From positions 20,368-84,367 of the forward strand of contig JAJVIH010000054.1 in the NCBI GenBank assembly GCA_022072125.1: a stretch of 64,000 nt of DNA, in the 5' to 3' direction. How positions within the stretch are numbered: position 1 is the first letter of the stretch; each line of letters starts with the position of its first letter. The notes under the pieces are model-generated. The model searched no databases. It was given only the letters and a program-made list of their open reading frames with translations, and had not been told where the DNA came from. Source of the DNA: Myxococcota bacterium (GTDB lineage Bacteria > Myxococcota > JAJVIH01). Made by a program: the position numbers and the translations under genes. This document shows, piece after piece, positions 1-64,000 of this stretch.

Positions 1-78
1 GGAGTCGGCGTGAGGTCATGTGAAGGTTGAATCCCCACGCAATGTAGCCAGGACCTGGGTATCGAACAAGGCGGCAAG

Positions 79-792
79 GTGGACCCTTACCCGGCGATGA
101 TCACCATTGGCCTGTTGATGGCCGCCGTGGGCGGAGTGGCTCATTGGCGTATGGGGGCCTTGTTTCGCCAGAGCATGGGAATCTTGTCCAGACAGGGATA
201 CGGCGGCGAAACCGCGCTCCCCGCGCGGGCCGGCTGGATGATCTGCCGCGAATCACCAGGGAAACTGGAGCTTTGGGCCGGGCTTCCCTTGAAAATCAGG
301 CTGATTGGCGTCATGGGAGCCGGGCTGGTGCTTTCCTCCGCCCTGGTCTTGATGGGAGTGCTGAACATGGAATGGCTCCGCGAGAATCAATGGGCTGGCC
401 ATGCGTTGGTCGCGGGGGTTGTCCTGATCCTGGCGCTGGGAGCCGCGCCCTGGCGGGAGGAGACTCCCCGGCTGACGGCGGACGCCAGCCAGCGGTGTTT
501 TTTGGGACCCATGGGCGAGGTGGGCGCCCGGAATCATCGCGGCCGCATCGCCTGGGACGAAGCGGAGGGGTTGTTCCGGCGCCGCCAGTTCCTGCAGGGC
601 GGAAACGACCTGAGCCAGCTTTGCTATATCGCCGTGCGGTTGGGTGATGGAGCCGAATTTCGCCTGGTGGAATGGCAGCAGGATGTTTTCGAGGCGCTGG
701 CGCCGGTGGAAAAACGCATTTCCTTCCTGACCGGATTGAAGATATTGACGCCGGACCCCAGTGATCGCACCCGGCGCCGCACCTGGATTTGA
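79..792 (+). CDS. hypothetical membrane protein
   Basis: GTG start at 79 (alternative ATG at 97); three hydrophobic segments in the N-terminal half (MITIGLLMAAVGG, LIGVMGAGLVLSSALVLMGVL, ALVAGVVLILALGAAPW); no family recognised; could be spurious in GC-rich DNA. Confidence 0.35.
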   Translation: MDPYPAMITIGLLMAAVGGVAHWRMGALFRQSMGILSRQGYGGETALPARAGWMICRESPGKLELWAGLPLKIRLIGVMGAGLVLSSALVLMGVLNMEWLRENQWAGHALVAGVVLILALGAAPWREETPRLTADASQRCFLGPMGEVGARNHRGRIAWDEAEGLFRRRQFLQGGNDLSQLCYIAVRLGDGAEFRLVEWQQDVFEALAPVEKRISFLTGLKILTPDPSDRTRRRTWI

Positions 793-1019
793 GCGAAGGG
801 TTTCATCCGGCCCCGTCCCACGTCCGCATATTTCTTCCCGTGTAGCCGCCGCGCCGCCTTTCCCGGTTTGGGCTGGCGCGGGACGGCCGGAGGAATTGAC
901 CCGCCATTTGCAGGGGGCAAGATGTTGCAAATTCGATCCACCCAGCGCGTTGACTTCATGGGAAGCCCACGTTAGACCAAACCCAAGCAACCCCGGTTCA
1001 TGCGAACGGAATCCAGGCC

Positions 1020-2318
1020 ATGATCATCTGCGGAAAATGCGGAAAGGAAAATGCGGACGAATACATTTTCTGTCTGTACTGCGGAGCTGATCTGCGTGCG
1101 GGAAAACCTGCTCCAGCCGCGGCCCCGGCGGCGCCTCCCGTATTGAAGCCGAAGCCGGTGGATCCGCCTCCCGTGGTCGCGCCGTTGCCGCCGCCGGCGG
1201 TTCCCGTGATGCCGCCGCCGGTGGTTTCCCCCGTGCCGGTTCCGCCGGTGATCCAGCCGGCTTCCTTGATTCCCGCCGCGCCGGCCGGGCCGCCGCCCTT
1301 GCCCACGGCGCCGCCGGTATTGAAACCGGCCCCCGTGCTTCAGGCCACGCCGAAATCCAGCGCACCGCAACAACCCGCGGTTTTTGATTCGCTGGCTGTC
1401 GCCCCGGCCGCGCCCGAAATGGCCGCGCCATGGCAATCGGTGGCGCCAGCCGTTCCGGTGATACCAGCCGTCGCCGCGCCGTCCTCCGCCGGATTGATGA
1501 GTTGTCCGTCCTGCGGTGCGCTGAACCTGATCGGCAACCGTTTCTGCGGCTCCTGCGGCGGACGCCTGGACGCCTCGCCCACCACGCCCATGGGGGTCAG
1601 CACCCCGGCCGCGCCTTCCGCCGCGCCAGTGATCGCTCCGGCGGCGATGAAAACGCCCGCCCGCCCGCGGGCGTCGTTGACCCTGCTCAATCCCGACGGC
1701 AGCGAGGGACGCCGCTTGGACATACCCGAGGGCGAGACGATCATTGGCCGCGATCAGGGGACCATCAATTTTGACAAGGACCCGCTGCTGTCGCCCAAAC
1801 ACGCCGTGGTGGAATTTCACAATGGCCTGCTGCGCATCCGCGATGCGGGCAGCCTGAACGGCATCTACCGCCGCATTGTGAAGCCCGCGCCGCTGGAGCC
1901 CGGGTCGCGCTTCCTGGCGGGCCGCCAGTTGTTCGTGGTGGAGGACTTCGCCACCGTGCCGCGCATCGTCAATCCGGCCCCGGGGGACGCCACGCGCATC
2001 TTCGGCAGCCCGCTGGTGTCGCCGCTCTTCGCCCGGGTGGTGCATATTCTCGACAATGGATATCCCGGACGGGTTTCTCCCCTGGATATCCCCGAACTGA
2101 CGATTGGGCGCGAAGGCTGCGATCTCAGCTTCCCGGTGGACCCCTATATGTCAGCCCGGCACTGCGCCATCGAATTTCGTGATGACGCCTATTGGCTGCG
2201 TGATCTGGGCTCCGCCAATGGAACCTTCCTGCGCCTGACCCAGCCTGCCGATCTATACGACGGACAGGTGCTCATCATCGGATCGATGGTGATGCGCTTC
2301 GGCATCCACAATAGCTGA
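1020..2318 (+). CDS. FHA domain protein with N-terminal zinc ribbons and Pro-rich linker
   Basis: ATG at 1020; zinc ribbon CGKCG..CLYCG; Pro/Ala-rich low-complexity linker; second ribbon CPSCG..CGSCG; two FHA-like modules (TIIGRD..SPKHAVV..NGIYRR and LTIGREGCD..SARHCAI..SANGTFL). Confidence 0.8.
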   Translation: MIICGKCGKENADEYIFCLYCGADLRAGKPAPAAAPAAPPVLKPKPVDPPPVVAPLPPPAVPVMPPPVVSPVPVPPVIQPASLIPAAPAGPPPLPTAPPVLKPAPVLQATPKSSAPQQPAVFDSLAVAPAAPEMAAPWQSVAPAVPVIPAVAAPSSAGLMSCPSCGALNLIGNRFCGSCGGRLDASPTTPMGVSTPAAPSAAPVIAPAAMKTPARPRASLTLLNPDGSEGRRLDIPEGETIIGRDQGTINFDKDPLLSPKHAVVEFHNGLLRIRDAGSLNGIYRRIVKPAPLEPGSRFLAGRQLFVVEDFATVPRIVNPAPGDATRIFGSPLVSPLFARVVHILDNGYPGRVSPLDIPELTIGREGCDLSFPVDPYMSARHCAIEFRDDAYWLRDLGSANGTFLRLTQPADLYDGQVLIIGSMVMRFGIHNS

Positions 2319-2412
2319 GATTTCCCGCGCATTCAGGCGGCGGCCGGATGATGGCCGCTCTCTGTGCGCTTCACCGGCGCGGCGTCATTCAACCGGCGGG
2401 GGGGGGCAAGGA

Positions 2413-3345
2413 TCATTCCACTTTGGTGATCACGCATTGCTCGTACATCCGGTGAACATCTTCCGGATGACACAGCACCGTGCCGCGGGTAATCACCGCC
2501 GCGGTTCCGGCGGCGACGCCCCAGCGCAGGGCCACGTCGGGCGCCATGCCGTTGTATAAACCATAGAGGATGCCCGCGATCATGGAATCGCCCGCGCCGA
2601 CGCTGCTTTCCGCGCGCACGTCCGGGCCCTTGCCGTGAAAGACATTCCTGCGATCAATCCAGAAGGCGCCGTCCTTGCCCATGGAAACCACCAACTGTTC
2701 CAGACCCTTGTCGAGCAGGCTTTTTCCCGCGCGCAGCACATCGTTGCGGTCATGCAGCGTACGCTCCACCAGGCGGGATAGCTCGTGTACGTTGGGCTTG
2801 ATCAGGAATGGTTTGGCCTGCACCACGGCGATCAGCAGTTCTCCGTCGGTGTCCACCACCACCGGAACGCCCTTGGCGCGCGCGTCTTCCACCAGGGTGT
2901 TGTACAAATCCAGCGGTACGCCGGGCGGCAGGGTGCCGCCGCAGACCATCATCTTGCTGCGCCCCAGTTCTTCGTGCAGGGTTCGCCGCAGTTCATCCAG
3001 CGAGTGCATGGTCATGTTGGGACCGGGAGCGCTGACCCGCGTCTGGGTGCCTTCCCGCAGATCGGTGAGGATGATGCCGAGGCGCGTGTCCCCCGGTACG
3101 GGGACCAGCCGGTGCTTCACGTTCTCCTCATCCAGCAGGTCGCCCAGCAGCTTGCCGGTATGACCGCCCGCCACCGCGATCGCCAGCGTTGGCGCGCCCA
3201 ACCGCTGCAGCACGCGCGAGACATTGATTCCCTTGCCGCCGGGGTCGCGCATGACATGCACGGCCCGGTTGGCGTCGTCCTTTTTGAGGTCCAGGACTTC
3301 GTAGGTGATGTCAATGCAGGGATTCACCGTCAGGGTGCAAATCAT
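2413..3345 (-). CDS. PfkB-family sugar kinase (1-phosphofructokinase / tagatose-6-phosphate kinase-like)
   Basis: ATG (rc) at 3343-3345; 310 aa; ribokinase/PfkB-like pattern with GGKGINV near the N-terminus and C-terminal GAGDSMIAG anion-hole/ATP motif. Confidence 0.8.
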   Translation of the reverse strand: MICTLTVNPCIDITYEVLDLKKDDANRAVHVMRDPGGKGINVSRVLQRLGAPTLAIAVAGGHTGKLLGDLLDEENVKHRLVPVPGDTRLGIILTDLREGTQTRVSAPGPNMTMHSLDELRRTLHEELGRSKMMVCGGTLPPGVPLDLYNTLVEDARAKGVPVVVDTDGELLIAVVQAKPFLIKPNVHELSRLVERTLHDRNDVLRAGKSLLDKGLEQLVVSMGKDGAFWIDRRNVFHGKGPDVRAESSVGAGDSMIAGILYGLYNGMAPDVALRWGVAAGTAAVITRGTVLCHPEDVHRMYEQCVITKVE

Positions 3346-3357
3346 GAACAGCGCCTT

Positions 3358-4218
3358 TCACTTGGCGGAACGATTGGAATCTTCGCGGTTGTAAGGCAAC
3401 ATCCAGCGCTTCTGCAACCAGGGCAGTGCGTACAGGGCGGTATGCTTGCGGGCGAAATTCATCACGTCGCGCAGGCGGCTGATCAGTTCGGCTTCGCGGG
3501 AATGCACTTCCGGCTGCACCCGCGCCCGCAGCGCCGTCCACAGATCATCGCGGGTTTTCACCCCCGGAAACACCACGGTGCTGTTCCCCAGCGACCGCGG
3601 ATGATGGCTGTCCGACACCGCCAGCGCGGGCTTTCCCTGCTGGCGGGCGAAATCCATGCCATTGCGGTTGGATCCCACGGTCAGGCTGTCGTTATGGCCC
3701 TCGACATAAGAAATCCGCGGCCAGATGGACGAGCCCAGCAACAGTTCCTTGCGTTCGGGGTCCGCCTCGATGTTCTTCCACGCCGGGGCGAACGGGTGGG
3801 GCAGCGACACCACCGCCTGGTATTCCGTCAGCGCCTCGAACAACTCCTGCATGGACAGGGTGGTGACCGCGTAGCGGCGGGGAATCCGGTGTTTCTCCAG
3901 GTGGCGGACGAAGAAATCCTCCAGTTCGCCGAACTCACGGAAGTACAGGATGAACTCCAGCCGCTCCCAGGTGGCGACCTCAATGGCGGGCAGGACGACC
4001 AGGTCCGGAGTATTGACGATGATTGACGAGCCGCGGATTTCGTTGTGATCAGTCAGGGTGGGGTGGATGCCGCGCCGCCGCGCCAGTTCAATGATTTTAT
4101 GGGGATTCTGGGTTCCGTCGGAGAAAGTGCTGTGCAAATGCAGGTCGCAGCGCACTCCCTCGTGGTCATGGATGAAACGGATTTCCCGGTCCGCTGGATT
4201 GTTTGGTGTTTGGGACAT
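3358..4218 (-). CDS. PHP-domain metal-dependent phosphoesterase
   Basis: Six-frame ORF 3358..4425 trimmed to internal ATG (MSQTPNN...) at 4218 because the upstream part overlaps rnc; PHP N-terminal motif DLHLHSTFSDG plus later His/Asp ligands (LTDHNEI, AVSDSHHP). Confidence 0.7.
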   Translation of the reverse strand: MSQTPNNPADREIRFIHDHEGVRCDLHLHSTFSDGTQNPHKIIELARRRGIHPTLTDHNEIRGSSIIVNTPDLVVLPAIEVATWERLEFILYFREFGELEDFFVRHLEKHRIPRRYAVTTLSMQELFEALTEYQAVVSLPHPFAPAWKNIEADPERKELLLGSSIWPRISYVEGHNDSLTVGSNRNGMDFARQQGKPALAVSDSHHPRSLGNSTVVFPGVKTRDDLWTALRARVQPEVHSREAELISRLRDVMNFARKHTALYALPWLQKRWMLPYNREDSNRSAK

Positions 4219-4327
4219 CAATGGCCGCCGCATTCTGGTCTTTGCCACTCTAACGCGGTCTTCCCCGCCAGGAAAGCAGGTTGAGGGGGATGGTGATGGA
4301 TTCCACCCCGCCGGCGCGGCGTCATGC

Positions 4328-5050
4328 CTACCCCAAACTTTTGAGCGCTCCCAGGCCCATGCGGGCTGCCGCCTGTTCCGCCGCCTTTTTATTGCGGCCA
4401 GAACCTTCTCCCAGCTTGAGGCCATTCAGCAGCAACTCCACCTTGAAGGTTTTGTCGTGGTCAGGGCCGGTCTCCCCGATCAGCCGGTAAACCGGCGAGG
4501 CGCGGAAGCGCGCCTGGGTCAGTTCCTGAAGCTGGGTCTTGAAATCCTTGGCTCGCGGCGCGTTCAGCGCCTCCTCGACGTGGAGCAGGTAGATGCGCGT
4601 GACCAGGTCGCGCGCCATGTCCAGTCCCTGATCCAGGTAGACCGCCGCCACCACCGCCTCGAACATGTCCGCGAGCATGGAATCCTTGCCGCGCCCGCCG
4701 CTTTTCTCTTCGCCCGCCCCCAGGCGGATGTGCTCGTTCAACTTCCACTCGCGGGCGATTTGCGCCAGCGTGCTTTCATTGACCAGCGCGGCGCGCAGCT
4801 TCGACAATTCCCCCTCGGTCGCGCGCGGACGCCGGTCAAAGAGCAACTGGCCCACCAGCAGGTTGACCACCGCATCGCCGAGAAATTCCAGGCGCTCGTA
4901 GTTTCCGCGCGCCTGACCCGGGTGTTCGTGATCCCACGAGGGATGCGTGATGGCCGACTCCAGCAGGCCGGGGTCGCGAAAACGCACGCCCAGCCGCTGC
5001 TCCAGATTTTCGAGAGGGGCGTGCGCCAACCGGGTCGTTTCGCGGGACAT
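4328..5050 (-). CDS. rnc: ribonuclease III
   Basis: Start taken at ATG for MSRETTRLAH (5050); RNase III signature ERLEFLGDAVV, catalytic-region acidic residues, C-terminal dsRBD (KDFKTQLQEL..GSGRNKKAAEQAAA). Confidence 0.9.
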   Translation of the reverse strand: MSRETTRLAHAPLENLEQRLGVRFRDPGLLESAITHPSWDHEHPGQARGNYERLEFLGDAVVNLLVGQLLFDRRPRATEGELSKLRAALVNESTLAQIAREWKLNEHIRLGAGEEKSGGRGKDSMLADMFEAVVAAVYLDQGLDMARDLVTRIYLLHVEEALNAPRAKDFKTQLQELTQARFRASPVYRLIGETGPDHDKTFKVELLLNGLKLGEGSGRNKKAAEQAAARMGLGALKSLG

Positions 5051-5377
5051 GGTCCGCAGGCTACCTGCAAGGCCGCGCTTTCTCAACACGGCGGGCGATT
5101 CCGCGGCGGACGGGCGATGGTCGGCGGCGCGGCGTGATTTCGTGCGGCGCCCGCGCGATCACCCGCGGTTCCGCATGGCCTTCAGCGCGCGGAAGCCTGG
5201 GCTTTCTTCTCCACAATACGCGGGCGGGTCTTCGTTTCCATGGGACAGAGCGATACCCGGTCCGGCCATCGAACAGCAGACCCCGGCCGTATTTTTCCGG
5301 CGGGAGAGACGCCCACGGATACGCCTGCGGCTTCGAGAACAACTCCCGGTGCAGGAGCTGGCGCCCCATCGCGTCAG

Positions 5378-7549
5378 TCAACGCATGCGGATCCGGCGGC
5401 GCAGCGCCAGCGCCAGCAAGGCGGCGGCCAGAACCCACGGCGTCCTCCTGCTGGGCGCGGGCGCGGAAATTGCGCAGCCGCAACCTGAACCGCCAGGCGC
5501 GGTGGTCAGGGGAACGCCGGCGTCCGGCGCTGGGGAAGCGGTCTGTTTGCCCGCGCATTTCAGGGCGCCCGGGCAATCCGCGGAGGAAGAAAAACATTCA
5601 GCCAACGGTCCCGGATTGACCGCCTCTCCGGCGTTGGCGCACAACTCGGCGCAATTCAGCGGCGCCTCGCAAGCAACATGTTTTCCGCAGGCTTCCTCGC
5701 AACCGCGATTGGCGGCGGGCGGAGAGTCCAGATCCGGCGTCCCGGCGTCTGGCTCCGCCGCATCCGCCGCTGTTCCCGGTGAGGCGTCGGAGGCCGGACC
5801 ATCGCCGGCCCCGGCGTCTGGCGGACTTTCGCTGATCACCACCACATGGGACGCCGGGAAAGAATCCGCCTTGCCGTCGTTGACGATCAGTTGAACCACC
5901 ACGTTGTTTTCCTTCTCCGATTCCGGGAACGCCAGATCGAGGAAAGGTCCGTCAAACGAGCCTTCATTGAAGGCGGTTCCAGACACCACCGACCACTTGT
6001 AGGTCAGCGGATCGCCATTGGGATCGGAGGACTCGACGCCATCCAGCGTCACCACTCCTCCAGGAGGAGCGTGCCCCGGGCCCTTGATCACCGCCACTGG
6101 AGGATCATTGATGGTGTCTAGCACCAGCACCCGGACCCGCGCCGGCGCGGAGGTCAGTTCGCCATCGGAGACTGTCAGTTCCAACACCAGCGCCACGGAA
6201 GCGTTGACCGATGGAGTCCGGATTTCCGGCGTGGGCGAGTTAAGGCCGCTCACCACGGCCGCCGGCCCGGAAATCTGCTTCCAGGAGAAAGTCAGGCGGT
6301 CCCCGTCCGGATCGAAGGAGCCGCGTCCGTCGAATTTGATGTCTGTCTGCTCCGGCGCGTCGAAGTCAATACCGGCGTTGGCCACGGGCGCGCGGTTGGG
6401 CGGGCGGCAGGTCCCGCGGACGCAAACCGTTCCGCTGGAGCACTGGTTGTCGGTCTGGCAGTTGCGTGAACAGACGGCGGCGGCGCACTGGAACGGCGCG
6501 CACTCCTGGCGGCTGGACTCCACGCATTCGCCGATTGAGTTGCAGACCTTCTCTCCAACCGCGACCGTGCCGTCACAGGCGGCGGCTCCGCAGGATTGTC
6601 CTTTGCGCGCGGGGCGGGTGGAGCATTTCCGGGCCGTTTCGTCGCAGAACCCCTCGATGCAAGGGTTTCCGCTGACGCCGCAACTCAGCGGTTCTCCACC
6701 CGCGCATACGCCGTCCTGGCATTTGTCCGACGAGGTGCAAAATTTTCCGTCGTCGCAGGAGGCGCCGTTGGCCCGGTTGGAGAGTTGGGTCTGGCTGGAT
6801 TCGGGCAGGCAGAATTTGCATCCCACGCTTCCCGGCACGTCGCCCTTGCGGTAGCAGCGGTTGTCAATCAGGCAGCGGTCGGACTTGATGGGATGCTCGC
6901 ATTTTCCGCCCAGGCAGACATCGCTGGTGCATTCAAACTGATCGGCGGCGCACGGGGATTGGTCCGCTTTTTTCGGATGATTACAGGAGCCGTTCTGGCA
7001 AATGTCCTCGGTGCAGGAGTCTCCATCGTCATTGCACGAGACCCCATTATTGCGGTTGGGATGGGCGCAGTTCCGGTTGTTGCACAGGTCATCGGTGCAG
7101 GGATTTCCGTCGTCCACGCACCGGGTGCCGTTGGGATGGTAGGCGCATCCGCCGGCCCCGTCGCAAACCCCGGTCGTACCGCAGGTCTGGGCTTTCTGTT
7201 CGGCGCATTCGTTGTCGGGATCCTGTCCGGAAGGGATATTGCCGCAGGTTCCCGTTTGTCCGCCCTTTTTGGAAGCCAGGCAGGAGACGCAGGTCCCATT
7301 GCAGGGGGTATTGCAGCAGACCCCCTCGACGCAGTTGCCGCTTTCGCACAGCGTAGCCACGGTGCAGGTGGCGCCGTTGGGCGACAATACCGGAAGGGGG
7401 CCCGGTCCCGGGTCGGGCGGAATATTGGCGACGCTCCAGTCCGGAAGGGTAAACACCATCCGTGGGCCGCTCATCGCCTGGGCGGCGTTGGACGCCAGCG
7501 CCAGGACCATCACTGACAAAATCAGCCTCATGATGTGTCGCATACGCAT
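5378..7549 (-). CDS. secreted Cys-rich repeat protein with PKD/Ig-like domains and MYXO-CTERM-like C-terminal sorting signal
   Basis: Start at MRMRHIMRLILSVMVLALASNAAQA (signal peptide); many C-x-DDGNPCT-like Cys repeats; two PKD-like segments (DPDGD..T..W); C-terminus GCGCAIS + hydrophobic stretch + RRRIRMR. Confidence 0.75.
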   Translation of the reverse strand: MRMRHIMRLILSVMVLALASNAAQAMSGPRMVFTLPDWSVANIPPDPGPGPLPVLSPNGATCTVATLCESGNCVEGVCCNTPCNGTCVSCLASKKGGQTGTCGNIPSGQDPDNECAEQKAQTCGTTGVCDGAGGCAYHPNGTRCVDDGNPCTDDLCNNRNCAHPNRNNGVSCNDDGDSCTEDICQNGSCNHPKKADQSPCAADQFECTSDVCLGGKCEHPIKSDRCLIDNRCYRKGDVPGSVGCKFCLPESSQTQLSNRANGASCDDGKFCTSSDKCQDGVCAGGEPLSCGVSGNPCIEGFCDETARKCSTRPARKGQSCGAAACDGTVAVGEKVCNSIGECVESSRQECAPFQCAAAVCSRNCQTDNQCSSGTVCVRGTCRPPNRAPVANAGIDFDAPEQTDIKFDGRGSFDPDGDRLTFSWKQISGPAAVVSGLNSPTPEIRTPSVNASVALVLELTVSDGELTSAPARVRVLVLDTINDPPVAVIKGPGHAPPGGVVTLDGVESSDPNGDPLTYKWSVVSGTAFNEGSFDGPFLDLAFPESEKENNVVVQLIVNDGKADSFPASHVVVISESPPDAGAGDGPASDASPGTAADAAEPDAGTPDLDSPPAANRGCEEACGKHVACEAPLNCAELCANAGEAVNPGPLAECFSSSADCPGALKCAGKQTASPAPDAGVPLTTAPGGSGCGCAISAPAPSRRTPWVLAAALLALALRRRIRMR

Positions 7550-7672
7550 TTCAACCCCCGTGCCGCACCCATTCGATTGGCGCGAGAATAACACAACTTC
7601 CGGTTCAAGGCGAGTCAGGGCGTCCGGGCTTTGCACCCGCGGGTCTTGAAGCACTGGAGAAGGTGATGGGGA

Positions 7673-8446
7673 TCAGGCGGCCGCCGTCCTGACCCGGACG
7701 ACGCTGGGAAGCAACTCCCGCAGAACAGGCGTTCCCGACAACACTGGCAGAAGCAGGGCGGGGATCCCCCGGGGATATTCCAGCCGCACGAGTTCCACCG
7801 TGGCAATTGCGGGCGACCATGATCGGAGCAACGCCTGGATTTCATTCGGGTTCACGCCCCAGGGCATTGGCGGGGCGGTGTAATGTCTGGTTCGCCGGAA
7901 TCCGGATAGCGTCATTTTCGAGAACCACCGGGGGATTGTGTCAAACATCAATTCGACGCCGGGAAACCGCCCGCAAATCGCCTGGATGAGGCCCTGAACC
8001 TTCGCCGGTTCAAAGTACATCAACAAACCCTGCGCGGAGACAAATACCCCGTTCGCGGTCGCGATTCCGTCCATCCAGGAGAGGTCGAGCACGCTTGCGG
8101 CTATATGCATGCAGCGTTCCGTGGGCGGCAGGAAACGCTCCCGGATTGCGATGGATCCGGGAAGGTCCACGCAATACCACCGGATCTGGCCGTCATCCAG
8201 CCGTTGAAACTGGGTTTCAAGTCCGCACCCCAGTTCAACCACGGACCCACCCGGATGCTCCGCCATCCACTGTTTGATCGCGCGGTCGAACAGGAGCGAA
8301 CGGACCGCATGCGATGCATCCGGTTTTCCAAAACTCCGCTCGTAGTCATAGGCAATACTCCGGTGGATTCTGACGGCATGTTCATCCCGGAGAATCGAAT
8401 CCGTCCGCAGCGCTTCGCCCGCGCGGTTGTGAAGGGTCCACAACAT
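7673..8446 (-). CDS. class I SAM-dependent methyltransferase (TcmP / leucine carboxyl methyltransferase-like)
   Basis: Six-frame ORF starts with TTG at 8491; more likely ATG at 8446 (MLWTLHNRAGE); SAM-binding motif VVELGCGLETQ; alternative start 8491 not excluded. Confidence 0.7.
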   Translation of the reverse strand: MLWTLHNRAGEALRTDSILRDEHAVRIHRSIAYDYERSFGKPDASHAVRSLLFDRAIKQWMAEHPGGSVVELGCGLETQFQRLDDGQIRWYCVDLPGSIAIRERFLPPTERCMHIAASVLDLSWMDGIATANGVFVSAQGLLMYFEPAKVQGLIQAICGRFPGVELMFDTIPRWFSKMTLSGFRRTRHYTAPPMPWGVNPNEIQALLRSWSPAIATVELVRLEYPRGIPALLLPVLSGTPVLRELLPSVVRVRTAAA

Positions 8447-8490
8447 GGTTTCCGGAACGCCGGTGAGATTGGGGACAAATCCGCGCTTCA

Positions 8491-10002
8491 ATGGCCATGC
8501 TCCTTATGAGAAACCGCTCCCCCGCGTCTTTCGCCCCGTTGTATGGTCCTGATGGATGCGAAAATCAATCATCCCCGTTCTGGCGCGGCGGAAGTTCCTG
8601 TGGAATGATCTTCTCCGTGCCGCCAAAGACACGTAAATTCACCATCCCGCGGGTGCAGCGCGCATGGGAGTTCTTGCAGGGGCCCCTGTGGGATATTGAC
8701 CTGGACTCGGCGCCGCGGGCGCGCGCCTTTTTCTACCGCCAACTCCGGGTGCTCTACATCGTTGTCTCCGGCGCCCTGCGCGGACAGGTTCCTTTGCGGG
8801 CGTCATCCTTGACCTACATCTCGCTGTTGTCGCTGGTGCCCATCCTCACCGTCATGCTCATGCTGGTGAAGGGCCTGTCCGGCATGGAGACCGTGCAGGT
8901 TCGCCTGCAGGAGTACATCCTGCAGAACGTCGCCGCGGGCAACCAGCAGGTGGTGCGCGAGTACCTGATGAAGTTCCTGCGCAACATCCGCGGCGGGGCG
9001 ATCGAGGGCATCAGCGTCGCGTTTCTGTTTTACACGGTGATTTCGCTGCTCAGCCATATCGAGGAGGCGTTCAACGAAATCTGGGGCATCCGCAACAAGC
9101 GCCCGTTCATCGAGCGGGTCAAAACCTACCTGGTCAGCGTGCTGGTTGGTCCGCCGCTGCTCGGTCTCAGCCTGACCATGACGGCTTCCCTGCAAAACGC
9201 CGCGGCGGTGGAGTGGTTGACGGAACATGCGCCGTGGGTGACCTCGCTGTTCACCCTGACGCCGGTCATCGTCACCTGGATCGCCTTCACACTGATGTAC
9301 CGCATCATGCCGAATACGCGCATCCCCGCCGGGGCGGCGGTGGCGGGCGGGGTGATTGGCGGCACCATCTGGGAGATCGCGAAATTCGGTTACACCATCT
9401 TCTCCAAGAAGGCGGTCACCTACAGCGCCATCTATGGACCGCTGGCGGCCATCCCCCTGTTTTTCATCTGGGTGTACATCACCTGGCTGGTGGTGCTGTT
9501 CGGCGCCCAGGTCGCGTTCGCCAACCAGGTCGCTGCCACCTTTGAAATCGAGGAACGGGCGCTCAACACGCCGTTCCGCGCGCGGCTCCGCGCCGCCATG
9601 CTGCTGATGATCGCCATCGCGCGGGACTTTTACGATGGTGTTTCCCCCCGCACCGACGACGAACTGGCGCGCGATCTGGGCATCCCCGTCCGGCTGGCGC
9701 GCGAAGTGCTGCACGTGCTGGCCGGACAACGCCTGTTGCTGCAGATCAATCACGAGGACAGCCATGCCTATGCGCCCGGCCGCTCCATAGACACCATCAC
9801 CCTGTACGATGTCGCCAGCGCGATGTCGGATTGCGGAACCTTCGATCCCAAATTCCGGGACAGCGAAACCAATGATCTGGTGGCATCGATCTTCAATCAA
9901 CTTGACGAGGACGATCGCAGGACATTGGGGACCCAGACCCTGCACGCCATTGTCGCCGCCCGTCCAGAAGAACGGCGTCATCTTTCCGTCGCAGGGGCAT
10001 GA
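8491..10002 (+). CDS. YihY/BrkB (virulence factor BrkB / RNase BN-like) family inner-membrane protein with C-terminal extension
   Basis: ATG at 8491; hallmark LTYISLLSLVPILTV segment and multiple TM helices; roughly 150 aa cytoplasmic C-terminal tail; internal start at 8605 possible. Confidence 0.75.
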   Translation: MAMLLMRNRSPASFAPLYGPDGCENQSSPFWRGGSSCGMIFSVPPKTRKFTIPRVQRAWEFLQGPLWDIDLDSAPRARAFFYRQLRVLYIVVSGALRGQVPLRASSLTYISLLSLVPILTVMLMLVKGLSGMETVQVRLQEYILQNVAAGNQQVVREYLMKFLRNIRGGAIEGISVAFLFYTVISLLSHIEEAFNEIWGIRNKRPFIERVKTYLVSVLVGPPLLGLSLTMTASLQNAAAVEWLTEHAPWVTSLFTLTPVIVTWIAFTLMYRIMPNTRIPAGAAVAGGVIGGTIWEIAKFGYTIFSKKAVTYSAIYGPLAAIPLFFIWVYITWLVVLFGAQVAFANQVAATFEIEERALNTPFRARLRAAMLLMIAIARDFYDGVSPRTDDELARDLGIPVRLAREVLHVLAGQRLLLQINHEDSHAYAPGRSIDTITLYDVASAMSDCGTFDPKFRDSETNDLVASIFNQLDEDDRRTLGTQTLHAIVAARPEERRHLSVAGA

Positions 10003-10012
10003 TGGGAGATTG

Positions 10013-10027
10013 GTTCAACGGTTGAAC
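10013..10027. promoter_or_regulatory. near-perfect palindrome GTTCAAC-G-GTTGAAC
   Basis: 7-bp inverted arms with 1-nt spacer read directly from sequence, 11 bp after the YihY stop and about 125 bp from the tRNA-Ser 3' end; function unknown. Confidence 0.25.
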
Positions 10028-10151
10028 GGCCGGGCTGACGGCATCCTTGCGGGAGCACGATTGATGACCCGGGATGGCGTTAAGGGAAGACGGTTTCTCG
10101 CGGCGTGGTTCCAATCGCGGCAGGCGCCGCCGGAACAAGGGGGAGATAAAA

Positions 10152-10244
10152 TGGCGGAGAGAGAGGGATTCGAACCCTCGATACGCCTTTTGAGCGTATA
10201 ACGGTTTAGCAAACCGCCGCCTTAAGCCTCTCGGCCATCTCTCC
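10152..10244 (-). tRNA. tRNA-Ser (anticodon GCU)
   Basis: Reverse complement folds as a 93-nt class II tRNA: acceptor GGAGAGA/TCTCTCC, anticodon stem-loop GCGGT-TTGCTAA-ACCGT (anticodon GCT), long variable arm, T-arm GAGGG-TTCGAAT-CCCTC, encoded CCA. Confidence 0.9.
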
Positions 10245-10299
10245 GCGCGGGGGCACGTATTTACCCGCCAGCCCAATGCGGGTCAAGCGGCCCGCCTGC

Positions 10300-11796
10300 T
10301 CATTTCCATGTGCCGCTGCAGTCGGTTTCCACGGTGCGGGCCACTTTGCAGAGGGGGGTGGCCTTGGTGTAGTCCGCATCGGTATCCCCCGAACATTGCG
10401 AGGGTTTGGGACCGCAAGTCCCGATGGTGGTGTGGGGTCCCGTGGGAAACGCCTTGGGCAACCCCTTGCGGAACGGCGAGCGGTTGGGCGGAACCCAATA
10501 GGGGTGATTCAGGATGAAGCTCCACAACAATTCGAACTTGGGCATGTTTTGATCGTTGTCCAGCCTCGGCACCGGCGGCACGCCGTGCTGGCAGGGGTGT
10601 ACGCATTCAACGGTGAAATGGCCATCCTTGACCAGGGCTTCCTGATAACGCATGGACATTTTGGTCATGTCGAGGATGCAGCGATCCGTGCATCCGCCCC
10701 ATAGCACCAGCGTATGGTATTTGTGCGTCTGCGGCTGCCATTTCGGGAAGGTGTCCGAATATCCGCCGGACAGCGACAGCACCGAAGCCAGGTATTCGCC
10801 GCGCTGGGTCGCCAGGTATGCCGACCACAATGCGCCCGCGCTGACGCCCACCGTGCTGACGCACTGATTGTTCACCGCGAACTGCTGGGACAGGCAGTAC
10901 AGGGTGTCGTCGAAAAATTTGATGTCCGCCTCTGGACCCGTTTGTCCGCCGGGATCAGCGGGCTTGCTGGTGGTCACCGCCGGAGGAAACGGCCAGGTGT
11001 TGGCGGTATACAGCCGGTCGCCGTTGGCTTTCTTCAGCGCTTCCGGAATGACGGCGATGAAGCGGTGGGTTTTGACCGCCCACATGATCTCCGCGTCGCG
11101 CAGAAAACTCTTGGCCTTGGCCGCCAGCCAGTGCCAGCCCCACACCACGGGCAGCGGGGTTTTGCCATCCCAGTCCGGAGGATACACCAGGTAAAACTGA
11201 CGGTTGTTGCCCGCGGACAGGATGGTGTTGATATTTCCCGCCGGTTCGATTTCCCACAGGCCCTGCTTGTCGTACCCGCCGGCGGGATTCCATTTCGGAT
11301 CGGCGAAGTTGTTTTTGAACACCGGGCAGGTTCCGGAATAGGGTTTGAAAGGCGGCGGTTTTGGCGCGCCTTCCGGAACCGGGCTGGCGCAACTGACATC
11401 ATCCGGCACCGGAAAGGCGGGCTCGGGACCCGCGTCGGGGTCGGCCGGGGCGGTGTCTTCGGGGCCGCTGTCGCCGGACGTGTTGTCGCCCGGCGTGGCG
11501 TCGGCTGGGGAGGTTCCTTTGTCCTCTTCGCCGGAGTCCGCGGCGCCATTATCTGTTTCCGTTGTATCCGCCGGAGTGGCGTCGGACGCCGCGCCATCGC
11601 TGGTTCCGGCGGGCGTGCTGGAATCCGCGGGCGTGGCGGCGGAACTGTCCTCCGTGGAGGCGTTGGCGTCTGGCGTGGCGCCTCCCTGGTCCGCCGGGGA
11701 GTCTGATGAACACGCGGCGGTGGTCATCGCCATCAGCACGGCGAAAATGGCCAAGCGGCGAAAGGCGGGCGAACAGCCGGATTTCAGGACCGTCAT
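10300..11796 (-). CDS. lipoprotein with alpha/beta-hydrolase (esterase/depolymerase-like) domain
   Basis: Start at ATG for MTVLKSG.. (11796); lipobox LMAMTTAAC; long acidic Asp/Thr/Ser/Pro-rich linker; GxSxG nucleophile motif VGVSAGA. Confidence 0.6.
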   Translation of the reverse strand: MTVLKSGCSPAFRRLAIFAVLMAMTTAACSSDSPADQGGATPDANASTEDSSAATPADSSTPAGTSDGAASDATPADTTETDNGAADSGEEDKGTSPADATPGDNTSGDSGPEDTAPADPDAGPEPAFPVPDDVSCASPVPEGAPKPPPFKPYSGTCPVFKNNFADPKWNPAGGYDKQGLWEIEPAGNINTILSAGNNRQFYLVYPPDWDGKTPLPVVWGWHWLAAKAKSFLRDAEIMWAVKTHRFIAVIPEALKKANGDRLYTANTWPFPPAVTTSKPADPGGQTGPEADIKFFDDTLYCLSQQFAVNNQCVSTVGVSAGALWSAYLATQRGEYLASVLSLSGGYSDTFPKWQPQTHKYHTLVLWGGCTDRCILDMTKMSMRYQEALVKDGHFTVECVHPCQHGVPPVPRLDNDQNMPKFELLWSFILNHPYWVPPNRSPFRKGLPKAFPTGPHTTIGTCGPKPSQCSGDTDADYTKATPLCKVARTVETDCSGTWK

Positions 11797-12110
11797 GGTT
11801 GAACCTCCCTTGGGGCGCGGCAGCCGGATGACGGCGACGTTACCACAGGCTTTCCGGGAGAGAAAAGGGCAAATACGACGCGGATTCATGTCTTGTTCCG
11901 CCATGGGTTTTCATGCGATTTGCGCGATCAGACTCCCCCCGCCCGCCGGAGGATCGGGAGGTCTGGCGCATGGCGACTGCGCCGGCGCACATCACAGGAT
12001 GAGGGACGGGAGGCGGAACCATTTTGTGGTCAAGCAGGGATTATTTTGCTCCGGCAATCTCCACGGTGGTAGCGTTCGCCACCATGGGCGACGCGCCGTC
12101 AGCCGCCGCA

Positions 12111-12503
12111 ATGCGGATATTTGTTCTGGGTCTGGCCGTACTGGTTCTGGATGCCTGCCAGTTTTTCGAGCGCGAAACCCATCCGGACGAATTTGCGGGT
12201 ATCGGCGTGGAACTGGAACTGCCGGCGGGGACCAAACATCCCACCATTCGCCAGGCGTTTTCCGGCGGTCCTGCTCACGCCGCCGGGCTGAAGCCGGGGG
12301 ACGCCATTCTGGCGGCGGGGGGGGTATCCACCGAGAGCAAATCCATCATGGATGTCGTGCAGTTGCTGCGCGGACGCCCCGAAACCGAAGTGGTGCTGGA
12401 TATCCGGGCGGCGGATGGCTCCATCCGCAAGGTGACAGTCAGGCGGCGGATATTCACCCGGACGGAAAGCGGCGAGTCCGGCTACAACGTCCGCGGCAAG
12501 TAA
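12111..12503 (+). CDS. small PDZ-domain lipoprotein
   Basis: ATG at 12111 (MRIFVLGLAVLVLDAC, lipobox LDAC); PDZ-like GLKPGDAILAAGG core. Confidence 0.55.
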   Translation: MRIFVLGLAVLVLDACQFFERETHPDEFAGIGVELELPAGTKHPTIRQAFSGGPAHAAGLKPGDAILAAGGVSTESKSIMDVVQLLRGRPETEVVLDIRAADGSIRKVTVRRRIFTRTESGESGYNVRGK

Positions 12504-12570
12504 AGGATTGTTTGCAGGGCGTGGATTTCCCCGTCATCCAAGGGGTGCGGCGGGGTTCTGGATGGGTGGG

Positions 12571-13635
12571 TTACGCCAGTTCGTTGACGTAGGGGGCCAG
12601 TTTGCGGCGCAGCCCTTCCCATTCCGGGCGGCGGCGGAAGGCCTCGCGCACGAACTTGAGGCTGTTGGGCACGTAGGGCAGGAAGTCGGGGTTCTTTTTG
12701 ACCCGGTCAATGTACACGAAGCGTCCGGCGTCCTTGAGTTTGCGCTGGAGGGTTTGCAGATCGAACCACTCCTTGACCCGCGCGTCGGTCGTGCCCTTGG
12801 GCAAAAGACCGCGTTCATTGGCGCGGGCGGCGTATCGCTTGATCATCTGTTCGACCAGGGAGTTGGGCAGGTCCACGTAGGAATCGCGGAGCAAGGCCAC
12901 CAGGTCATAGACAATGGGCCCCATCAGGGCGTCCTGGAAATCAATCAGGACCACCCGGTCCTTTTGGAACATCAGGTTCCGGGACTGGTAATCACGATGG
13001 ACAAAATGCGTGGGGATTTTCAGCAATTCCTTGACCAGCAGGTCGAAATTCCGGCTCATCTCCGCGCGGATGGGGCGGGATAGCTTGGAGTTGCGCCGCG
13101 CTTCGATGCCGAACTCGATGAAATGGTCACATTCCCACATCAACAGTTCATTGTCGAAGGACCGGGTTTTGGCCACGCAGGAGGATTTGGCGGCGTCCTC
13201 CGTGGCGGCCTGCATGTCCACCAGCAGGTCCACGGCGCGGGCGTAGGCTTCCGCCCACTCATCTGGTTTATGGGAGAGCAGCCAGCGTTCCATGGTCTCG
13301 TCGCCTAGGTCTTCCAGGATCAGAAACCCTTCCTTGATCGCTTCATGATGGATTTCCGGCACGGGCAGGTCTTTGGATTTCAAGTAGCGGTGGACATTCA
13401 GAAAAGGTAATTCCTTCGGGGCTTTTCCCTTGCTGGCCTCTTCGGATTTGGCGGCGTCTCCGGGCAGCACCATCACCACATAACTCTGTCCGGGCTTTCC
13501 TTTCGCACCGACCAGCGCACGGTAGTAGGAACGGGTGGAGGCGTCGCCTTTCAGCTTGACCAACTCAATTTCCGGCTTCTTCAGCCCTGTGATTTCACGC
13601 AATGCAGGGGCGACCATGTCGAGCAACGGACCCAT
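12571..13635 (-). CDS. phosphotransferase-family kinase (APH/choline-kinase fold, AmgK-like)
   Basis: Brenner-type catalytic motif HRDYQSRNLM and downstream LIDFQDA (DFG-like) characteristic of aminoglycoside phosphotransferase-fold kinases. Confidence 0.75.
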   Translation of the reverse strand: MGPLLDMVAPALREITGLKKPEIELVKLKGDASTRSYYRALVGAKGKPGQSYVVMVLPGDAAKSEEASKGKAPKELPFLNVHRYLKSKDLPVPEIHHEAIKEGFLILEDLGDETMERWLLSHKPDEWAEAYARAVDLLVDMQAATEDAAKSSCVAKTRSFDNELLMWECDHFIEFGIEARRNSKLSRPIRAEMSRNFDLLVKELLKIPTHFVHRDYQSRNLMFQKDRVVLIDFQDALMGPIVYDLVALLRDSYVDLPNSLVEQMIKRYAARANERGLLPKGTTDARVKEWFDLQTLQRKLKDAGRFVYIDRVKKNPDFLPYVPNSLKFVREAFRRRPEWEGLRRKLAPYVNELA

Positions 13636-13869
13636 CTTCGCAACTCCCGTGTGGGATGGAGATTCAACGCTTCACCTTATCACAGGGGTGGTCCACTGGA
13701 AAGTGCCGGGAATGTGACACGGCGTGGCCGGCGCCTATGTCGCCATTCAGACCATGAACCGTTTTCCCCTGGTGTGTGACATTGGCATGTATTTCATGTG
13801 ACAGAAGAATCGTGTTTGTGTTACAGAAATGAGCCGGGCTTGTTACGCAGGGTCTGGATCAGGCATGCA

Positions 13870-16800
13870 ATGAAAGGAAAACCCATGGCTTTCTGGAACC
13901 GGGTGGCGTTGGTTGTGGTATGGATGGCGGCGGCGGTGGCCTGTTCTTCTTCGGAGCCTGCCGCTCCAGATGGTTCCGGTCAGACTCCCGGACCGGGAGC
14001 GGATGCCTCCCCCGGCGACAACACCGTTCCAGACACCGCTCCGGGAGACGCCTCCCCGCCCAATGACGCCGCTCCGGGTGACTCAACCCCGGATGATCAG
14101 CCCCCCCCGCCATCCCGCAAACGGGTCGAGATTGATCTGGCGCCGTATCTGACCGGTTCGGCTGGGGGCGAAGCCAGGGTGTTTGTCTCCACCTCCGGTG
14201 ATCAACTGGTGGGCGGTCAGGCCGCACAGGGACGGGTGGGCGATTACGTGCTGGAAAATGACGCCGCCCGGTTCGTGGTGGAAAAGGATGACCGCGCCAT
14301 CGGCCCATGTCCCTACGGCGGCAATGTCATTGACGCCTGGCACAAGTCATCCCCCCGCGGCGGCGAATCCATTGGCGACGTGATCGGCGAGATCTGCCTG
14401 CTGATCAACGCCGGTCAGACCCTCGATCCCGAGACCTATGAAATCCTTGAGCCGGGCGGCCCGGGCAAGCCCGCCGTACTGGCGGTCACCGGCAAGCTGG
14501 AATTGCTCGATTTCATCAATATCAAGGGGATGGTGAGCGGTTTCCTGCGCGGGGCCAACATCAAGTTGGGCGTGGATACGGACGCCATTGTTCCGGTCAC
14601 GGTCACCAACTATTTCATCATGCACCCCGGCGAAAACGCGGTGCAGATTGTCACCGCTTTCCGCAACGATGGCGATGTGCGCGCCCGCTTCATGGTCAGC
14701 CACCTCATCAATTCCGGAGGAGAGGTGCGTTTCTTCAATCCGCTCAGCACCCTCAAAGGATATGGATACAAAGACCTCGGCGCCGACGCCCTGACCACGG
14801 AAAAACTGCTCTACCTGGCCTTCGCCGGAAAAGAGAGCGGATATCTATACCTGAGCGACCCCGTGGAAAGTCTGAAAGAGGAATATCCCCTTGGCGGCGG
14901 ATACGTTTCGGTGTCGGGCGTGGCGGTGTCCCTGCTTGGCAACAAGGATATTTTTGGAACCCTGCTGGCGGATCCGGGCAGTTTTTCCCGCCTGCCGGGG
15001 GTGAAGGCCCTGGATCCGGGAAAAACCGCCGCCGTGCGCCATTGGATGTACGCCGGAACGCGCGCGCTTTCCAGCATGATTGACCCGGCCCTGGCCAAGG
15101 CCGGGGTGGCGTTGGCCAAGGTCAACGGTCAGGTCAACGGCGCCGATGGCAAGCCCGCCGCCGGGGTTGTGGTGACCGCTCTCGACAAGCAGAACCGGCC
15201 CATCAACCAGACGGTCACGGACAGCGCCGGGGCGTATTCCTTTGGATTGCCGGCGGGGGCCTACACCGTGTTGGCGCGTATCCCCGGTGCCACCCAGACT
15301 GCTCCGGCCAACGTCACCGTGACCGCGGGAACGCCAGCCACGGTTTCTGCGATGACCCTGGGCAGCCCGGCGACGCTCAAGGTGGAGGTCAAGAACACCG
15401 GCGGCGCGCCCATTCCCGCCCGCATCACCATTGTCTGCGTGGGCGGGACCTGCCCCATGGCGCCCACCGCCGCGGAGACGGATATCACCGTCGAGCGGCT
15501 GGCCGCCGGACTGGCCGCGCTGGAATTCACCGGCATGGATGGAACACGCTCCGTCCAGCTGCCGCCAGGGGATTACGAGATCATCGTCTCGCGCGGGATG
15601 GAATACTCCAGCTTTCCGCCGGACGCCCATGCCAAAGGCGGCCGCAAGGTGACCCTCAAGCCCGGCGAGGTCGCCACGGTGGAGGCCGAAATCGCCCCCG
15701 TGCTCGATACGCTTGAATCGCTGAGCGGCGATTTCCATGTGCATTCGGTTCCCTCGCCCGACAGCACCGTCAACCTGGAACACCGCATCCGCACCTTCCT
15801 CGGCGAGGGCGTGGATGTGTTGGTGTCCACGGATCATGATCGCATCACCGATTTCCGTCCGTGGATTGGCAAACTCAAGGCCGAGTCCATGCTGGGGCAT
15901 ATCACCGGCGTGGAACTGACCACCTTCGATTACGGGCATTACAATGGTTTTCCGATGATCCCCGAACCGGCGGCGCGCAATGAAGGCGCCCTCGACTGGG
16001 CGGGCGGAACCGGTCCCGGGCTGTCCCCGGCTCAAATTTTCAAATGGATGAAAGACCTGCCCGGCGATCAGGTGATCCAGGTCAATCACCCGGACTCCGG
16101 CTATCTCTCCATGATGCAAATCGATCCCCTGCGCGGGAAAAGCGCCGCCGACCCGGCGGGATTCCGCCTGACCGCGCCGCCCAAGGGGCCCGATGGCGAC
16201 ACCGGCATGTGGTCGCAGGACTTCACCGCCATCGAGATCATGAATGGCCATGGCCGCGGCGGATTCAACGCCTGCTTCCGCTGGTGGCTCGCCATGGTGG
16301 GACGCGGATTCACCCCCACCGCCACGGCGGTCAGCGACACCCACCAGCATTCCCGATCCCTGGCTGGCAGCCCGCGCACCTTTGTGTTCTATCCGCCAGG
16401 CAAACGCGCCACCGTGACCCCGCTGGAGGAGAACACCTTCACCGTGGCGGTGAACCAGGGCCGCGCCATTGGCACCAATGGCCCGTATTTCACCGCGGCG
16501 GTGATCAACGAGAAAGGAGAACGGGCGGGATTTGGCGAACTGGTGACCTCGCAGGCGGGTGAGGTGACGGTGGAAGCGCGCATCCAGACGCCAGAGTGGA
16601 TGACCGTTAACCTGATCGAGGCCTACGTCAACACGCCAGCGGCGGATCTGGGGGACATGCTGAAAATCTCCAGCGAACCGGTCAAGGCGGCGATGGCGGT
16701 TCCAGTGGAACTGGCCCCAGCCGATCTGAAGGAGGTTAGTCCCGGAAGTCCGCATCGCCGGTACGACAAAACCGTGACCTTCAAGGTTCCAGTGAAGGGC

Positions 16801-17067
16801 GATTCCTATGTGGTGCTGCTGGTGTCGTCATCGGGCGACAAGGCCCGGGACATGTTTCCAGTCCTGCCGTTCAAGGGCGTGACGCCGCGGGCGTTTTCCA
16901 ACCCCATCTATGTGGATGCGGATGGCGGCGGGTACGACAAGCCGCCGCTGAATCCCGCCTCCATTCCGCCGGCGAAATGGGTTCCCGGCGCGCCGGCGGC
17001 CCGCCGCGCCACCATGGATGATGTCCGTCAGGTGCTCCGCATGTGGGAGGAGTCGCATGCCCACTGA
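13870..17067 (+). CDS. large lipoprotein with carboxypeptidase-regulatory-like beta-sandwich and PHP/CehA-type metallophosphoesterase domain
   Basis: ATG at 13870; lipobox AAVAC; CarboxypepD_reg-like segment (VVTALDKQNRPINQTVTDSAGAYSFGLPAGAYTV); PHP-like motif DFHVHSVPSPDS..STDHD and further His clusters; contains in-frame C8 tract at 14101-14108. Confidence 0.7.
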   Translation: MKGKPMAFWNRVALVVVWMAAAVACSSSEPAAPDGSGQTPGPGADASPGDNTVPDTAPGDASPPNDAAPGDSTPDDQPPPPSRKRVEIDLAPYLTGSAGGEARVFVSTSGDQLVGGQAAQGRVGDYVLENDAARFVVEKDDRAIGPCPYGGNVIDAWHKSSPRGGESIGDVIGEICLLINAGQTLDPETYEILEPGGPGKPAVLAVTGKLELLDFINIKGMVSGFLRGANIKLGVDTDAIVPVTVTNYFIMHPGENAVQIVTAFRNDGDVRARFMVSHLINSGGEVRFFNPLSTLKGYGYKDLGADALTTEKLLYLAFAGKESGYLYLSDPVESLKEEYPLGGGYVSVSGVAVSLLGNKDIFGTLLADPGSFSRLPGVKALDPGKTAAVRHWMYAGTRALSSMIDPALAKAGVALAKVNGQVNGADGKPAAGVVVTALDKQNRPINQTVTDSAGAYSFGLPAGAYTVLARIPGATQTAPANVTVTAGTPATVSAMTLGSPATLKVEVKNTGGAPIPARITIVCVGGTCPMAPTAAETDITVERLAAGLAALEFTGMDGTRSVQLPPGDYEIIVSRGMEYSSFPPDAHAKGGRKVTLKPGEVATVEAEIAPVLDTLESLSGDFHVHSVPSPDSTVNLEHRIRTFLGEGVDVLVSTDHDRITDFRPWIGKLKAESMLGHITGVELTTFDYGHYNGFPMIPEPAARNEGALDWAGGTGPGLSPAQIFKWMKDLPGDQVIQVNHPDSGYLSMMQIDPLRGKSAADPAGFRLTAPPKGPDGDTGMWSQDFTAIEIMNGHGRGGFNACFRWWLAMVGRGFTPTATAVSDTHQHSRSLAGSPRTFVFYPPGKRATVTPLEENTFTVAVNQGRAIGTNGPYFTAAVINEKGERAGFGELVTSQAGEVTVEARIQTPEWMTVNLIEAYVNTPAADLGDMLKISSEPVKAAMAVPVELAPADLKEVSPGSPHRRYDKTVTFKVPVKGDSYVVLLVSSSGDKARDMFPVLPFKGVTPRAFSNPIYVDADGGGYDKPPLNPASIPPAKWVPGAPAARRATMDDVRQVLRMWEESHAH

Positions 17068-17169
17068 TTGGGCGTCTTGATTTCTCTTTGACGGTCCTGC
17101 GCCGTCCGGCCTTCGCGGTGGAGTGGGACGCCGATCCATGGATCGACCATCCTTTCTGGTTCCAACCTG

Positions 17170-18414
17170 TTACAGGATGTTTTTGATCAGTGAGAACATC
17201 CATTCAAGCAGGCGGTCTTTCCAGCCGCGTTGTTTCCACTGCCCGGGTTTGATCTCGATTGATCGGCGCATGTCCTCTTCAAACATTTTCCTCACGGTTG
17301 CGCCGAAATCCCAATCCAGCACCACCACGTTGATCTCCAGGTTGTGCAGGATGGACTGGTGATCCAGGTTGAACGAACCGATGCTGGTCCACACTCCGTC
17401 CACCAGGGCGCATTTGGCGTGCAGCACGCGTTCCTGCCATTCGAAGATATGCACGCCCGCGTCCAGCATGCGTTGATAATCGCGCCGCCCCGCGTAAATG
17501 ACCGCGTTGTTGTCGGACTTGCCCGACAGGACGAGGTCCACGTGCACGCCCCGTTTGGCCGCCTCAATCAGGTGGTTGATGACCTTGCGCGGCGGCGCGA
17601 AGTAGGCGTTGCTGATCAGGATATGCTCGCGGGCCCGGGCGATGGCGCGCAGATACGAACGCAACATGATGTGCCGCAACCGCGCCTTGCTGTTGGTGAT
17701 CACGCGCACGGGCGTGTCGCCGCATTTTTCCGGAACGGGACCCAGACTCTCCGGATCAATCTCCTTGCCGGTTTCCCGGCGCCAGGTTTCGGAAAAAATC
17801 CTCACCATGATGTCGGCGGCGGGGCCTTCCACCCGGATATGCGTATCGCGCCACGCCTCTCCTCCGGTGCTCGCCGGGGCGTATTGGTCGGAAATGTTCA
17901 GCCCGCCGGTGAAGCCGATGCATCGGTCCACCGCCAGAATTTTCCGGTGGTTGCGGCCCTTCCAGCCCCAACGGTTTTTCCACGGCGCCACCGGGCGGTA
18001 TTCCAGAATGCGCACCCCATCCCTGGAGAGTGTCGCCAGCAATTCATCGGAAATCGAAAGCGAGCCGAAGGAGTCGTAGATCAGGTAAACCTTCACGCCC
18101 GCCGCCGCGCGATCGCGCAGGGCTCCGGCGAAGAGTTGGCCGGTGCGGTCGCTGGCGAAAATATAGGTTTCCAGCAATATGGAATGCTTGGCCGATTGGA
18201 TCGCCTGCAACATGGATGGATAGGTCTGTTCGCCGTCAATCAGCAGTTGCGCCCGGTTGCCGTAGGAGACGTCCGGTGACGGGAAGAGCCGCTGATCCAG
18301 GTGGTCGAGCAGCCGGCCAAAGCGCCCGCCGCGCCAGGTTTCGGGGCGGCGTGGTTGGTCAATGCCATGGGGCGTCCATTTGCCCTGTTCCGGGTTGGCT
18401 TCTTCCGGCTTCAT
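17170..18414 (-). CDS. cls: cardiolipin synthase / phospholipase D-family protein (ClsB-like)
   Basis: Two HKD motifs (HRKILAVD and HAKCALVD..GSFNLD); size and motif spacing typical of cardiolipin synthase. Confidence 0.8.
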   Translation of the reverse strand: MKPEEANPEQGKWTPHGIDQPRRPETWRGGRFGRLLDHLDQRLFPSPDVSYGNRAQLLIDGEQTYPSMLQAIQSAKHSILLETYIFASDRTGQLFAGALRDRAAAGVKVYLIYDSFGSLSISDELLATLSRDGVRILEYRPVAPWKNRWGWKGRNHRKILAVDRCIGFTGGLNISDQYAPASTGGEAWRDTHIRVEGPAADIMVRIFSETWRRETGKEIDPESLGPVPEKCGDTPVRVITNSKARLRHIMLRSYLRAIARAREHILISNAYFAPPRKVINHLIEAAKRGVHVDLVLSGKSDNNAVIYAGRRDYQRMLDAGVHIFEWQERVLHAKCALVDGVWTSIGSFNLDHQSILHNLEINVVVLDWDFGATVRKMFEEDMRRSIEIKPGQWKQRGWKDRLLEWMFSLIKNIL

Positions 18415-18507
18415 GCTGTCAGCGGCGCCGCCATGACGCGGGCTTGAAAACGGATGGTGATGGTGACAAGGATGATAATTCGACTCAATCGGGGAGTATG
18501 CAGAACG

Positions 18508-20724
18508 ATGGGTAAAACGTTCAACTGGAAGACGTCAATTCTGGCGCTTGCGATTGTCTCATGGGGAATGGCGGGATGCGGCGGCGAGGACGCGCCCGGT
18601 TCCGCCGCGCAAGTTGTCTGCAAGGCGGACGGGGATTGCCTTGCCAGCCAGCGCTGCGCCAGCGGCAAATGCGTGCGCCGCCAGCAATCAGGCGAAACCT
18701 GCAACCGGGACAGCGAATGTTCCGGCGGATTTTTTTGCAGCGAAGGGGTATGCAAACCCATCTCGCGCGACGCCACGGGCGCGGCGGACGGCGCCAGCGG
18801 CGATGCTCCGGCCTTCGCGGATGGAAGCGAGGACGGCGCCAATCCCCTGCGCGACGCCAGTCCATTTGACGCGGGTCAGGATGATGCTCCCATCATTCCC
18901 GCCAATGACAGCGGTTTGACCGACACACCCGCGGCCGATGCGGACGCGGGGCCTGTCGAACCCCCACGGGACTCCGGTCCCACTGATCGCACGGCCACGG
19001 ACCTCGCCGCGGATGCCGGTTCAGCGGACACGGGTCCCGCCGATGCCGGCGCCGCGGACGCCGTGGCGGATGCCGGCCCCGGCGACACATCGCCCCAGGA
19101 CAGCGGGCCCGCCGACACGGGCGCGGATACTGGTCCCTCCGACGCCTCGCCCGCGGATGGATCCGATGGCGGAGACGCCGGCGCCGGCGATACCGGGGGC
19201 TCTGGAACCGCGGTGATTGTGATCAACGAGGTGATGGCGGATCCGTCATCCACGCCGGGGCGGGAAGGACAGTATGTGGAGTTGGCGAACGCCGGAACCG
19301 TCTCCGCCAGCCTGGAGGGTTGGACGCTGCAGATCAACGGCCGCAAGCTGACGCTGTCCGCCGCCAATGGCAAGGTGGAGATTGGCCCGCGCCAGTTCTT
19401 GGTGATCGGTGCGACCACGGACAGCGCGAAGAACGGTTACCGCCGCGTGACGCATGCCTGGCCCGAGGATTTCTCCCTGCCAAAACAGGATATCGAAATC
19501 GAACTGCTGAATCCGCTGGGCAAGCGCGCCGACCGGGCGAGCATTGCGCTGGCCCGCAAGGGCGTGTCCACGGAGCGCGGCGCCCCCATCACCAGCGGCG
19601 AACTGGCCAGTTCCTGGCATTCCGCCGCCACGCTGATCACCTTTCTGCAGGAAACCGGCTATTTCAGCGTGGATTGGGGCAGCCCCGGCCGCGTCAATTC
19701 CCGCCTCAAGGAGGGGACGTCCGCGAGCCCGGCGGCTTCCGGAACAGGCAAGATTGAAGCCCCGGAAGACGTGGCGGATCACAAGGTCACCCTCGCCGCC
19801 GGCGATTATGTGGTGTTGCAGGCCGACGTGGACCGCGTCAACGGAGACATGGATTCCCTGGCCGTGCTGCTCGACTCCAGCGGAAGGATTGTTGCGAGCG
19901 AGTGGGTGGACGATACCCGCACGCTGGATTTCTTTCACTACCTCAAGGTTCCCGCCGCGGGCGTGTACACGGTCCGGGTGTATGCGGACCCCATTGCGTT
20001 GTTCAAACCGGCGTCTTACGCCGTGCGTGCGGGAGGGTTGCGTTCGCTGTCTTCCACACCGCAGTCGCTGGTGCTGGAAGTGGGCAAAAGCCAGGGTCTG
20101 TCCATCAAGGCGGCTTACGCTCTTGCTGATGCGCGCGTGCTGGAGCTTCCCGCCGGCGCCATCGGGTTCAACTCCGCCGATCCCGCCATCGCCACGGTCA
20201 ACGGCGATGGGCTGGTCACCGGCGTGGCCGCTGGAACCACCAACATCACCGCGGCGATCTCGCAAAGCGGCGGGACCCTGCAAACCACCATCAAGACGGA
20301 TGTGTTTTCCACCCAGGCCAATGACACCTGCGCCAACGCCATTGACGTGACCAGCGGCGGTGATTTCACCGGCGGCGTGCTCAACCTGAAGGACGATTAT
20401 TCACAATCCATCAGCGGATGCGTGTCGCTGTCTGTTTCCGGGCCGGATGCGGTGTTCAAGGTGTCGCCCTCCGCCGCCCGCACATACAAGGTGACGGTGA
20501 CCCCCACCACGGCGAAGTATGATCCGGCCATTCTGATCTACAGCGACTGCGCCGCACAGGCTTGCGTGACCGGCACCGTGCTCAATGGCCCCGATGATCC
20601 GGAGTCGGTGCAGTTCAACGTGGCGGCGGGGCAAACCCGCTTCATTATCGTGGATACGGAAATCCCCGCTGGCGCCGACCCGAAAGGCGGCAAGTTCACT
20701 CTCAAGGTGGAGATTCTTCCATGA
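18508..20724 (+). CDS. lipoprotein with lamin-tail (LTD), PPC-like and bacterial Ig-like (Big_2) domains
   Basis: ATG at 18508 (MGKTF.., lipobox GMAGC); Cys-rich N-terminal module; Asp/Ala/Gly-rich linker; LTD core VIVINEVMADP..GQYVELAN; Big_2-like ATVNGDGLVTGVAAGTTNITA; stop overlaps next gene start (ATGA). Confidence 0.7.
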   Translation: MGKTFNWKTSILALAIVSWGMAGCGGEDAPGSAAQVVCKADGDCLASQRCASGKCVRRQQSGETCNRDSECSGGFFCSEGVCKPISRDATGAADGASGDAPAFADGSEDGANPLRDASPFDAGQDDAPIIPANDSGLTDTPAADADAGPVEPPRDSGPTDRTATDLAADAGSADTGPADAGAADAVADAGPGDTSPQDSGPADTGADTGPSDASPADGSDGGDAGAGDTGGSGTAVIVINEVMADPSSTPGREGQYVELANAGTVSASLEGWTLQINGRKLTLSAANGKVEIGPRQFLVIGATTDSAKNGYRRVTHAWPEDFSLPKQDIEIELLNPLGKRADRASIALARKGVSTERGAPITSGELASSWHSAATLITFLQETGYFSVDWGSPGRVNSRLKEGTSASPAASGTGKIEAPEDVADHKVTLAAGDYVVLQADVDRVNGDMDSLAVLLDSSGRIVASEWVDDTRTLDFFHYLKVPAAGVYTVRVYADPIALFKPASYAVRAGGLRSLSSTPQSLVLEVGKSQGLSIKAAYALADARVLELPAGAIGFNSADPAIATVNGDGLVTGVAAGTTNITAAISQSGGTLQTTIKTDVFSTQANDTCANAIDVTSGGDFTGGVLNLKDDYSQSISGCVSLSVSGPDAVFKVSPSAARTYKVTVTPTTAKYDPAILIYSDCAAQACVTGTVLNGPDDPESVQFNVAAGQTRFIIVDTEIPAGADPKGGKFTLKVEILP

Positions 20725-22898
20725 AAAAACGCTGGGCAGCCGCCATCGCCGTCTTGCTTTTCGCGGCGTGCGCGGCGCGCGTTCCGCCTTCCGCTTCCAG
20801 GGAGAACATGAACAGGTTGCAGTACCCCGTGGCCGGGAAAGTGGATGTCGTGGACGACTACCACGGCGAAAAAATCGCGGATCCCTACCGCTGGCTGGAA
20901 GATCCGGACAACCCCGCCGCCCGCGAATGGATCGAGGCGGAGAACAGGCTCACACGCGGCTTCATTGACGCAGTGGCGGAGCGTCCGAAAATCCGCGAAA
21001 GCATTGAATCGCTGTGGAATTACGAACGGTTCAGCGCGCCGGTGCGGCGGGGCGGGCGTTATTTCTTCCAGCACAACACGGGATTGCAAAACCAGAGCGT
21101 GCTCAAGTGGAAGGAGACGCTCTCCGCTTCCGGCGCGGTGTTGCTGGACCCCAACACGCTGTCCGCCGATGGCACGGTGGCGCTGACCGGCTTCGCGCCC
21201 TCGCCCGATGGAAAACTGCTGGCCTATGGGATCGCGTCCGGCGGATCGGACTGGAATGAATGGCGCGTGCGCGAGGTGGATACGGGCCGTGATCTCGGCG
21301 ATCGCCTGCGCTGGGTGAAGTTCTCCGGCGCGGCGTGGAAACGCGACGGCAGCGGATTTTTCTACGGGCGTTACCCCGAGCCTCCACAAGGCAAGGAATT
21401 GTTACAGGTCAACACAGGACAACAAATCTGGTTTCACCGCACCGGCGATCCGCAGGAGAAGGATCAGCTTGTCTACGAACGCAAGGATCACCCCGACTGG
21501 ATGTACGGGCACGTGGTTTCAGAGGACGGACGCTTCCTGGTGTTGCACATCGTCAAGGGCACGGATGATCGTTGCATGGTGGCGGTGATTGACCTCACCC
21601 GGCCGGACGCCAGGCCCATTGAACTGATCAGCAGCTTCGATCATGAGTTTTCCTTCATCGGCGCGCAGGGACGCATGATGTGGTTCCGCACCAACCACAA
21701 CGCGCCCCGCTACCGTGTGGTCGGCATTGATCTGGATAAGCCTGATCCCGCTTCATGGAAGGAGATCATCCCCCAGACCGGCGACATCATCAGCGACGTG
21801 AACTTCGTGGGCGGACGTTTCGCCGTCAACGCCATGCACAACGCCCATTCGCGCGTGATCCTGTATGCGCCGGACGGCCAGCGCCTGAAGGAACTGGAAT
21901 TGCCGGGCATTGGAACCGCGATGGGCTTTGGCGGAGAATCGGATCACACTGAAACCTTCTATTCGTTCACCACCTTCACCCGTCCCGCGACCATCTACCG
22001 CTACGATTTCACCAGCGACCGCAGCGAAATCCTGATGGAGCCGGAAACGCCGTTTGATCCGGCGGAGTTTGAAACCGTCCAGATATTCTTCAAGAGCCGG
22101 GATGGCGAGCGAGTGCCGATGTTCGTCACCTACCGCAAGGGCCTGAAGCTGGACGGGCTCAATCCCACGTATATGTATGGCTACGGCGGCTTCAGCGTTT
22201 CACTGACGCCCTGGTATAGCGTCAAGGCGATGGCGTGGATGCGCATGGGGGGCGTGTACGTGGTGGTCAACCTGCGCGGCGGCGGCGAGTTCGGCAAGGA
22301 ATGGCACGACGCCGGACGGTTGCACAACAAGCAGAACGTATTCAACGATTTCATCGCCGCCGCCGAATGGCTGATTGGTTACCGCTTCACCCGTCCCGGA
22401 AAGCTGGCGATCGCGGGGGGCTCCAACGGCGGGCTGCTGGTGGGCGCGTGCGTGACCCAGCGGCCCGATCTGTTCGGCGCCGGCGTCGCGGCGGTGGGGG
22501 TGATGGATATGTTGCGCTATGATCGGTTCACCATCGGCTGGGCTTGGCGCGATGATTACGGATCGTCGTCGGATCCCGCATATTTCAGAACCCTGCGCGC
22601 CTATTCGCCCTACCATAATATCCGCAAGGGAACCGCTTACCCGGCGATGCTGATCACCACCGCCGATCACGATGATCGCGTGGCGCCCTCGCACAGCTTC
22701 AAATTCGCCGCCGCGATGCAGGAGGCTCAGGCAGGCGACGCGCCCGTGCTCATCCGGATTGAAACCCGCGCGGGGCATGGGGCGGGTAAGCCCACCAACA
22801 AACTCATTGAGGAAGGCGCCGATGAACTGGCTTTCCTCCACCGCGTGCTGGATTTTCCCGGCACGGAGGCGGCGCGCGCGCCATCCGGGAAGGAATGA
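20721..22898 (+). CDS. prolyl oligopeptidase (S9A family), secreted
   Basis: ATG at 20721; signal peptide; N-terminal beta-propeller region (YPV..DPYRWLED); catalytic Ser motif GGSNGG, Asp and His (ETRAGHGAG) in the C-terminal alpha/beta hydrolase domain. Confidence 0.85.
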   Translation: MKKRWAAAIAVLLFAACAARVPPSASRENMNRLQYPVAGKVDVVDDYHGEKIADPYRWLEDPDNPAAREWIEAENRLTRGFIDAVAERPKIRESIESLWNYERFSAPVRRGGRYFFQHNTGLQNQSVLKWKETLSASGAVLLDPNTLSADGTVALTGFAPSPDGKLLAYGIASGGSDWNEWRVREVDTGRDLGDRLRWVKFSGAAWKRDGSGFFYGRYPEPPQGKELLQVNTGQQIWFHRTGDPQEKDQLVYERKDHPDWMYGHVVSEDGRFLVLHIVKGTDDRCMVAVIDLTRPDARPIELISSFDHEFSFIGAQGRMMWFRTNHNAPRYRVVGIDLDKPDPASWKEIIPQTGDIISDVNFVGGRFAVNAMHNAHSRVILYAPDGQRLKELELPGIGTAMGFGGESDHTETFYSFTTFTRPATIYRYDFTSDRSEILMEPETPFDPAEFETVQIFFKSRDGERVPMFVTYRKGLKLDGLNPTYMYGYGGFSVSLTPWYSVKAMAWMRMGGVYVVVNLRGGGEFGKEWHDAGRLHNKQNVFNDFIAAAEWLIGYRFTRPGKLAIAGGSNGGLLVGACVTQRPDLFGAGVAAVGVMDMLRYDRFTIGWAWRDDYGSSSDPAYFRTLRAYSPYHNIRKGTAYPAMLITTADHDDRVAPSHSFKFAAAMQEAQAGDAPVLIRIETRAGHGAGKPTNKLIEEGADELAFLHRVLDFPGTEAARAPSGKE

Positions 22899-25210
22899 AA
22901 ACGTCCGCCGCCATTCTGATGGCTCTGGCGGCGCTGGCCCCGCGGACGCTTGACGCCGCTCCATCCGAATGGGTTTTGGGTCACCCCGCCAGTGGCGGGG
23001 CCGTGCAGACGCCGCCGGTCAATGTGATCGCCGGAGATGCGTCCAATGGCGTGGAGATGGGGGCTTCCATCTGCGCATACTCCGCGCCCGCCGGGGTATC
23101 CGTGCAGATCAACCGCGGACTGGTGAAAACCGATCCAGCCGTTCCTGGCGCGTGGGTGAACCTGTCGCTGGACGCCTCCGGCGGAAGCTGTAAAACCACG
23201 GTGGCGCGCCGCCTGTTCATCACCGGGGAAAAACGGTTTTCGCTGCCGGAGCCGCCGGTCACCATCCACTACGATTCCGGCATCGTGGAAGTGCTGTCCC
23301 CCGCTGGCGATTACGATTTGCTGCACATTCGCGACGGCGTGGTGGCGCGGATCGTTCCCTGCGAGGGCAAACGCAGTTGCACCCTCCCCCTGACGCGGGA
23401 GGAACTGGAAGCGGTATGGGGGCGTGAACGCGCAGGCGTCTTGCTGTGGCCTTCGTCCATTCCCCTGCGCGAAAGCGAGCCTTTTCCGGCCTGGACGGAT
23501 TCCACAGGCAAATGGGTGGGCTGGAAACAGGCGGTTATCGAATCGCTGAGCGTGGAACTGCGCCAGCCCGTGGTTTCCTCGTCCACGCTGGACGCGACCG
23601 GGCAATCGCTGCTGCTTCAACTGTCGTTTCCGCGCGGCGTGCAGGATGTCTCATGCCGCAATGCGCGATGCAGCCTGACTCCGGATGGCGTGCAGGTCTT
23701 TGCCATTGAATCCACCGCGCTGACGGTGCGCATGACCGTCAAATACAAGCCCGGCGTGGCGCGGGTGATCGAGGGGAGGCAGGTATTCAGCGAAACCGTG
23801 GATCTTAACGTGCGGCGCTGCGCCATCCGCACGCCCGACGGCGCGCCGTTGCTGGAAGGGGTGGCGTCCCACCAGTTTTTCATCGCCATCTCGCGCGACT
23901 GCATCACCGGCGAGCGCGACAGCCTTGAAGTGGAAACCTTCCCGCCCACCAATACGTGGGTGCGCGAGCGCGTGGAGCAGGATGATCCGTCGTGGCGTTA
24001 TTACCGGCTGGTGATGGATCGCGCGCCGCGTGATGTATCGAATGTGATGATCACCCTGTCGCAGCGCGGCCTGCAGAAGACTGTGCTGGGCGCGGTGCGC
24101 ATTCCGGTGGCGCGGGGATTCAATCCTGTCCGGCTGCGGTTCGAGTTGCCGCGACTCGGGGCGATTGATTTCATTCCGTCCAACCGCGAGGCCCAGCTTG
24201 AGGTGGTCTACGAAGACCCTCAGTGGGAAAGCCAGTTCGTGCTGGAGGAGCGCAAGGGATTTTACGAGGTCCGGCGCGATGGCGGTCATATTCATGTGCG
24301 CGCGGACGAAGGCGCGGCGGGATCGGTCGCCCTGCGTTTTGGTTATCGCCCCGCCGCGCTGGAGCGCTTTCTGGGACGGGTGGAGACGCTGGCGTCCTTC
24401 GACACCGATGCGCGATTCAGCCTGCGCTCGCTGAACCTGCCCGCGCCGATTATTCCCGTGGGGGACGGCGACGGCAATATCGTGCGCTTTTACTGCCGGA
24501 TGGGGGGCGTGGAGCGCCAGCTCATCAACGGACAGAAGATCAATATCCACTACAATGATCGCAACAGTTGCCGGCTGGTGATCGATCTCAAGCGGATTCC
24601 GCCCGGAAACGGCGTGCAAAAACTGCGCATCGCGGCGCCGCGCGCCACGGAGATTTTCACTGTCAGCCATCGCGATGCGCTGCTCACCATCACCATCAAC
24701 GCCGACGACAAGAAGGAATATGAACAGATCGCCGTGTCGGTCGCCCATGACTACGGCAGCGGACATTACGATCTGACCGCGCGGCAGAACCTTGGCGAGG
24801 CGGCGGATTTCCGCGTCATTCTGGGGGATCGGCGGATTCGCGTCAGCGCCAGCACGTCGTTGCCCACGGGCCTGTTCCGCTTTGGCTCCAGCGCCGATCA
24901 GGGCAGCGTGGCCTTGAGCGCGGGCGCGGTCGTGCGCGCGATGGCCCTGTACGATGACGGCGCGGAATTTCCGGTCGGACTGGAGGCGGGCATGCTCGGC
25001 ACCGACCTGTCCGGCAAGCCGCAGTTGTCCCTGGTGTTCGGGGTGGGGCTGGGCATCCCGGTGCTCAATTCCAACACCCCCTTGCAGACCTCGTTCAATA
25101 TCCACGCCTGGCTGGAGTATTCGCCCACGCGCTCGGGTCCGGAAAGCGGCTCCATCGCCTTCCTGTTCGGACCGTCCTTCACGGTCGGACGTTTCTTCAC
25201 CAACTTCTGA
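22895..25210 (+). CDS. large secreted protein, putative outer-membrane protein (C-terminal beta-signal ending in Phe)
   Basis: ATG at 22895 overlaps upstream stop (ATGA); signal peptide MKTSAAILMALAALAP; no family recognised; C-terminus ..FTVGRFFTNF with terminal aromatic typical of OM beta-barrels. Confidence 0.6.
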   Translation: MKTSAAILMALAALAPRTLDAAPSEWVLGHPASGGAVQTPPVNVIAGDASNGVEMGASICAYSAPAGVSVQINRGLVKTDPAVPGAWVNLSLDASGGSCKTTVARRLFITGEKRFSLPEPPVTIHYDSGIVEVLSPAGDYDLLHIRDGVVARIVPCEGKRSCTLPLTREELEAVWGRERAGVLLWPSSIPLRESEPFPAWTDSTGKWVGWKQAVIESLSVELRQPVVSSSTLDATGQSLLLQLSFPRGVQDVSCRNARCSLTPDGVQVFAIESTALTVRMTVKYKPGVARVIEGRQVFSETVDLNVRRCAIRTPDGAPLLEGVASHQFFIAISRDCITGERDSLEVETFPPTNTWVRERVEQDDPSWRYYRLVMDRAPRDVSNVMITLSQRGLQKTVLGAVRIPVARGFNPVRLRFELPRLGAIDFIPSNREAQLEVVYEDPQWESQFVLEERKGFYEVRRDGGHIHVRADEGAAGSVALRFGYRPAALERFLGRVETLASFDTDARFSLRSLNLPAPIIPVGDGDGNIVRFYCRMGGVERQLINGQKINIHYNDRNSCRLVIDLKRIPPGNGVQKLRIAAPRATEIFTVSHRDALLTITINADDKKEYEQIAVSVAHDYGSGHYDLTARQNLGEAADFRVILGDRRIRVSASTSLPTGLFRFGSSADQGSVALSAGAVVRAMALYDDGAEFPVGLEAGMLGTDLSGKPQLSLVFGVGLGIPVLNSNTPLQTSFNIHAWLEYSPTRSGPESGSIAFLFGPSFTVGRFFTNF

Positions 25211-25228
25211 TGGATATCCCGGCGCGGA

Positions 25229-26263
25229 TCACGGCTCTTCGCCGGTATATCCGTACAGTTTGCCCTCGCGCCCCTGGCCGGGCCATTGCGACAGATCCAT
25301 GGGCCTCAGTTCCAGCGCCCGCAGGATCAACTGGTTCATGGCGCTATCCATGCTCAGGGGGGCCATCCAGTCGCTACGTACCGGGAGCGTGATTACCCGA
25401 TGGCGTTTCCTGTCCAGCGTCTTCCGGAAGCGCTCCAGGATATTGCGGGTCTGGCTGTCCAATCCCGGCAGGAACACCACGAACCGCCAGGGGCTGTTGA
25501 ACAGCGACTGCATGGGACCGTGGGCGAACTGGAGCAAATCCCAGCAGGGAGGTTCTGGCCGCCACAAGGCCTCCATCCATTTCCAGGCCATCGGACGCAA
25601 TATCTCCGCGTATGGTCCTGGCGCCATCAGGGCGACAGGGATATTCAGCGCCGCTCTGGTTAGCTGGCAGACGCTCCGGCGTTGCATCCTCCAAAACCAG
25701 GATACGGATTCCGCGGCCTCGCGCATGAGATCGCTGGGAGCCCTTCCAGCGGTGTTGAACAGCGCGAGGGCGGTGGCCGTCATCACCGCCGGGCCAATCA
25801 CGCGCAGCAACATGTCCGGCTCCGGCGGCAGCGGCAGCGCAATGACGGCGCCCCGGTTTTTCCGCCACCGGTCCAGCGCCGCGCGTGTGGCGGGCGATGC
25901 GTTTTCCAGCGTGTCACTGGAAGTGAACAGCCAGCGGTGGCGGTACTCTTCGCATGCTCGCATGGCCAGCATGGTGTTAGGGGACAATCCCTGCGAAAAC
26001 AGGATGAGCGAATCCGCGCGCGGGGGATGATGGAAGGATGACAGGGGCTCGAAGCGCGTGTTGACCCCGTTGATCCGGAGCTGATGCGCAAGGGCGCGCG
26101 CTGGTGCTTCCGCGAGCCCTATCCCGGTGGTCAGAACGACCCCCGTGGTCTTGCGGCGGGCCGGAAGGCAATCCGCCGCGCTTCGCATGATATCCGGAAT
26201 TGCATACACCCGGCCGCGCAGCAGTTTCAGGCTCGCTGCCTCCGGGGATTGGTGGGAACTCAC
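25229..26263 (-). CDS. SIS-domain-like protein (degenerate phosphosugar-binding fold)
   Basis: GTG start overlapping upstream stop (GTGA); pattern VVLTTGIGLAE..LILFSQGLSPNT..RVIGPAVMTATALAL resembles SIS domain spacing but the canonical Ser/Thr-rich loop is degenerate. Confidence 0.4.
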   Translation of the reverse strand: MSSHQSPEAASLKLLRGRVYAIPDIMRSAADCLPARRKTTGVVLTTGIGLAEAPARALAHQLRINGVNTRFEPLSSFHHPPRADSLILFSQGLSPNTMLAMRACEEYRHRWLFTSSDTLENASPATRAALDRWRKNRGAVIALPLPPEPDMLLRVIGPAVMTATALALFNTAGRAPSDLMREAAESVSWFWRMQRRSVCQLTRAALNIPVALMAPGPYAEILRPMAWKWMEALWRPEPPCWDLLQFAHGPMQSLFNSPWRFVVFLPGLDSQTRNILERFRKTLDRKRHRVITLPVRSDWMAPLSMDSAMNQLILRALELRPMDLSQWPGQGREGKLYGYTGEEP

Positions 26264-27180
26264 TTCGCGTCCCGGTCGTGTTTGTGGTTTTTCATGTGGC
26301 GCAAGTAGGCGATCAGCGCGTCAAGCTGGCCATCGCCGAGTTGCTGGTGTGGAGGCATGGCGCCGTAGCGGAACTCCAGGGGATTGCGGATATACGCGCG
26401 CACCTGCTCCGCCGGGCGGTATTCCAGGATATTTTTCGGCACGTTGAGTTCAGGGCCCACGCGCCCGCCCTCGCGGTTGATGGCGTGACAGCGGAAGCAT
26501 AGTTCGCGGAACAACTGGAATCCCGCGGCGGCCGGGGAATCCGCGGGAGCGCCGGCGGGAACAGTATGCGGAAACAGCCCTTCAAAGCGCGCGATCTCAA
26601 TGGATACGAGCTGGTACGGACGCGGCCAGGCGTGGTGATCCTGCTGGTGGGGTTGCGTCCAGATCAGGTAGTAGGGACCGGGGTTGGCCTTGCGCGGCCC
26701 CACCGGCTCCCAACCGGGAAATTCGGCGTCGGCGAAGGCGATGGCCGCGCCGTCTTCCATCAGCAGCGATCCGGAGATGGGAATGGTGTAGCCATCCAGC
26801 GCACGCAGAACAAACTCCTGCTTCGCCAGATCCGCCGGTGTCATGGCGAAGGCCGCCGTCAGCACGGGTTTCAGCGGAACCGTGCGGAAGGTTTTCACCT
26901 TCTGGTATTCGGGATCGAAACCGGTCCATGAGATCGGCGGGGCGATGGCGAGCAGGCCGGCCTGATCAAATTTTTTTGTTCCCTGGTCATCGCGGGTGAA
27001 GCGGAGGAAGCGCGGCGGAGATTGAGCAGGCTCCGTGGCCGGGGCTTGCGTGGCGGCTGCAAACGGCGCGGACGAAGGACTAGCGCCGTCTCCCGGCGCG
27101 GTTTGCCGGCAGGATATCAATGCGCAGGCGGCGCCCAGAACGGCGATCAGGCGTCGGATATTCGCAATTCGACCGGACAT
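26260..27180 (-). CDS. c-type cytochrome lipoprotein
   Basis: Internal ATG (MSGRIANIRRLIAVLGAACALISC, lipobox) of the 536-aa six-frame ORF; Ala/Pro-rich linker; heme-binding CXXCH (CFRCH) with downstream Met ligand region; upstream part of the six-frame ORF is a frame artefact. Confidence 0.65.
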   Translation of the reverse strand: MSGRIANIRRLIAVLGAACALISCRQTAPGDGASPSSAPFAAATQAPATEPAQSPPRFLRFTRDDQGTKKFDQAGLLAIAPPISWTGFDPEYQKVKTFRTVPLKPVLTAAFAMTPADLAKQEFVLRALDGYTIPISGSLLMEDGAAIAFADAEFPGWEPVGPRKANPGPYYLIWTQPHQQDHHAWPRPYQLVSIEIARFEGLFPHTVPAGAPADSPAAAGFQLFRELCFRCHAINREGGRVGPELNVPKNILEYRPAEQVRAYIRNPLEFRYGAMPPHQQLGDGQLDALIAYLRHMKNHKHDRDAK

Positions 27181-27842
27181 GACAACCAGACAAACCACAA
27201 AAATCCGGCGTAGTACAGCGTATCGGGAACGATGCGCAGCAGATGTCCCCACATGAATCCCGATAGAATGAGCACGTCGGCTGACGCCCACAGGAAGTAG
27301 TACCCCAGCACAAACAACGACACGCGCTGGAACCACCGGATCAGGCTCTCCGGTTCGCCGTGGAGCAGGAGCCGCGATCGTGCGAGAAAACCGGCGGTGA
27401 GCGCCGCGAAAATCAGCTCGTAGGCCAGAAAGGTGTTGCGCGCGTTGGCGAAGAGGGCGGGGAAGAGCTTGATCAGCAGCGCCTGGCAGATGGGAACCAC
27501 CAACGCCAGGCCCAATGACGCCGGCCACCATTTCCACGCGCCGCGCGCGCCGCTGGAGATGGCGGGCAGAAGCAGCAGCACGAACCACCTCCAGTCGCCG
27601 AGGATCACAAACAGGATGGACACCTGCGTGTACAGGGGATGGGTGGTTTCCAGCGGACTCAGGGCGCCGGTGAACCAGGCGTCCAGCGCGATACACAGGG
27701 CGAAGCCCGCGGTCCAGCCCTTGAGCCAGGCGGGAGAGCGGCGTGTTGACAGCAGGACGGCGGCCAGCAACCCTGCGTTGGCGGCCCAGCAAACGCCGGG
27801 ATGGCGCCAGGCGGCATGGTAGATTTCCTCGAATGGATGCAT
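27147..27842 (-). CDS. hypothetical polytopic membrane protein
   Basis: 231 aa with about 6 hydrophobic helices, Trp/Phe-rich; occupies a different frame from the upstream extension of the cytochrome ORF; no family recognised. Confidence 0.55.
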   Translation of the reverse strand: MHPFEEIYHAAWRHPGVCWAANAGLLAAVLLSTRRSPAWLKGWTAGFALCIALDAWFTGALSPLETTHPLYTQVSILFVILGDWRWFVLLLLPAISSGARGAWKWWPASLGLALVVPICQALLIKLFPALFANARNTFLAYELIFAALTAGFLARSRLLLHGEPESLIRWFQRVSLFVLGYYFLWASADVLILSGFMWGHLLRIVPDTLYYAGFLWFVWLSCPVELRISDA

Positions 27843-27845
27843 CGG

Positions 27846-28469
27846 ATGGCTTTTCCTTCAAGCGAAACACGCGCTCCGGAACCGTTGCCGCACGAGTTTT
27901 TCGTCCGCGAGGTCACGCTGGTCGCCCGCGAATTGTTGGGTTGCGTGCTGGTTCATGGGCCGGTGGCGGCGCGCATCACCGAAACCGAAGCCTATGACTG
28001 GAAGGACGACAGCGCCAGTCACAGCCGTTCCGGGTTGACCAAACGCAACGCGGTCATGTTCGGACCGGCGGGCCGGTTGTATGTCTTCCGTTGTTATGGC
28101 GTTCACATGATGCTCAACGTGGTCACGGGGCGGGAAGGGCAGGGCGCGGCGGTTCTGTTGCGCGCGGGCGAGATCATTGCGGGCCATGCGCTGGCGTCGG
28201 AGCGGCGCGGCGGGGCCACGGGCGCGCAACTGGCTTCGGGACCCGGCCGCCTGGCGCGGGCGATGGGCCTGGATTTGCACTGGAACGGCCACTCGCTGGA
28301 CCATCACGGGAAATGCCGTCTTGTCCCGGGTCACCCTCCGGAGCGCATTCTGATGGGCGCGCGCGTGGGTATTGATTACGCCGAACCCGCCCACCGCGCA
28401 CGGCTCTGGCGTTTTGCCGATGCCGGCAGTCCTTCCGTGACCTGGCGAAAGCGCTTTCGCGCGGGGTGA
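27846..28469 (+). CDS. mpg: DNA-3-methyladenine glycosylase (Mpg/AAG family)
   Basis: Start chosen at ATG 27846 (MAFPSSE..); conserved Mpg blocks ETEAY, LTKRNAVMFGPAGRLYVF, GVHMMLNVV. Confidence 0.8.
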   Translation: MAFPSSETRAPEPLPHEFFVREVTLVARELLGCVLVHGPVAARITETEAYDWKDDSASHSRSGLTKRNAVMFGPAGRLYVFRCYGVHMMLNVVTGREGQGAAVLLRAGEIIAGHALASERRGGATGAQLASGPGRLARAMGLDLHWNGHSLDHHGKCRLVPGHPPERILMGARVGIDYAEPAHRARLWRFADAGSPSVTWRKRFRAG

Positions 28470-28584
28470 CTCGCCGCACGGTTCATCAGGGACGAGGAGC
28501 GGAGAGCGCTCCCCCCTGCCGCGTTTCGCTGGCGGGAAAATCCCCTGTTCCGTCTGTCCGCGGACAGAGAATCCATTAGCCCGG

Positions 28585-28660
28585 TTGATATGATTGATAT
28601 CTGATTTTATGTATAGTACTGTACAAATGATTACATATGGTTATGCTGATACCAGAACCG
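28585..28660 (+). promoter_or_regulatory. AT-rich promoter island upstream of the radical SAM gene
   Basis: Conspicuous AT-rich stretch in a GC-rich window with TTGATA hexamers, imperfect repeats TGATATGATTGATATCTGATT and TATAGTACTGTACAAATGATTACATAT; followed by SD-like AAAGGTGG before ATG 28677. Confidence 0.3.
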
Positions 28661-28676
28661 ATGAAAGGTGGAAGCC

Positions 28677-29657
28677 ATGGAATCCCTGCCGCTGTTTGAA
28701 CCCGCCGCCAGTTATGAAGATCGCCCGGTCATCGCCGGGCGCAACGGGGTGACCTACCGCGCACTGCAGGCGAAAAGCATCCTGAATTTCGCGAAGGGGT
28801 CGCGCATGAGCGATGTGTGGACCATCAACCCCTATCGTGGCTGCGAATTCGCCTGCGCCTACTGTTACGCACGCTACACCCATGAATACCTGGACCACGA
28901 GGATCCCATCGAGTTCGAACGGCAGGTGTACGTGAAGCAGGAAGCCGCGCGCATTCTCGACCGGGAACTGCGCAAACAGAACGTGCGGGATTTCTCCATC
29001 GCCATCGGCACGGCGACTGATCCCTACCAGCCCGCCGAGGCGCGCCACCAGGTGACCCGCTCCCTGCTGGAGGTGTTCCGCCGCTACACCGGTTTGAGCA
29101 TCGGCATCACCACCAAGGGCGCGCTGATCCGCCGCGACGTGGAGTTGCTGGCGGAGTTGTCGGCGCAGCACCGGTTGACGGTTCATCTGTCCATCGCATC
29201 GTTGGATGCGGAGTTCCTGCGCGTGGTCGAGGGCCGCACCGCCCATCCGGGGCATCGCCTCAAGGCGATGAAAATCCTGGCGGATGCGGGGGTGCGCGTG
29301 GGGCTGTTCATGCTGCCGGTCTTGCCATACCTGACGGACAGCGAGGCGCGCATGCGTCCGCTGTTGGCGGCGGCGCGCGATCACGGGGCGCGCTTCGCCA
29401 TCGGCGGACCGCTGTTTCTGATGAGCGCATCGCGGGTGGTGTATTTCAACTGGCTGCGTGAGACCCACCGGGACCTGCTGCCGAAGTATTTCGCGCTCTA
29501 CGCCAACTCCGGGGAGGCCCGCGAGGAATACCGTGCGGCGCTGAAATACCGTATCCGCCAGCTTGTGGAGGAACTGGGCCTGGAATACGGCATGGATGAA
29601 GACCTGATCACGGCCGGCCGCCGCATGCCGGGCGTGGTGAAATCCGCCTGTGGATGA
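28677..29657 (+). CDS. radical SAM protein, SplB-like (spore photoproduct lyase / DNA repair photolyase family, COG1533-type)
   Basis: ATG at 28677 preceded by AGGTGG; CxxxCxxC cluster in INPYRGCEFACAYCYAR; TIM-barrel-like length of about 325 aa. Confidence 0.85.
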   Translation: MESLPLFEPAASYEDRPVIAGRNGVTYRALQAKSILNFAKGSRMSDVWTINPYRGCEFACAYCYARYTHEYLDHEDPIEFERQVYVKQEAARILDRELRKQNVRDFSIAIGTATDPYQPAEARHQVTRSLLEVFRRYTGLSIGITTKGALIRRDVELLAELSAQHRLTVHLSIASLDAEFLRVVEGRTAHPGHRLKAMKILADAGVRVGLFMLPVLPYLTDSEARMRPLLAAARDHGARFAIGGPLFLMSASRVVYFNWLRETHRDLLPKYFALYANSGEAREEYRAALKYRIRQLVEELGLEYGMDEDLITAGRRMPGVVKSACG

Positions 29658-29702
29658 ATTCGCTCCTTGACCAGCGGGTGATGGATCCGCTTAGTTGCAT
29701 GC

Positions 29703-30968
29703 ATGAGCAGTTCCAGCGCGCCTCCCGCGGGCCAACCACGGATGTCGCCCGGTATTCCAGTCCCCGCTTGGTCCGCCCTTGCGGACAATTGGGGGCTTGA
29801 TCGCGGCATTGTTTTTCTCAACCATGGCTCGTACGGCGCGTGTCCGCGCCCGGTGCTGGACTATCAGCTTGAACTGCGCGAACGGATGGAGGAAGAACCG
29901 GTGCGGTTTTTCCACCGGGAATTTTCCGGGCTGCTGGAAGAGTCCCGGCGTGCGCTGGGCGCGTTCACTGGCGCGCGGGCGGACGATCTGGCGATGATCC
30001 CCAACGCCACCGCGGGAGTGAATATCGTTCTGGAGTCGTTGGACTTGCGCCCCGGCGACGAATTGCTGACCACCAGCCATGATTACGCCGCCTGCCGCAA
30101 CGCCTTGCGGCGCAAGGCCGCGCGCACGGGCGCTCAGGTGGTTGTTGCGAAGGTTCCATTTCCGCTGCGGGATCCCGGACAGGTGACGGAGACCGTGTTG
30201 AACGCCATCACCCCGCGCACCCGCCTGCTGATGATTGATCACGTGACCAGCCCCACCGCCGTGGTTTTCCCTGTCGCGGAGATCATCGCCGCCTGCCGGG
30301 AACGCGGCGTTCCGGTGCTGGTGGATGGAGCCCATGCCCCCGGCATGCTTGATCTGGATATCGAATCCCTGGGTTGTGACTGGTACACGGGCAATTGCCA
30401 CAAATGGCTTTGCGCGCCCAAGGGGGCGGCGTTTTTGTGGGCGCGCCGCGATCGCCAGGCGGAATTGCAACCGCTGGCGGTGAGCCATGGCTACAGCGTC
30501 GAACCGCCCGTCCCGTCGCGCTTCCGGATGGAGTTCGACTGGACCGGCACGGCGGATTACACGGCGATGCTGGCCGTTCCGCGGGCGATTGCTTTCATGG
30601 GGACGCTGCTTCCGGAGGGCTGGCCCGGCGTGCGTGCGCGCAACCACCAGTTCGCCGTGGCGGCGCGGCGCATCCTGTGTGATGCGCTGGGAGCGGAGCC
30701 AGGCTGTCCCGGTGACATGCTGGGTTCGATGGTGTCGATCGAACTTCCGCCAGACCCGCCGCCTGTACCGGCGCGCGGGTTGCTGGGCCTCACGCGGCTG
30801 CAGCACGCCCTGTACGAACGCCATCGCATCGAGGTTCCAGTCATCAACTGGCCGGACGATTCGCGCCGCTGGGTGCGGGTGTCGGCTCAACTCTACAATG
30901 ATCTGCCGCAGATCGAATTTCTGGCGCATGCGCTGCGCGAGGAACTGCGCCGGGAGAAATCCGCGTGA
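29703..30968 (+). CDS. class V aminotransferase-fold PLP enzyme (cysteine desulfurase / isopenicillin N epimerase-like)
   Basis: Motifs GSYGACPRPV, PNATAGVNIV, DGAHAPG, and Lys-containing NCHKWLCAPKG typical of class V fold. Confidence 0.8.
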   Translation: MSSSSAPPAGQPRMSPGIPVPAWSALADNWGLDRGIVFLNHGSYGACPRPVLDYQLELRERMEEEPVRFFHREFSGLLEESRRALGAFTGARADDLAMIPNATAGVNIVLESLDLRPGDELLTTSHDYAACRNALRRKAARTGAQVVVAKVPFPLRDPGQVTETVLNAITPRTRLLMIDHVTSPTAVVFPVAEIIAACRERGVPVLVDGAHAPGMLDLDIESLGCDWYTGNCHKWLCAPKGAAFLWARRDRQAELQPLAVSHGYSVEPPVPSRFRMEFDWTGTADYTAMLAVPRAIAFMGTLLPEGWPGVRARNHQFAVAARRILCDALGAEPGCPGDMLGSMVSIELPPDPPPVPARGLLGLTRLQHALYERHRIEVPVINWPDDSRRWVRVSAQLYNDLPQIEFLAHALREELRREKSA

Positions 30969-31504
30969 AAATCCTGATCCCGTGTCTGGCCATGGCCGTG
31001 CTTGCCGCCTGTTCGCCATCGGAATCGGCGAAAAAAGCCGCCCAGGCGAGTCCGCCGCCGGCAAGGTCGGGCGCAGGCTCCGCTCCAACCCCGGCCGCCG
31101 CCGGTGCGCCCGCGAGCGCGGCCTTGTATGGCGCGCCGTTCGAGCCCGGACAACCCATCACGGTGGGAGCGGCGCTGGAGAGTGCGGCGGCGGAATCGGG
31201 CAAATTGATCCAGCTTGCAGGCCAGGTGCGCCGGGTTTGCCAGCGCAAAGGCTGCTGGATGGAATTGGCTGGGGACAATCCTGATCAGGCGGTGCGCGTG
31301 ACCTTCAAGGACTACGGATTTTTCATGCCGCTGGATTCCGCGGGCAGCCGCGCTTGGTTGCAGGGAGAATTGCAGTCGAAATACATGGATCCGGCGACGG
31401 TCCGCCACCTGGAAGAGGAGGGCGCGGTGATCGCCAACAAGACCCCGGAAGGCGGCGCGCACCAGGTGGAGGTGGTGGCGTCCGGCGTCCGTTTGTGGCG
31501 TTGA
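30965..31504 (+). CDS. DUF4920-type lipoprotein
   Basis: GTG start overlapping upstream stop (GTGA); lipobox LAAC; conserved VCQRKGCWMEL..VRVTFKDYGFFMP block. Confidence 0.7.
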   Translation: MKILIPCLAMAVLAACSPSESAKKAAQASPPPARSGAGSAPTPAAAGAPASAALYGAPFEPGQPITVGAALESAAAESGKLIQLAGQVRRVCQRKGCWMELAGDNPDQAVRVTFKDYGFFMPLDSAGSRAWLQGELQSKYMDPATVRHLEEEGAVIANKTPEGGAHQVEVVASGVRLWR

Positions 31505-31665
31505 GCCGCCTGGATGGGCGTTCCACCCGTCCGGAAAACGCGGGGCGAGACCGTCACGCAGTTCCCGCCGGATTGAGCGGCGCCCGGTGGCTGGAAGACG
31601 CTGTTTGCGCCGCGGAACAGGCGGCACTGGAAATCGTCCGGCGGATTCGTTAAGGATCGGGGGCC

Positions 31666-32220
31666 ATGGAGCGTGTTCTCCTGCTGAACCAATCCTACCA
31701 GCCGCTTACCGTGATCTCGTGGCGCAGGGCGATCACTCTCCAGTTCCTGGGAAAAATCGAGGTGATTGAGGAGTACCAGCGGCAGATTCGCTCGGTCTCC
31801 ACATCCATTCCCGCCCCAGCCGTGGTGAGGTTGACGGAATATGTGGCGCTGCGCCGCCGCGTGGTGAAATTTTCCCGCCGCAACCTGTATCTGCGCGATC
31901 AGTTCACCTGCCAGTATTGCCGGCTGATCTTTGACGCGGGTGATTTGACCTACGATCACGTGGTGCCGCGCCGTCTGGGCGGCAAGACCGAATGGTCGAA
32001 TGTGGTGACCGCGTGCCGTCCATGCAATTCGGCCAAGGGCGGCCGCACGCCGGAACAGGCGGGCATGGCTCTGCATCGTCCGCCCGCGCGTCCCCACTAT
32101 GATCCGCGCTATGAAATCAGCATGACGCATCCCCGCGTGCCCGAGGTCTGGCTGAATTATCTGCCCTGGCAGTTGCGCCCGCCGTTTTTCGCCCAGGAAC
32201 TCGAACGTTTGGCGTCGTAG
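31666..32220 (+). CDS. HNH endonuclease
   Basis: ATG at 31666; HNH core C..C..YDHVVPRRLGGKTEWSNVVTACRPCNSAKG with zinc-binding Cys pairs. Confidence 0.85.
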   Translation: MERVLLLNQSYQPLTVISWRRAITLQFLGKIEVIEEYQRQIRSVSTSIPAPAVVRLTEYVALRRRVVKFSRRNLYLRDQFTCQYCRLIFDAGDLTYDHVVPRRLGGKTEWSNVVTACRPCNSAKGGRTPEQAGMALHRPPARPHYDPRYEISMTHPRVPEVWLNYLPWQLRPPFFAQELERLAS

Positions 32221-32342
32221 CGAGTTTCCGGGCGGTCTTCCATCATGCCCGTTCCGGCGCAGTGAACCGAAGCTCCACCGTCAATCCGCGCCTCGTTGAT
32301 TGCGGACGGGCAGGCGCGCCATCCGTTGGCGGCGATATCCAT

Positions 32343-34760
32343 CTAATCAATCTCGCGGGAGACCGACAGGGCTGACAGGTCGAGCACAATGCCGATATCG
32401 GGGCGGTCACGGCCCAGCAACTGGCTGATCCGGAAGGTCAGGTTCAGGCAGCGGCACGGCGAATCGAAGCGCAGGCCGAAACTGTGGCCGTACACCCGTC
32501 CATCCAGAAACGAATATGCGATGCCGTAATACGCGGTGAAATTGGGGTTCAACACCACGCTGGAGTTGAGGGTCGCCTGGTGGAGTTCGCCGTGATCGGC
32601 GCGCACGGGGTTGAACGCGGGAGGGGCTGCCTCCAGCGCCCTTAATTGCCAGGGAGTACGTCCGCGCCGGGGCAGCCAGGCGTACTGGATGGAGAGGGTG
32701 TCGTTGCGGGTGTCGCGCAGGGTGACGCTGGCGGCGGCTTCGTTGACCTGCTCACGCCGCCAGTCCCAGCCCGATCGCACCTGAGCGCTCCAGTAATCCA
32801 TGCGCCAGCCCGCGAGCAGAAACAGCGGGGTCAGGCGATCCACGAAGGATCGCGCCAGGGTGGATTCGATGTCCAGCGCCTGCTCCGCCGCCAGGGTCAG
32901 CACGCCCCAGCGTCCATGCGCCCGCGCCGGGACCCAGCGCTGCTCCAGCGACACCGCCGCCTGATGCAGCGGCTGGATGTCATCCCATTCATCCAGCGCC
33001 GCCGGAAGGGGCGAGGTGCGGGCGACCGCCGGGACATAACGCCACTGCACGGCGGGCCGCAGTTCGTGAATCACCCCTCGTCCCCATTTGCCATGGGCGA
33101 CCGGCCCGCCCTTGAGGTCGAACCAGGGCGTGCTCTGCGCGGTGAAGGCGCGGCGCGGCTCCAGCCCGGACAACCTGAATTGCGGCGGAGAATCATCTGG
33201 CGCGGCGGAGAAGGCGAGGTTCTGGTGGATACCCGCGCGGGCGCGGAGGTACCCGGCGTCGCCCCGCAAAGGCCAAAACGCCAGTTCCGGACGCAGCGAC
33301 AGACGGATAAGCCGCCGGGCGTCTTCGTAGGGGTCGTGCAGGCCGTTGAGTTCACCAATGTCGAGACCGGGATAATTCAGCGTGCGGCCGGGATAAACGC
33401 CATCCACGCCGCCGTCGTTCCAGGAACGGATGGGATCGAGCCAGGCGGTCAGTCCGCTTTCGAGGCTGAAGCGCAGGGCTGTTAACCCGAATAGAGCCGT
33501 GGAGGGAACGCCAAGCTGGATATCGGGCGCGCGGTTCAATTCCGACAGGCCGCGGCGGTCAAACAGGTTGGGATGACCGGCCCGCAGGTCCTGATAGCCA
33601 AAGACGCCGATGGATAGCGACAGATCATGGCTCCGGCGGCGGAACTCCACATCGGAGCGCAGGTATTCGGTTTCACGCTCGCCCAGCCCCAAAGCGAACT
33701 GGCGGATCCAGCGGGCGTCGCTGGCGATGTCCATGCGTCCGCGGAACAGCCACTGGGAGGACAGCCGGTGCAGGTGGTCGCCGGTGACGACGAAGCGCCA
33801 CAGCGGATCGCGGCCGCCGCGATCCCAGAGCAGGGCGGCGTACCAGCGTCCGCCCAGGTCCCAGGTGGGAGCGTAGCGGAACTCGCTGGCCAGGCGCAGC
33901 CCCGAGCGCTCATAGTAGCCGATGGATGGGGTGGCGTCATAGCTCTCGTGAATGGCGATGAAGACCGGAACCTCAGCGAAATAGCCATGGATGCCGTTGA
34001 CGCCCATGCGCGGCGGCAACAGGCCGGTCAGCCGCCGGGCGAGCGGAAAGCGGATCCACGGAACCCACGCCACCGGGATGTCCTTGATGTAAAGCACGCC
34101 GTTGGTCATCACGATGGCCTGTCCGGCGCGGGCCTTTGCGTGTCCGGCGCCCAGGCTCCAGGTGGGTTTGGCCTCCTTGCAGTCGCAGGGGGTGAATCGA
34201 GCGCGGGAAATTTCCAGTTCCTTTTCGCCGGTGCGCAGGATTTCGCTCCCTTGGATGGAGTAGCGTGTCAGGCCGCCCGGCGGCGGGGTCTGGTCCGCCT
34301 GCTCAATCCAGTCAGCGGGGATGGGGTCCAGGTCTTGTTTGATCCAGAAATGGGCGTCCAGCAGCCTGCCCCTGGGATCGGCCAGATCAATCTCCGCTGA
34401 ATCCGCGGCGATGAAACGCAATCCTTGCTGGATGCGCACCCGTCCGCGCAGGATCAGACGGCGGTCGCCGCGGTGGAGCACGGCCTCGTCCGCGGAGAAG
34501 CGCGCCTCGGGATTGCGGACCCGCACATGGCCGCGCAGGATGACCCGGTTGCTGGCGGCGTCGAACTGGATGGCGTCCGCGCTGACTTCGATGGGGTACC
34601 GGTGGGCAGGATCGCGATCAAGGAAAAAGGGCTCCTGGACCTCGCGGCCTGGGGCGATGGGACGGGGCAGGATGGGGTCGGGCAAAAACGTTTGGGCGCT
34701 GCCCTGACCATGCGTCAGTAGAGCAGCGCCCAACACGATGGCGTGCAGGAGGACACGCAC
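32343..34760 (-). CDS. lptD: LPS-assembly outer-membrane protein LptD
   Basis: Signal peptide; N-terminal OstA-like region (RGHVRVRN, LILRGRVRI); Cys pairs near both ends (CDC, CRC); large beta-barrel body. Confidence 0.85.
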   Translation of the reverse strand: MRVLLHAIVLGAALLTHGQGSAQTFLPDPILPRPIAPGREVQEPFFLDRDPAHRYPIEVSADAIQFDAASNRVILRGHVRVRNPEARFSADEAVLHRGDRRLILRGRVRIQQGLRFIAADSAEIDLADPRGRLLDAHFWIKQDLDPIPADWIEQADQTPPPGGLTRYSIQGSEILRTGEKELEISRARFTPCDCKEAKPTWSLGAGHAKARAGQAIVMTNGVLYIKDIPVAWVPWIRFPLARRLTGLLPPRMGVNGIHGYFAEVPVFIAIHESYDATPSIGYYERSGLRLASEFRYAPTWDLGGRWYAALLWDRGGRDPLWRFVVTGDHLHRLSSQWLFRGRMDIASDARWIRQFALGLGERETEYLRSDVEFRRRSHDLSLSIGVFGYQDLRAGHPNLFDRRGLSELNRAPDIQLGVPSTALFGLTALRFSLESGLTAWLDPIRSWNDGGVDGVYPGRTLNYPGLDIGELNGLHDPYEDARRLIRLSLRPELAFWPLRGDAGYLRARAGIHQNLAFSAAPDDSPPQFRLSGLEPRRAFTAQSTPWFDLKGGPVAHGKWGRGVIHELRPAVQWRYVPAVARTSPLPAALDEWDDIQPLHQAAVSLEQRWVPARAHGRWGVLTLAAEQALDIESTLARSFVDRLTPLFLLAGWRMDYWSAQVRSGWDWRREQVNEAAASVTLRDTRNDTLSIQYAWLPRRGRTPWQLRALEAAPPAFNPVRADHGELHQATLNSSVVLNPNFTAYYGIAYSFLDGRVYGHSFGLRFDSPCRCLNLTFRISQLLGRDRPDIGIVLDLSALSVSREID

Positions 34761-36089
34761 TTATTCGACGGCGGCCGCGCCTTCTTCCTGAACGCCGGCT
34801 GGAGCGCCCGGCTCGGTGTTTGGCTTGAGGGTCCGCTTGAATTCGAGATGGATTTCGTTCTTTTCCTGGCGCACGTCGTAAGGCACCTTTTCGCGCAGGG
34901 TGATTTCGATGCGTACGCCAGACTGGTCGGATTTGGGGCGGATTTCCTTTACCGCGCTGCTGAAAAACTCGGCGTCGAGAAGGTTCTTGTTGTTGCGCAG
35001 GGGAATGCGGGTATTGACCAACTCCACCACCACGCGGTTATCGCCCACTTCATTGACATAATATTCAACCGGTTCGTTGGTCCGGACAATCACACGGCTC
35101 TTCTCCTGCTCCTGCCTGAAGGCCAGCCGTCCCATCGCCGATGGGCCGCGTGAATAGGCGGCCGGCGAAGCGGCGGAACGTTCAACCGGACGGGCGACAG
35201 GAGCGGGTTCCACCGGGGCAGGCCTGGACCTGCTGGCGGCGGGAGCGGAGGGCTTGGCGCCCGCGCCGGGCTCATCGAAAAATTCTTCATCGGAAAATTC
35301 TTCGTCGTAAAACTCGTCTTCCGCCGCGGCGGGAGCGGACGCCTTGGCCGGAGCGGGCGGCGCGGCCGCGACCTTTGGCTGGGGGGCCGGAGCAGGGGCC
35401 GGTTTAACGGGCGGCGGCTTCGGCAGTTCAGCTTCTTCCACGGGAACGGGTGGCGGCGTGGAGCTTTTGGCCTGGGGCGCCGGAGCAGGCGCCACCCCAC
35501 GCTCGATCAGAATTTCCTTCCCCTGGGGAGCAGGCGCGGCGGAAGGAGGCGGGGTTTTTGCAGCCATGGCGGGGGGCGGCGCAGCCGCTGGAGGGGCGGG
35601 CTTGGCCGGCGGAGCGCCGTCTTCCGATTCCTCGGTGAATTCCTCGGCCGCCGGTTTGGGCGGCGGCGCCTTGGTGATGGCGGGTGGCTGAGCAGCCGGA
35701 CCCGTCCGGCCAATCAGCTTGAGCACCAAGCTGTTGCCATTGATTTTGGCGTCTACTTCGGCGTCCTTGGCCACGTAGAAGGTAAAGCGGCCCTGGGCTT
35801 TTTCTCCCTCGCCTACGGCGGCGGCGCGCCACTCGCTCAGCACCGGCAGTTTGGTCTCCGAACGTGGAGCGACGTTCTTGAGCTTGACGCCCGACACATC
35901 CACCACGAAGCGTTCGGGATCCTGCAGGCGGAAGGTGGTGAAATCCGGGGCGGCGGTGCATTGGATGGTGACAATGGCGTTGGCGCCTTCTGTCCTCACC
36001 TGCACAGCACTGACGGTATTCCCCTGGGCCAGCGCCTCGCCGGCGGCCAGCACGCCCGCCACACCCAGAGTCAATGACCAATAACGCAT
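34761..36089 (-). CDS. AMIN-domain protein with long Pro/Ala-rich linker
   Basis: ATG at 36089 (MRYWSLTLGVAGVLAAGEALAQ signal peptide); AMIN-like beta modules at both ends (VSAVQVRTEGANAIVTI..FVVDVSGVKL; SRVIVRTNEPVEYYV..RVVVEL); central PPKPAAE/APAP low complexity; abuts lptD start. Confidence 0.65.
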   Translation of the reverse strand: MRYWSLTLGVAGVLAAGEALAQGNTVSAVQVRTEGANAIVTIQCTAAPDFTTFRLQDPERFVVDVSGVKLKNVAPRSETKLPVLSEWRAAAVGEGEKAQGRFTFYVAKDAEVDAKINGNSLVLKLIGRTGPAAQPPAITKAPPPKPAAEEFTEESEDGAPPAKPAPPAAAPPPAMAAKTPPPSAAPAPQGKEILIERGVAPAPAPQAKSSTPPPVPVEEAELPKPPPVKPAPAPAPQPKVAAAPPAPAKASAPAAAEDEFYDEEFSDEEFFDEPGAGAKPSAPAASRSRPAPVEPAPVARPVERSAASPAAYSRGPSAMGRLAFRQEQEKSRVIVRTNEPVEYYVNEVGDNRVVVELVNTRIPLRNNKNLLDAEFFSSAVKEIRPKSDQSGVRIEITLREKVPYDVRQEKNEIHLEFKRTLKPNTEPGAPAGVQEEGAAAVE

Positions 36090-36425
36090 GACGATCAATC
36101 CTTTTCAGACTCTTGAAGCCAGTATAGAGGCGGTTTTCCACCCCCGCAAATTTAATGAGTCTGATAAATCGCAGCGGTGTTCCCGATGGTGTTCCTGAAC
36201 CGGGCGGAGGCGGGAAGCAGAGGGGGATGCAACCTTTCTCCGGAGGTTGCGGCGCCTGGGAGAAACCGGTGCGGGCCGGATACCCTATGATGGGACGTGT
36301 TTAATGTAATCGGTCATTTGACATTTTGGCGCCGGGAGGCGCTTGACTTGATGCAGTGCGGCAATGTAGCTTGCCTGCTCCGGGTGCCCATATCTTCACG
36401 AATCCAAGAACACAGGGAGCAATCC

Positions 36426-38207
36426 ATGCCGTGTAACAGCAAAATATCGCCATTGTTTCTGGCGATGGTCCTCGCGGCCAGCATTTCCGCCTGCGGGGGA
36501 GACGACAAGAATACCGGAACCAGCGATGGCGGCGGAGTCACCGATGGCTCCGGAAACAATGATCAGAGAGACGCAGGTCCTGGAACCTCCCTGGATGTGC
36601 CGCGTCCTGACACCCAGCCCGCGCCCGATGTGGGAGGAAGTGAAGAGGACTTCACCGACGGCAAGGTCCGCTGCCCCAATCTGAATGCTTGCGCCGCCGC
36701 CTGCCCGGATGGCGATTCAAGCTGCATCCAGAACTGTGTGCAGTCGGAAGGTCCAAGCTGCGGACGCTGCATCCAGGCATACCAGCGCTGTGTTCAGGAC
36801 AGCGGCTGCCTGGTCAACCAGGAAGTGGATGACAAATGCGCGTTTGACAAATGCGAAAAATACTTTGGCACCTGTTTTGGTCCGCGTCCGACCAAGAGCG
36901 ACTGCAAGTCGAACAAGGATTGCACCGACAGCAAAACCTGCGCGGTGGCGCTCGCTCCGGATGGAACCGGTCTGATCACCGCCTGCCAGAAAACCAACAC
37001 GGCCACCGGCAAGACCGGCGACAAATGCGATTCCAACAAGGATCCCAATGATCCGCAGTGCCCCAACTTCGGGCTGGCGGCCGCCTGCTTCCCGCTGAAC
37101 GATGGTTCGGGCGGCGTGTGCAGCGGTATCTGCTCGACCGATGCGGATTGCGGCGGTACGCTGATCTGCACCACGCTCAACATCCGCTACAGCGCCAACG
37201 ACCCGACCAAGACTTCGCCGGTGAGCATTTGCCAGGAGAAGGTGGTCGCCAACTGCAAGAAGAATCAGGACTGCAAGACCGGCCAAGTTTGCGGCGTCCG
37301 GCTGGACAACGCTGGCAAGGCGCTGGTCACCACTTGCGTCGCCCCGGTTGGCAAGCTGGCCGCCGGCGCCGCTTGCAATCCGGACCTGCAGGATCCGAAG
37401 CCCGAAGAGGAATGTGACATCGGCCTCTGCTTCAACAACGGCAAATGCGCCCAAACCTGCGGCGCCGACGCGGACTGCGGCAAGGACAATTCCTGCCAGG
37501 GCATCAACCTGCGCATTGGCGGCACCGAGGCCCGTCCGGAGTTCGGAACCGCGCCCTTCTGTGTTCCCTGCGCGGGTTCGTGCGCTGTCTGCAAATCCAA
37601 CGCGGAATGCCAGAATGGCGAGGTCTGCAAAATCGGCGCGACCATTGACGGCACGCCCGGCGGACGTTGCTCCGCCCCTGAAAAGGATGGTGTGGCTCCA
37701 GGCGAAAAATGCGGCGATCCCAAGAAGGGCGAAAAAGTCTGCGCCAATGATCTGTGCTTCCGTGCGGGAACCTGCGGCGCCCTCTGCGGAAAGCAGGAAG
37801 ACTGCCCGAAGGATTCGCGTTGCGTCTTCCAATCCATCTCCGCGGGCAAGGGGCTGACCCTGTGCGTTCCCTTCACGGGCAGCGCCAAGACCTGCAAGAA
37901 GGACGCGGACTGCACCGGCGGCGAAGTTTGCACCATCTTCCCGGGCGCCGAATCCAACAAGTTCGACACCGTGTGCGCCGCCGCGCAACCCAATGGCGTC
38001 AAGCCGGGTGAAGCCTGCGGCGATCCCGCCACTGGCGGCAAGGTTTGCGCCAACGACATTTGCCTGAACAACGGCAAATGCTCCGCGGTCTGCGACGCCG
38101 ACGCCGACTGCACCGCTGGAACCAAGTGCCAGCCGGTTCCGCTGACCAGCGGCGCCAACGCCCCGACCGTGAAGCTGTGCGTCCCGCCAGCTAACCCCAC
38201 GCCGTAA
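36426..38207 (+). CDS. Cys-rich repeat lipoprotein
   Basis: ATG at 36426 (lipobox SISAC); roughly ten repeats of the type G(E/D)xCGDP..GxKVCANDxC..G.C...C..D.DC; no enzymatic motif. Confidence 0.7.
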   Translation: MPCNSKISPLFLAMVLAASISACGGDDKNTGTSDGGGVTDGSGNNDQRDAGPGTSLDVPRPDTQPAPDVGGSEEDFTDGKVRCPNLNACAAACPDGDSSCIQNCVQSEGPSCGRCIQAYQRCVQDSGCLVNQEVDDKCAFDKCEKYFGTCFGPRPTKSDCKSNKDCTDSKTCAVALAPDGTGLITACQKTNTATGKTGDKCDSNKDPNDPQCPNFGLAAACFPLNDGSGGVCSGICSTDADCGGTLICTTLNIRYSANDPTKTSPVSICQEKVVANCKKNQDCKTGQVCGVRLDNAGKALVTTCVAPVGKLAAGAACNPDLQDPKPEEECDIGLCFNNGKCAQTCGADADCGKDNSCQGINLRIGGTEARPEFGTAPFCVPCAGSCAVCKSNAECQNGEVCKIGATIDGTPGGRCSAPEKDGVAPGEKCGDPKKGEKVCANDLCFRAGTCGALCGKQEDCPKDSRCVFQSISAGKGLTLCVPFTGSAKTCKKDADCTGGEVCTIFPGAESNKFDTVCAAAQPNGVKPGEACGDPATGGKVCANDICLNNGKCSAVCDADADCTAGTKCQPVPLTSGANAPTVKLCVPPANPTP

Positions 38208-38227
38208 GCTGGGGAGCAGTTCCAACA

Positions 38228-38264
38228 GACAGAGGCGGCTTCCGGGCCGCCTCTGTCATTTCAT
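38228..38264. terminator. GC-rich stem-loop between convergent genes (putative intrinsic terminator)
   Basis: GACAGAGGCGGC-TTCCGG-GCCGCCTCTGTC (12-bp perfect stem) followed by ATTTCAT; lies between the stop at 38207 and the stop at 38365. Confidence 0.45.
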
Positions 38265-38364
38265 ATGCGTTGAAGGGCTGGGGGTGAACGAAACCTGGGT
38301 GCGCGGGAAGGCAGGTAATCCGGCGCCTGAATGCGGCAATGGGGCGTCCGTTGGTACTTGGGAT

Positions 38365-38805
38365 TCAGAACGAACCACCCTCCCGCAGGTTGATTCCATA
38401 CTCCACGTACCCCTTCAGGCAGCACAACATATGCGTCCAGCCGCTGCAGTTGCCATAAGAGGATTCCAGGCCCTGGGGATTGTCCCGCCAACCGGATTCG
38501 GTGATCTGGACCATGGTATTTTGGGCGTCAATCGCCTTGAAGAGCATTTCCGTCCGGGTCAGGTAACCACCTTCGGTGGCCTCCCATTCCAGAACAATCC
38601 GCTCGTTTTTCACTACCTCGATCACCTGCACGTCGTGCTCTCCGGGAAACTCAGGAAACGACCACTTGACGGTGACGCCCGTGACCAGCGGTCCGCTGGC
38701 GCTTCTGGTGAAGTAGCCGCTGAGTTTTTCCGGGTTGGCCACGGCGTCGAAGACTTCGGGAACTGGCTTGCGGATTTTCAACTGCACCTGGAATTTGAGG
38801 GGCAT
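38365..38805 (-). CDS. SRPBCC-family protein (AHSA1 / activator of Hsp90 ATPase-like)
   Basis: 146 aa; pattern typical of AHSA1-domain proteins that pair with ArsR regulators (KIRKPVPEVFDAVANPEKL..W). Confidence 0.75.
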   Translation of the reverse strand: MPLKFQVQLKIRKPVPEVFDAVANPEKLSGYFTRSASGPLVTGVTVKWSFPEFPGEHDVQVIEVVKNERIVLEWEATEGGYLTRTEMLFKAIDAQNTMVQITESGWRDNPQGLESSYGNCSGWTHMLCCLKGYVEYGINLREGGSF

Positions 38806-38843
38806 GGCTATTCCTTCCGGAAGTTTGGATATTCCTGATTGTT

Positions 38844-38863
38844 ATGTTATAAAAATATAACAT
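38844..38863. promoter_or_regulatory. perfect palindrome ATGTTATA-AAAA-TATAACAT, candidate ArsR operator
   Basis: 8-bp perfect inverted arms with 4-bp A spacer in the 56-bp AT-rich divergent intergenic region; overlaps the ArsR start codon (ATG 38862). Confidence 0.55.
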
Positions 38864-39191
38864 GTCAAGCGAGGCGGAAGCGGACCTGGTGTTCAAGGCT
38901 CTTGCGGACAACAGGCGGCGCGAAATCCTGGACCTCCTGAGGTCGCGGCCGCGCACCACGGGGGAGCTTTGCCGTCATTTCGGGGATTCGCTTGATCGCT
39001 GCACGGTCATGCAGCATATGGGCGTGCTGGAAAAGGCCGGGCTGATCATCGTGGTGCGGGAAGGCAGGAAACGCTGGAATTACCTTAACGCCGCGCCGAT
39101 CCGGGAGATTTACGACCGGTGGATATCTCCCTATGCGGAGGAAGCGGTCTTGCGCCTGTCCAGACTCAAGAAAGAACTCGAAAGGAAATGA
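38862..39191 (+). CDS. ArsR/SmtB-family transcriptional regulator
   Basis: 109 aa; winged-HTH signature LADNRRREILDLL..TTGELCRHFGDSLDRCTVMQHMGVLEKAGLI. Confidence 0.8.
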   Translation: MSSEAEADLVFKALADNRRREILDLLRSRPRTTGELCRHFGDSLDRCTVMQHMGVLEKAGLIIVVREGRKRWNYLNAAPIREIYDRWISPYAEEAVLRLSRLKKELERK

Positions 39192-39245
39192 GGCGCGTGG
39201 AAGTTTCCACGGAAGCAGCGGCGCCGGAGAGCGGGGGATATTCTC

Positions 39246-41867
39246 TCACCCATCCGCGCATGGGCGCACAATCCGCACCTCGCCGCGGACGCCGTCCAGG
39301 TACAATTCGTCGCCGGTGCGGATCACCCGCGTGGCGTTGTCCACGTTGACCACCGCCGGGATGCCGTATTCACGGGCGACAATGCACGAATGTGACAGCG
39401 GGCCGCCCAGTTCGGTCACCACGCCGGATGCGATCAGGAAAAGCGGCGTCCAACCCACGTCGGTGAAGGGCGTGACGAGGATTTCGCCGTGGCGCAGCAG
39501 GCTGGCGTCCTTCAAATCGCGGATGACCCGCGCGGTCCCGCGCGCCTGGCCGGGAGAGCCGCCCAGGCCGTGCAAGGTCTGCCCCCCTGGCGCCGCCCCG
39601 GTCCATGCGGATTCCTCCACCGGCGCACCGCCGAGGATGAAGCCGGCGGGGGGATCGTCCAGAAGCGACGCGGCGTGAAACTCCATGCGGCGCAGAGCGA
39701 TGCGGGTGCGCACATCCTCGCGCAGGTCTCCGGACAGAAAAGCCTCGATCTCCGGCAGCGTCAGGAAAAACACGGCGTCCGTACGGTCAATCAGCCCGGC
39801 GGCATGCATGCGCGCGCCTGCCTCCAGGAAAATTTTCCGGTACATGCCGATACTTTGCGACACATAGTCGCGCAGTTCCTCGCGCAGCCGCATGGATTGC
39901 CGGGTGAAGCCGAGCGCGGCCTCGAACACCGGACGGAGCGGAGCCGGAATTTCCGATCTCAACCGTTGCGTCGCGGCGCGGCGGGCGGCCCTGCGTCGCT
40001 CCTCGATTTCCACCGGGTTGGCGATTTTGGGCTGTTCCACATGCCGCTGCAGGATGGAGAAAATCACCGCTTCGTTTTCAATCCACCGCGGGGTGGATAG
40101 TTCGGCTTCGCGGGCGGCGCGGAAACCGAAGTCGTTCATGAAGGCGTCCATGCGGCGCAGGAATTTTCTTCCCGCCGGCGTGGTTTCCAACTTGCCGCGG
40201 ACATCGTCAGGATCGCTGGCGGCCAGCACCTCCGCGACCGCGGGCATCTGTTTGGCTAGAATCGCCAGTTCCAGCAGCACCAGGCCCGGCTTGGCGCTTT
40301 GCACGGAGGTGAGCCCGGAGATGACCGCGCTCTGCTCGTCGAGCAGCCCATCGGGAAACGCGCGCTTCAACCCCCAGGTCATGACAATGAAACTGGCGAG
40401 GGCGTTGGAAGCGCATTCCAGCATGATTTCGCCGTTCATATTGAAGACGCTGGTCAGATGCCGCGTGAGCCGCAGCAACTCCTCCGGCTTCATGGCGGAG
40501 AGGTCGAGGCTGAAAAAGCGGTCGCGCTCCGCACGAAAAGTACGCCCCCAGGTTTTGGCGCGGGCGGGATTCCACAATTGCGAAGCCGCCAGCCGGGGCA
40601 GGGTGAACGGCAACCGGAGCAGGAATTGCACGGGCGAGAGTTTTTCGTAGTTGCCGCGCAGTTCCTCCAGGCCGCGTCCGCCCCCGGCGCCCAGCAACAT
40701 TTCCGGGCTGAGAAAGGGCAACTGGGATGCGATGGTCATGAACTCGGTCAGATTCAGGTAGATGCGTCCCCGGAAACTGCCGACCAGCCCGAAATCCTCC
40801 GGGACATCCAGGCCAAGCGCGCCAAACGCCTTTTCAAATCCGCGCCGCGAAAAGGAATGGATGATGGACCAGGTTGCGGGCGTGGCCACGCCGGGCAGCG
40901 CCTCGCCGACGTTGACGTTCGACCACACCGTGCGGGGAAAACGCTTGTGGCCCGCGCCCGCGCTGATGGGGCGGGTTTGCAGCACCTGAAATCCGCCATC
41001 CTGGAGGGCCCATTCGATATCCTGAGGTTCCCCCCAGGCGCTTTCGATTTCGCGGCCCAGCCGCCACAATATGGCGATCTGCGCCGGAGTCAGCGATTCC
41101 GATCGCTGGAAGGCGGATTCCACCGGCTGCTTTTCCAGTCCGCCCTTCTCCGATGGACGGAGCAGCGTGGTTTTCGCGGCGATGGAAGAGCGCAGCACCA
41201 TGCCGCTTTCGCGGTCCACGTACCAGGTGTCCGCGGCGCCGCCGCCAACCACGGTTTCACCCAGCCCCCACGCGGCGTTAATGACCATTTCATCGCCGTG
41301 ACCGCTCACGGGATTGCGGGAGAACACCACACCGGCTGTTTTTGCATCCACCAGATGCTGGATGATCACCGCCATGGAATTGGGGTTCGTCACGCCGCCG
41401 CCGCGCAGGTTGTACAGCATGGCGTTGCGGGAATGGAGCGCCGCCCAGCATTCGCGGATGGCTGGCGATAGCGCCTCTTCGCTGGAGATATTGAGCAGGG
41501 TCAGTTGCATGCCCGCGTGGCTGCCCGCGCTGGCGTCCTCGCCGGTGGCGCTGGACCGCACGGCGCAACGTGGTCCGAAGCGGCTGGTCAAGTCGCGCCA
41601 TGCGGAGAGGATGGCGTGTTCAACGCGCGCAGGGATGGGAGCTTGCAAGATGGACTCGCGGAGCGCCTCGAAAGAGGAAAAATCCGGCTCGAAGCTGGCC
41701 AGGAAGAGTTCGTACGCTGCCGTGGAAATGCAGAATCCGGGGGGAACCGGCGCGCCAAACCGGGTGAGGCGCAGCAGGTTGGACGCCTTTCCGCCAAACC
41801 ATTCCGGGAAGGGCGGCTGGCAGGAATGCAGCGAAATGACCAGCGGGGTTTCGATGTAACGCTTCAT
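39246..41867 (-). CDS. PEP-utilising enzyme family protein (PEP synthase / rifampicin-phosphotransferase-like architecture)
   Basis: Start at ATG 41867 (MKRYIETPL); N-terminal ATP-grasp-like pyruvate phosphate dikinase domain (GGKASNL); C-terminal phospho-histidine mobile domain GGPLSHSCIVAREYGIPAVV. Confidence 0.8.
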   Translation of the reverse strand: MKRYIETPLVISLHSCQPPFPEWFGGKASNLLRLTRFGAPVPPGFCISTAAYELFLASFEPDFSSFEALRESILQAPIPARVEHAILSAWRDLTSRFGPRCAVRSSATGEDASAGSHAGMQLTLLNISSEEALSPAIRECWAALHSRNAMLYNLRGGGVTNPNSMAVIIQHLVDAKTAGVVFSRNPVSGHGDEMVINAAWGLGETVVGGGAADTWYVDRESGMVLRSSIAAKTTLLRPSEKGGLEKQPVESAFQRSESLTPAQIAILWRLGREIESAWGEPQDIEWALQDGGFQVLQTRPISAGAGHKRFPRTVWSNVNVGEALPGVATPATWSIIHSFSRRGFEKAFGALGLDVPEDFGLVGSFRGRIYLNLTEFMTIASQLPFLSPEMLLGAGGGRGLEELRGNYEKLSPVQFLLRLPFTLPRLAASQLWNPARAKTWGRTFRAERDRFFSLDLSAMKPEELLRLTRHLTSVFNMNGEIMLECASNALASFIVMTWGLKRAFPDGLLDEQSAVISGLTSVQSAKPGLVLLELAILAKQMPAVAEVLAASDPDDVRGKLETTPAGRKFLRRMDAFMNDFGFRAAREAELSTPRWIENEAVIFSILQRHVEQPKIANPVEIEERRRAARRAATQRLRSEIPAPLRPVFEAALGFTRQSMRLREELRDYVSQSIGMYRKIFLEAGARMHAAGLIDRTDAVFFLTLPEIEAFLSGDLREDVRTRIALRRMEFHAASLLDDPPAGFILGGAPVEESAWTGAAPGGQTLHGLGGSPGQARGTARVIRDLKDASLLRHGEILVTPFTDVGWTPLFLIASGVVTELGGPLSHSCIVAREYGIPAVVNVDNATRVIRTGDELYLDGVRGEVRIVRPCADG

Positions 41868-42424
41868 CCGGTGAACGCCGCGTCGTGAAAAATCTCCGCC
41901 TGGAAAATCTCCATGTGTGGCAGGCGTCCGCGCAGGTCCTCCAGCCGGAAACCGGCCTTGCGGCATGTGGCTTCAAGAAATTCATGCGGCGTCCAGTTGT
42001 ATTCCGCCGCCACCTGCGGCAGCAGCACGCCGCGCCATCCCATCCACTCGACCATCAGGCCGTCGCGTCCCACCGTGATCTCCCCGATGGAATGGATGGC
42101 TTGGCGCGGACTGAGCACGCTGATCTCGACGCCCAGGCCGCCAAATTCATCCGGAGACAGGGGATCGAAACGCGGGTCGCGGGTGGCGGCCGAGCGGGCC
42201 ATGTCCGCCACGGTCTCCAGCAGGGGACGGGAGTCATCAAAGGTTCCAATGCACCCCCGCAATTCGCCGCGGACATGCAGGGTTACAAAGGCGCCGTGCG
42301 GGGCCAGGGTTTCCGGGGGGGGATGGTCAGGTGGAGAAAACCGCTCTCCACGCGCGGCGGCGCAGGCCGCCTGCCGGGCGGTCTCCAGCAGGAACTGGCG
42401 GCTGGAATCAGAGAGCATGCTCAT
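41864..42424 (-). CDS. AMMECR1-domain protein
   Basis: Start at ATG 42424 (MSMLSD..); conserved AMMECR1 block [19 protein letters not shown]; stop overlaps the downstream start by 4 bp. Confidence 0.8.
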
Positions 42425-42846
42425 CTTTCCGCTGGCGGCCGCCGGCCGGTATCGCGCCAGACAAAATAGTCCGCAAGGATTTGCCCGTGGTCGAAACACA
42501 GGTTGGCCGGTAATTCCTCGCGTTTGAAAAAGCGAACGCCCATGGCGTCGTCGCCCGCGCGCGGCTCCCCCGCGGCCCATCCGGCGAAGACCACGGAGAC
42601 CGTGTGTTTCCGCTTGTCGCGGGCGGGATTGCTGTAGGCGAAGAACTGTTCGAGCAGTTCGGTCTCCAGGCCGGTTTCCTCGCGAATTTCCCGGCGGGCG
42701 GCTTCCGCCACATGTTCGCCGGGCTCCACGAACCCGCCGGGCAACGCCCAGCCCAACGGCTCGAATTTCCGTTCGATGAGCACGATTCCACGCGGGTGCT
42801 CGATGATGACATCCACAGTCAAAAAGGGGCCGGTCCGGGAATCCAT
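42421..42846 (-). CDS. NUDIX hydrolase
   Basis: Start at ATG 42846 (MDSRTG..); Nudix box [24 protein letters not shown]; stop overlaps the AMMECR1 start. Confidence 0.75.
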
Positions 42847-43065
42847 GGCGCGGGCGTACAATGGCGTTCGTGCGGGGTCAAGGGGGCGGCATGGGGGTCA
42901 TTCTTTCCAGTGCTGGCGCATGAAAGTGGAATGGCGGGAACCGGCCCATGGGAGGCGTAGAGGAGGATTGCGGGAGCCAGACCCTGCAGCCACCCCACCC
43001 CACGGGTGGCGGTTGAGCGCTGGAGAAGCATGGACTATACTCCCGCGCCGGTTTTGTGAGGTTTT

Positions 43066-44439
43066 GTGAACGTGCAGGTCAATTCTCCATCACCCGCCGT
43101 GCCGGGATCGCAGGATATCCGGCGCATCCATTTCATCTCGCTCGGGTGTCCCAAGAACCGCGTGGATACCGAGGTCATGGTTGGCAAGGCCCTGGGCGCC
43201 GGTTACCAGTTGGAAGACGATCCCGCCGAGAGCGATGTGATTGTGGTCAATACCTGTGGTTTTCTGCAGGCCTCCGCCGAGGAGTCCATTGACACCATCC
43301 TCGACATGGCCGCCTACAAGCAAAGCGGCAGGCTGAAGACCCTGGTCATGGCCGGTTGTCTGGTGCAGCGCCACGCCGACGAATTGGCCGCCGAACTCCC
43401 CGAGGTGGACCATTTCATCGGCACCGGAGAATTTCATCGCCTGACCGATTTGCTGGCGACCAGCGGCTCCCGCCTGGCGGTGGATACGCCCATCTACGTG
43501 CTCGACCACCGCACTCCGCGCACCATCACCACGGCGCACCACGCGGTCTACCTTAAGATCAGCGAAGGTTGCGACAACAAATGCGCCTTCTGTATCATCC
43601 CCACGCTGCGCGGCGCGCAACGCTCGCGGCCGGTCAACGACCTGGTGGCGGAAGCCAAGGCGCTGACGGCGGCCGGAGCAAAGGAGATCACGCTCATCGC
43701 CCAGGATCTGACCGCTTATGGTTATGATCAGGAACCGCGCACCGATCTGGCGGACCTGCTTGACGGGCTCAGCGGCGTCAACGGCCTGCGCTGGATTCGC
43801 CTGCTCTACGCCTACCCGCGCCGTTTCCCCGGACGCATGCTCGACCTGATGCGCGAGCGCGAGAATATCGTTCCCTATCTCGACATGCCTTTGCAGCACA
43901 TCAACGATGAGATGCTGCGCGCCATGCGCCGGGGCCGCGATTCGGCGTTCATCCGCCTCCTCCTCGACACCATCCGCGAAAAGGTTCCGGGAATCACCCT
44001 TCGCACCACCTTTATCGTGGGATTTCCCGGCGAGACAGACGCGCAGTTCGAGGAACTAGTCAAATTCGTCGAGGAATACCAGTTCGAGCGCATGGGCGTG
44101 TTTGGCTATTCGCAAGAGCCCGGGACTCCCGCCGGGGAAATGCCCGGCCAGCTTCCAGCGGAGGTCATTGAAGAGCGCCGCAAGCACCTGATGGGCGTGC
44201 AGCGGAAAATCTCCCGCCGCCAACAGCGCAAGATGCTGGGCCAGGTGATTGATGTGCTGGTGGAAGGCCCCAGCGATGAAACCGAACACTTGCTGGTGGG
44301 GCGGGACAAATCCCGGGCTCCCGAAATTGACGGGCTCGTTTACATCAATGACGGCGCTCCGGCCATTGGCGACATTGTCAAGGTCAAGATCACCGAGGCG
44401 GGCGATTACGATCTTGTCGGACATGTGGTTCCCGGGTGA
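43066..44439 (+). CDS. rimO: ribosomal protein S12 methylthiotransferase RimO
   Basis: MTTase N-terminal Cys (LGCPKN, NTCGF); radical SAM CxxxCxxC in ISEGCDNKCAFCIIP; C-terminal TRAM domain; GTG start at 43066 is approximate. Confidence 0.9.
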   Translation: MNVQVNSPSPAVPGSQDIRRIHFISLGCPKNRVDTEVMVGKALGAGYQLEDDPAESDVIVVNTCGFLQASAEESIDTILDMAAYKQSGRLKTLVMAGCLVQRHADELAAELPEVDHFIGTGEFHRLTDLLATSGSRLAVDTPIYVLDHRTPRTITTAHHAVYLKISEGCDNKCAFCIIPTLRGAQRSRPVNDLVAEAKALTAAGAKEITLIAQDLTAYGYDQEPRTDLADLLDGLSGVNGLRWIRLLYAYPRRFPGRMLDLMRERENIVPYLDMPLQHINDEMLRAMRRGRDSAFIRLLLDTIREKVPGITLRTTFIVGFPGETDAQFEELVKFVEEYQFERMGVFGYSQEPGTPAGEMPGQLPAEVIEERRKHLMGVQRKISRRQQRKMLGQVIDVLVEGPSDETEHLLVGRDKSRAPEIDGLVYINDGAPAIGDIVKVKITEAGDYDLVGHVVPG

Positions 44440-45554
44440 GCGCGGACAAAATTCCATTGCTGGATTTGCCCCGGGAGTTGGACCCCGACCGCGCCGCGAT
44501 TGACGCCGCCATCGCCCGGGTCATCCAGTCCGGGCGGTTTATCCTGGGCCCGGAAGTGGAAGCCTTCGAGACGGAATTCGCCGCGTTTTCCGGCGTTCCA
44601 TACTGCGCCGGATTCAGTTGCGGAACCGCCGCGCTCTACGCCCTGGCGTGGTGCGCGGGCGTGCGGCCGGGCCATGAGGTCATCACCACGCCCATGAGCT
44701 TCGTGGCGACGGCGGAAGCCATTCATTGGTGCGGCGCCAGAACCGTTTTCGCGGATATTGATCTGGAGACCCTCAACCTCAACCTCGATGCGGTGGAACA
44801 GGCCATTACCCCGCGGACCAAGGCGATTGTCCCGGTGCATCTGCACGGCAGAATGGTTGATATGCGGCGGCTCTCCGGCATGACGTCCGGGACTGGCGTG
44901 TTGTTGCTGGAGGACGCAGCCCAAGCCCACGGCGCCAGGGGTCCGGGCGATCAGGGCGGGCCGGGAACCCAGAGCGCCGGCGCCGTGTTTTCATTCTTTC
45001 CCGGGAAAAACCTGGGCGCCCTGGGCGACGCGGGCGCCGTGGTCACCAGCGATGAAGGTCTCGTGCGCGAACTCAGGCTTATTCGCAACCATGGGCGCAG
45101 CGGCAAGTTTGATCACAATGTCATGGGCTGGAATCTCCGCATGGACGCCCTGCAGGCGGCGGTGCTCCGGGTGCGGTTGCCCCGTTTGGCCGCGTGGAAC
45201 CAGCGCCGCCAGGAAATCGCCGCGCGCTACCGGACGTTGCTGGCGGGACATCCGGAAATCCGCCTGCCGCCAGAGGATCCTGGCATGGTCTGGCATCAGT
45301 TCGCGGTGCGGGTTCCCCGCCGCGACGTCGTGCTGGAGGCCATGGCCAGACGGGGCGTGGAATGCGGCGTGCATTATCCGGCGGCGATCCACCGGTTGGG
45401 CGCGTTTTCGTATCTGGGATATGGCGAAGACGCCTTCCCGGATGCGGAGGAAGCCGCGCGCACGGTGCTTTCGCTGCCCATGTTTCCCACGCTGACGGAT
45501 CAGGAAATTGGGCGCGTGTGCGAGGCGCTGACGGAGGTGGTGAGCCATGGATAA
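44436..45554 (+). CDS. DegT/DnrJ/EryC1/StrS-family sugar aminotransferase
   Basis: GTG start overlapping rimO stop (GTGA); PLP-Lys motif SFFPGKNLGALGDAG; typical IPLLDL start. Confidence 0.85.
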   Translation: MSADKIPLLDLPRELDPDRAAIDAAIARVIQSGRFILGPEVEAFETEFAAFSGVPYCAGFSCGTAALYALAWCAGVRPGHEVITTPMSFVATAEAIHWCGARTVFADIDLETLNLNLDAVEQAITPRTKAIVPVHLHGRMVDMRRLSGMTSGTGVLLLEDAAQAHGARGPGDQGGPGTQSAGAVFSFFPGKNLGALGDAGAVVTSDEGLVRELRLIRNHGRSGKFDHNVMGWNLRMDALQAAVLRVRLPRLAAWNQRRQEIAARYRTLLAGHPEIRLPPEDPGMVWHQFAVRVPRRDVVLEAMARRGVECGVHYPAAIHRLGAFSYLGYGEDAFPDAEEAARTVLSLPMFPTLTDQEIGRVCEALTEVVSHG

Positions 45555-46560
45555 TTGGCATGGTCAGGTGGTGCTGATCACCGGCGGAACCGGATTCATC
45601 GGCTCGCATCTGGCGCTGCGCCTGTCCGCTCTGGGCGCGCGCGTGCGCTGTCTGGACACCGGCCGCCGTTCCGCGCTGGATCAACTCACCGGCGGGGCGC
45701 GGCCGGCGAATATCGAGGTCATTCACGGCAGCGTGCTGGATCGCGAGTCGCTGGCGGTGTCGGCCATGGGCGTCCAGACGGTCTTTCATATGGCCGCGTA
45801 CGCGGGGGTCAGCACCTACTTCCGCGAACCGGTGGATACCATGCGCGTCACCCTGCTGGGCATGAACAACCTGATGGAAGTTCTCGCGGACTCCCGCTGG
45901 AAGCCCTCGCGCGTGGTTTTCCTCTCGACCAGCGAGGTGTACGGCGCCCATGCGCTCGATGCGGATGAGGAACAGCCCATGTGCATCGGCCCGGTCTCCA
46001 ACAGCCGTTGGGTGTATTCCGCCGCCAAGGCCGCCGCCGAACACCTGTTGCACGCCCATGGGCGGCAAAACGGCCTGCCGGTGGCGTCCCTGCGGCCATT
46101 CAATATCTATGGACCGGGCCAGCCGGGGGAGGGGGCGGTCGCCAATTTCCTGCGCGCCTGCCGTGAGGGCCGGGACCTGGAAATCACCGGCGATGGTTCG
46201 CCCCGCCGCGCCTGGTGTTATGTGGATGACATGATTCAGGCCTGTTTGCTGGCGGCGGCGGCGCCTGAAGCAGTGGGGAAGGCGTTCAACATCGGCAATC
46301 CGGATGCGTTGATCAGCACCCTCGATCTGGCGAGGCGCATCCAGGCGATTTCCGGCGGCGCAAGCGGCGTTCGCATGGTTCCGCATCCTGGGGGATCGGG
46401 CGGAGAAGTGCTCGATCGCAGCCCCAACATTGGACGCGCCCGCGCGGTGCTGGGTTACGCGCCCGCCGTGGGCCTGGATGAAGGGTTGTCCCTCGCATGG
46501 CGCTGGGAATCGCGGAAAACCGGTCTTACCACGCCGCAGTCAGGGGGTGTCGCGGATTGA
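45547..46560 (+). CDS. NAD-dependent epimerase/dehydratase (extended SDR)
   Basis: Rossmann motif ITGGTGFIGSHL; catalytic YxxxK in YSAAKAAAE; start overlaps upstream gene by 8 bp. Confidence 0.85.
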   Translation: MDNWHGQVVLITGGTGFIGSHLALRLSALGARVRCLDTGRRSALDQLTGGARPANIEVIHGSVLDRESLAVSAMGVQTVFHMAAYAGVSTYFREPVDTMRVTLLGMNNLMEVLADSRWKPSRVVFLSTSEVYGAHALDADEEQPMCIGPVSNSRWVYSAAKAAAEHLLHAHGRQNGLPVASLRPFNIYGPGQPGEGAVANFLRACREGRDLEITGDGSPRRAWCYVDDMIQACLLAAAAPEAVGKAFNIGNPDALISTLDLARRIQAISGGASGVRMVPHPGGSGGEVLDRSPNIGRARAVLGYAPAVGLDEGLSLAWRWESRKTGLTTPQSGGVAD

Positions 46561-46624
46561 CATTTGCGCCGTTCTGGGCGATTTCCCCGCCGCGTCTTCC
46601 GTCACCCCAAACTGAAGGTTCTGA

Positions 46625-47494
46625 ATGAGCAACAAAGCAGAAGTCGCCGTCTCGTACGACGTGGACAACGAGTTTTTCCGGCTCTGGCTCGACGAGAAGA
46701 TGGCCTACACCTGCGGCCTGTTTGAAGGCACGGACAGCTTGGAGCAGGCGCAACTCAACAAGCACGAGTTCCTCGCCAATTATGCGAAGGTGACTCCAGA
46801 GTCGGTGGTGCTGGATATCGGCTGCGGGTGGGGCGCCTGCCTGGATTATCTCGCCACGCGCCGGAACGTCCGCCAGGCCCATGGCATCACCCTCAGCGAG
46901 GCGCAGTTCAAGGAAATCCAGCGCCGCAATGTCCCCAATGTCACGGCGCAGTGCGTGTCCTATCTGGATTACAAGCCTACCCAGAAATTCGATGGGGTGA
47001 TCTCCATCTGCATGATGGAGCATATCGCCACCCCACAGGAAGTGCGCGCGGGTCAACACATCGAAAAGTACCGGGAATACTTCCGGCTGGCCCACTCGTG
47101 GACGCGCCCTGGGGCCCATTTCGCCCTGCAGACCATCCTGCGCAACCGCGTGCCCCGCGACCGCAACGACCTGCGCGACATTGGCTGGGTCACCTACGCC
47201 ATTTTCCCCGGCGGCCTGTCCCTGCGCCTGGAGGACATTTGCGAGGCGGTCAACCCGTACTGGGAAATCATGGAAGTGAAGACCCGCCGCGAACATTACC
47301 GCCGCACCACTTTTGAATGGCGCGAGCGGCTGCGCAAGAACGAAAAACTCATCCGGGAGCGCTGGGGGAATCAGGTGTACGAGGATTACGACCGTTACCT
47401 CTCGACCTGTGTGCGCGGCTTCGAGATGCAGTACCAGTCCCTGGCGCAATGGCAGTTGCGCCGCAACGATGATGTGGATTCTTCCCGTTCCTGA
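46625..47494 (+). CDS. cyclopropane-fatty-acyl-phospholipid synthase family methyltransferase (CFAS / mycolic-acid methyltransferase-like)
   Basis: Family-typical blocks YDVDNEFFRLWLD, LDIGCGWGA, HGITLSEAQ, ISICMMEHI. Confidence 0.85.
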   Translation: MSNKAEVAVSYDVDNEFFRLWLDEKMAYTCGLFEGTDSLEQAQLNKHEFLANYAKVTPESVVLDIGCGWGACLDYLATRRNVRQAHGITLSEAQFKEIQRRNVPNVTAQCVSYLDYKPTQKFDGVISICMMEHIATPQEVRAGQHIEKYREYFRLAHSWTRPGAHFALQTILRNRVPRDRNDLRDIGWVTYAIFPGGLSLRLEDICEAVNPYWEIMEVKTRREHYRRTTFEWRERLRKNEKLIRERWGNQVYEDYDRYLSTCVRGFEMQYQSLAQWQLRRNDDVDSSRS

Positions 47495-47514
47495 TTCCCA
47501 GCGAGGACACCAAC

Positions 47515-47754
47515 ATGAATCACAGCGAATACCTGCAGTTGTTCAAGACCGCCGTTTTCGAGGCTTCCGGCAAGAGCTTCGATTCCGTCTCTCCCGAGAC
47601 CGTGATCGCTGACCTGGGCCTGGACAGCGTGGCGGTGATGGAAGTGGTCGCGGCTCTCGAAGAGAAGCTGAACATCACCATCCCCGATGATCGTCTGGCG
47701 CATATCAACACCATCGGCGATCTGTTCCGCACCCTGGATATGCTGAAGAAATAA
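47515..47754 (+). CDS. acyl carrier protein (stand-alone)
   Basis: 79 aa; phosphopantetheine attachment motif DLGLDSV; GAGGA-like RBS before ATG. Confidence 0.8.
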   Translation: MNHSEYLQLFKTAVFEASGKSFDSVSPETVIADLGLDSVAVMEVVAALEEKLNITIPDDRLAHINTIGDLFRTLDMLKK

Positions 47755-47778
47755 GCCATCCGGCTGCGAAGTCCATGC

Positions 47779-47807
47779 AAAACCGCCCGGATTATCCGGG
47801 CGGTTTT
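47779..47807. terminator. bidirectional rho-independent terminator
   Basis: AAAA-CCGCCCGG-ATTAT-CCGGGCGG-TTTT: 8-bp GC stem, 5-nt loop, A-tract and T-tract on either side; sits between convergent ACP and desaturase genes. Confidence 0.75.
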
Positions 47808-47939
47808 GTCTTCCTGGAGATATCCCCACCGCCTGGCGGCGCCAGGCCATTCTGTCTGTTAGTAACCCTGTTAAGCGCCCGCCCGCGCCATGTTCGTGAG
47901 CAAAAGGGGCGGGAAACGGGTTGTAATGGCGCGGATCGC

Positions 47940-48803
47940 TTATTCCGCGTCCGCTGGAGCGCTGGCCGCCGATCCCGGCGCAAGACCAGATGGCGGAATC
48001 AGCACGCCACCGTCGGTTCTGGCGGGAGATTTGGCGCGGAACAACTCCGTGCGGGTGACTTCCAGCTTCTTCAGCACCGGATACACCACTTCATTGATGA
48101 ACACCGCCCGGTCAATCCCGGCGCTGCGCATCACCTTCACGCGGGATTCATAATCCGGAACAAGGTCATCCGCCGGCATGCGGAAGTTGGTGAAGACCTC
48201 CTTCAGGTCCGCCAGCGTGCCCGCGCGGTCTTCTTCGAGGTAGATGCCCGACATCAGGGTGTAGAAATTGGTGTGGGCGATTTCATCGCGGGAGATGTGG
48301 TGGTAAATCGCCGACAGCAGTTCGTCGCCCGCCGCCTGCGCCGCCTTCTGCTGCTTGAGGTAGATAACGCAGGTCGCCATCTCCTGGAACATGGCGTACA
48401 GGGTCATCTTGCGGCTGGTGTCGAACGGCGCCTTCCACTTCTTGTTGAGAATGGCGTCGGTGAAGGCGTCCATCTGCTCCGGGGTGCGCTGTCCCGTGCG
48501 CATCAGGTACTCGCGCAGCGACAGGGAGTGCTTGGACTCCTCGTATCCCCAGTTGGCGGCGAACCATAGTTGCGCGTAGGAAGACTGCCGCATGACATCC
48601 AGGTGGGCGTGGATATAGTCGGGCAGGTACATCTCCACTCCCGCGAAAGTCTCGGCGCATAAGGCGCGCTCCTCGGACTTCGGGGTCTTTTCCGCCAGTT
48701 CCCAGGGTACATCCTGCGAAATCACCCAGCGGCGCTTGCGCTCGGCCTTGTCGAAGAAATCGCTGAACGCCTCGTAGGCTTTTTCCTTGAATGTTTTGGC
48801 CAT
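47940..48803 (-). CDS. ferritin-like di-iron acyl-ACP desaturase family protein
   Basis: Two ExxH di-iron motifs (GYEESKHSL and SRDEIAHTN) with appropriate spacing; helical protein of 287 aa. Confidence 0.65.
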   Translation of the reverse strand: MAKTFKEKAYEAFSDFFDKAERKRRWVISQDVPWELAEKTPKSEERALCAETFAGVEMYLPDYIHAHLDVMRQSSYAQLWFAANWGYEESKHSLSLREYLMRTGQRTPEQMDAFTDAILNKKWKAPFDTSRKMTLYAMFQEMATCVIYLKQQKAAQAAGDELLSAIYHHISRDEIAHTNFYTLMSGIYLEEDRAGTLADLKEVFTNFRMPADDLVPDYESRVKVMRSAGIDRAVFINEVVYPVLKKLEVTRTELFRAKSPARTDGGVLIPPSGLAPGSAASAPADAE

Positions 48804-48970
48804 GACTCCCTCTTGACTGAAAATCGCGGGAAACCTAATGATTTCCCCTTTTCCCTGACCGTGTGTTACCTCACGGGCGGCCGGACCGCAGCCTTTCCTG
48901 CCCCGTCATTTTGCGTGCGGTTTGACCACCGGCGCCCGGGGAGCGCATCTCCAGAGAATTGTCAGGATTG

Positions 48971-49858
48971 TCAAAAGCGCGCCGCCAGCAATACCAGGCT
49001 GTTGCCCGCGGGACCCCATTCCCTGCCCCATCGGCCGGCGGGAAGCGGCAGACGGCTCACCGCGGCCAATGGCGCGCGGCGGATCAGGCCGCCGTATCCG
49101 GCTGGCGCGCCGGAATACCAGTTCCAGAACCGGAATCCGGCGCTTTCCACCAACCGCTTCAACACCCGCGGACGGAAATGGTTGAGGTGGCTGGGCGGCG
49201 TGAACAGGCCGTATTTCCAGCGGGCGCCGCTGAGTTGGAGGGCGCGCAGTTTGAGCAGATGAAAATTCATGTTGGGGACACGGATCAGGAGGCATCCGCC
49301 CTCGACCAGCAGGCGGTGGGCGGCGTCAAGCGCATCGCGGAAATCCGGCAAATGCTCGAAGCTGTCGAGGAAACACACCGCTTCGTATTCCGATGACTCT
49401 CCAATGTCTTCGATGATTCCCTGAATCGCGCGGACCCCCGGGATGGTTTTGCACCGGGCGATGCAGGCGGCGGAGACATCCACCCCTGTCATGCGGAAAC
49501 CGCGCGCGGCGCCCTGGGTCAGGAATCCGCCATGGCCGCACCCAGCGTCGAGGATACGATCGCCAGGCTCAAGCCCGAACTCTTCCAGCAGGTCCAGCGC
49601 CTGCTCAAAAGCCTGGGACTTGGAGCGCCCCCAGGCTTTGGCCTCCTCGTCGCCGCCCCGGAAATAGGACTGGTTGTAGTATTCCGCCAGTTGCTGATCG
49701 TCTGGAACCGGAAAGGTGGTGATGAAGCCGCACGCGGGACAATCCAGGATCTGGTAGCCATCCTCGCGGGTCAGAAAAATGAATGGCCCCGGCCCGCCGC
49801 ATGCGCGGCAGGGCGGGAAAGGACGCGGAACATCCCTCAATGCAATGGCTTGGCTCAC
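48971..49858 (-). CDS. class I SAM-dependent methyltransferase with N-terminal zinc ribbon
   Basis: GTG start at 49858 overlapping flippase stop (GTGA) preferred over ATG 49948, which would overlap the flippase by about 90 bp; CRAC..CPAC ribbon; motif I LDAGCGHGGF. Confidence 0.7.
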   Translation of the reverse strand: MSQAIALRDVPRPFPPCRACGGPGPFIFLTREDGYQILDCPACGFITTFPVPDDQQLAEYYNQSYFRGGDEEAKAWGRSKSQAFEQALDLLEEFGLEPGDRILDAGCGHGGFLTQGAARGFRMTGVDVSAACIARCKTIPGVRAIQGIIEDIGESSEYEAVCFLDSFEHLPDFRDALDAAHRLLVEGGCLLIRVPNMNFHLLKLRALQLSGARWKYGLFTPPSHLNHFRPRVLKRLVESAGFRFWNWYSGAPAGYGGLIRRAPLAAVSRLPLPAGRWGREWGPAGNSLVLLAARF

Positions 49859-51300
49859 GTGCTGCTCTTCCTCCGGTTCAGTGCGTACCGGAGCGCCAGC
49901 ATATCCTCGTGCGTGATGATGCGGAAGATCGGCAACGCCAGGGCCCACGACGCGAGACCAGCGAAGGCCAGCGCCAGCGGGTGGACTGCTCCCGCATCAT
50001 GCAACCGCCAACCTGCGAAGGCGATGGCCGCGCCCGCCAACAGACCGGGGAGAACCTGCGCGGCGGCGGCGGATTTGGTCATTCCGCCGGGAAGGACGGA
50101 CCAGAACACCGCTAGCACCACCACCTCGGTGATGGCCGTGCAGGCGGCGACTGCTTCCGGTCCGGCGTACGGGATCAGCGCGGTCTTGAGCAGGATATCC
50201 GCGGCCACGCGCACGATCATGAGAATGCTGGCCAGCCGTTCGCGCTTGAGGGCGACCAGTGTGAAGAGCAGGACATCGTTGATGAACACGAAAGGAACCG
50301 CTACCCCAAACCACGCGAGAAACACCGGCGCGCTGCTCCAGGGACCGCCGAAAAACAGGTCAATCCACCCGCGCGCCCCGGCGATCATCACCACCGCGCC
50401 CGCTACGCCCGGCAACAGCGCCGCCTTCAGCGCCAGGCGCAATGCGCCGGTGATATCCTCTCCGCGCGCGGCCAGGCTGGAGAGAATTGGAAACAACGCG
50501 CCGGTGATAATGAGCGAGATGGCGTATCCGCCTTCAAACAGGCGCGCCGCCATGCCATATTGGCCGATGATCCCATCTGGCGTGTTCATCGCCTTGAGCA
50601 GGATGGGGTCGCTGCGCAGGTAGAACAGCGTGAACATGGTGGTCGCCGCGACGGCGGTGATGTTCCGCCACGAGCGCGGCCAGCGGAACCAGTCGGGCGC
50701 GCGCAGTCCGGGAAAGCGGCCTTGCAGGGAGCGGGCCATCCACAGGGCCCCGGCGGTGTTGGCGATGGCCATGCCGGCGACCGCGTGGGTGGCGGTGCGG
50801 AACAGGAGCAGCCCCGCGGCGCCGCCCGCCAGCATGAGCAGCCGTCCCAGCGTGCGGTTGCGCAGGCCCGAGCGGAAATTCTCCACGCCGCTGTCCGCCG
50901 CGATGACAAACTCGATCAACAGGTTGGCGGCCATGTGCAGGATCATCCACCACGCCAGCACCCGTTCCTCCGCGCCCGCATCCCATGCCGAAATCACCAG
51001 CGCCGCCAGGCAGGATGACCACGCGATCAACCAAAATTTCGCGCCGCTCATCTGCCGCAGCGCCGCCAGCCGCCCGTCTGGATTCGAGGCCAACTGCCTC
51101 ACCAGCAGCGTGTTGGCTCCCGCATCGCCGAGTATGGCGAACATGGCGGCGAATCCCTGGGCGAAGGAAATTTTCCCGAACGCGGCGTCTCCCAGAATGC
51201 GCGTGGTCATCAGCGCCAGCACCAGCGACGCGAGGCGGGCCAATCCCTCCGCGATGGCGCGGAACCACAGGTTGCCGGCGGCGCGCTGGTGAAGGTTCAT
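49855..51300 (-). CDS. polysaccharide/oligosaccharide flippase (MOP/Wzx-like)
   Basis: Start at ATG 51300 (MNLHQRAAGNLWF) directly after the GT4 stop; about 12 predicted TM helices typical of polysaccharide biosynthesis transporters. Confidence 0.7.
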   Translation of the reverse strand: MNLHQRAAGNLWFRAIAEGLARLASLVLALMTTRILGDAAFGKISFAQGFAAMFAILGDAGANTLLVRQLASNPDGRLAALRQMSGAKFWLIAWSSCLAALVISAWDAGAEERVLAWWMILHMAANLLIEFVIAADSGVENFRSGLRNRTLGRLLMLAGGAAGLLLFRTATHAVAGMAIANTAGALWMARSLQGRFPGLRAPDWFRWPRSWRNITAVAATTMFTLFYLRSDPILLKAMNTPDGIIGQYGMAARLFEGGYAISLIITGALFPILSSLAARGEDITGALRLALKAALLPGVAGAVVMIAGARGWIDLFFGGPWSSAPVFLAWFGVAVPFVFINDVLLFTLVALKRERLASILMIVRVAADILLKTALIPYAGPEAVAACTAITEVVVLAVFWSVLPGGMTKSAAAAQVLPGLLAGAAIAFAGWRLHDAGAVHPLALAFAGLASWALALPIFRIITHEDMLALRYALNRRKSST

Positions 51301-52421
51301 TTCGCCAGATCCCGCCAAATCCGCTCCACGCCGTCCGCCATGGCCTGCAGGGAAAAACGCTCTCGTGCAATGACCCGGGCGCTTTCGCCCATGGTCTCGC
51401 GGAGCGCGGGATCCCGGATCAATCGTTCCAGGTGACGGGCGAGTTCTTCCGCACAGCCGGGCCGCGACAGCAGACCCGTCCGTTCATGCGTCACCGCCTC
51501 CGGAACGCCGGCGATCCGGCTGGCCGCCACGGGCAGACCCGCCATCATTGCTTCCAGAATGCTGATCGGCAACCCCTCGCCGCTGACGGATGGGAAGACA
51601 AACACATCCGCGGCGCGCATCAATGCGGGAATATCGTCGCGCCAGCCGGTCAGGCGCACGCGGGTGCGCGCGCCGGGATCGGGCTGTTTGAGCAGTTCCC
51701 GGGATCGGGCCGCGAAGTCATGGCTTCCCCCGGCGATGATCAGCCATGGATCAAGGCCGCGATCATGCAGAAGTTGGAAGGAACGCATCAACACATCATG
51801 CCCTTTCGCGGGGATCAGCTTGCCGGCCGACAGCAGAACCGCCGCGTTCTCCGGAATTCCCAGCGTTGCGCGTATGGACTTGCGCGCGGAGTCCGGAGCG
51901 GGTTGCTCCGGAACTCCGTAGGGAACCACCACGGTTTTCTCCGGAACGCCCGGGACATGGCGGTAGGCGTCGCGCGCGGCCTGGCAGCAGGCGATGACGC
52001 GCGAAGCCCGGTTCAACAGCCGGCGATCCACCCGGTTTTGCCGGGTGAAGACATTGTGCAGCGTCCACACCAGGGGAGTGGAAGGCGGCGTGGCTTCCGC
52101 GGCGTATTTCATGGCGTAGAAGGCGTTGGCGTGGACGATGGCGGGGGCCGTTTCGCGAATGAGTTCGTGGAGCCGTCTCACGCCCTTGCCGGAAACCCAG
52201 GGCAGGTGATTGACGCGGAAGGGCAGGGCGTCAAACTCCAGCGGAATGACTTCCACGCCCTGCGCCCGCGCCCGCTTCTCCATTTCGCCGCCGGGCGGAC
52301 ACGCCAGCACGTGCTTCCAGCGCGGGGGAGGCAGCGCGGCGCACAGGCGCAGCATCGCCATCTGCCCTCCCGAAACCCACGGAAACGGGTCCAGCCACAG
52401 AATCACCGGAGATTGGCTCAC
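51297..52421 (-). CDS. GT4-family glycosyltransferase
   Basis: GT-B C-terminal motif ..VFVFPSVSGEGLPISILEAMMAGLPVAAS..; start overlaps recD2 stop. Confidence 0.85.
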   Translation of the reverse strand: MSQSPVILWLDPFPWVSGGQMAMLRLCAALPPPRWKHVLACPPGGEMEKRARAQGVEVIPLEFDALPFRVNHLPWVSGKGVRRLHELIRETAPAIVHANAFYAMKYAAEATPPSTPLVWTLHNVFTRQNRVDRRLLNRASRVIACCQAARDAYRHVPGVPEKTVVVPYGVPEQPAPDSARKSIRATLGIPENAAVLLSAGKLIPAKGHDVLMRSFQLLHDRGLDPWLIIAGGSHDFAARSRELLKQPDPGARTRVRLTGWRDDIPALMRAADVFVFPSVSGEGLPISILEAMMAGLPVAASRIAGVPEAVTHERTGLLSRPGCAEELARHLERLIRDPALRETMGESARVIARERFSLQAMADGVERIWRDLAK

Positions 52422-54670
52422 GCTTCGCCGTCCCGGTTGTCGCGCAGAGCGCCGCGAATGCGATCCGCCAGGGCGGAATAGCGCTCGCGCACCGCGTTGT
52501 TGCGCACCGCCATGCCGATGGCCTTTTCCTGGCCAATCAGCACCACCAGTTTTTTGCCGCGTGTGATCGCCGTGTACAGCAGGTTGCGCTGTAGCATCAT
52601 GTAGTGCTGCGTGAACAGCGGCGTGATCACGGCGGGGTATTCGCTGCCCTGGCTCTTGTGTACGGTGATGGCGTAAGCCAGCATCAGGTTGCCGGTGTCA
52701 TCCTTGTGATAGCGGGACTCGCGGTCGCCGAAACGCACGATAATCTCCTTCTTCGGCGCGTCCCAGCCCACGATGCGGCCCACGTCGCCGTTGAAGACTT
52801 CGCGGTCGTAATCGTTGCGGATCTGCATCACCTTGTCGCCCAGCCGGAATTCAAATTCCCCGCGCTTCAGCAGGGGATCCCCCGGATTCAGTTCGGCCTG
52901 CAGCACGCGGTTCAGGTTTTCCGCGCCCACGGCGCCCCGGTGCATGGGAACCAGCACCTGCACATCCTCGACGGGATCCAGTCCGAAGCGTTTGGGAATG
53001 CGCTCGCGCACCATCTGCAGAATGGCGGGAACGGCCTCCTCGGGGCTGTTGCGTGGAACGATGAAAAAATCCGATTCCCCGCCCGGCGGCGCCGAAACCG
53101 GAGGTTCGCCCGAGTTCACCCGGTGGGCGTTGACGACGATGTCCGACGAGCGCGCCTGACGGAATATCTCTCGCAACCTCACCACGCTCGCGGCGCCGGA
53201 AGCAATCAGATCCCGCAGGACATTTCCCGCTCCCACGCTGGGGAGTTGATCCACGTCGCCGACAAACACCACGCGCGCATTGGCGGGCAGGGCGCTCAGC
53301 AGCGCATACAACAACTGGATATCAATCATGGATGCTTCGTCCACGATCAACGCCCCGCATGACAGCGGGGAGCCCGCGTTGCGTCCGAACAGCCCCGGCG
53401 AATCGCCCGTGTTGTATTCCAGCAGACGGTGGATGGTCATCGCCTCGTGACCGGCGGATTCCGCCAGCCTGCGCGCCGCCCGGCCGGTGGGAGCGGCGAG
53501 GGCGATGTCCGTCTTGTTGTGTTTCAGGATGCGGACGATCCCGCGCATGATGGTGGTTTTGCCGGTGCCCGGTCCGCCCGTGATCACGGTGATGGGATGG
53601 GTCAGCGCCTCCCGGAGAGCCTCCCGCTGGAGCGTGGTCAACTCAATGTGCGCATCCTCCGCGTAACTGTTGATGGCGGCGTCCAGATCGCCCTGGATGC
53701 GCTCCGCTCCGCGCAGCTTGAGCAGTTCGGCGCAGGCCCCGGTCTCGGCGCGGTGCAGCGAACGCGCGTAAGCGGCTTCCTCGCCGCGGATTTTCTCAAT
53801 CACCACATGGGATTCCCGGCGCAGCGATTCCACCGCGGCTTCGATCAGCCCGGGCTCGACCTGAAGTTCCTGGATTCCGCGTTCAATCCATACGGAAACC
53901 GGCAAGTATACATGTCCTTCGTCGCCGGCGGTTTCAAGCTGGAAATGCATGAACGCGCGTATGCGGCGCGGATGTTTTTCGTCAATCCCCATCGAGCGCG
54001 CGATGCGATCGGCGGTTTTGAAGCCGACCCCGAACACGTCAAACGCCAGCACATAGGGATCTTCCCTGATTTTGTTGACGGTCTGTTCCCGGTAACGGGA
54101 GTAAATGCGGTGCGCGAGTCCGGGCGTGGCGCCGTGCGACATCAGGAATGTCATCACGCGGAGCACGCCCTGCTGCTCCATCAGGGATTCGTGGATGATC
54201 TTCGCCTTGCGATCGCTGATGCCTTCCACCCCGGTCAGCCGCGAAGGTTCGTTGATGATGATGTCCAGGGTGTCCATGCCGAAGGCGGCGACGAGCCGCT
54301 CCGCGTTTTTATCGCCCACGCCATCCACATTCGCGGAGAGAAAGCGGCGTACTCCCTCCAGGCTTTGATGTGACAGCGGCTGCACGGCGTCGGCGCGGAA
54401 CTGCCTGCCGTAGTTCTTGTCCTCGACCCAGCGGCCCTGGCATTCGATGTTCATGCCGGGGTCCAGGCCCGCGAGCACGCCCACCACGGTGACTTCCTCG
54501 CCGCCGGTGATCATACGGACCACCGCGAATCCGCTGGCCGCGTTGGCAAAGACCACCCGCCGGACCTCGCCGCGCAGGGTCTCGGTCTGGTTGGCGTCCT
54601 GGTTCTGGAAAAGTGGTCCGGCGCGTGCGCTCACGGCGCGCAGTGTGCGTTGGAAAATGGTCCCGCGCAA
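52418..54670 (-). CDS. recD2: RecD2-like SF1B DNA helicase
   Basis: N-terminal OB/HhH region; Walker [10 protein letters not shown]; Walker B LIVDEASM; motifs [13 protein letters not shown] and C-terminal [10 protein letters not shown]. Confidence 0.9.
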
Positions 54671-54717
54671 GCGTCCGTCCGATTGCCCGCGCGCGGGAAC
54701 AGCGCTACAAACAGGGC

Positions 54718-56400
54718 ATGGAATCCTCCCGTCAGAATGCTCCCGTCATTCGCGCGCCCCGCGGCGGTTCCTTGGCCTGCAAAGGCTGGGTGCAGGAAGC
54801 CGCCATGCGCATGATCATGAACAATCTCGACCCCGAAGTGGCCGAGCGCCCCGCCGATCTGGTCGTCTACGGCGGCATTGGCAAGGCGGCCCGCAACTGG
54901 GACTGCTACCACGCGATCGTCCGTTCGCTGCGCGAACTGGAAAGCGACGAAACCCTGCTGGTGCAGAGCGGCAAGCCGGTCGGTGTGATGAAAACCCATC
55001 CGGACGCCCCGCGCGTGCTGCTGGCCAATTCCAACCTGGTTCCCAAATGGGCGACCTGGGAGCACTTCCGCGAACTGGACGCCAGGGGCCTGATGATGTT
55101 CGGGCAGATGACCGCCGGATCGTGGATCTACATCGGCACGCAGGGCATTCTGCAGGGCACGCATGAGACCTTCGCCCAAGCCGGACGCACGCATTTTGGT
55201 TCTGCCGATTTGCGCGGGCGGTCCATTCTCACCGGCGGGCTGGGCGGCATGGGCGGCGCGCAGCCGCTGGCCGCGGCCATGGCGGGGGCGGCGATCCTGT
55301 GTGTGGAGGTGGATCCGTCCCGCATCCGCCGCCGCCTGGAAACGGGCTACCTCGACGTGGCGGCGGACTCCCTGCCGGACGCGCTGGATCGCGTGCAAAC
55401 AGCGGTGAAGGAAAAACGTCCGCTCAGCGTTGGCCTGTTGGGCAATTGCGCGGAAGTATTTCCGGAACTGGCCCGCCGCGGCGTGAAATTTGATCTGGTC
55501 ACTGACCAGACCAGCGCACATGATCCCCTCAATGGCTATATTCCCGCCGGTGCGAGCCTGGAAGAAGCGGCGGCATGGCGCCAGCGCGATCCTCAAGGGT
55601 ATGTCACGGCGGCCAAGCAGAGCATGGCCGCGCAGGTGCGGGCGATGCTTGACATGATGCGCGCAGGCGCCCATGTGTTCGATTATGGCAACAACATCCG
55701 CGCCATGGCGCAGGAGATGGGCGTGGAGGACGCTTTCGCGTTTCCAGGGTTTGTGCCCGCGTATATCCGCCCGCTGTTCTGCGACGGCAAGGGGCCGTTC
55801 CGCTGGGTCGCGCTCTCCGGCGATCCCGCCGACATCGCCGCGACGGACGACGAGGTGTTGCGGCTGTTTCCGGAGGATCAGACCCTGCGTGCGTGGATTA
55901 GCCAAGCGCGGGACAAGGTGCGGTTTCAGGGCTTGCCGGCGCGCATATGCTGGCTCGGATACGGCGAGCGCGCCCGCGCGGGACTGGCCTTCAACCGTCT
56001 GGTGGCGGAAGGGCGCGTGAAGGCCCCCATTGTCATCGGCCGCGATCACCTGGATTGCGGCAGCGTCGCCTCGCCGAACCGCGAAACCGAGGCGATGCTG
56101 GATGGATCGGACGCCGTCGCCGACTGGCCGATCCTCAACGCGCTCGTCAACGCGGTGAATGGCGCGAGTTGGGTGTCCTTTCATCACGGCGGCGGCGTCG
56201 GCATGGGGTATTCGCTGCACGCCGGGCAGGTGATTGTCGCCGATGGAACGCCGGAAGCGGCGCACCGCATCGAGCGCGTGCTCAACTCCGATCCGGCGAT
56301 GGGTATTTTCCGTCACGCGGACGCGGGGTATGGGCGCGCCATCGCCAATGCGAAAACAGCCGGGTTGAAAATTCCGGTCGAACCCACGGCGCGCGGCTGA
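54718..56400 (+). CDS. hutU: urocanate hydratase
   Basis: Start at ATG 54718 ([14 protein letters not shown]); NAD-binding [11 protein letters not shown]; urocanase-typical blocks [12 protein letters not shown] and [13 protein letters not shown]. Confidence 0.9.
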
Positions 56401-56423
56401 TTTCTCCCGGACAAGGAGCTTTC

Positions 56424-57521
56424 ATGGACGCCAATCTTCTTCCTCCGGATGCGGAATTGCTGGAAGCCGCGGCCCGGCGCAACACCACGCTTTCCGAACT
56501 GGCGCCGCCCTGCGCGCGCCCGCTCGACGTCCGTCATCTGGCGCAGATGGCCCATCTGACCTGTCCCGCCACCACCTGGAAATACGTGGAAGGCGCGGTG
56601 CTGAACAGCAAGGCCAACCTGGTGGTGCTCGATCTCGACGACTCGGTTCCGGCGGAAAGGCCGGATCTGCTGGAAGAAGGGCTCCGCAATATCGTCCGCG
56701 CGTTCCGGACGCTGAAGTGGCCCGTTTCCAGGCTGCGGTATTTCCGTCCGCGCGGTCTGGCCGAGGATCCGCGCCACGAGGATATCCATGTCGTGACGGA
56801 GAATGCCCCCGGCGGCTTCGATGGTCTGGTCTACCCCAAGATCGAGAATGAGGAGGAACTCGTCGGCGTGGACCTGACGCTGTCCGCGCTGGAGGAAAAG
56901 CACGGGCTGCCGCAGGGAGGCATCCGCGTGCAGGCGATGATTGAATCGGTTCACGCGGAAGAGCGGGTGTTCGAGATCGCCCGCTCCACGCCGCGTCTCT
57001 CCGGACTGATCTTTGGCGCGTTCGACTACTGGAGCAGCCTGGGACTTGCGTTGACTGCCTATCGCCCGGACCATCCGCTGATCAACGATGCGCGTATCCA
57101 CATCGCCAAGGCCGCCGCCAGCGTGGGAGTTCCCGCCATCGCTGAAATGACCCTGAATTTTCCCACCCGCGACAAAAGCGAGGCGGAGCGCGCGGCCGCG
57201 CTGGAAGACTGCCGCCGCGACGCCATTCTGGCGAGGGAACAGGGGTTTTCCGGGAAATGGACGGGCATCCCCGCGCAGGTGGAAATCGCCGTGGAGGTAT
57301 TCACCCCCGCGGCGCCAGCGATTGAAAAGGCGCTGCGCGAGGCCCGAGCCTTCCTGGATTCGCTGAAGCAGGGCAAGGCCGCGCTGATGATTGACGGCAG
57401 GATGGCCGATCGCGCCACTGATCGCATGAACCGCACGCTGCTGGCCGTGGCGTACGCGGTGGGGCGGGTCAGCGAGGACGATGCGCGTTTGTTGGGGCTG
57501 ATTCCGGGAGAGGATCAGTAG
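56424..57521 (+). CDS. HpcH/HpaI aldolase / citrate lyase beta (CitE)-like protein
   Basis: Start at ATG 56424 (MDANLLPP), internal to six-frame ORF 55947..57521; CitE-like block LVVLDLDDSVPAE and downstream Glu/Asp metal ligands; 23 bp after hutU. Confidence 0.8.
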   Translation: MDANLLPPDAELLEAAARRNTTLSELAPPCARPLDVRHLAQMAHLTCPATTWKYVEGAVLNSKANLVVLDLDDSVPAERPDLLEEGLRNIVRAFRTLKWPVSRLRYFRPRGLAEDPRHEDIHVVTENAPGGFDGLVYPKIENEEELVGVDLTLSALEEKHGLPQGGIRVQAMIESVHAEERVFEIARSTPRLSGLIFGAFDYWSSLGLALTAYRPDHPLINDARIHIAKAAASVGVPAIAEMTLNFPTRDKSEAERAAALEDCRRDAILAREQGFSGKWTGIPAQVEIAVEVFTPAAPAIEKALREARAFLDSLKQGKAALMIDGRMADRATDRMNRTLLAVAYAVGRVSEDDARLLGLIPGEDQ

Positions 57522-58150
57522 CGGATGGCGAACGCCTTGCCTACGGTATCCGGATTTTCCAGGCAATCAAGCAGGCAGTAGGCCAGATCGGCGCGCGAGA
57601 TCGATGAGAAAGTCCCGATGCGCAAATCCGGTCCCGTGGCGTAGCGGCCCTTCGCCGGTCCATTGGTCAGCCGTGGCGGCCGCACGATGGTCCAGTCCAG
57701 GCCGCTGGCCATGATCAGGCGTTCCTGCTCGCGGCGGTCCGCCAACATCGCTTTCATCTTCTCTCCAAATTCAAAGGGAAGCCGGTAAATTCCCCGCAGG
57801 TGTTCGCGTGGATGGCCGATCAGACAGCCGGTGACACATGCCAGCCGCGTGACACCGTGTTTTTTCATGGCTGCGATCAGATTGGCGGCTCCTGGCGCCG
57901 TGAGCGCCGCGGGGGAATCCGGGGCGTGGCCGATACAACTCAACGCCGCGGTTGCGCCTTCCATGGCCTGTTCCAGCGAGCCTGCGTCCAGAATATCTCC
58001 CTGGAGCACTTCGAGTGATGCGTGAGGTGAAAAGGCTCCTTCAGGGCGGCGGACCGGCGCGCGGACAGTCCAGCCCCGGCGCAGGGCTTCGCGCACGCAT
58101 TCCCGCCCGGTTCTTCCGGAGGCGCCAATGATGAAAAGGATTCTGTTCAT
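57515..58150 (-). CDS. NAD(P)H-binding NmrA/SDR-like protein
   Basis: Start at ATG 58150 (MNRILFIIGASGRTG); Rossmann GxSGxxG motif. Confidence 0.7.
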   Translation of the reverse strand: MNRILFIIGASGRTGRECVREALRRGWTVRAPVRRPEGAFSPHASLEVLQGDILDAGSLEQAMEGATAALSCIGHAPDSPAALTAPGAANLIAAMKKHGVTRLACVTGCLIGHPREHLRGIYRLPFEFGEKMKAMLADRREQERLIMASGLDWTIVRPPRLTNGPAKGRYATGPDLRIGTFSSISRADLAYCLLDCLENPDTVGKAFAIRY

Positions 58151-58252
58151 GGCCGGAAATCTCCCCGCGCATGCCAGGCTGAAATTGCGCACCCAACTTC
58201 CCCGGCATATTGCAAAACCAGCCCCGCGCGGTCCAACGGGATCGCCGGAAGT

Positions 58253-59392
58253 TCAGCCGGCGGAAGCGCCGACCACCTGCTTTTCCATGCCGCGTTCCCA
58301 GAACAGCAGGTAGGCCAGCAAGGCCAAAAGAGGAGAGATGGCCGCCGCGATGAAGGTCATGTCAATGCCGCGCCATTCGGCGATGACGCCCGCGGCCAAT
58401 CCCGCACACATGGTTCCCAGGTCAAACGAGGCGAAGTAAATGCTGAAGGCCGAGGGCCGGATTTCCGGCGCCGTCAAATCGGTCACCAAGGCGGCGGAAA
58501 CTGAAACGAAGGCGCCGAATCCGAGTCCCACCAACAGTCCGGCGGCCCACAGGGCGGGCGGCGTGGTGGTCAGGGTGAGAAGGAAAATCCCGGCGGATTG
58601 CACGATCAGACCAGGCAGCATCACCACCAGCCGGCCCTTGCGGTCGCTGACGCGACCCATCACGAAGCGGGACACCAGCACGCCAATTGCATTGGCGATG
58701 AAAAAGCTGCTCACCAGTCCGGGAATCGCGTGCGCCTTGAGCAGCATGGGCAGGAAACTCAGCACGGCGCCGTGGGCCGCCGCGGCGAAGAGCAGGGCGA
58801 TGCTTGGAATCATCAGCACCTTGACGGCCAATACCTCACGCATCGGCATGGCGCTGGGCGGCGTGGGTTTTTCCCCCGCCGGGTCGAAAAGGAAAACCGC
58901 CGAAATGATCGCGCACAGCCCCAATAGAGCCGCCGAGTGGAAGGTTCCCGCGTGATGGCCGGAATTCCACAGATAATCACCCAGGGCAGGGCCCGCGGCC
59001 ATGGCGATGGTGAAGGAGACGCCCATCACGCCCATGATGAAGCCGCGTTTGTTCTCTGGCGCCAGGTCGGAGAGCATCAATTGCGAGGCCATGCTGAACA
59101 TGCCAAGGCCCATGCCGTGAAACAGCCGCAGGAGGATTACACTCCCGGTGCGCGGCAACCAGAGGTACAGCCATGGAAGCAGGGTGATGGCGACCGCGGC
59201 GATGATCATCATCTGGCGGCGGGTCAGCTTTTTCATCAGTTCCGCGGACATGGGCCGGGCCAGCAGAACGCCGATTGAGAAAGCCATCAGCGAATAACCC
59301 ACCTCGCGGGATCCGCCGCCAAGACTTTCCAGGAAACCTGGCATCACCGGCAGCAGGACCGTCAGCGACATGGTGGACCAGAACGAAGCCAT
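58253..59392 (-). CDS. MFS transporter
   Basis: Start at ATG 59392 (MASFWSTMSL); 12-TM organisation with MFS-like loops (..GRVSDRKGRL..). Confidence 0.75.
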   Translation of the reverse strand: MASFWSTMSLTVLLPVMPGFLESLGGGSREVGYSLMAFSIGVLLARPMSAELMKKLTRRQMMIIAAVAITLLPWLYLWLPRTGSVILLRLFHGMGLGMFSMASQLMLSDLAPENKRGFIMGVMGVSFTIAMAAGPALGDYLWNSGHHAGTFHSAALLGLCAIISAVFLFDPAGEKPTPPSAMPMREVLAVKVLMIPSIALLFAAAAHGAVLSFLPMLLKAHAIPGLVSSFFIANAIGVLVSRFVMGRVSDRKGRLVVMLPGLIVQSAGIFLLTLTTTPPALWAAGLLVGLGFGAFVSVSAALVTDLTAPEIRPSAFSIYFASFDLGTMCAGLAAGVIAEWRGIDMTFIAAAISPLLALLAYLLFWERGMEKQVVGASAG

Positions 59393-59526
59393 GAAGAGGC
59401 TGATGTAGGCGCCTCTCGGACTTGTTTCCGGGATGATGGTGATGGATTGTTGGGAAGGGTTCAAGGTGTGACTGCTGCTGGCGCCGCGCTCCCCCGCGCT
59501 CTCCAATGACTTAATCGTGATTCCCC

Positions 59527-60954
59527 ATGAAACGCAAGCGCTGGAATATCCCGGAACTGGAAGAAATATCACACGGCATTGTCCGTATCCCCGAGCGGGT
59601 GGGCGTGCCGTTCACCCCGCGCGTGCGGCGGATTGCGGACCATTCCTGGTTCCAGCGGCTCCGGCTGGTGCGTCAACTTGGGCCGCTGTGCCTGGTGTAC
59701 CCGGGAGCCATGCACACTCGCTTCGAGCATTCGCTGGGGGTGCTCAGCCGCGCCTGCGCCTGCCTGCGCGCGCTGGAGGCGGAACCCGATGGCCTGTTGC
59801 CGGAAATCGCCAGCGAATACGATGTGCGCTGCTGCCTCGCCGCCGCGCTGCTGCATGACATGGGGCATTTTCCTTTCGCCCACGCTTTCGAGGAACTGGC
59901 GCCGGATGTATTTCACCACGCCCGCTTTTCCATTGAATTTATCCGGGGGACCATCGTCAAGCGCTCTGCCGCCCTGAAACACCCGGAACCGCTTCCCGGG
60001 TTGCTGCGCAAGGAATGGGAGGTCGAGCCGGACGACGTGGCCCATCTGCTCAACCGGCGGATTGCGCCGGTGCAAATCCGCCCCGAGGCCGCAGGCATTC
60101 TGCGGGGAATCGTGGATGGCCCGGTGGACGCCGACAAACTGGATTATCTCCAGCGCGACAGCCTGCATTGCGGCGTGCCCTACGGACGTTTTCTCGACGA
60201 GGATCGCTTTTTGTCATCGCTCACGGTGGACCCCGTCAGCCGCGCCCGCCTGGCCCTCACCGAAAAGGGACGCATTTCCGCTGAATTGTTCTTGTTCTGC
60301 CGCTACGCCATGTTCAGCGAGGTCTACTGGCACCATTCCGGCCGCTCCTTCACCGCCATGATCAACGCCGCGGTGGCGCACGCCGCCAATACCCTGGGCC
60401 GCGATGTGTTCATCCGGGAGTTTTTCGCCATCGCTTTCCAGCGCGGAGACGACGACATCCTCAAATGGCTGGCGGAGTCTGGCGCGCCCGGGGCCATTGA
60501 ACTGATCAACCATGTACTGGAGCGCCGCATTTTCAAACGTTTCGCGGTGATCGAGAGCGGTGAGCGGCAGCAGCATATTTACAGCGCGTTGATGGAGGCG
60601 CGCCGCGCCGGACGGCGGGATCGCCTGACAGCCTTTCATGGGGAATTGCTGGAGCGGCTGATCAAACGCCTGGGCATGAAAATTCAGCCCTGGGAACTGT
60701 TGCTGGATATTCCCGATCCGGAAAAAGATCGGGCGGGGGATCTGCCGTTTCTACCGGGTGATGGGGGACCGCCCGTCAACCTGGGGACGATTTCCCAGCT
60801 CTGGCAAGGGGTGATGAAGGATTTCCCGCGCTGGGTGCGGAAAATCCGGTTCTTTGTCGCACCCCGGGTGGCGGATGCAGCGGAGCGGAAACTCCCGCGC
60901 GGTCAGCGCACCCTGCTGGTTCAGGACGCCCTGGAATTCGCCGGGCTGCTTTGA
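59527..60954 (+). CDS. HD-domain dNTP triphosphohydrolase-like protein (dGTPase/SAMHD1 family)
   Basis: HD motif RFEHSLGV..LLHDMGHFPFAH and DADKLDYLQRDSLHCGV block typical of dGTP triphosphohydrolase-like HD proteins. Confidence 0.8.
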   Translation: MKRKRWNIPELEEISHGIVRIPERVGVPFTPRVRRIADHSWFQRLRLVRQLGPLCLVYPGAMHTRFEHSLGVLSRACACLRALEAEPDGLLPEIASEYDVRCCLAAALLHDMGHFPFAHAFEELAPDVFHHARFSIEFIRGTIVKRSAALKHPEPLPGLLRKEWEVEPDDVAHLLNRRIAPVQIRPEAAGILRGIVDGPVDADKLDYLQRDSLHCGVPYGRFLDEDRFLSSLTVDPVSRARLALTEKGRISAELFLFCRYAMFSEVYWHHSGRSFTAMINAAVAHAANTLGRDVFIREFFAIAFQRGDDDILKWLAESGAPGAIELINHVLERRIFKRFAVIESGERQQHIYSALMEARRAGRRDRLTAFHGELLERLIKRLGMKIQPWELLLDIPDPEKDRAGDLPFLPGDGGPPVNLGTISQLWQGVMKDFPRWVRKIRFFVAPRVADAAERKLPRGQRTLLVQDALEFAGLL

Positions 60955-61040
60955 CATCCGGCGGCGGGTGTCTCATTCCCTCGCGGCCAGAGCGGCGGCA
61001 GGGGTGAAACCCGGTTCAGCGGGCGGACGGACGGCGACTA

Positions 61041-62090
61041 TCATGGGCAACGGTTGCCCGGTTTCAGGCAATAGCCGAATTCGCGTCCGCCGCTGGTGCT
61101 TTTGCAGCAGACTTCCCCGGATCCGCAGCAGGTATCCGAGCAGCGGTAGGCCGAGAACGTGCAGGTTAGTCCGCATTTGCCTGCGGAACAGGTGGCGTTG
61201 GAGACGTCCTTCCGTCCTTCCGGACACTTCTTTCCGCAGTCGCCACAGTGTTTCGGGTCGCGGCTGGTGTCCGTGCAGATATCTTCCCCTTCGGCGGATT
61301 TACAGAGTTTTTCCGTGGCCTCGCACTGGATTTTGCACACCCCGCTTTCGCAAACCGCCTCGCCGCCGCTTGCGCCGGCGTCACAGACCTTTCCACAGCC
61401 GCTGCAGTTGTTGGGATCGCTGCGGATATCCACGCAGCCGCCGTTGCAGACGGCGTGGCCAAAGGGGCATTCCGTGACGCATTTGCTATTCAGGCATTTG
61501 GCGGTTCCGCCGCCCGGTTGCTCACAGTAGGCGCCACAGAATCCGCAGTTGCCCGGATCGGTTGTGGTGTCCACGCAGCGGCCTTCGCACATGCTCATGG
61601 TTCCCTTGCACTTCAGGCCGCATCCGCCGGCGTTGCAGACCGCGTCGGCGTTGGGCGCGCCCGGGCATTTGAAGCCGCAGCTTCCGCAGTTCTCCGTATC
61701 GGTTTTCAGGTTGGCGCAGCCGCGCGGACAGGGGGTTTCGCCGCTCCGGCAATCGCCTCCGCCTCCGCCGGAATCCTGCGGTGGGGGAATGTCCGGAGAG
61801 GACAGATCACTTCCGCCGCCGGAGCGATCGGTTACGCCTGCGTCGGGGCATAAACCCTCGATCACGCAAACGCCGTTGCAGAGTTCAAATCCATCCGTGC
61901 AGGAGACGGGTTTTCCGCCCTGGTCGCCCAGGCTGGCGTCGGAGCCGCTGGCGCCGGTCCCGCCGCCGCTGGTGGAGCCGCCCGAGATAAACCCGCCCTT
62001 TTTAACGGCCTCCTCGCCGCCGCAAGCGTCCAGCGCCACCAGCAGGGCGCACAAACCCGTCAGCCGGAGCAGAAGCGATTTTGCAGTCAT
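61041..62090 (-). CDS. Cys-rich repeat lipoprotein (CGxCG-type repeats)
   Basis: Start at ATG 62090 (MTAKSLLLRLTGLCALLVALDAC, lipobox); Gly/Ser linker; about 8 repeats of D..NCGxCGxxC..G.C. Confidence 0.7.
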   Translation of the reverse strand: MTAKSLLLRLTGLCALLVALDACGGEEAVKKGGFISGGSTSGGGTGASGSDASLGDQGGKPVSCTDGFELCNGVCVIEGLCPDAGVTDRSGGGSDLSSPDIPPPQDSGGGGGDCRSGETPCPRGCANLKTDTENCGSCGFKCPGAPNADAVCNAGGCGLKCKGTMSMCEGRCVDTTTDPGNCGFCGAYCEQPGGGTAKCLNSKCVTECPFGHAVCNGGCVDIRSDPNNCSGCGKVCDAGASGGEAVCESGVCKIQCEATEKLCKSAEGEDICTDTSRDPKHCGDCGKKCPEGRKDVSNATCSAGKCGLTCTFSAYRCSDTCCGSGEVCCKSTSGGREFGYCLKPGNRCP

Positions 62091-62172
62091 GACAATCCCC
62101 TGAAATGATCGAGGCGTTCCCACGCGGAGGCCACATCATACTTGTTTTTGTTCAAAGCGCCACCGTCCGCGC

Positions 62173-63678
62173 CTATTCCATGCGATAAACATCCCATTGC
62201 CGGACGCCCACATCTATTTCGCAGACATCCCTGCTGATGACGAATTCAAAATGGGTTTCCCCATTCAGGTGGAGGGCGGACCAGATGAGGTTGGAGGATC
62301 CGCCGAAATTGTCGAAATTCTTGTTGCAGCGCCCCGCCGGCAGCCTGAATGGGCGGGGTCTCGCCTGGAATCCGCTCTCGCTGCCTTCATAAATATCCCA
62401 ACGGCTGACCCCAACCTCGCTGTCGCATTCATCACTGACCACCACCAACTCCGGAATAAGGTCGCAATTGATGGTGTTCAAGTGGTGCCTCAGGACGCTG
62501 GAAGGGTTCACGATCCGGTTGAATTTGGTGCTGCAGCGGGCAGGGGGAATGGTGAAGCGGCGTGGGGTGACGGTGAACCCCGCGGCGCCGCCGTTGTAGA
62601 CATCCCAATGCGTGTCGCCCACCTCAATCGAGCAATTCTCCGCGGTGACCACCAGATCGGGGCGGCGGTCATTGTTGAGGTTGAGCAGGACGTAATTCAG
62701 GTTGCCGCTGTTGGCGAGACGGTCCCATTTTCCGCCGCAACGCACGGGGGGCAGGGAGTACCGCGCGGGAACCATGGCGAAGCCATCCGGGCCGCCTGTG
62801 TAGACATCCCAGTGGGTTACGCCCAGGTTGGCGTCGCATTCATCGCCATGGACCACTAGGTCCGGAATGCCGTCCGCCGTCAGGTCGAACAGGCCGTAAT
62901 CCAGTTCGCCGGTGTTGGCGATGCGATCGAATCTGGTGTTGCAGCGCGCTGGTGGAATCTTGTACTTGCGTGGGACCGGACCGATTCCATCGCGCGAGCC
63001 ATTGTAGATATCCCAGAAGTCCTGTCCCACTTGCGGGTCGCAATCCTCGCGATGGACCACAATATCGGCGAAACGATCATTGTTCATGTCCAGCAAGACA
63101 TGCTTGGCGCCGCCACTGTAATGGAGATCAAAACTGGTGTTGCAGCGCGCCGGAGGGATTTTGAAGGTCCGCGGCCGCAGGGCGAAACCGCTGTCGAGGT
63201 TGTCATAGACATCCCAATGGCTGTTGACCATGGACTTGTCGCAATCATCCTTGCTGATCACCAGGTCCGGCAGTCCATCGGCGTTCCAGTCTTGCAGATG
63301 GTGGGTGACGCCCTCGCCCCGGCCTGCGATATTGTAAAAATTATCTCCGCAGCGGGCGGCCGGGATCGGAAAGTTCATGGGCCGGGCCGCCATTCCCTTT
63401 CCCAGGGCCGGGTTGCATTGCAAATCCGGGCCGCCGCCCCCTCCGCCGCCGGAATCTCCGCCGCCGGTGTCATGGTTTCCTCCGCCTTCTCCGTTTCCGC
63501 CACCGGAGTCGAAGGTTCCCCCGCCGCCGGAATCCGGCGCTCCCCCGCCGCCAGAACTTCCTCCGCCGGGAACAAACCCGCCTTGAGAAGGTTTTTCAGA
63601 TCCTCCGCACGCCATCATGGACAACGCGGAGATGGTCAGGGCGAACAGGCAGGACGGGTAAAAACAGGACCGGTTCAT
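62173..63678 (-). CDS. lipoprotein with six FG-GAP-like tandem repeats
   Basis: Start at ATG 63678 (MNRSCFYPSCLFALTISALSMMAC, lipobox); Gly-rich linker; six repeats of about 67 aa each with IPPARC, DxNxDGxPDLVV, DECD, HWDVY. Confidence 0.7.
   Translation of the reverse strand: MNRSCFYPSCLFALTISALSMMACGGSEKPSQGGFVPGGGSSGGGGAPDSGGGGTFDSGGGNGEGGGNHDTGGGDSGGGGGGGPDLQCNPALGKGMAARPMNFPIPAARCGDNFYNIAGRGEGVTHHLQDWNADGLPDLVISKDDCDKSMVNSHWDVYDNLDSGFALRPRTFKIPPARCNTSFDLHYSGGAKHVLLDMNNDRFADIVVHREDCDPQVGQDFWDIYNGSRDGIGPVPRKYKIPPARCNTRFDRIANTGELDYGLFDLTADGIPDLVVHGDECDANLGVTHWDVYTGGPDGFAMVPARYSLPPVRCGGKWDRLANSGNLNYVLLNLNNDRRPDLVVTAENCSIEVGDTHWDVYNGGAAGFTVTPRRFTIPPARCSTKFNRIVNPSSVLRHHLNTINCDLIPELVVVSDECDSEVGVSRWDIYEGSESGFQARPRPFRLPAGRCNKNFDNFGGSSNLIWSALHLNGETHFEFVISRDVCEIDVGVRQWDVYRME
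62176..63381 (-). repeat. six tandem coding repeats (about 200 bp each) within the FG-GAP-like lipoprotein gene
   Basis: Repeat units read at protein level (PxxFxIPPARC...HWDVY); DNA-level identity not computed. Confidence 0.55.
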
Positions 63679-63804
63679 GTGGGCATCCATACTCCCGGTC
63701 CGGCGGCGGGCGCAACCGCCGGGCGAGGATGCTCTTGACGGGCCGCCGGGCATGCGTCATGTGTCCCGCCCGGATTTTTTCTCTCACCGATGGACTGATT
63801 GATC

Positions 63805-64000
63805 ATGCGCTTGCTGGTGATGATTTTATTATTGCATCCTTGTGTCGCCGCCGCCACCCCGGCGTCGGCGGTTCCGGTGATGTCGCCCCCGGACGCCGCG
63901 ACGGTCACGGCGCCAACGGCGGATTCTCCATCCACCGCCACGCTGTCCGCCGGGCCAGCCACCATGACTGTTTTCGCACAGCCCGCCACGGATACCGCCG
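63805..64000 (+). CDS. secreted protein, 5' fragment running off the window edge
   Basis: ATG at 63805 then MRLLVMILLLHPCVAAATPASA (signal-peptide-like), open to the window end; absent from the ORF track because no stop is reached. Confidence 0.4.
   Translation, partial: MRLLVMILLLHPCVAAATPASAVPVMSPPDAATVTAPTADSPSTATLSAGPATMTVFAQPATDTA

Follow-up and report, generated by a model that had tools for sequence, protein, structure and literature searches.

A conserved palindrome within overlapping divergent promoters as a probable operator of a widespread ArsR/SRPBCC gene pair

A divergent ArsR/SRPBCC gene pair

The locus lies in a stretch of 64 kb of DNA, which we call the window, and is made of two divergent genes. 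An ORF on the minus strand (38365-38805) encodes a protein of 146 aa of the SRPBCC/AHSA1 family, the presumed regulated neighbour. An ORF on the plus strand (38862-39191) encodes a winged-helix regulator of 109 aa of the ArsR/SmtB family, the presumed autorepressor. The two are separated by 56 bp (38806-38861), and the ORF boundaries agree with the gene order and gap length reported in an earlier note on this DNA.

Both family assignments are backed by profile searches. The regulator exceeds the Pfam gathering scores of HTH_20 (37.9 bits, cutoff 27) and HTH_5 (34 bits, cutoff 22), which places it among the ArsR/SmtB winged-helix proteins. Its sequence matches in the PDB are ArsR-family chains nearly throughout, the best being 3f6o and SrnR (E ~1e-6). 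The homolog search returned 3237 homologs, including a protein of a Myxococcota MAG with 100% identity. The neighbour belongs to AHSA1/SRPBCC according to its match to PF08327 (AHSA1; 31.9 bits, gathering score 22.1), and its PDB relatives are 3q6a and 8es5 (E ~1e-12). The search of NCBIfam profiles assigned no name to it. A putative Shine-Dalgarno sequence, GGAAGGA (38812-38818, minus strand), is found 6 nt 5' of the ATG of the SRPBCC gene.

The pair is flanked by two large genes. One (36297-38207, plus strand) encodes a Cys-rich protein of 636 aa, probably secreted, with many repeated Cys motifs and a weak match to Dickkopf_N. A strong terminator hairpin with a 13-bp stem (38228-38257) lies 3' of this gene, and could also end the SRPBCC transcript. 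The other (39246-41966, minus strand) is convergent with arsR and encodes a protein of 906 aa with a PPDK_N domain and a C-terminal PEP-utilising mobile domain, a layout found in PEP synthase-like phosphotransferases. We considered the PEP-utilising enzyme and the Cys-rich protein as possible parts of the module and rejected both, since neither is conserved beside the ArsR/SRPBCC pair.

A palindrome over the arsR start

The arsR end of the gap is covered by a perfect 8-4-8 inverted repeat, ATGTTATA-AAAA-TATAACAT (38844-38863, both strands), the predicted operator. The sequence, read directly, is as the earlier note described it, with one correction. The right arm had been said to include the ATG of arsR: the A and the T (38862-38863) are inside the arm, and the G is outside. 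The palindrome thus spans positions -18 to +2 relative to the ATG, and extends imperfectly to arms of 13 nt, with 11/13 positions matching. Within it lies the core shared across loci, GTTATA-N4-TATAAC (38846-38861, both strands), whose half-site centres are 10 bp apart. Such a spacing suits a winged-helix dimer bound to one face of the DNA.

The palindrome is the sole match to its own pattern in the 64 kb when 3 mismatches are allowed, and no match was found in 100 shuffles; the 6-4-6 core is also the sole match in the window with up to 2 mismatches. Perfect inverted repeats with 8-nt arms and spacers of 0-10 nt are nonetheless common in the window (28, for a shuffle mean of 19), so the palindrome by itself is weak evidence. 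What raises it above chance is its A/T-rich composition inside a window of ~63% GC and, above all, its conservation among orthologs.

The gene pair and its gap are conserved across phyla

We scanned one genome per species and obtained 80 loci, of which ~55 carry orthologs of the regulator (59-75% identity). Their hosts are Myxococcota, Caulobacterales, Rhizobium, Bosea, Roseibium, Acidobacteriota (many of them Pyrinomonadaceae), Bdellovibrionaceae, Gammaproteobacteria, and Leptospira. The same cassette occurs in S. meliloti and P. denitrificans. An ortholog of the SRPBCC gene (46-68% identity) is divergent from arsR in all 53 of the 53 loci with sufficient upstream DNA. The other neighbours are conserved within lineages only and differ between them, which shows that the conserved unit consists of the two genes and the gap between them. 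In some loci of Acidobacteriota (L005, L014, L032), the divergent side has a tandem pair of SRPBCC paralogs.

The earlier note had named the absence of the palindrome from orthologous intergenic regions as an observation that would speak against its reading. We checked for this, and the outcome did not count against that reading. The core GTTATA-N4-TATAAC matches at 11-12 of its 12 positions in all the ortholog loci examined, except in two of Leptospira, and in most orthologs it lies exactly 16 nt ahead of the A of the arsR ATG. Weighted information content delimits a conserved block of 28 bp, (t)atAT-GTTATA-wttT-TATAAC-AT-GTCAAG (38842-38869, both strands). The block is sharply bounded: positions inside carry ~1.3-2 bits, the first spacer bases excepted, and positions outside carry less than ~0.7 bits.

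In the two Leptospira loci (L030, L033), the gene pair is intact and the right arm is degenerate, the sequence being ATGTTATA-TTAT-AACAACAT or AGCAACAT in place of the last arm. The Leptospira SRPBCC gene LIMLP02040 is reported to be up-regulated in a PerRA/B-dependent manner (PMC8638967). We considered it as an ortholog of the SRPBCC gene of the module and dropped it, as orthology could not be shown.

Two of the ortholog loci come from bins labelled Bathyarchaeota (L027, L040). They carry a bacterial-type ArsR/SRPBCC pair with its palindrome, which could result from mis-binning or gene transfer. In these loci the ATG is displaced from the palindrome, by 11 nt in L027 and by 83 nt in L040, and is accompanied by its own SD-like sequence. 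The palindrome is thus kept where the ATG has moved off, and the start codon does not explain it.

A scan of metagenomes for the exact palindrome pattern returned 120 loci, 65 of which have an ArsR ortholog, an SRPBCC ortholog, or both within 400 nt of the palindrome. When only contigs with a GC content of at least 0.55 are taken, the exact palindrome is within 400 nt of the module in 52 out of 56 cases.

Two overlapping promoters predicted from an ortholog

Transcription starts of the gene pair have been mapped in S. meliloti 1021, where a dRNA-seq TSS atlas (Additional file 4, PMC3616915) lists those of the arsR ortholog SMc02639 and of the SRPBCC ortholog SMc02638. The SMc02639 start, at 1182519, is the first base of the start codon and has a -10 element TAAAAA; it is classed as an lmTSS, by the authors' definition one that coincides with the first AUG nucleotide (PMC3616915). 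The SMc02638 start, at 1182549 and thus 30 nt away, has a -35 element TTTGAC, a spacer ATGTTATGTTTTTATAAC that is the palindrome, and a -10 element ATATTA (PMC3616915). The same table lists SMc02638 as a 'hypothetical transmembrane protein', an annotation that looks outdated, and places an antisense TSS at 1183083, just past the 3' end of the SMc02638 CDS (1182571-1183053) (PMC3616915).

The TTTGAC of S. meliloti sits at the same place as a TTGACA in the window. The mapped starts may guide the reading of the window, by way of an ortholog that is ~60% identical and belongs to another phylum. On the plus strand, the predicted arsR promoter has as its -10 element either TG-n-TATAAA (38845-38853) or TAAAAA (38850-38855), the latter in the -12 to -7 register of S. 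meliloti, and its predicted start is the A of the ATG (38862), as in the lmTSS of the ortholog. Transferring the S. meliloti layout to the window puts this -10 at 38848-38855. On the minus strand, the SRPBCC promoter has its -35 element TTGACA within arsR codons 1-3 (38863-38868), as indicated by conservation among orthologs and by S. meliloti. Its predicted -10 element, placed by analogy with S. meliloti, is CATAAC (38841-38846), 16 nt from the -35, a weak element with 4/6 matches; by homology, the start is expected at ~38832-38834. A consensus promoter scan of the window called no sigma-70 promoter, only the terminator of the upstream gene, and the promoter placements consequently derive from homology to the orthologs.

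These promoter elements are frequent among the orthologs. TTGACA is perfect in 48 out of 52, and a minus-strand -10 element with at least 5/6 matches at a spacer of 16-18 nt is found in 41 out of 52. On the plus strand, the left arm and the spacer form a TGnTATAAT-like element with at least 5/6 matches in 47 out of 52.

The arsR gene of the window lacks an SD sequence, has an in-frame TAA 4 codons upstream, and has a correctly placed -10-like element. By analogy with S. meliloti, we predict that its mRNA is leaderless and starts at the A of the ATG. Codons 2-3 of arsR are TCA AGN nearly everywhere, even though the third residue can be either Ser or Arg and TCA would not be expected in GC-rich hosts. 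This argues that the constraint acts on the DNA.

The palindrome and the recognition helix change together

The recognition helix of the regulator, DRCTVMQH(L), is invariant across orthologs. Among relatives at a greater distance (41-56% identity), the helix SRFGVMKHL goes with an upstream ATGTGAC-N6-GTCACAT and the helix SRFSVMQHL with an upstream ATGTGATA-N4-TATCACAT. A change of recognition helix is thus accompanied by a change of palindrome, which is what one would expect if every protein bound the palindrome upstream of its own gene. Loci of the SRFGVMKHL clade with palindromes of the ATGTGAC-N6-GTCACAT type are L056, L058, L062-L067, L072, L076, and L077; in those from Actinomycetota the palindrome often lies between a TTGAC -35 element and the -10. 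The other variant occurs as ATGTGATA-AAAA-TATCACAT in L071 and L073.

The palindrome overlaps the core promoter and the start of the regulator's own gene, which is the position of an autoregulatory operator, and it is conserved in ortholog loci and co-varies with the recognition helix, as an operator should. From these sequence comparisons, we consider it probable (roughly 0.78) that the palindrome is the operator of the dimer of the adjacent ArsR protein, embedded in two overlapping promoters that face in opposite directions and would be repressed together. The earlier note had pointed to the geometry of an autoregulatory operator for a dimeric winged-helix repressor. That proposal gains support from the conservation among orthologs, the co-variation with the helix, the overlap with the mapped promoters of S. 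meliloti, and the likeness to Rv2034 described below. Our analysis goes beyond it in suggesting a leaderless arsR mRNA, a palindrome that would serve as the spacer of the SRPBCC promoter, and a -35 element that would lie in arsR codons 1-3. A literature search found no binding or expression data for the ArsR protein of the window or for any ortholog.

The switch could work as follows. The left arm and the A/T spacer would supply the -10 element of a sigma-70-type arsR promoter, with transcription starting at the A of the ATG. In the opposite direction, the SRPBCC promoter would use TTGACA as its -35 element, the palindrome as its spacer, and a -10 element that lies at the left arm or immediately past it. 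A single bound ArsR dimer would cover -18 to +2 of the arsR promoter and ~-31 to -12 of the SRPBCC promoter, and would therefore repress both genes. A signal, probably not a metal, would release the repressor and switch on both genes, following the classical derepression logic of ArsR-type regulators.

Alternative explanations of the palindrome

The most serious alternative is that the block is only a compact promoter pair, whose symmetry stems from -10-like elements on the two strands and to which no repressor binds. Each arm, read inward on its own strand, is TGTTATA and resembles TGnTATA; the block is flanked by the mapped starts of S. meliloti; and bidirectional promoters with pseudo-symmetry are common among prokaryotes (bioRxiv 10.1101/2020.01.31.928960). 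We still regard this explanation as unlikely. The right arm, TATAAC, holds ~2 bits per position across phyla even though it occupies positions -6 to -1 of arsR and the SRPBCC spacer, two places where RNA polymerase constrains the sequence little. The palindrome is kept in loci that have lost the -35 element and the overlap with the ATG (L027, L040, L052), and those of the paralogs co-vary with the recognition helix. Moreover, starts 30 nt apart imply that the -10 elements do not coincide on opposite strands. Part of the conservation of the block must nevertheless reflect promoter function, which sequence alone does not fully separate from contacts with the repressor. A site for some other regulator, global or GntR-type, instead of the neighbouring ArsR, seems to us still less probable. 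Unrelated loci do have sequences of a similar kind beside GntR-type regulators, the 12-bp palindrome ATGTTATAACAT for example, but these GntR-linked sites differ in architecture, and from phylum to phylum the palindrome stays with the ArsR gene in changing gene surroundings.

The region 38834-38873 folds at -8.9 kcal/mol (z-score -3.7), as might an RNA hairpin in a 5' leader that controls translation or stability. We give this idea very little weight because both S. meliloti mRNAs are without the palindrome, one starting at its edge and the other 12 nt beyond. There is no match in Rfam either. In 25 distinct versions of the 20-mer, each of the 13 changes in the arms affects one side and disrupts the pairing, and none is compensatory in 8 pairs. 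Since the changes in the arms are always one-sided, the element behaves as a DNA site and not as an RNA stem. As for an A/T-rich repeat arising by chance in a short gap, the high number of 8-nt-arm repeats in the window (28, where ~19 are expected) would allow it, but more than 50 loci from genomes and 65 from metagenomes have the palindrome conserved at the same position by the same gene pair. These comparative data refute a chance origin, to which we attach practically no probability.

Comparison with known systems

Among studied systems, the nearest precedent that we found is Rv2034 of M. tuberculosis, an ArsR-like dimer that represses its own gene and whose DNase I footprint, over the perfect palindrome CCGTAAGT-N4-ACTTACGG, reaches from -30 to +3 (PMC3338718). 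Rv2034 is insensitive to seven metals, shares a transcript with the SRPBCC (polyketide_cyc2) gene Rv2035, and also acts on the distant targets dosR and phoP (PMC3338718). Like Rv2034, the module of the window combines a small ArsR-family regulator, an 8-N4-8 palindrome at the regulator's own promoter, and an adjacent SRPBCC gene, a likeness of geometry and partner class. The regulator of the window has no canonical metal-site motifs, and Rv2034 is insensitive to the seven metals. The two systems differ in the sequence of the operator, in the orientation of the genes (a co-directional operon in M. tuberculosis, divergent genes in the window), and in their targets, as distant ones are known for Rv2034 and none were seen for the ArsR family of the window.

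The SMc02639/SMc02638 pair of S. meliloti is the same module, with an ArsR ~60% identical to that of the window, and its cassette, ATGTTATAAAAACATAACATGTCAAA, differs from that of the window at 2 of 26 positions. Its SRPBCC promoter has a better -10 element than that of the window. It is characterised by genome-wide TSS calls only: we found no study in the literature of its regulator, operator, or inducer. A wider search covering ArsR with SRPBCC or AHSA1, SMc02638/SMc02639, and 8ES5/3Q6A found nothing functional.

The classical metal sensors of the ArsR/SmtB family, such as SmtB, CzrA, CadC, and ArsR, bind imperfect operators of the 12-2-12 type. They share with the module the winged-helix fold family, a dimer on an inverted repeat that overlaps the promoter, autoregulation, and derepression on a signal. 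In contrast, the partner in the window is neither a transporter nor a reductase nor a metallothionein, but an SRPBCC protein. SdpR of B. subtilis, an autorepressor of the ArsR family, is controlled by being sequestered to SdpI, the partner with which it is co-regulated. It sets a precedent for signalling to an ArsR-type repressor via a partner protein, although the partner in the window is a soluble SRPBCC protein instead of a membrane immunity protein.

Pseudo-symmetric bidirectional promoters resemble the module in that a single short, symmetric, A/T-rich segment gives rise to divergent transcription, and a polymerase bound one way excludes the other (bioRxiv 10.1101/2020.01.31.928960; PMC12825309). 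The promoters of the module have separate -10 elements, and the starts of the ortholog are 30 nt apart. The symmetry is best explained by a site for a dimeric repressor.

We thus see the cassette as a well-supported but ordinary switch of a known kind, in an unstudied and very widespread ArsR/SRPBCC subfamily. Soil and host-associated bacteria very commonly carry pairs of ArsR with AHSA1/SRPBCC, the subfamily has more than 3,000 homologs, and Rv2034 is the only studied example that we found for such pairs. Defined here are a sharply bounded operator/promoter cassette that is near-identical across phyla, a leaderless mRNA predicted for the regulator, and a putative -35 element overlapping the first codons of arsR. 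Codons 2-3 of arsR (TCA AGN) would be a case of a promoter element constraining a coding sequence at the DNA level. The cassette also offers a ready reporter and binding probe with which to look for the inducer in tractable hosts, S. meliloti, P. denitrificans, Rhizobium, and Myxococcus among them.

The signal and the role of the SRPBCC protein

We searched the regulator for metal-ligand motifs and found no CXC in alpha3, no Asp/His/Glu site in alpha5, and no N-terminal Cys. Helix 3 (ELCRHF) has one Cys, and the C-terminal helix is without His. The regulator scores below the NCBIfam cutoffs for the metal-sensing subgroup (HTH_metalloreg NF033788, 52.5 versus 55) and for SdpR-type proteins (NF033789, 55 bits versus 100), even if the latter is its best NCBIfam match. 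The lack of metal-site motifs and these low scores make a non-metal inducing signal likely. Among orthologs Cys47 is invariant and Cys37 nearly so. Given this conservation, the signal may possibly be thiol-based.

The SRPBCC orthologs keep the typical AHSA1 positions, but cysteines are not among them. In several paralog loci (L058, L062, L064, L071, L079), arsR is followed by an AHSA1 gene as an operon, and two loci encode fusions of an ArsR HTH_20 domain with AHSA1/SRPBCC (L069:2920-3768, 282 aa; L077:2956-3816, 286 aa). These operons and fusions argue for a tight functional link between the two proteins. Together with the strict co-occurrence across phyla, they suggest a more speculative arrangement, in which the SRPBCC protein would be the ligand sensor: it would bind a hydrophobic small molecule, contact the ArsR dimer, and lift the repression, as a split one-component switch. 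We consider this idea rather unlikely, and the present evidence fits a simple effector role equally well.

A probably self-contained switch

The earlier note had suggested searching for the palindrome elsewhere in the genome to define a regulon. That search was carried out within the window and in the ortholog, promoter, and metagenome sets described here, and revealed no further operator. There is no second site within the 64-kb window, either for the palindrome (up to 3 mismatches) or for the core (up to 2 mismatches), and each 6-kb ortholog locus has exactly one site. In the portion of the S. meliloti TSS table that was covered, none of the other promoters has one. Where the exact palindrome occurs in metagenomes at a distance from the module, the DNA is either low in GC or part of a separate GntR-linked system with a 12-bp palindrome. 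Across the window, the 6-kb ortholog loci, the S. meliloti promoters covered, and the metagenome contigs, we therefore favour a self-contained switch of two genes.

The separate system has its own conserved site, ATGTTATAACAT-TATAACAT, which holds the 12-bp palindrome and was found at L105:1639, L108:519, L113:643, and L173:5491, and also in L095 and L136. The site lies between hydrolase-like and Asp/Glu-racemase-like genes, downstream of a TTGAC box. GntR-type regulators are encoded nearby in L095 and L136, and the site is probably the operator of another regulator.

Follow-up and report, generated by a model that had tools for sequence, protein, structure and literature searches.

A lineage-specific gene string in a Myxococcota genome places a predicted RPH/PigC-family small-molecule dikinase behind Nudix and AMMECR1 genes

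Introduction

Three overlapping genes of a Myxococcota MAG code for members of the Nudix hydrolase and AMMECR1 families and for a large enzyme that resembles rifampin phosphotransferase (RPH). Do they form a pathway, or are they simply expressed together? A sequence-only reading of the locus had proposed that the trio constitutes a phosphorylation and pyrophosphate-processing module acting on a small molecule. We examined the locus within the 64-kb stretch of DNA that carries it (the window, in the numbering of which all gene coordinates are given) and in the loci of related proteins. The reading that we favour, at a probability of about 0.7, is that of a lineage-specific, almost certainly co-transcribed string rather than a dedicated pathway, with an RPH/PigC-type dikinase as its last product and the Nudix and AMMECR1 genes as a sporadic pair.

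Results

The three genes are packed without intergenic space

According to the list of open reading frames, the minus strand carries the Nudix gene (42846..42421, 141 aa), the AMMECR1 gene (42424..41864, 186 aa) and the gene of the RPH-like protein (41867..39246, 873 aa). The deposited gene models, on an 87-kb contig of the MAG, are the same three, with 141, 186 and 873 aa and 100% identity and coverage. The Nudix stop and the AMMECR1 start meet in an ATGA junction at 42421..42424 of the minus strand ('gaaagATGAgcatg', read at 42424-42421), and a second one joins the AMMECR1 stop to the dikinase start at 41864..41867, also on the minus strand ('ccggATGAagcg', read at 41867-41864). At both junctions, the downstream ATG and the upstream TGA overlap by 4 bases, leaving zero intergenic space within the string. 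The start/stop overlaps that had been described for the three genes are therefore real.

Because the string contains no intergenic space, a promoter for it would have to lie in the 219 bp (42847..43065) that separate the Nudix gene from the divergent rimO. A consensus scan of this region returned a single sigma-70-like site, which lies on the plus strand facing rimO and does not exceed shuffle expectation. No Rfam element was found in the region. The three genes are almost certainly co-transcribed.

The rimO gene (43066-44439) lies directly upstream of the Nudix gene and diverges from it (TIGR01125, 495 bits for a cut-off of 357). This radical SAM gene adjoining the string had been overlooked. 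Downstream of the dikinase gene, open reading frames and Pfam matches confirm the divergent pair reported earlier, with ArsR on the plus strand (38862..39191) and SRPBCC/AHSA1 on the minus strand (38805..38365).

How distinctive are the overlaps? An overlap of exactly 4 bp was counted in 7 of the 22 same-strand adjacent pairs of the window, clearly unrelated pairs among them, a base rate that rests on rough gene calls. Unrelated genes are joined in this way at five other places in the window. For instance, rimO is followed by a DegT-type aminotransferase gene (44436-44439) and the gene of a RecD2 helicase by that of a GT4 glycosyltransferase (52418-52421). The overlaps of the trio are the default compact packing of the host genome and are not distinctive. 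They speak for co-expression rather than for common chemistry, and more generally a 4-bp overlap in a compact GC-rich genome is no evidence of common function.

Nudix and AMMECR1 genes form a sporadic pair

The AMMECR1 gene (41864..42424, minus strand, 186 aa) was correctly assigned from the start, as it matches PF01871 (E 1.9e-48) and passes the TIGR04335 model AmmeMemoSam_A with 158.7 bits against a cut-off of 99. Its predicted active-site motifs are RGCIG (residues 56-60, nt 42245-42259, minus strand) and DPRF (residues 83-86, nt 42167-42178, minus strand), the residues of which are invariant in our alignment of homologues (A2). These correspond to the RGChG motif with its conserved cysteine and the DxR-aromatic motif of the family (Balaji and Aravind 2007, PMC2034487). 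Among solved structures, PH0010 (1VAJ) is the nearest.

Of 85 loci of the nearest AMMECR1 homologues, 29 carry Memo, adjacent or fused. In the window, tblastn with queries from related loci (E<=1e-2) detected neither Memo nor AmrS, and Pfam scans of the open reading frames gave no Memo match. The two radical SAM genes of the window encode RimO and an Rv2578c-family protein; the former is a bona fide RimO by TIGR01125, not the AmmeMemoRadiSam partner. The sequence-only reading had remarked that Memo and this radical SAM partner are not adjacent to the AMMECR1 gene, and this holds across the entire 64 kb.

The Nudix gene (42421..42846, minus strand, 141 aa) is likewise borne out, by PF00293 (E 5.5e-24) and by a complete Nudix box at 42667-42735 of the minus strand. 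Read from the translation against the consensus GX5EX7REUXEEXGU, the box is G38-x5-E44-x7-R52-E53-I54-x-E56-E57-x-G59-L60. The protein belongs to a widespread and well conserved subfamily of about 140 aa, with 58-67% identity to many matches, and matches no NCBIfam equivalog.

The Nudix-AMMECR1 pair is the only part of the trio that recurs, in two other lineages and with a different third gene in each. In one (L154, GC 45%), a Nudix gene (53% identity) is followed by AMMECR1 and a sensor kinase gene, between flanks encoding Lon and a sensor kinase. In the other (L170/L171, GC 69%), the orthologous Nudix gene (62% identity) is joined through ATGA to an AMMECR1-like gene, which precedes that of a beta-propeller protein, and the flanks encode ABC transporters and the beta-propeller protein.

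It is possible, though doubtful, that only Nudix and AMMECR1 cooperate as a functional unit (their substrate might, for instance, be nucleotide-linked or RNA-related) and that the dikinase is a passenger. The same order and orientation are indeed kept in three non-syntenic contexts (the window, L154 and L170/L171), and random placement would bring two given genes together far less often. However, a Nudix gene occurs in only 1 of the 85 AMMECR1 loci. Seen from the Nudix side, the genomic partner varies between Peptidase_M50, AMMECR1 or none: Peptidase_M50 lies downstream in 3 of 5 other lineages and no co-directional gene follows in 1 of 5. Since only these five other contexts were sampled, the frequency of the pair is poorly estimated. 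Moreover, the AMMECR1-like protein of L170 has lost the predicted catalytic cysteine (RGFHG). No Nudix-AMMECR1 fusion was seen among the best 120 matches of either protein, and we found no literature linking the two. In the reading that we favour, Nudix and AMMECR1 may share a nucleotide-related function independent of the dikinase, and their sporadic pairing, if statistically real across genomes, could hint at AMMECR1 chemistry.

The trio is not conserved in related loci

The proposal of a dedicated module called for a comparison with other genomes. Neither AMMECR1 nor a Nudix gene of the window type was found near the closest homologues of the large protein, in 80 loci searched by tblastn and 83 searched by HMM, spanning 1.32 Mb. 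Conversely, no RPH-like gene was detected by tblastn or HMM in the 85 loci of the closest AMMECR1 homologues, and the trio was missing from 8 loci taken from the Nudix side (HMM). The ATGA junction between AMMECR1 and the dikinase was found in none of these other loci (83 + 85 + 8). The compared loci belong to distant relatives, as the databases contain no close relative of the host organism: best matches have 45-46% identity for the dikinase, 67% for the Nudix protein and 51-55% for AMMECR1 (57% where only part of the protein aligns).

The dikinase clade, common across Myxococcota, showed no recurring partner gene in its homologue loci. The two closest homologues (45% identity) are surrounded by FHA, AMP-binding, OEP and methyltransferase genes. 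The recurrent neighbours are RluA-like, PurF-like and MepA-like, names read off cluster representatives without profile search; all look like housekeeping genes, and none is present in more than 25 of 80 loci.

These results bear directly on the idea that all three enzymes work on a single metabolite, in a phosphorylation and pyrophosphate-processing module assembled in the host lineage. In its favour, the genes adjoin one another through two ATGA overlaps that leave nowhere for an internal promoter; such a gapless string with two successive junctions enforces co-expression and is compatible with a functional unit assembled recently. An AMMECR1 gene without Memo in the window leaves room for other partners. 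In addition, the RAGNYA-fold analysis predicts nucleotide or nucleic-acid binding for AMMECR1 (PMC2034487), and it is plausible that a Nudix enzyme would have a place in a pathway of this kind. Nevertheless, the trio occurs in 0 of 168 related loci (83 + 85; tblastn and HMM) and 0 of 8 further Nudix loci (HMM). In both other lineages with the Nudix-AMMECR1 pair the third gene differs, similar overlaps join unrelated genes at five other window sites, and the dikinase clade has no constant partner. The module is unsupported, and we consider it improbable; the sequence-only reading had itself named a lack of co-conservation as evidence against it. Since such overlaps are routine here and the trio is found in no other locus of the comparison, the locus reads as an ordinary gene string and not as a new pathway.

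A related scenario appears very unlikely. In it, this sparsely sampled Myxococcota lineage would have added an RPH-like dikinase behind a Nudix-AMMECR1 pair of greater age, and the three enzymes would handle one nucleotide-linked or phenolic metabolite. If true, it would open a first biochemical route to the reaction of AMMECR1, whose conservation extends from archaea to humans.

The last gene encodes a predicted small-molecule dikinase

The third gene (39246..41867, minus strand) was assigned from Pfam, PDB sequence matches and fold. Its 873-aa product comprises an ATP-grasp domain (PPDK_N, residues 24-303, nt 40959-41798, E 2e-66), a helical substrate-binding domain (approximately residues 304-791, nt 39495-40958, precomputed PF27448 'Rph_4th') and a His swivel domain (PEP-utilizers, residues 792-862, nt 39282-39494, E 2e-22), all on the minus strand. 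The AF2 model has a pLDDT of 85.7 and a pTM of 0.83. Its top Foldseek match is full-length RPH-Lm (E 1.6e-42, about 900 columns), and a sequence search of the PDB returned Listeria RPH (5hv1 and 5fbs, E 1e-80). The three-domain layout and the likeness to phosphotransferases with a mobile His domain, both expected by the sequence-only reading, are borne out by domain matches and by the predicted structure, with Listeria RPH as best solved relative.

The catalytic positions of RPH-Lm can be followed in the alignment. The predicted phospho-carrier His826 (codon 39390..39392, minus strand) aligns with His825 of RPH-Lm and is invariant in 37 homologues (alignment A1). The predicted second phosphotransfer site, R662-E663-E664-L665-R666 (39870..39884, minus strand), lies in the substrate-binding domain; R662 and E663 align with R666 and E667 of RPH-Lm, and R666 with K670, a conservative Lys to Arg change. 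At the ATP site, K27, R104 and T123 align with K22, R117 and T136. K27, R104, R662, E663 and R666 are also invariant in A1, where T123 is not listed. Domain matches, alignment and modelled fold show that the protein belongs, as a single polypeptide, to the RPH/PigC family of small-molecule dikinases.

A canonical PEP synthase had been named as the alternative for this protein. This candidate was rejected: PF02896 does not match, TIGR01418 gives 262.5 bits against a cut-off of 739.75, and the His domain is C-terminal (792-862 of 873).

Representatives matching at E<=1e-30 number 7,245 (50% clustering), and small-molecule dikinases have been described as a widespread group (PMC12167813). In the large, uncharacterised Myxococcota clade of single-chain dikinases, the motif NVGEALPGV is invariant and conservation of the substrate domain is strong. 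This conservation suggests one common physiological substrate.

Could this substrate be rifamycin? That the protein is a genuine rifamycin phosphotransferase, and its gene an antibiotic resistance gene, has a slim chance of being right. The RPH three-domain architecture and the catalytic positions are kept, apart from Arg at K670, and some homologues are automatically annotated 'rifampicin phosphotransferase'. In contrast, the protein reaches only 367.8 of 999 bits on NF041857 and 256.8 of 1700 bits on NF000283, and its identity to RPH-Lm is only 20-23% by structural alignment. In RPH, rifampin is contacted by Gln336, Tyr351, Leu478, Phe479 and Met673 (PMC4844700). Residues 303-523 of the dikinase, where the middle domain forms its pocket, cover the region of the first four and cannot be aligned to RPH-Lm by phmmer. 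Because this part is unalignable by sequence, rifampin is probably not what the enzyme acts on.

The best NCBIfam matches are in fact RedH (480 bits for a cut-off of 1350) and PigC (437 for 1300), both full-length and ahead of RPH (368 for 999), all below cut-off. The deposited name 'PigC' would make the protein a condensing enzyme for a prodiginine-like pigment; these matches and an Arg at the K670-equivalent position, as in HapC, speak for it, but it is hardly credible, as scores come to roughly a third of what the curated cut-offs require, a general Pfam scan recognised no pig/red family among the approximately 50 open reading frames of the window, and homologues are widespread in Myxococcota with housekeeping-looking neighbours. 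We regard 'PigC' as an over-annotation, better replaced by RPH/PigC-family small-molecule dikinase with no substrate named.

Discussion

The dikinase is an uncharacterised member of a known small-molecule dikinase family, set in a lineage-specific string. By homology to RPH, its reaction would start with binding of ATP by the ATP-grasp domain (K27, R104, T123). The beta-phosphate would then pass to His826 on the C-terminal swivel domain, with release of AMP and Pi. The swivel domain would move to the helical middle domain, where R662, E663 and R666 may position the phosphohistidine for transfer to the hydroxyl (or aldehyde) of some small molecule. In RPH-Lm, the roles of the catalytic residues, including the phospho-carrier His825, were established by mutagenesis (Stogios et al. 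2016, PMC4844700), and R666 and E667 are essential for the second phosphotransfer (PMC4844700).

How do the three proteins compare with known systems? The closest solved structure to the Nudix protein is 2YYH from Aquifex aeolicus (E 4.9e-36), which is of similar size (139 against 141 aa) and aligns over nearly the full length with the window protein and its complete Nudix box. The name '8-oxo-dGTPase domain' of 2YYH is the label of its structural genomics depositors, and we came across no member of the subfamily whose substrate has been tested. With respect to AmmeMemoRadiSam (TIGR04335/6/7), AMMECR1 satisfies the protein A model and has the RGCxG and DxR-aromatic motifs, but its neighbours here are Nudix and RPH-like genes instead of Memo and AmrS.

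With PEP synthase and pyruvate phosphate dikinase, the dikinase has two domains in common, the ATP-grasp (PPDK_N) and the His domain (PEP-utilizers). In contrast to them, it lacks the PEP/pyruvate-binding TIM barrel (PEP-utilizers_C) and carries its His domain at the C-terminus rather than centrally. The HpeHI, CreHI and phenylphosphate synthase PpsAB systems have a homologous ATP-grasp (HpeI, PDB 9GOJ, E 5e-31), and these two-component phenolic dikinases apply phosphohistidine dikinase chemistry to a small-molecule hydroxyl (PMC12167813). They are however split into two polypeptides and encoded in aromatic catabolic clusters, whereas the window dikinase is a single chain; in the Pfam scans, no family recognisable as one of aromatic catabolism appeared around its gene.

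The PigC, RedH and HapC prodiginine ligases share the three-domain architecture, and HapC/PigC-type enzymes also the Arg equivalent to K670 of RPH, although the dikinase stays far below the curated cut-offs of PigC and RedH. Among solved structures, RPH-Lm (PDB 5FBS/5FBT/5FBU/5HV1) is the best match in sequence and fold. It has the same domain order and nearly the same length (867 against 873 aa), and its ATP-site Lys, Arg and Thr, the Arg-Glu pair of its second site and its phospho-carrier His are all kept in the dikinase, which differs from it in overall identity (about 20-23%) and in the replacement of K670 by Arg.

Organization of the Nudix, AMMECR1 and dikinase genes

Three consecutive genes are carried by the minus strand: a Nudix gene (42846..42421, 141 aa; Pfam NUDIX 5.5e-24), an AMMECR1 gene (42424..41864, 186 aa; Pfam AMMECR1 1.9e-48) and a large gene (41867..39246, 873 aa) whose product matches Pfam PPDK_N at residues 24-303 and PEP-utilizers at residues 792-862. 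The three gene models are identical to the proteins deposited for an 87-kb Myxococcota MAG contig (100% identity and coverage). When the minus strand was read directly, the junctions were 'gaaagATGAgc' and 'ccggATGAag', the start codon sharing four bases with the preceding TGA at each. The ORF listing and this direct reading confirmed the gene order and the 4-bp start/stop overlaps described in the sequence-only reading, and the Pfam profile search upheld its domain calls.

All same-strand junctions of the window were then inspected, using rough gene calls made from ORF length and GC3. With these calls, an overlap of exactly 4 bp (ATGA or GTGA) is found at 7 of 22 junctions. The five outside the trio link the genes for RimO and a DegT-type aminotransferase, for a RecD2 helicase and a GT4 glycosyltransferase, and for a class-V aminotransferase and a DUF4920 protein; a prolyl oligopeptidase gene has two such overlaps, one with the gene for an Ig-domain protein and the other with that for a 771-aa protein. 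Therefore, the 4-bp overlap appears as the default packing of this genome, and the overlaps within the trio argue for co-transcription, not for a common function. The 36-46 kb region contains no match to any Rfam family, and promoter and terminator consensus scans gave matches at no more than shuffle level.

Neighboring genes

The divergent ArsR/SRPBCC pair reported downstream of the trio is indeed present, with SRPBCC/AHSA1 on the minus strand and ArsR on the plus strand. A 13-nt inverted repeat (TTGTTATGTTATA and TATAACATGTCAA, 4 nt apart; 38839-38868) is located in the 56-bp gap between the two genes, reaches over the start of ArsR, and could plausibly serve as the ArsR operator. Because ArsR is oriented towards the 3′ end of the dikinase gene, with this likely operator lying in the ArsR-SRPBCC gap, it was discarded as a regulator of the trio and most likely controls its own pair.

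On the other side, the divergent neighbor of the Nudix gene is RimO (43066-44439, plus strand; TIGR01125, 495 bits). It is followed, from 44436 to 52421, by genes for the DegT-type aminotransferase, an NAD-epimerase (8-bp overlap), a CMAS-like methyltransferase, a small PP-binding carrier, an acyl-ACP-desaturase-like protein, a Polysacc_synt flippase and a GT4 glycosyltransferase, which may form a sugar or lipid modification cluster. Further away, two cysteine-rich repeat proteins are apparently secreted. One of 636 aa (36297-38207, plus strand) shows only a weak Dickkopf_N match and no NCBIfam family; the other, of 360 aa (61041-62123, minus strand), has Stig1-like repeats. Finally, a methylpurine-DNA glycosylase gene followed by a radical SAM gene of the Rv2578c/PA0069 family (27801-29657, plus strand; 257 bits for the radical SAM protein, under the 430-bit cut-off) looks like a DNA-repair pairing.

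Genomic context of the dikinase homologues

One genome per GTDB species was scanned with a homologue alignment, giving 440 relatives, and the best 80 of these were retrieved together with flanks of up to 10 kb. These 80 are 36-45% identical to the window protein and belong to Myxococcota, including Bradymonadales, Sandaracinaceae and Polyangiales. In none of them did the window Nudix or AMMECR1 protein give a tblastn match (E<=1e-2), and family profile HMMs for Nudix and AMMECR1 found nothing in 83 dikinase loci, 1.32 Mb in total. The two closest homologues (45% identity) are surrounded by FHA, AMP-binding, OEP and methyltransferase genes. Neighbor clustering of the best 80 loci revealed lineage-level synteny only, with RluA-like, TPR, MepA-like and PurF-like proteins each in at most 25 of 80; these labels, as well as their reading as housekeeping genes, were taken from representative sequences alone, without profile search.

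Within this Myxococcota clade, an invariant NVGEALPGV motif marks the start of the substrate domain, which contains many other invariant residues, and the housekeeping-looking RluA-like, PurF-like or MepA-like genes adjoin the dikinase in about one quarter of the 80 loci. Together, these features suggest that the clade would act on a single conserved physiological substrate and not on varied xenobiotics.

AMMECR1, Memo and radical SAM genes

The window AMMECR1 protein passes TIGR04335 and retains the RGCIG and DPRF motifs; motifs of this type have been proposed as the AMMECR1 active site (PMC2034487). Its identity to the nearest homologues, which belong to diverse and mostly anaerobic lineages, is only 40-55%. 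Context was studied in 85 AMMECR1 loci, of which a metagenome scan supplied 80 and look-ups five. An RPH-like protein, searched by tblastn and HMM, was found in 0/85, and Nudix is encoded in a single locus (L154). Using direct tblastn, Memo was adjacent or fused in 29/85 loci (13/31 when only loci of 8 kb or more are counted), and the AmrS radical SAM enzyme was present in 4/85. Neighbor clustering had given the impression that the homologues have no Memo neighbor, an artefact of Memo-AMMECR1 fusions that merged both families. Such fusions, of about 500 aa, occur in seven loci (L111, L112, L116, L125, L130, L141 and L142), with AmrS nearby in four.

In agreement with the sequence-only reading, neither Memo nor the radical SAM partner adjoins the window gene; neither is encoded anywhere in the window, as judged by tblastn and by Pfam search of about 50 ORFs. 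The window has two radical SAM genes, RimO and the Rv2578c-family gene. The latter (28668-29657) is not the missing AmrS, given its family. A 2007 paper remarked on an association between AMMECR1 and a MiaB-related radical SAM enzyme (PMC2034487). The divergent RimO does not qualify as such a partner, since it scores above the RimO equivalog cut-off and only 2/85 loci have a MiaB-family gene near AMMECR1. In these two, MiaB/RimO-family genes within 3 kb of AMMECR1 (L110, 1795-3135; L116, 2249-3382) encode proteins 28-29% identical to the window RimO, a proximity probably due to chance.

The Nudix-AMMECR1 pair

The window Nudix protein falls in a well-conserved subfamily whose members are about 140 aa long. 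It shares 58-67% identity with many matches, among them Myxococcaceae and cyanobacteria, and its closest structure is Aquifex 2YYH. Nudix-side context was inspected in five other lineages. In three of them (L169, L173 and L174-L176), a Peptidase_M50/PDZ site-2-protease-like gene comes directly after the Nudix gene, and MoaE/ThiS genes are close by; one lineage has no co-directional downstream gene. Within this small sample, Peptidase_M50 is a more frequent Nudix partner than AMMECR1.

In two Deltaproteobacteria MAG loci (L170, 5001-7749; L171, 2205-4953), a Nudix gene (62% identity, same C-terminal tail as the window orthologue) is joined through ATGA to a gene for a 160-aa AMMECR1-like protein, with the gene for a 614-aa beta-propeller protein a short distance behind. 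The AMMECR1-like protein, detected by HMM only, is degenerate, with RGFHG for RGCIG (the conserved Cys is lost) and DPRV for DPRF. In L154 (GC 45%), the pair lies between Lon and a sensor kinase. Since the window, L154 and L170/L171 all carry it, the Nudix-AMMECR1 pair recurs in three otherwise non-syntenic contexts, with a different third gene each time. A literature search retrieved no paper functionally linking AMMECR1 with Nudix enzymes.

The proposal that the trio forms a functional module was not supported, since no further trio was found in 83 dikinase or 85 AMMECR1 loci. For the window dikinase, the best homologue reaches 45.5% identity, as compared to a median best match of 63.5% for the other clade members. 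With no close database relatives, the absence of the trio elsewhere says nothing on its conservation within its own family. For this reason, a lineage-specific functional trio keeps a small chance, somewhat under one in ten. A defence system was dismissed: neither AMMECR1 nor the dikinase had a match in PADLOC, and that of Nudix was weak and generic. Overall, the three genes would form a co-transcribed but functionally heterogeneous string, in which an RPH/PigC-type dikinase stands behind a loosely recurrent Nudix-AMMECR1 pair.

Relationship of the large protein to known dikinases

As anticipated, the large protein is not a canonical PEP synthase. It lacks the PEP-utilizers_C TIM barrel, has its His domain at the extreme C-terminus, and scores 262 bits against the PEP synthase equivalog (cut-off 740). 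The nearest solved structures are Listeria rifampin phosphotransferase (RPH-Lm) entries (E about 1e-80). An AlphaFold2 model computed from 37 homologues was confident (pLDDT 85.7, pTM 0.83); its top Foldseek matches were full-length RPH-Lm (about 900 aligned columns, E 1.6e-42). For PEP synthase and PPDK, by contrast, the match was limited to the ATP-grasp part.

K27, R104 and T123 align with ATP-site residues K22, R117 and T136 of RPH-Lm, and H826 with the phospho-carrier H825. R662-E663 corresponds to R666-E667, which mutagenesis identified as essential for the second phosphotransfer (PMC4844700), and R666 to K670. K27, R104, R662, E663, R666 and H826 are listed as invariant in the 37 homologues; T123 is not. 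No alignment to RPH was obtained for residues 303-523, where much of the rifampin pocket has its counterpart.

None of the curated equivalog cut-offs was reached (RedH 480/1350, PigC 437/1300, RPH 368/999), and the deposited name 'PigC' is best regarded as an over-annotation. Widespread small-molecule dikinases have already been described as a family (PMC4844700, PMC12167813), to which 7,245 cluster representatives (50% identity) match at E<=1e-30. Because its predicted fold and residues are RPH-like while no curated equivalog is reached, the large protein is best assigned to this family as a further, RPH/PigC-type member.

Follow-up and report, generated by a model that had tools for sequence, protein, structure and literature searches.

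A CMAS-type methyltransferase, an acyl carrier protein and a desaturase-like protein where two strings of sugar genes converge in a Myxococcota bacterium

A 64-kb stretch of an 87-kb Myxococcota contig (hereafter the window) carries a cyclopropane synthase-type methyltransferase gene, an acyl carrier protein (ACP) gene and a gene for a di-iron desaturase-like protein, flanked on both sides by genes for sugar enzymes. This arrangement raises the question of whether all eight genes encode a single pathway, leading to an exported aminoglycolipid with a modified acyl chain as a sequence-only reading of this DNA had predicted, or whether lipid and sugar genes of separate function have come to lie together. 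We addressed this question with profile, structure and gene-neighborhood comparisons, and we favor, with moderate confidence, the view that the locus is composite: a partial module for acyl-ACP desaturation and methylation at the point where a small set of glycan genes converges.

Layout of the locus

The eight genes form two strings, one on each strand, that converge on one strong two-way hairpin (Table 1). The plus-strand string is tight and co-directional, in the order DegT, SDR, CMAS and ACP, separated by 64 bp between the SDR and CMAS genes and by 20 bp between the CMAS and ACP genes; on the minus strand, the desaturase gene comes after those for the second methyltransferase, the Wzx-like flippase and the GT4 enzyme. 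The hairpin has a perfect stem of 14-15 bp with an A run and a T run at its flanks, and its folding energies on the two strands, -27.4 and -26.0 kcal/mol, correspond to z-scores of -7.6 and -6.0, with none of 200 shuffled sequences folding as well (0/200). The sequence-only reading had placed a bidirectional terminator where the strings converge, and the perfect stem and folding z-scores bore this out. All eight of its gene calls and domain assignments were likewise confirmed by Pfam profile matches, which we scored in bits against the Pfam gathering cut-off, and the reading frames of the cluster were further backed by base composition at each codon position. Housekeeping genes border the cluster on both sides. 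The short-gap, co-directional layout of both strings has the look of a co-regulated single pathway, an observation that speaks against a composite locus.

Table 1. Features of the locus, with positions counted from the first nucleotide of the window.
Feature	Position	Strand	Evidence and remarks
RimO	43066-44439		Borders the DegT side; 4-bp overlap with the DegT gene
DegT/DnrJ/EryC1-family PLP sugar aminotransferase (DegT)	44436-45554	+	PF01041 DegT_DnrJ_EryC1, 355 bits
NAD epimerase/dehydratase, an extended SDR of the nucleotide-sugar 4-oxidizing type (SDR)	45547-46560	+	Pfam Epimerase, 188 bits
CMAS/CFAS-family SAM methyltransferase (CMAS)	46625-47494	+	PF02353 CMAS, 184 bits (cut-off 27)
Stand-alone acyl carrier protein (ACP)	47515-47754	+	PP-binding, 46.7 bits; LGLDSV motif
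Bidirectional intrinsic-terminator-like hairpin	47777-47809 (core 47779-47807)	.	Between the convergent strings; AAAACCGCCCGGATTATCCGGGCGGTTTT
Soluble di-iron acyl-ACP-desaturase-like protein	47940-48803	-	FA_desaturase_2 PF03405, 74 bits (cut-off 22.7)
Class I SAM methyltransferase	48971-49948	-	Methyltransf_23, 84 bits
MOP-superfamily Polysacc_synt (Wzx-like) flippase	49855-51318	-	PF01943, 49.5 bits (cut-off 28.2); weak MurJ match
GT4-family glycosyltransferase	51297-52421	-	Glycos_transf_1, 121 bits; Glyco_transf_4, 70 bits
RecD2	52418-54670		Borders the GT4 side; 4-bp overlap with the GT4 gene; urocanase next beyond

The trio and its relatives in two phyla

Searches of GTDB species representatives turned up relatives of the desaturase at 402 places, and at least 399 metagenome contigs carry them too; synteny was counted over 158 distinct loci (the window and 157 others). 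In Myxococcota and Actinomycetota these relatives occur in a cassette (seen in L001-L172), in which the desaturase gene is immediately preceded by an ACP gene, on the same strand and within 400 bp, in 129 of 143 testable loci. Of 120 loci, 82 have a CMAS gene no more than 1.5 kb upstream and 11 more have one elsewhere within 10 kb, and 89 of 96 other loci carry a FAAL-like AMP-ligase gene upstream; the six loci without a FAAL-like gene all lacked a CMAS gene as well. Downstream, the cassette often continues with a ketosynthase (KS) gene or with a PKS that has a terminal alpha-oxoamine-synthase (AONS) domain, and, where the flanks were long enough to judge, the nearest relatives of the desaturase had the order SDR-FAAL-CMAS-ACP-DES-PKS(KS-AT-KR-DH-AONS)-PPTase, some without CMAS. 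We found no published description of a FAAL-CMAS-ACP-desaturase cassette, which apparently has gone undescribed to date.

The window trio is contiguous (46625-48803) and orthologous to the core of this cassette at 45-70% identity, so that on sequence grounds its CMAS, ACP and desaturase are members of a widespread fatty-chain-modifying cassette. The sequence-only reading had made the synteny of this trio a test of its proposal, and that synteny proved to be conserved across two phyla. The window ACP, which shares up to 57% identity with those of the cassette and scores below the cut-offs of all NCBIfam AcpP and ACP models, is by these comparisons a dedicated carrier and not a housekeeping AcpP.

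The desaturase is 45-58% identical to those of the cassette and belongs to a divergent family of ~270 aa; its PF03405 match covers residues 73-255 only, and no NCBIfam model matched it. Its six di-iron ligands (E57, E89xxH92, E141, E174xxH177) were invariant in 13 diverse homologues. A Foldseek search with its AlphaFold model (mean pLDDT 84.8) returned plant acyl-ACP desaturases as the top 19 matches (query-normalized TM 0.64-0.77), followed by DesA2 and R2lox, and at the sequence level DesA2 and plant desaturases matched with E ~1e-6. The modeled fold comes nearest to those of plant acyl-ACP desaturases (TM 0.69-0.77), and the ligands together with this prediction uphold the proposed desaturase-like identity as opposed to another ferritin-like enzyme. 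The fold and the six-ligand site are held in common with the soluble stearoyl-ACP desaturases of plants (castor delta-9, ivy delta-4, Thunbergia delta-6), although the window protein is ~70 residues shorter and 18-20% identical to them. The ACP gene neighborhood implies a putative ACP-bound substrate for it.

The window CMAS is 50-70% identical to the methyltransferase of 116 cassette loci, of which it is by this measure an orthologue. It consists of the catalytic domain only (289 aa), aligning with residues ~110-375 of CFAS and 10-283 of CmaA1, and its SAM motif VLDIGCGWG aligns with both. The lack of an N-terminal lipid-binding domain makes it CmaA type rather than phospholipid-CFAS type, and CmaA enzymes without this domain act on ACP-bound meromycolates (PMC11387697, PMC12845086). 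When compared with the bicarbonate site of E. coli CFAS (C139, E239, H266, I268, Y317), four of five residues were kept (C30, E132, I171 and Y225) and Q169 replaces the His. E. coli CFAS and the plant Sterculia and cotton CPS are likewise PF02353 proteins with the SAM motif and the bicarbonate-site Cys, Glu, Ile and Tyr, but CFAS and CPS act on phospholipid, whereas the window enzyme is presumed to act on acyl-ACP.

The sequence-only reading had called this chemistry mycolate-like. The enzyme logic is indeed similar to that of mycobacterial meromycolate tailoring, where DesA1/DesA2 and CmaA/PcaA/MmaA act on AcpM-bound chains: the same two enzyme superfamilies and a dedicated ACP are present, and the window methyltransferase resembles CmaA1 in being catalytic-domain-only, at ~289 aa (PMC12845086, PMC11387697). 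In contrast, the 64-kb window contains no genes for FAS-II (KasA/B), FadD32 or Pks13, the host is a Myxococcota MAG, and the desaturase is ~25% identical to DesA2 and the CMAS ~30% to CmaA1. The mycobacterial tailoring genes also lack the compact FAAL-MT-ACP-desaturase arrangement, and the mycobacterial methyltransferases aligned here all have His where the window CMAS has Gln. As judged by this comparison, "mycolate-like" is an analogy and not a membership.

The window also departs from the cassette. Its 64 kb contained no gene for an AMP-ligase, KS, PKS, AONS or acyltransferase (the FAAL-like gene was sought by HMM search at E <=1e-5), and its desaturase gene lies on the opposite strand, convergent with the ACP gene, where the cassette norm is co-directional. 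No other locus combines CMAS, ACP and desaturase genes without a FAAL-like gene, and in no other is the desaturase inverted against its ACP. An acyl-ACP loader or an acyltransferase may be encoded elsewhere in the genome.

The flanking sugar genes

The solved structures nearest to the DegT protein were the C3-aminotransferases DesV (2oga, 290 bits), QdtB (241) and WbpE (231), with ArnB at 150-180 bits; its NCBIfam matches all fell under equivalog cut-offs. The SDR carries the motifs GGTGFIGSHL, STSEVYG and YSAAK, as in UDP-glucuronate decarboxylases, and these motifs align with its best solved structures, 8vr2 at 225 bits and next human UXS1 at ~120 bits. It scored 44-66 bits against the cassette-type SDR and 283-294 bits against sugar-type SDRs, scores that place it with the sugar-type and not with the cassette-type SDRs. 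Homologues of the SDR (45-49% identity) adjoin DegT genes in two glycan loci (L169 and L170), and relatives of the SDR-DegT pair were found in loci that are glycan or pilus-linked and lack the trio. The two proteins look, from their alignments, like ordinary nucleotide-sugar enzymes, comparable to the amino-sugar pathways that pair a UXS/ArnA- or dehydratase-type SDR with a DesV/QdtB/WbpE/ArnB-type aminotransferase: the SDR shares STSEVYG and YxxxK with these, and the DegT protein is full length with strong sugar-aminotransferase matches. None of the genes reaches an NCBIfam equivalog cut-off that would name the sugar.

On the minus strand, the Methyltransf_23 protein has an N-terminal CxxC...CxxC zinc-ribbon-like motif in its translation, and the true start codon of its gene may lie downstream of 49948. 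Its matches to solved structures were generic only, and no relatives were found in other cassette loci save for weak cross-hits to CMAS genes. A word-based homologue search with the Wzx-like flippase gave back only the flippase itself, and the best NCBIfam matches of the GT4 enzyme were EPS-type GT4 enzymes, all under cut-off. The GT4 and flippase genes are as in Wzx-dependent glycan assembly, and no initiating phosphoglycosyltransferase or Wzy polymerase was found among ~45 window proteins in a scan that is non-exhaustive for small or divergent membrane proteins. A comparison with 157 further desaturase loci gave neither GT4 nor Wzx relatives within 10 kb, and the sugar genes flanking the trio are unique to the window among the 158 loci. 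Of the gene-neighborhood conservation that had been proposed, the trio's part was kept in two phyla, but the link to GT4 and Wzx recurred in 0 of 157 other loci.

Relation of the trio to the sugar genes

According to the composite reading, the dedicated ACP would carry a long acyl chain in thioester linkage, the di-iron enzyme and O2 would introduce a cis double bond into this ACP-bound chain, and the CMAS-type enzyme and SAM would then add a methylene or methyl group at this double bond, to give a cyclopropane or methyl-branched chain. Gene content, orthology, conserved synteny, active-site residues and fold are what the analysis shows directly, and from these we infer the substrate, the reaction order, the product and the absence of a coupling with the sugar genes; the chemistry of the desaturase and the CMAS is drawn by analogy from distant relatives (18-25% identity to characterized desaturases for the former). 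In nearly all other genomes an adjacent FAAL-like AMP-ligase would load the chain, which would be handed to a ketosynthase, or to a PKS-AONS protein that would yield an amino-lipid. Separately, the DegT protein and the 4-oxidizing SDR, on one operon, would make an amino sugar, with the methyltransferase, Wzx-like flippase and GT4 enzyme forming the other operon. Most likely, a partial cassette was inserted or rearranged at a permissive spot where the convergent sugar operons meet. A point against the composite reading is that the trio genes are all intact, as would not be expected of simple decay, and so may well be in use in this genome. If active, the trio would need a loader from elsewhere, and its product would probably pass to ordinary lipid acyltransferases and not to the sugar genes.

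Alternatively, all eight genes could form one pathway, in which the ACP-bound chain would be desaturated, cyclopropanated or methylated and joined to the amino sugar that the SDR and DegT proteins would produce, and the GT4 enzyme and second methyltransferase would build further on the product, which the Wzx-like protein would flip, giving an exported aminoglycolipid. The operon-like short gaps, the meeting of both strings at one terminator and the intact trio genes are consistent with this, as is the similarity of the DegT protein to C3-aminotransferases, whose amine could accept an acyl group; acyl-ACP-dependent N-acylation of amino sugars has a precedent in lipid A synthesis, where LpxA and LpxD are acyl-ACP-dependent. 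However, neither the cluster nor the 64-kb window has an acyltransferase gene, the acyl-ACP loader is absent from the window, and GT4 or Wzx relatives are missing from all 157 other trio or desaturase loci. Wzx-type flippases usually serve polyprenyl-diphosphate-linked glycans and not glycolipids. Furthermore, RimO and RecD2 overlap both strings by 4 bp, so that adjacency at this locus is weak evidence of a single pathway. We regard the one-pathway explanation as doubtful, and coupling of the trio to the sugar genes in an aminoglycolipid as similarly tentative; the earlier prediction of an exported aminoglycolipid with a modified acyl chain, drawn from adjacency in one genome whose 64-kb window has no acyltransferase, loader or off-loader, was not supported.

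It is also conceivable, if unlikely, that the trio performs different chemistry, with the di-iron protein hydroxylating or otherwise oxidizing the ACP-bound chain and the Gln-variant CMAS, in the manner of MmaA1 or MmaA4, giving a methyl-branched olefin or hydroxy-methyl product instead of a cyclopropane. The low identity of the desaturase to characterized desaturases leaves room for this, and the position of the bicarbonate-binding His is occupied by Gln (Gln169 in the window) in 116 of 116 cassette CMAS homologues; among CMAS-family enzymes, one carbocation can lead to several product outcomes (PMC12845086). The same His-to-Gln change, at the His266 position, is nevertheless found in active cotton cyclopropane synthases (PMC3132707). 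The nearest folds to the di-iron protein were all true desaturases, and a CMAS-family enzyme needs an olefin, which the adjoining desaturase would supply.

Returning to the composite locus, its origin could instead be a natural rewiring of the cassette, in which amino-sugar, GT4 and flippase genes took the place of the loader and off-loader, and an acyltransferase encoded elsewhere would pass the tailored acyl chain to an exported amino-sugar glycoconjugate. We consider this quite unlikely; if true, it would concern a cassette that normally feeds a PKS-AONS protein, which would give cyclopropanated or methyl-branched amino-lipids, like sphingoid bases, in Myxococcota and Actinomycetota.

Lastly, the trio could be what is left, without function, of a complete FAAL-CMAS-ACP-DES-PKS cluster whose loader and PKS were lost by deletion and inversion, leaving only the sugar genes functional here, as might be expected of the sole trio locus without a FAAL-like gene, the sole one with an inverted desaturase and one that lacks the downstream KS or AONS. 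This is very unlikely, given that none of the three reading frames is truncated and all catalytic residues, the serine motif of the ACP among them, are retained, that their codon-position GC is typical of real genes in the window (GC3 0.81 for CMAS and desaturase), and that ACP-desaturase pairs without a FAAL-like gene exist elsewhere (L011, L014, L057 and L070), which indicates that these enzymes can work with other loaders.

Gene layout of the cluster and its desaturase-like protein

All eight genes that the sequence-only reading had assigned to 44436-52421 are present with the domains it gave them, and their reading frames are backed by codon-position GC (window GC, 63%). The two gene strings do converge, as proposed, on one two-way terminator-like element: a perfect hairpin with A and T runs on either side lies at their meeting point (47777-47809), with folding energies of -27.4 kcal/mol on one strand and -26.0 kcal/mol on the other (z-scores -7.6 and -6.0). 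A second short GC-rich hairpin (GCCTGGCGGCGCCAGGC, 47831-47847) is located between this main hairpin and the stop codon of the desaturase-like gene. The edges of the block are housekeeping genes: RimO overlaps the DegT gene by 4 bp at one end, and RecD2, with urocanase beyond it, overlaps the GT4 gene by 4 bp at the other. Because RimO and RecD2 also overlap the cluster, tight spacing in this genome need not by itself mean shared function.

Features of the window cluster, and example cassettes at homologous loci (L numbers, local coordinates) in other genomes
Feature	Coordinates	Strand	Basis or form
DegT aminotransferase	44436-45554	+	ORF listing, Pfam/NCBIfam scans
Extended SDR (NAD epimerase/dehydratase)	45547-46560	+	ORF listing, Pfam/NCBIfam scans
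CMAS-family methyltransferase	46625-47494	+	ORF listing, Pfam/NCBIfam scans
ACP, 79 aa	47515-47754	+	ORF listing, Pfam/NCBIfam scans
FA_desaturase_2 protein	47940-48803	-	Pfam; 100% match to GMKNLPBB_02814
Methyltransf_23 protein, N-terminal CxxC...CxxC motif	48971-49948	-	ORF listing, Pfam/NCBIfam scans
Polysacc_synt (Wzx-like) flippase	49855-51318	-	ORF listing, Pfam/NCBIfam scans
GT4	51297-52421	-	ORF listing, Pfam/NCBIfam scans
Cassette, L172	2849-14776		Full form, or Streptomyces KS-AONS/SDR/MMPL variant
Cassette, L006	5910-18344		Full form, or Streptomyces KS-AONS/SDR/MMPL variant
Cassette, L003	4835-16045		Full form, or Streptomyces KS-AONS/SDR/MMPL variant
Cassette, L004	4996-16628		Full form, or Streptomyces KS-AONS/SDR/MMPL variant

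The desaturase-like protein is 100% identical to GMKNLPBB_02814, encoded on an 87-kb contig of a Myxococcota metagenome-assembled genome; an exact-sequence query with it hit no recorded contig. It scored 74 bits against the FA_desaturase_2 Pfam model (cut-off 22.7) over part of its length only, matched no NCBIfam model, and aligned to DesA2 and to plant desaturases with E near 1e-6. The six expected di-iron ligands (E57, E89xxH92, E141 and E174xxH177) were invariant in an alignment of 13 homologues, and the AlphaFold model (pLDDT 84.8) has the desaturase fold, being nearest to plant acyl-ACP desaturases (TM-scores 0.69-0.77), then to DesA2 and then to R2-like oxidases. These results uphold the family originally proposed for this protein: it belongs to the soluble acyl-ACP desaturase superfamily, as a divergent member.

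A conserved acyl-ACP tailoring cassette in other genomes

Homologues of the desaturase (45-58% identity) formed 608 protein clusters and occurred at 402 places in GTDB species representatives and on at least 399 metagenome contigs. Their Myxococcota carriers are Myxococcaceae, Archangiaceae, Polyangiaceae, Kofleriaceae and Haliangiales, and their Actinomycetota carriers Streptomyces, Nocardia, Amycolatopsis, Dactylosporangium and others. We read a number of neighbourhoods directly and scored 158 distinct loci by tblastn and iterated HMM searches, the loci surveyed being the best ~160 of ~800 desaturase loci. The core that emerged consists of a FAAL-like AMP-ligase, a CMAS methyltransferase, an ACP and the desaturase, tightly spaced and co-directional. 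An ACP lay directly upstream of the desaturase on the same strand at 129 of 143 testable loci, a CMAS gene no more than 1.5 kb upstream at 82 of 120 (with 11 more elsewhere within 10 kb), and a FAAL-like gene no more than 3.5 kb upstream in nearly all testable cases (89/96). The window CMAS shares 50-70% identity with cassette methyltransferases, and the window ACP up to 57% with cassette ACPs, so that the trio of CMAS, ACP and desaturase in the window is orthologous to the cassette core. Synteny of the trio, whose absence had been named beforehand as counting against the proposal, is thus clearly conserved in related genomes.

Gene content 3' of the core varies by lineage. In many Myxococcota the core is followed by a PKS of 2200-2400 aa (KS-AT-KR-DH) whose C-terminus is a class I/II aminotransferase domain, of alpha-oxoamine-synthase (AONS) type, often with an SDR upstream and a PPTase downstream, which gives the full order SDR, FAAL-like ligase, CMAS, ACP, desaturase, PKS (KS-AT-KR-DH-AONS), PPTase. 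At this position Streptomyces has a KS-AONS protein, accompanied by an SDR and an MMPL transporter; Polyangiaceae have a KS that stands alone, close to KR-like and ER-like genes; and Nocardia has an acyl-CoA-oxidase-like gene. The full cassette has the appearance of an amino-lipid pathway, similar to sphingoid-base synthesis and so far undescribed; a full-text literature search found no description of it and yielded general papers on mycolic acids and CFAS only, although most subscription journals lay outside the coverage and novelty is unproven.

Most discussion of a soluble acyl-ACP desaturase paired with a CMAS-type methyltransferase on a dedicated carrier has hitherto concerned the mycolic acids of mycobacteria. 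Here the pairing forms a cassette that is compact and conserved across hundreds of genomes from Myxococcota and Actinomycetota. The FAAL-like loader that it usually has, and the PKS-AONS that it often has, predict cyclopropane or methyl-branched lipids or amino-lipids of a class not yet studied. This prediction is directly testable, since the cassette is present in several cultured strains, among them Streptomyces niveus NRRL 2466, Dactylosporangium roseum NRRL B-16295 and species of Nocardia.

Some desaturase genes stand apart from the cassette. Contig CAWKDB010000011.1 holds two paralogues (L035 and L040) ~18 kb apart in one genome, one in a full cassette and the other isolated from any ACP, CMAS or FAAL-like gene. 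Minimal ACP-desaturase pairs with neither FAAL-like gene nor CMAS were seen at L087 (9720-10780, among housekeeping genes such as that for aspartyl-tRNA synthetase), L011, L057 and L070, and indicate that the desaturase can occur without a FAAL-like gene of the cassette's own.

The window as an exception, and its sugar genes

Among the 158 loci (best ~160 of ~800), the window alone has CMAS, ACP and desaturase without a FAAL-like gene, and it alone has the desaturase inverted against its ACP. No AMP-ligase, KS, AONS or acyltransferase was found in the 64 kb (~45 proteins scanned, plus HMM searches). The window copy of the cassette is atypical and truncated.

The sugar genes around the trio look ordinary in kind. 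The DegT protein is a sugar aminotransferase of full length, and its nearest relatives are three C3-aminotransferases, DesV (290 bits), QdtB and WbpE; ArnB scored 150-180 bits. The SDR has the motifs GGTGFIGSHL, STSEVYG and YSAAK, as in UDP-glucuronate decarboxylases, and among solved structures it scored highest with the unnamed entry 8vr2 (225 bits) and next with human UXS1. It is not the SDR that precedes the FAAL-like gene in cassettes of Kofleriaceae and Haliangiales, with which it scored 44-66 bits, versus 283-294 with sugar-type SDRs. We also considered SDR and DegT as a thioester reductase and transaminase yielding a fatty amine, which is unlikely given their strong full-length matches to nucleotide-sugar enzymes and the sugar-type motifs. 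A DegT match at L016, ~8 kb beyond the cassette there, was judged unrelated.

Homologues of the SDR (45-49% identity) are widespread across phyla and, in the two neighbourhoods read, adjoin DegT genes; both are glycan loci associated with type IV pilus genes and have no trio. One (L170, 1-16760) contains PilB/T/C-like and PilS/R-like genes, pilins and a TMEM260-like protein, and the other (L169, 243-13112) contains PilM; both may be pilin-glycosylation loci. A search for Wzx homologues matched only the query protein itself.

Without the trio, the remainder would plausibly be a small glycan gene set of two convergent operons, DegT-SDR and GT4-Wzx-MT, and the trio sits exactly where these converge. 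The best-supported reading is thus a composite locus, in which two sugar operons meet at a truncated and rearranged copy of the acyl-ACP tailoring cassette. The original proposal, that all genes of the cluster form a single pathway to an exported aminoglycolipid with a modified acyl chain, is doubtful. Acyltransferase and loader are absent from the 64 kb, and comparative support is lacking, with GT4 or Wzx relatives within 10 kb at 0 of 157 other loci (tblastn E 1e-6, phmmer E 1e-3; best ~160 of ~800). Moreover, Wzx-type flippases normally handle polyprenyl-linked glycans. The window-specific prediction is weak and the cassette a worthwhile lead; the window is of value because it points to that cassette and may show module rewiring, and it does not count as evidence of a new aminoglycolipid.

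Predicted chemistry of the trio

In mycobacterial meromycolate tailoring, DesA1/DesA2 and CmaA/MmaA act on AcpM-bound chains (PMC12845086). The trio shares this enzyme logic, and to that extent the description of the cluster as mycolate-like stands; the locus itself is no member of that system, as it lacks FAS-II, FadD32 and Pks13, shows low identities and is organized differently. From family knowledge and synteny, we infer that an acyl chain carried by the dedicated ACP would undergo O2-dependent desaturation by the di-iron enzyme, and that the CMAS enzyme would then place a SAM-derived methylene or methyl group onto the new double bond.

The 289-aa CMAS protein aligns to the whole of CmaA1 and only to the catalytic domain of phospholipid CFAS (from residue ~110). 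At the bicarbonate site it keeps four residues out of five; the remaining one (His266 in the E. coli enzyme, His167 in CmaA1) is Gln169 (codon 47129-47131). Gln occupies this site in all 116 cassette CMAS homologues examined and is a signature of the family. We rejected this change as a bar to cyclopropanation because cotton cyclopropane synthases have the same substitution (PMC3132707), and a Gln-type CMAS may accordingly still cyclopropanate. Possible products are a cyclopropane, a methyl-branched olefin and a hydroxy-methyl group, all made by mycobacterial CMAS-family members (PMC12845086). That the chemistry departs from simple desaturation followed by cyclopropanation seems unlikely. Whether the trio is a decaying remnant is a separate question, and decay is quite improbable, since no catalytic residue has been lost and the ACP retains its serine motif.

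For the second methyltransferase, PHROGs and solved structures yielded nothing beyond generic class I methyltransferase matches. Elsewhere in the window, a 906-aa protein (39246-41966, minus strand) combines a PPDK_N ATP-binding domain with a C-terminal PEP-utilising mobile domain and has an AMMECR1 gene immediately upstream (41864-42580); this protein is seemingly unrelated to the cluster. The stretch 28668-30968 (plus strand) encodes a radical SAM protein and, after it, a class V aminotransferase-like protein. Cys-rich proteins with Stig1-like repeats, which are probably common secreted proteins of Myxococcota, occur in the window (61041-62123, minus strand) and just 3' of the cassette KS at L136 (12211-13161, plus strand).

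Follow-up and report, generated by a model that had tools for sequence, protein, structure and literature searches.

What protein is encoded at positions 62173 to 63678 of the window (the whole 64,000-nucleotide stretch of DNA analysed here), and what might it do? The protein is identical to the NCBI entry 'MAG: hypothetical protein GMKNLPBB_02825 [Myxococcota bacterium]'. Read from the ATG chosen in an earlier note on this DNA it has 501 residues; an alternative NCBI start four codons upstream, at 63690, gives 505 residues, and the longest open reading frame extends to 63753. Many plus-strand open reading frames overlap the gene and were taken as high-GC artefacts. The gene and its neighbour comprise the following features.

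62173..63678, minus strand: coding sequence of the predicted propeller lipoprotein, 501 amino acids plus stop, from the ATG of the earlier note
63607..63678, minus strand: signal peptide with lipobox, residues 1-24 (...ALSMMA-C24), by reading of the sequence
63418..63606, minus strand: flexible Gly/Ser/Asp-rich tether, residues 25-87, from the sequence
63385..63417, minus strand: N-terminal tail with invariant Cys88, residues 88-98, from the conservation of Cys88
63178..63384, minus strand: repeat unit 1, residues 99-167, Cys110/Cys146, Ca-type loop DWNADGLPD
62977..63177, minus strand: repeat unit 2, residues 168-234, Cys179/Cys213, loop DMNNDRFAD
62773..62976, minus strand: repeat unit 3, residues 235-302, Cys246/Cys281, loop DLTADGIPD
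62569..62772, minus strand: repeat unit 4, residues 303-370, Cys314/Cys349, loop NLNNDRRPD
62362..62568, minus strand: repeat unit 5, residues 371-439, Cys382/Cys418 and an extra Cys405 in the degenerate loop TINCDLIPE
62176..62361, minus strand: repeat unit 6, residues 440-501, Cys451/Cys486, Ca-type loop lost (HLNGETHFE)
62091..62172, minus strand: spacer of 82 bp between propeller gene and partner gene, no terminator-like site found
61041..62090, minus strand: partner gene, MXAN_6577-like/Stig1-like Cys-rich protein of 349 amino acids from its ATG, from profile matches

A probable tethered lipoprotein with six repeat units

On direct reading, residues 1-24 follow the rule for lipoboxes of the PROSITE PS51257 type, with R3, a hydrophobic core and S-M-M-A-C24, and lipoboxes of the LLAAC or LLAGC type are present in all close homologues, with VVAAC also seen among homologues. 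Cys24 is the predicted lipidation site and the protein is probably exported and lipid-anchored, in keeping with its earlier description as a lipoprotein. The tether that follows differs in length and composition between homologues. TRF placed the tandem DNA repeats of the gene in this Gly linker and nowhere else.

The six tandem units described earlier were borne out by BLASTP, in which 15 of 15 unit pairs matched significantly (E 3e-7 to 3e-23 in a 1-Mb search space). The units are 62-69 residues long and share 31-50% amino-acid identity. The motifs quoted for them were idealised: units 2, 3 and 5 have IPPARC to the letter, the others IPAARC, LPPVRC or LPAGRC; only units 1, 3 and 4 have an unaltered HWDVY; and the DxNxDGxPDLV loop keeps its canonical form through units 1-4, is degenerate in unit 5 and is missing from unit 6. 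A check for homogenisation of the repeats at the DNA level, proposed in the same note, detected none. Nucleotide identity from unit to unit is 44-62%, and DNA recurs between units only at the conserved motifs, in stretches of at most 49 nt with 63-78% identity. This nucleotide identity and the TRF result rule out recent repeat amplification or gene conversion; judged by their sequences, the repeats are ancient.

The repeats are predicted to form a closed six-bladed propeller

The match of the protein to PF13517 (FG-GAP_3) is marginal, at 27.0 bits for the full protein and 28.5 bits for the mature part with a cut-off of 26.9, and PF01839 (FG-GAP) stays below its cut-off (21.3 versus 22.1 bits). 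Relatives score much higher. PF13517 matched 13 of 14 close relatives (best E 3e-11) and reached up to 107 bits in distant ones, and the same close relatives were matched by PF01839 (10 of 14) and TcdB_toxin_midN (6 of 14). These scores support the proposed kinship with FG-GAP/VCBS proteins. The statement that the repeat belongs to no recognised named family also stands, as there is no dedicated Pfam or NCBIfam model and the sources give the protein as hypothetical.

The AF2 model (pLDDT 94.8, pTM 0.91) contains 24 strands arranged 1+4x5+3, which form a closed propeller of six four-stranded blades, and the top Foldseek matches to it were all propellers. Repeat unit 6 contributes strands 1-3 only of the last blade, and the first strand of unit 1 (NFPI) is predicted to complete this blade as a velcro closure. 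The structure prediction thus agrees with the six-bladed propeller suggested before; neither of the outcomes that the earlier note had named as contrary to its reading, a match to a well-characterised family or a model without a propeller, was observed. Six sequence repeats and 24 predicted strands do not fit seven blades of the integrin type, and no relative with more than six detectable blades was found.

Sequence searches recovered a TcB-like protein (P0057, E 2.7e-4), and searches against the PDB with the propeller protein gave nothing significant. The TcB propeller is six-bladed (PMC6795518), and the VCBS supercluster, whose loop AB carries a DxDxDG motif, includes TcB, PVL and the integrins (PMC8023676). 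A hairpin of the related Ca type, D/N-x-N/T-x-D-G/R-x-x-D, lies between strands 1 and 2 (loop AB) of blades 1-4 in our protein. Judged by this motif, blades 1-4 each have a likely Ca2+ site, while the site would be weaker in blade 5 and is gone from blade 6. The majority of Ca-type loops are degenerate in one member of the family (P0011), so Ca2+ binding would be inessential to the family. The FG-GAP propellers of integrin-alpha and PVL have seven blades, whereas ours is predicted to have six, and it differs from both in the family-specific motifs P-x-R-C, D-x-C-D and H-W-D-V-Y and in its predicted disulfide per blade, at 13-18% identity. It also lacks the thigh/calf and transmembrane domains of integrin-alpha.

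Invariant cysteine pairs point to one disulfide per blade

The two Cys of each unit are spaced 34-36 residues apart. The 12 blade Cys and Cys88 (C4 in mature numbering, invariant in alignment A2) do not vary over 14 proteins of ~40% identity, and the mature protein has an even number of Cys (14). When we inspected 298 fully covered blades from 196 relatives, 234 had exactly one Cys in each of the two Cys-bearing loops, 64 had neither and none had a single one; the Cys count per blade among relatives is 0, 2 or 3, never 1. An extra Cys in the Ca loop of blade 5 or 6 is found in 27 blades among relatives. According to the AF2 model and standard propeller topology, the paired Cys sit in the 4-1 and 2-3 loops on the same face of the propeller. 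In sister subfamilies the first Cys is placed elsewhere or there are no Cys at all; whole subfamilies without these Cys keep the fold.

Invariance, co-occurrence and loop position make it most likely that each blade is closed by one intrablade disulfide. The disulfide staple per blade postulated earlier hence has indirect support from the 12 invariant Cys, the pattern of co-occurrence and the same-face loops. On the bottom face, a seventh disulfide (Cys88-Cys405) would probably tie the loop of blade 5 to the N-terminal tail. Altogether we are highly confident, from sequence and model, that the protein is a closed six-bladed FG-GAP/VCBS propeller, probably lipid-anchored and with a likely disulfide in each blade.

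A Cys-rich partner is encoded next to the propeller gene

The open reading frame of the neighbouring gene reaches a GTG at 62123. Its product matched NF041328 (MXAN_6577-like cysteine-rich) with 118.6 bits (cut-off 100) and Pfam Stig1 with 44.1 bits (cut-off 24.1), and has four 'D..NCG.CG..C' modules, a CC-rich tail and ~45 Cys in total. The AF2 model (pLDDT 92.5) is a rod of beta-hairpins, for which a fold search gave no significant match and merely a weak EGF- or TNFR-like resemblance. The signal peptide has an atypical lipobox, ALDA-C, and the Asp at position -2 makes anchoring of the partner uncertain. Because the 82-bp spacer holds no terminator-like site, the two genes are probably co-transcribed.

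The partner adjoins the propeller gene in 11 of the 12 loci compared, in which the propellers are 37-78% identical; the close homologue L001 is without it. It is absent at all four loci examined from more distant subfamilies, suggesting that the link is specific to the subfamily of our protein. There were no other conserved neighbours across the compared loci and no domain fusions with the partner among long family members. A long upstream reading frame at L006, considered as a fusion, was dismissed as a dinucleotide-repeat artefact. PADLOC reported nothing, and literature searches on MXAN_6577, on Stig1 in myxobacteria and on FG-GAP lipoproteins in Myxococcus found nothing relevant.

Proposed architecture and role

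We propose that a Gly-rich tether of ~60 residues holds a closed six-bladed propeller of the FG-GAP/VCBS (integrin-alpha/PVL/TcB) type. Each repeat would supply strand 4 of one blade (R-x-F-x-I-P), a long 4-to-1 connection opening with P-x-R-C, strands 1 and 2 joined via the integrin-type hairpin D-x-[DNT]-x-D-[GR]-x-x-D, and the 2-3 loop D-x-C-D-x-x-V-G followed by strand 3 (H-W-D-V-Y), and the N-terminal strand would close the last blade. The Cys of the 4-1 connection and that of the 2-3 loop would bond on the top face of each blade, giving a very rigid, non-enzymatic scaffold with variable top-face segments between invariant staples. Such a propeller could serve as a Ca2+-stabilised binding platform in the myxobacterial cell envelope and, in complex with the rod-like Cys-rich MXAN_6577/Stig1-like lipoprotein, form a receptor or adhesion-type module. 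Taken as a whole, a stapled propeller lipoprotein that acts as an envelope binding platform with its partner is the explanation we consider rather probable. Its functional part is more tentative: we infer both the complex and a ligand, and give a binding platform acting with the partner somewhat less than an even chance of being right.

The propeller might instead work alone as a Ca2+-dependent lectin, binding a glycan (exopolysaccharide, prey cell wall and GlcNAc-type sugars are examples) in pockets between the blades like PVL, a fungal lectin, and the tachylectins, in which case the partner gene would be functionally unrelated or merely accessory. The VCBS supercluster contains several multivalent lectins (PMC8023676), and six near-identical scaffolds could offer six repeated sites. 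We nevertheless regard this as unlikely, since our protein is only 13-15% identical to PVL, sugar-binding residues of PVL were not identified in it and the reading does not account for the close, subfamily-specific link with the Cys-rich partner. PVL also differs in blade number, location and staples, being a seven-bladed, cytoplasmic or secreted protein without disulfide staples. Somewhat less probable still is an inhibitor of peptidoglycan hydrolases or lysozyme in the style of an immunity protein, whose six stapled loops would shield the predator's own cell wall. PliI, X-Tfi(XAC2610) and Tsi1, which are periplasmic proteins or lipoproteins, are all-beta partial propellers that have a Ca2+ hairpin and block the active site of the enzyme with the loop between strands 2 and 3. 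In XAC2610, a lipoprotein whose topology resembles a propeller and which has a Ca2+ loop, the 2-3 loop brings about inhibition (PMC10933484). Nine of the 14 close relatives had PliI (PF16743) matches with E no higher than 0.01 (best 7e-8), PliI gave 49.7 bits in one distant relative with a cut-off of 27, and the NCBIfam model XAC2610_fam matched residues 127-166 of our protein with an E of 0.006. Our protein itself, however, falls far under both cut-offs (PliI 12.8 versus 27 bits, XAC2610_fam (NF047539) 17.1 versus 35 bits), the weak PliI and XAC2610 matches lie in the same hairpin-plus-strand region, which is the Ca hairpin common to all FG-GAP blades, and sequence matches to PDB 3OD9 and 4QTQ are not significant (E 0.67 or worse). 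The known inhibitors are small (about 120-270 aa) and encoded beside or aimed against a hydrolase, whereas our protein is predicted to form a full closed propeller, and a hydrolase or effector gene is adjacent in none of 12 loci (the window and 11 related ones), where the conserved neighbour is the Cys-rich lipoprotein. The distant relative P0025 is encoded downstream of a 1611-aa toxin-like protein, but this toxin is of the nuclease type and no wall hydrolase. Finally, the 2-3 loop hardly varies between blades or between orthologues, which sets it apart from specificity loops.

We see little reason to read the conserved Cys as ligands of Zn, Cu or Fe and the protein pair as a metal-binding or redox module. 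Twelve invariant Cys share one face, the partner contains ~45 Cys and MopE-type metal-binding motifs occur in some distant relatives (P0190), but both proteins have signal peptides for export to an oxidising compartment, the Cys are even in number and strictly paired per blade with no His or Cys clusters, and the retention of the fold in whole subfamilies without these Cys is what one expects of optional structural staples. The least probable reading places the protein among the enzymes or toxin components at the periphery of the VCBS group, as a YesW/AUDH-like polysaccharide lyase or dehydratase or a TcB-like cocoon gate. A TcB propeller is the best structural match, and YesW and other catalytic propellers are among the weak Foldseek matches, but there is no match to a catalytic family. 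The six-bladed propeller fold is the sole feature shared with TcB (TcdB2/TcdB1; PDB 6SUE, 6H6F, 6L7I), where the propeller lies as a domain inside a protein of ~1450 aa or more, gates the RHS cocoon, docks on TcA and partly unfolds to do this. In our protein, the propeller with its tether makes up the entire mature protein, is predicted to be lipid-anchored and has a predicted disulfide in every blade, which would oppose unfolding of the TcB type. The context of TcB (SpvB, RHS, TcA, TcC) is missing from the protein and from the neighbouring genes.

An unnamed myxobacterial family

Searched against 1.84 billion representatives, the family profile recovered only 979 proteins, of which 403 had E<=1e-30. 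Family members always have about six blades, are mostly lipoproteins and belong largely to Myxococcota; some relatives are annotated as 'VCBS repeat-containing protein'. A pattern-limited locus search with a 4-sequence alignment yielded three genome loci and five metagenome loci. Uncharacterised bacterial VCBS/FG-GAP_3 repeat proteins are secreted hypothetical proteins with VCBS-type blades and a presumed role in biomolecular interactions (Pereira and Lupas 2021, PMC8023676), and among these our family is compact and distinct. The propeller protein represents a myxobacterial branch, so far without a name, within a well-known fold family. What is new here is the seventh likely disulfide, the ancient origin of the repeats as read from their sequences and the adjacent Cys-rich partner; the fold itself is already known.

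If our reading is correct, this is a compact family (~400 clusters at E<=1e-30) in which stand-alone FG-GAP/VCBS propellers of six blades are made exceptionally stable by a disulfide in each blade, and it shows how disulfide staples can be an optional feature of a natural repeat fold. It would help in annotating the envelopes of Myxococcota, whose proteins of this kind currently carry the label 'hypothetical' or a wrong one. No established idea is challenged, and there is as yet no bearing on a long-standing open question. The most useful new feature is the co-inherited Cys-rich lipoprotein, which provides a concrete functional lead.

A more speculative extension, to which we give a rather small chance, is that the propeller and the EGF-like Cys-rich rod form an obligate two-lipoprotein receptor at the envelope of myxobacteria, by loose analogy with the integrin head and its Cys-rich stalk, and that this may be one case of a wider, undescribed myxobacterial theme. 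Cys-rich rods could possibly be used together with propeller lipoproteins in cell-cell or prey recognition.

More distant Stig1-like lipoproteins adjoin unrelated propeller-like lipoproteins at two further loci, L009 (Labilithrix luteola) and L010, a pattern which suggests that the Cys-rich rod may be a generic adaptor or ligand for propeller lipoproteins.

The propeller gene, its repeats and the predicted fold

Two genes of the window are considered here:

62173..63678 (including the stop), minus strand, propeller gene, 501 aa from the ATG chosen in the earlier note
61041..62090, minus strand, downstream of the propeller gene, partner gene, Cys-rich protein of 349 aa

The identical NCBI entry ('MAG: hypothetical protein GMKNLPBB_02825 [Myxococcota bacterium]', on an 87-kb contig) starts four codons upstream and has 505 aa. 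Read directly, the N-terminus of the window protein obeys the standard lipobox rule, with a single Arg and a hydrophobic core ahead of S-M-M-A-C24, and canonical LLAAC/LLAGC-type lipoboxes are present in all close homologues; the protein is thus predicted to be lipid-anchored. A Gly/Ser/Asp-rich linker (residues 25-87) follows, and residues 99-501 form six units of 62-69 aa each with 31-50% amino acid identity to one another, significant BLASTP matches for all 15 unit pairs (E 3e-7 to 3e-23) and two Cys spaced by 34-36 residues. This confirms a repeat-bearing gene with lipobox and Gly-rich linker, as the earlier note had described it. The motifs listed there are all recognisable in the repeats, but the quoted strings are an idealised consensus and not exact throughout.

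The note had also proposed checking the repeats for homogenisation at the DNA level, and none was found. The units share 44-62% nucleotide identity, with third-position identity of 31-57% at a GC3 of 72%, and DNA recurrence was limited to stretches of ≤49 nt at conserved motifs (63-78% identity, 201-207 nt spacing). TRF arrays in the gene were confined to the Gly-linker region. Hence, neither unit nucleotide identity, self-comparison nor TRF gave a sign of recent repeat amplification or homogenisation.

AlphaFold2 modelled the window protein from a 44-sequence alignment with a pLDDT of 94.8 and a pTM of 0.91. DSSP identified 24 strands in the model (1 + 4x5 + 3), which make six four-stranded blades, and the modelled N-terminal strand NFPI (residues 101-104) is available to complete the last blade. 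All significant Foldseek matches were propellers, in agreement with the fold suspected previously. With a single-blade HMM, more than six blades were found in none of 196 family members. When placed on the repeat, the DSSP strands gave the following blade anatomy.

Elements of one blade, in order
Strand 4: R-x-F-x-I-P
4-1 connection, ~18 residues: opens with P-x-R-C
Strand 1: y-x-L-L-D-L
Hairpin: D-x-[DNT]-x-D-[GR]-x-x-D
Strand 2: D-L-V-V
2-3 loop: D-x-C-D-x-x-V-G
Strand 3: H-W-D-V-Y, then G-F into the next strand 4

The integrin Ca2+ pattern fits the hairpins of blades 1-4 (DWNADGLPD, DMNNDRFAD, DLTADGIPD and NLNNDRRPD), which suggests that these hairpins may bind Ca2+; the pattern has weakened in blade 5 (TINCDLIPE) and disappeared from blade 6. 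Compared with the family consensus, the Ca-type loops of blades 5 and 6 in the window protein are more degenerate.

Paired cysteines in every blade

By standard topology, a propeller blade with four strands has its 1-2 hairpin on one face and both its 4-1 connection and its 2-3 loop on the other. Because the latter two segments each hold one of the conserved Cys, the pair is placed to bond on the top face, and the sequences point to one disulfide per blade, as the earlier note had suggested. All 12 blade Cys are invariant across 14 proteins (~40% identity). The 196 family members contributed 298 fully covered blades. Both segments hold exactly one Cys in 234 of these and none in the other 64, and no blade has a Cys in just one of the two. 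The most variable residues lie on the top face, between the invariant staples. Cys88, directly after the linker, is likewise invariant and is matched by an extra Cys405 at an outward-facing position of the blade-5 hairpin (of blade 6 instead in a few homologues). As the bottom face is the expected location of both, they probably form a seventh disulfide, Cys88-Cys405, that pins the N-terminal tail beside the velcro strand; with it, all 14 Cys of the mature protein would be paired.

A distinct branch of the FG-GAP/VCBS superfamily

The window protein scored just above the cut-off (26.9 bits) of the Pfam model FG-GAP_3 (VCBS), at 27.0 bits over its full length and 28.5 bits over the mature part; NCBIfam had no model for it. 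The 14 close relatives (~40% identity) matched FG-GAP_3 in 13 and FG-GAP in 10 cases, with weak matches to PliI in nine and matches to TcdB_toxin_midN in six, and more distant relatives reached up to 107 bits with FG-GAP_3. On the strength of the relatives' profile matches the assignment is solid, and by sequence the protein is a member of the FG-GAP/VCBS propeller superfamily, as the earlier note had proposed. Like PVL and integrins, TcB, whose propeller has six blades (PMC6795518), falls in the VCBS supercluster, in which loop AB bears a DxDxDG motif (PMC8023676).

The close subfamily is named P-x-R-C here, after the motif that opens the 4-1 connection. Its profile retrieved just 979 of 1.84 billion representative proteins, 403 of them at E≤1e-30, which argues for a compact, distinct branch and not for generic VCBS repeats. 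Sources that give an organism list Myxococcota, Polyangiaceae, Kofleriaceae or 'Deltaproteobacteria'. Of the members in the 12 loci compared, the window protein diverges most, with 37-44% identity to every other one; the remaining members share 43-78% among themselves.

A sister subfamily (P0023, P0025, P0027-P0030, P0035, P0042, P0043 and P0045) keeps two Cys per blade, the first ~12 residues further along the same 4-1 connection. Its members also carry a Cys near the N-terminus and another that directly follows the last strand (e.g. '...VYPLECGE'); these two may form an N-to-C 'velcro' disulfide. Blade Cys are missing altogether in a third group (e.g. P0044, P0046-P0049 and P0051-P0056). In locus L006, long (GC)n and (CA)n repeats (6537-6740) lie upstream of the propeller homologue; a candidate gene fusion at this locus was rejected, the 903-codon open frame being a spurious product of dinucleotide repeats.

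A Cys-rich partner adjoins the propeller

The 82-bp spacer between the propeller and partner genes contains no terminator-like site. The partner is a member of NCBIfam NF041328 ('MXAN_6577-like cysteine-rich protein'; 118.6 bits, cut-off 100) and of Pfam Stig1. It contains four modules of the type D..NCG.CG..C, and its tail is CC-rich. Its AlphaFold2 model (pLDDT 92.5) is an elongated stack of β-hairpins, a rod that has no significant match in the PDB and resembles EGF or TNFR arrays only faintly. The reading frame spans 61041-62123 (minus strand) with ~45 Cys, and the lipobox in the window is atypical (ALDA-C, with Asp at -2).

In 12 loci with propellers 37-78% identical, a partner-type protein adjoins the propeller in 11 (ten on the same strand, one convergent; L001 is without). 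No other neighbour is conserved across the loci examined, and further neighbours in the window have housekeeping functions (HD hydrolase, MFS, urocanase and RecD2). All four loci examined from more distant propeller subfamilies are without the partner, which makes the link a specific feature of the P-x-R-C subfamily. Elsewhere in the window, ORFs of 363 aa (49532-50620, plus strand) and 498 aa (50985-52478, plus strand) have no Pfam match at E≤1e-4; opposite-strand ORFs overlap them in high-GC sequence, making their coding strand uncertain.

Conversely, two of three more distant Cys-rich homologues (at L009 and L010) adjoin unrelated, propeller-like repeat lipoproteins; at the third (L012) no propeller-like neighbour was seen. 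These lipoproteins, at 6206-7543 of L010 and at 6173-7381 and 7378-8676 of L009 (Labilithrix luteola CP012333), lie beside Stig1-like Cys-rich lipoproteins. One has ~7 copies of 'FDGRY.YF.P...V.R.DT'; repeats of 'D.WAVG..G...H.DG..W' occur in the others, after which comes an RCC1 propeller. A Cys-rich rod next to a propeller lipoprotein may be a general theme in Myxococcota.

Possible functions

Since the co-inheritance is specific and conserved, we propose that the propeller and the Cys-rich rod form a complex, which would act as an envelope receptor or adhesion-type module. The propeller would serve as a highly rigid scaffold of six blades, tethered and held by a lipid anchor, with as many as four or five Ca2+ hairpins stabilising one face and six disulfide staples stabilising the opposite one. 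Integrins and many propellers bind their ligands with the top face, which here holds the most variable residues.

PliI, XAC2610 and Tsi1 are lipoprotein or periplasmic partial propellers that have a Ca2+ loop and inhibit peptidoglycan hydrolases via the 2-3 loop (PMC10933484). The window protein could act in the same manner, and weak profile matches do recur, but the window protein stays below the curated cut-offs, the match falls on the generic hairpin, and none of the loci examined has a hydrolase next to the propeller gene; membership in the PliI/XAC2610 group is not demonstrable. A stand-alone lectin like PVL would leave the partner unexplained. Neither the protein nor its surroundings in the window contained domains or neighbours that support an enzyme or a TcB-like toxin gate. 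The conserved Cys are unlikely to be metal ligands, given that they are strictly paired in exported proteins and that entire sister subfamilies lack them. The window protein is neither an integrin-type propeller, which has seven blades, nor a TcB subunit. The libraries and literature searched contain no other description of its combination of features: a stand-alone six-bladed predicted lipoprotein with a predicted disulfide in each blade, a predicted tail staple and an almost obligatory Stig1-like partner.

At locus L008 (1-7464, GCA_023954855.1), the distant propeller homologue P0025 is encoded downstream of a gene for a protein of 1611 aa that contains a toxin-type nuclease domain (Endonuclea_NS_2), with an LRR protein and two small genes in between, a layout that resembles a polymorphic-toxin and immunity locus.
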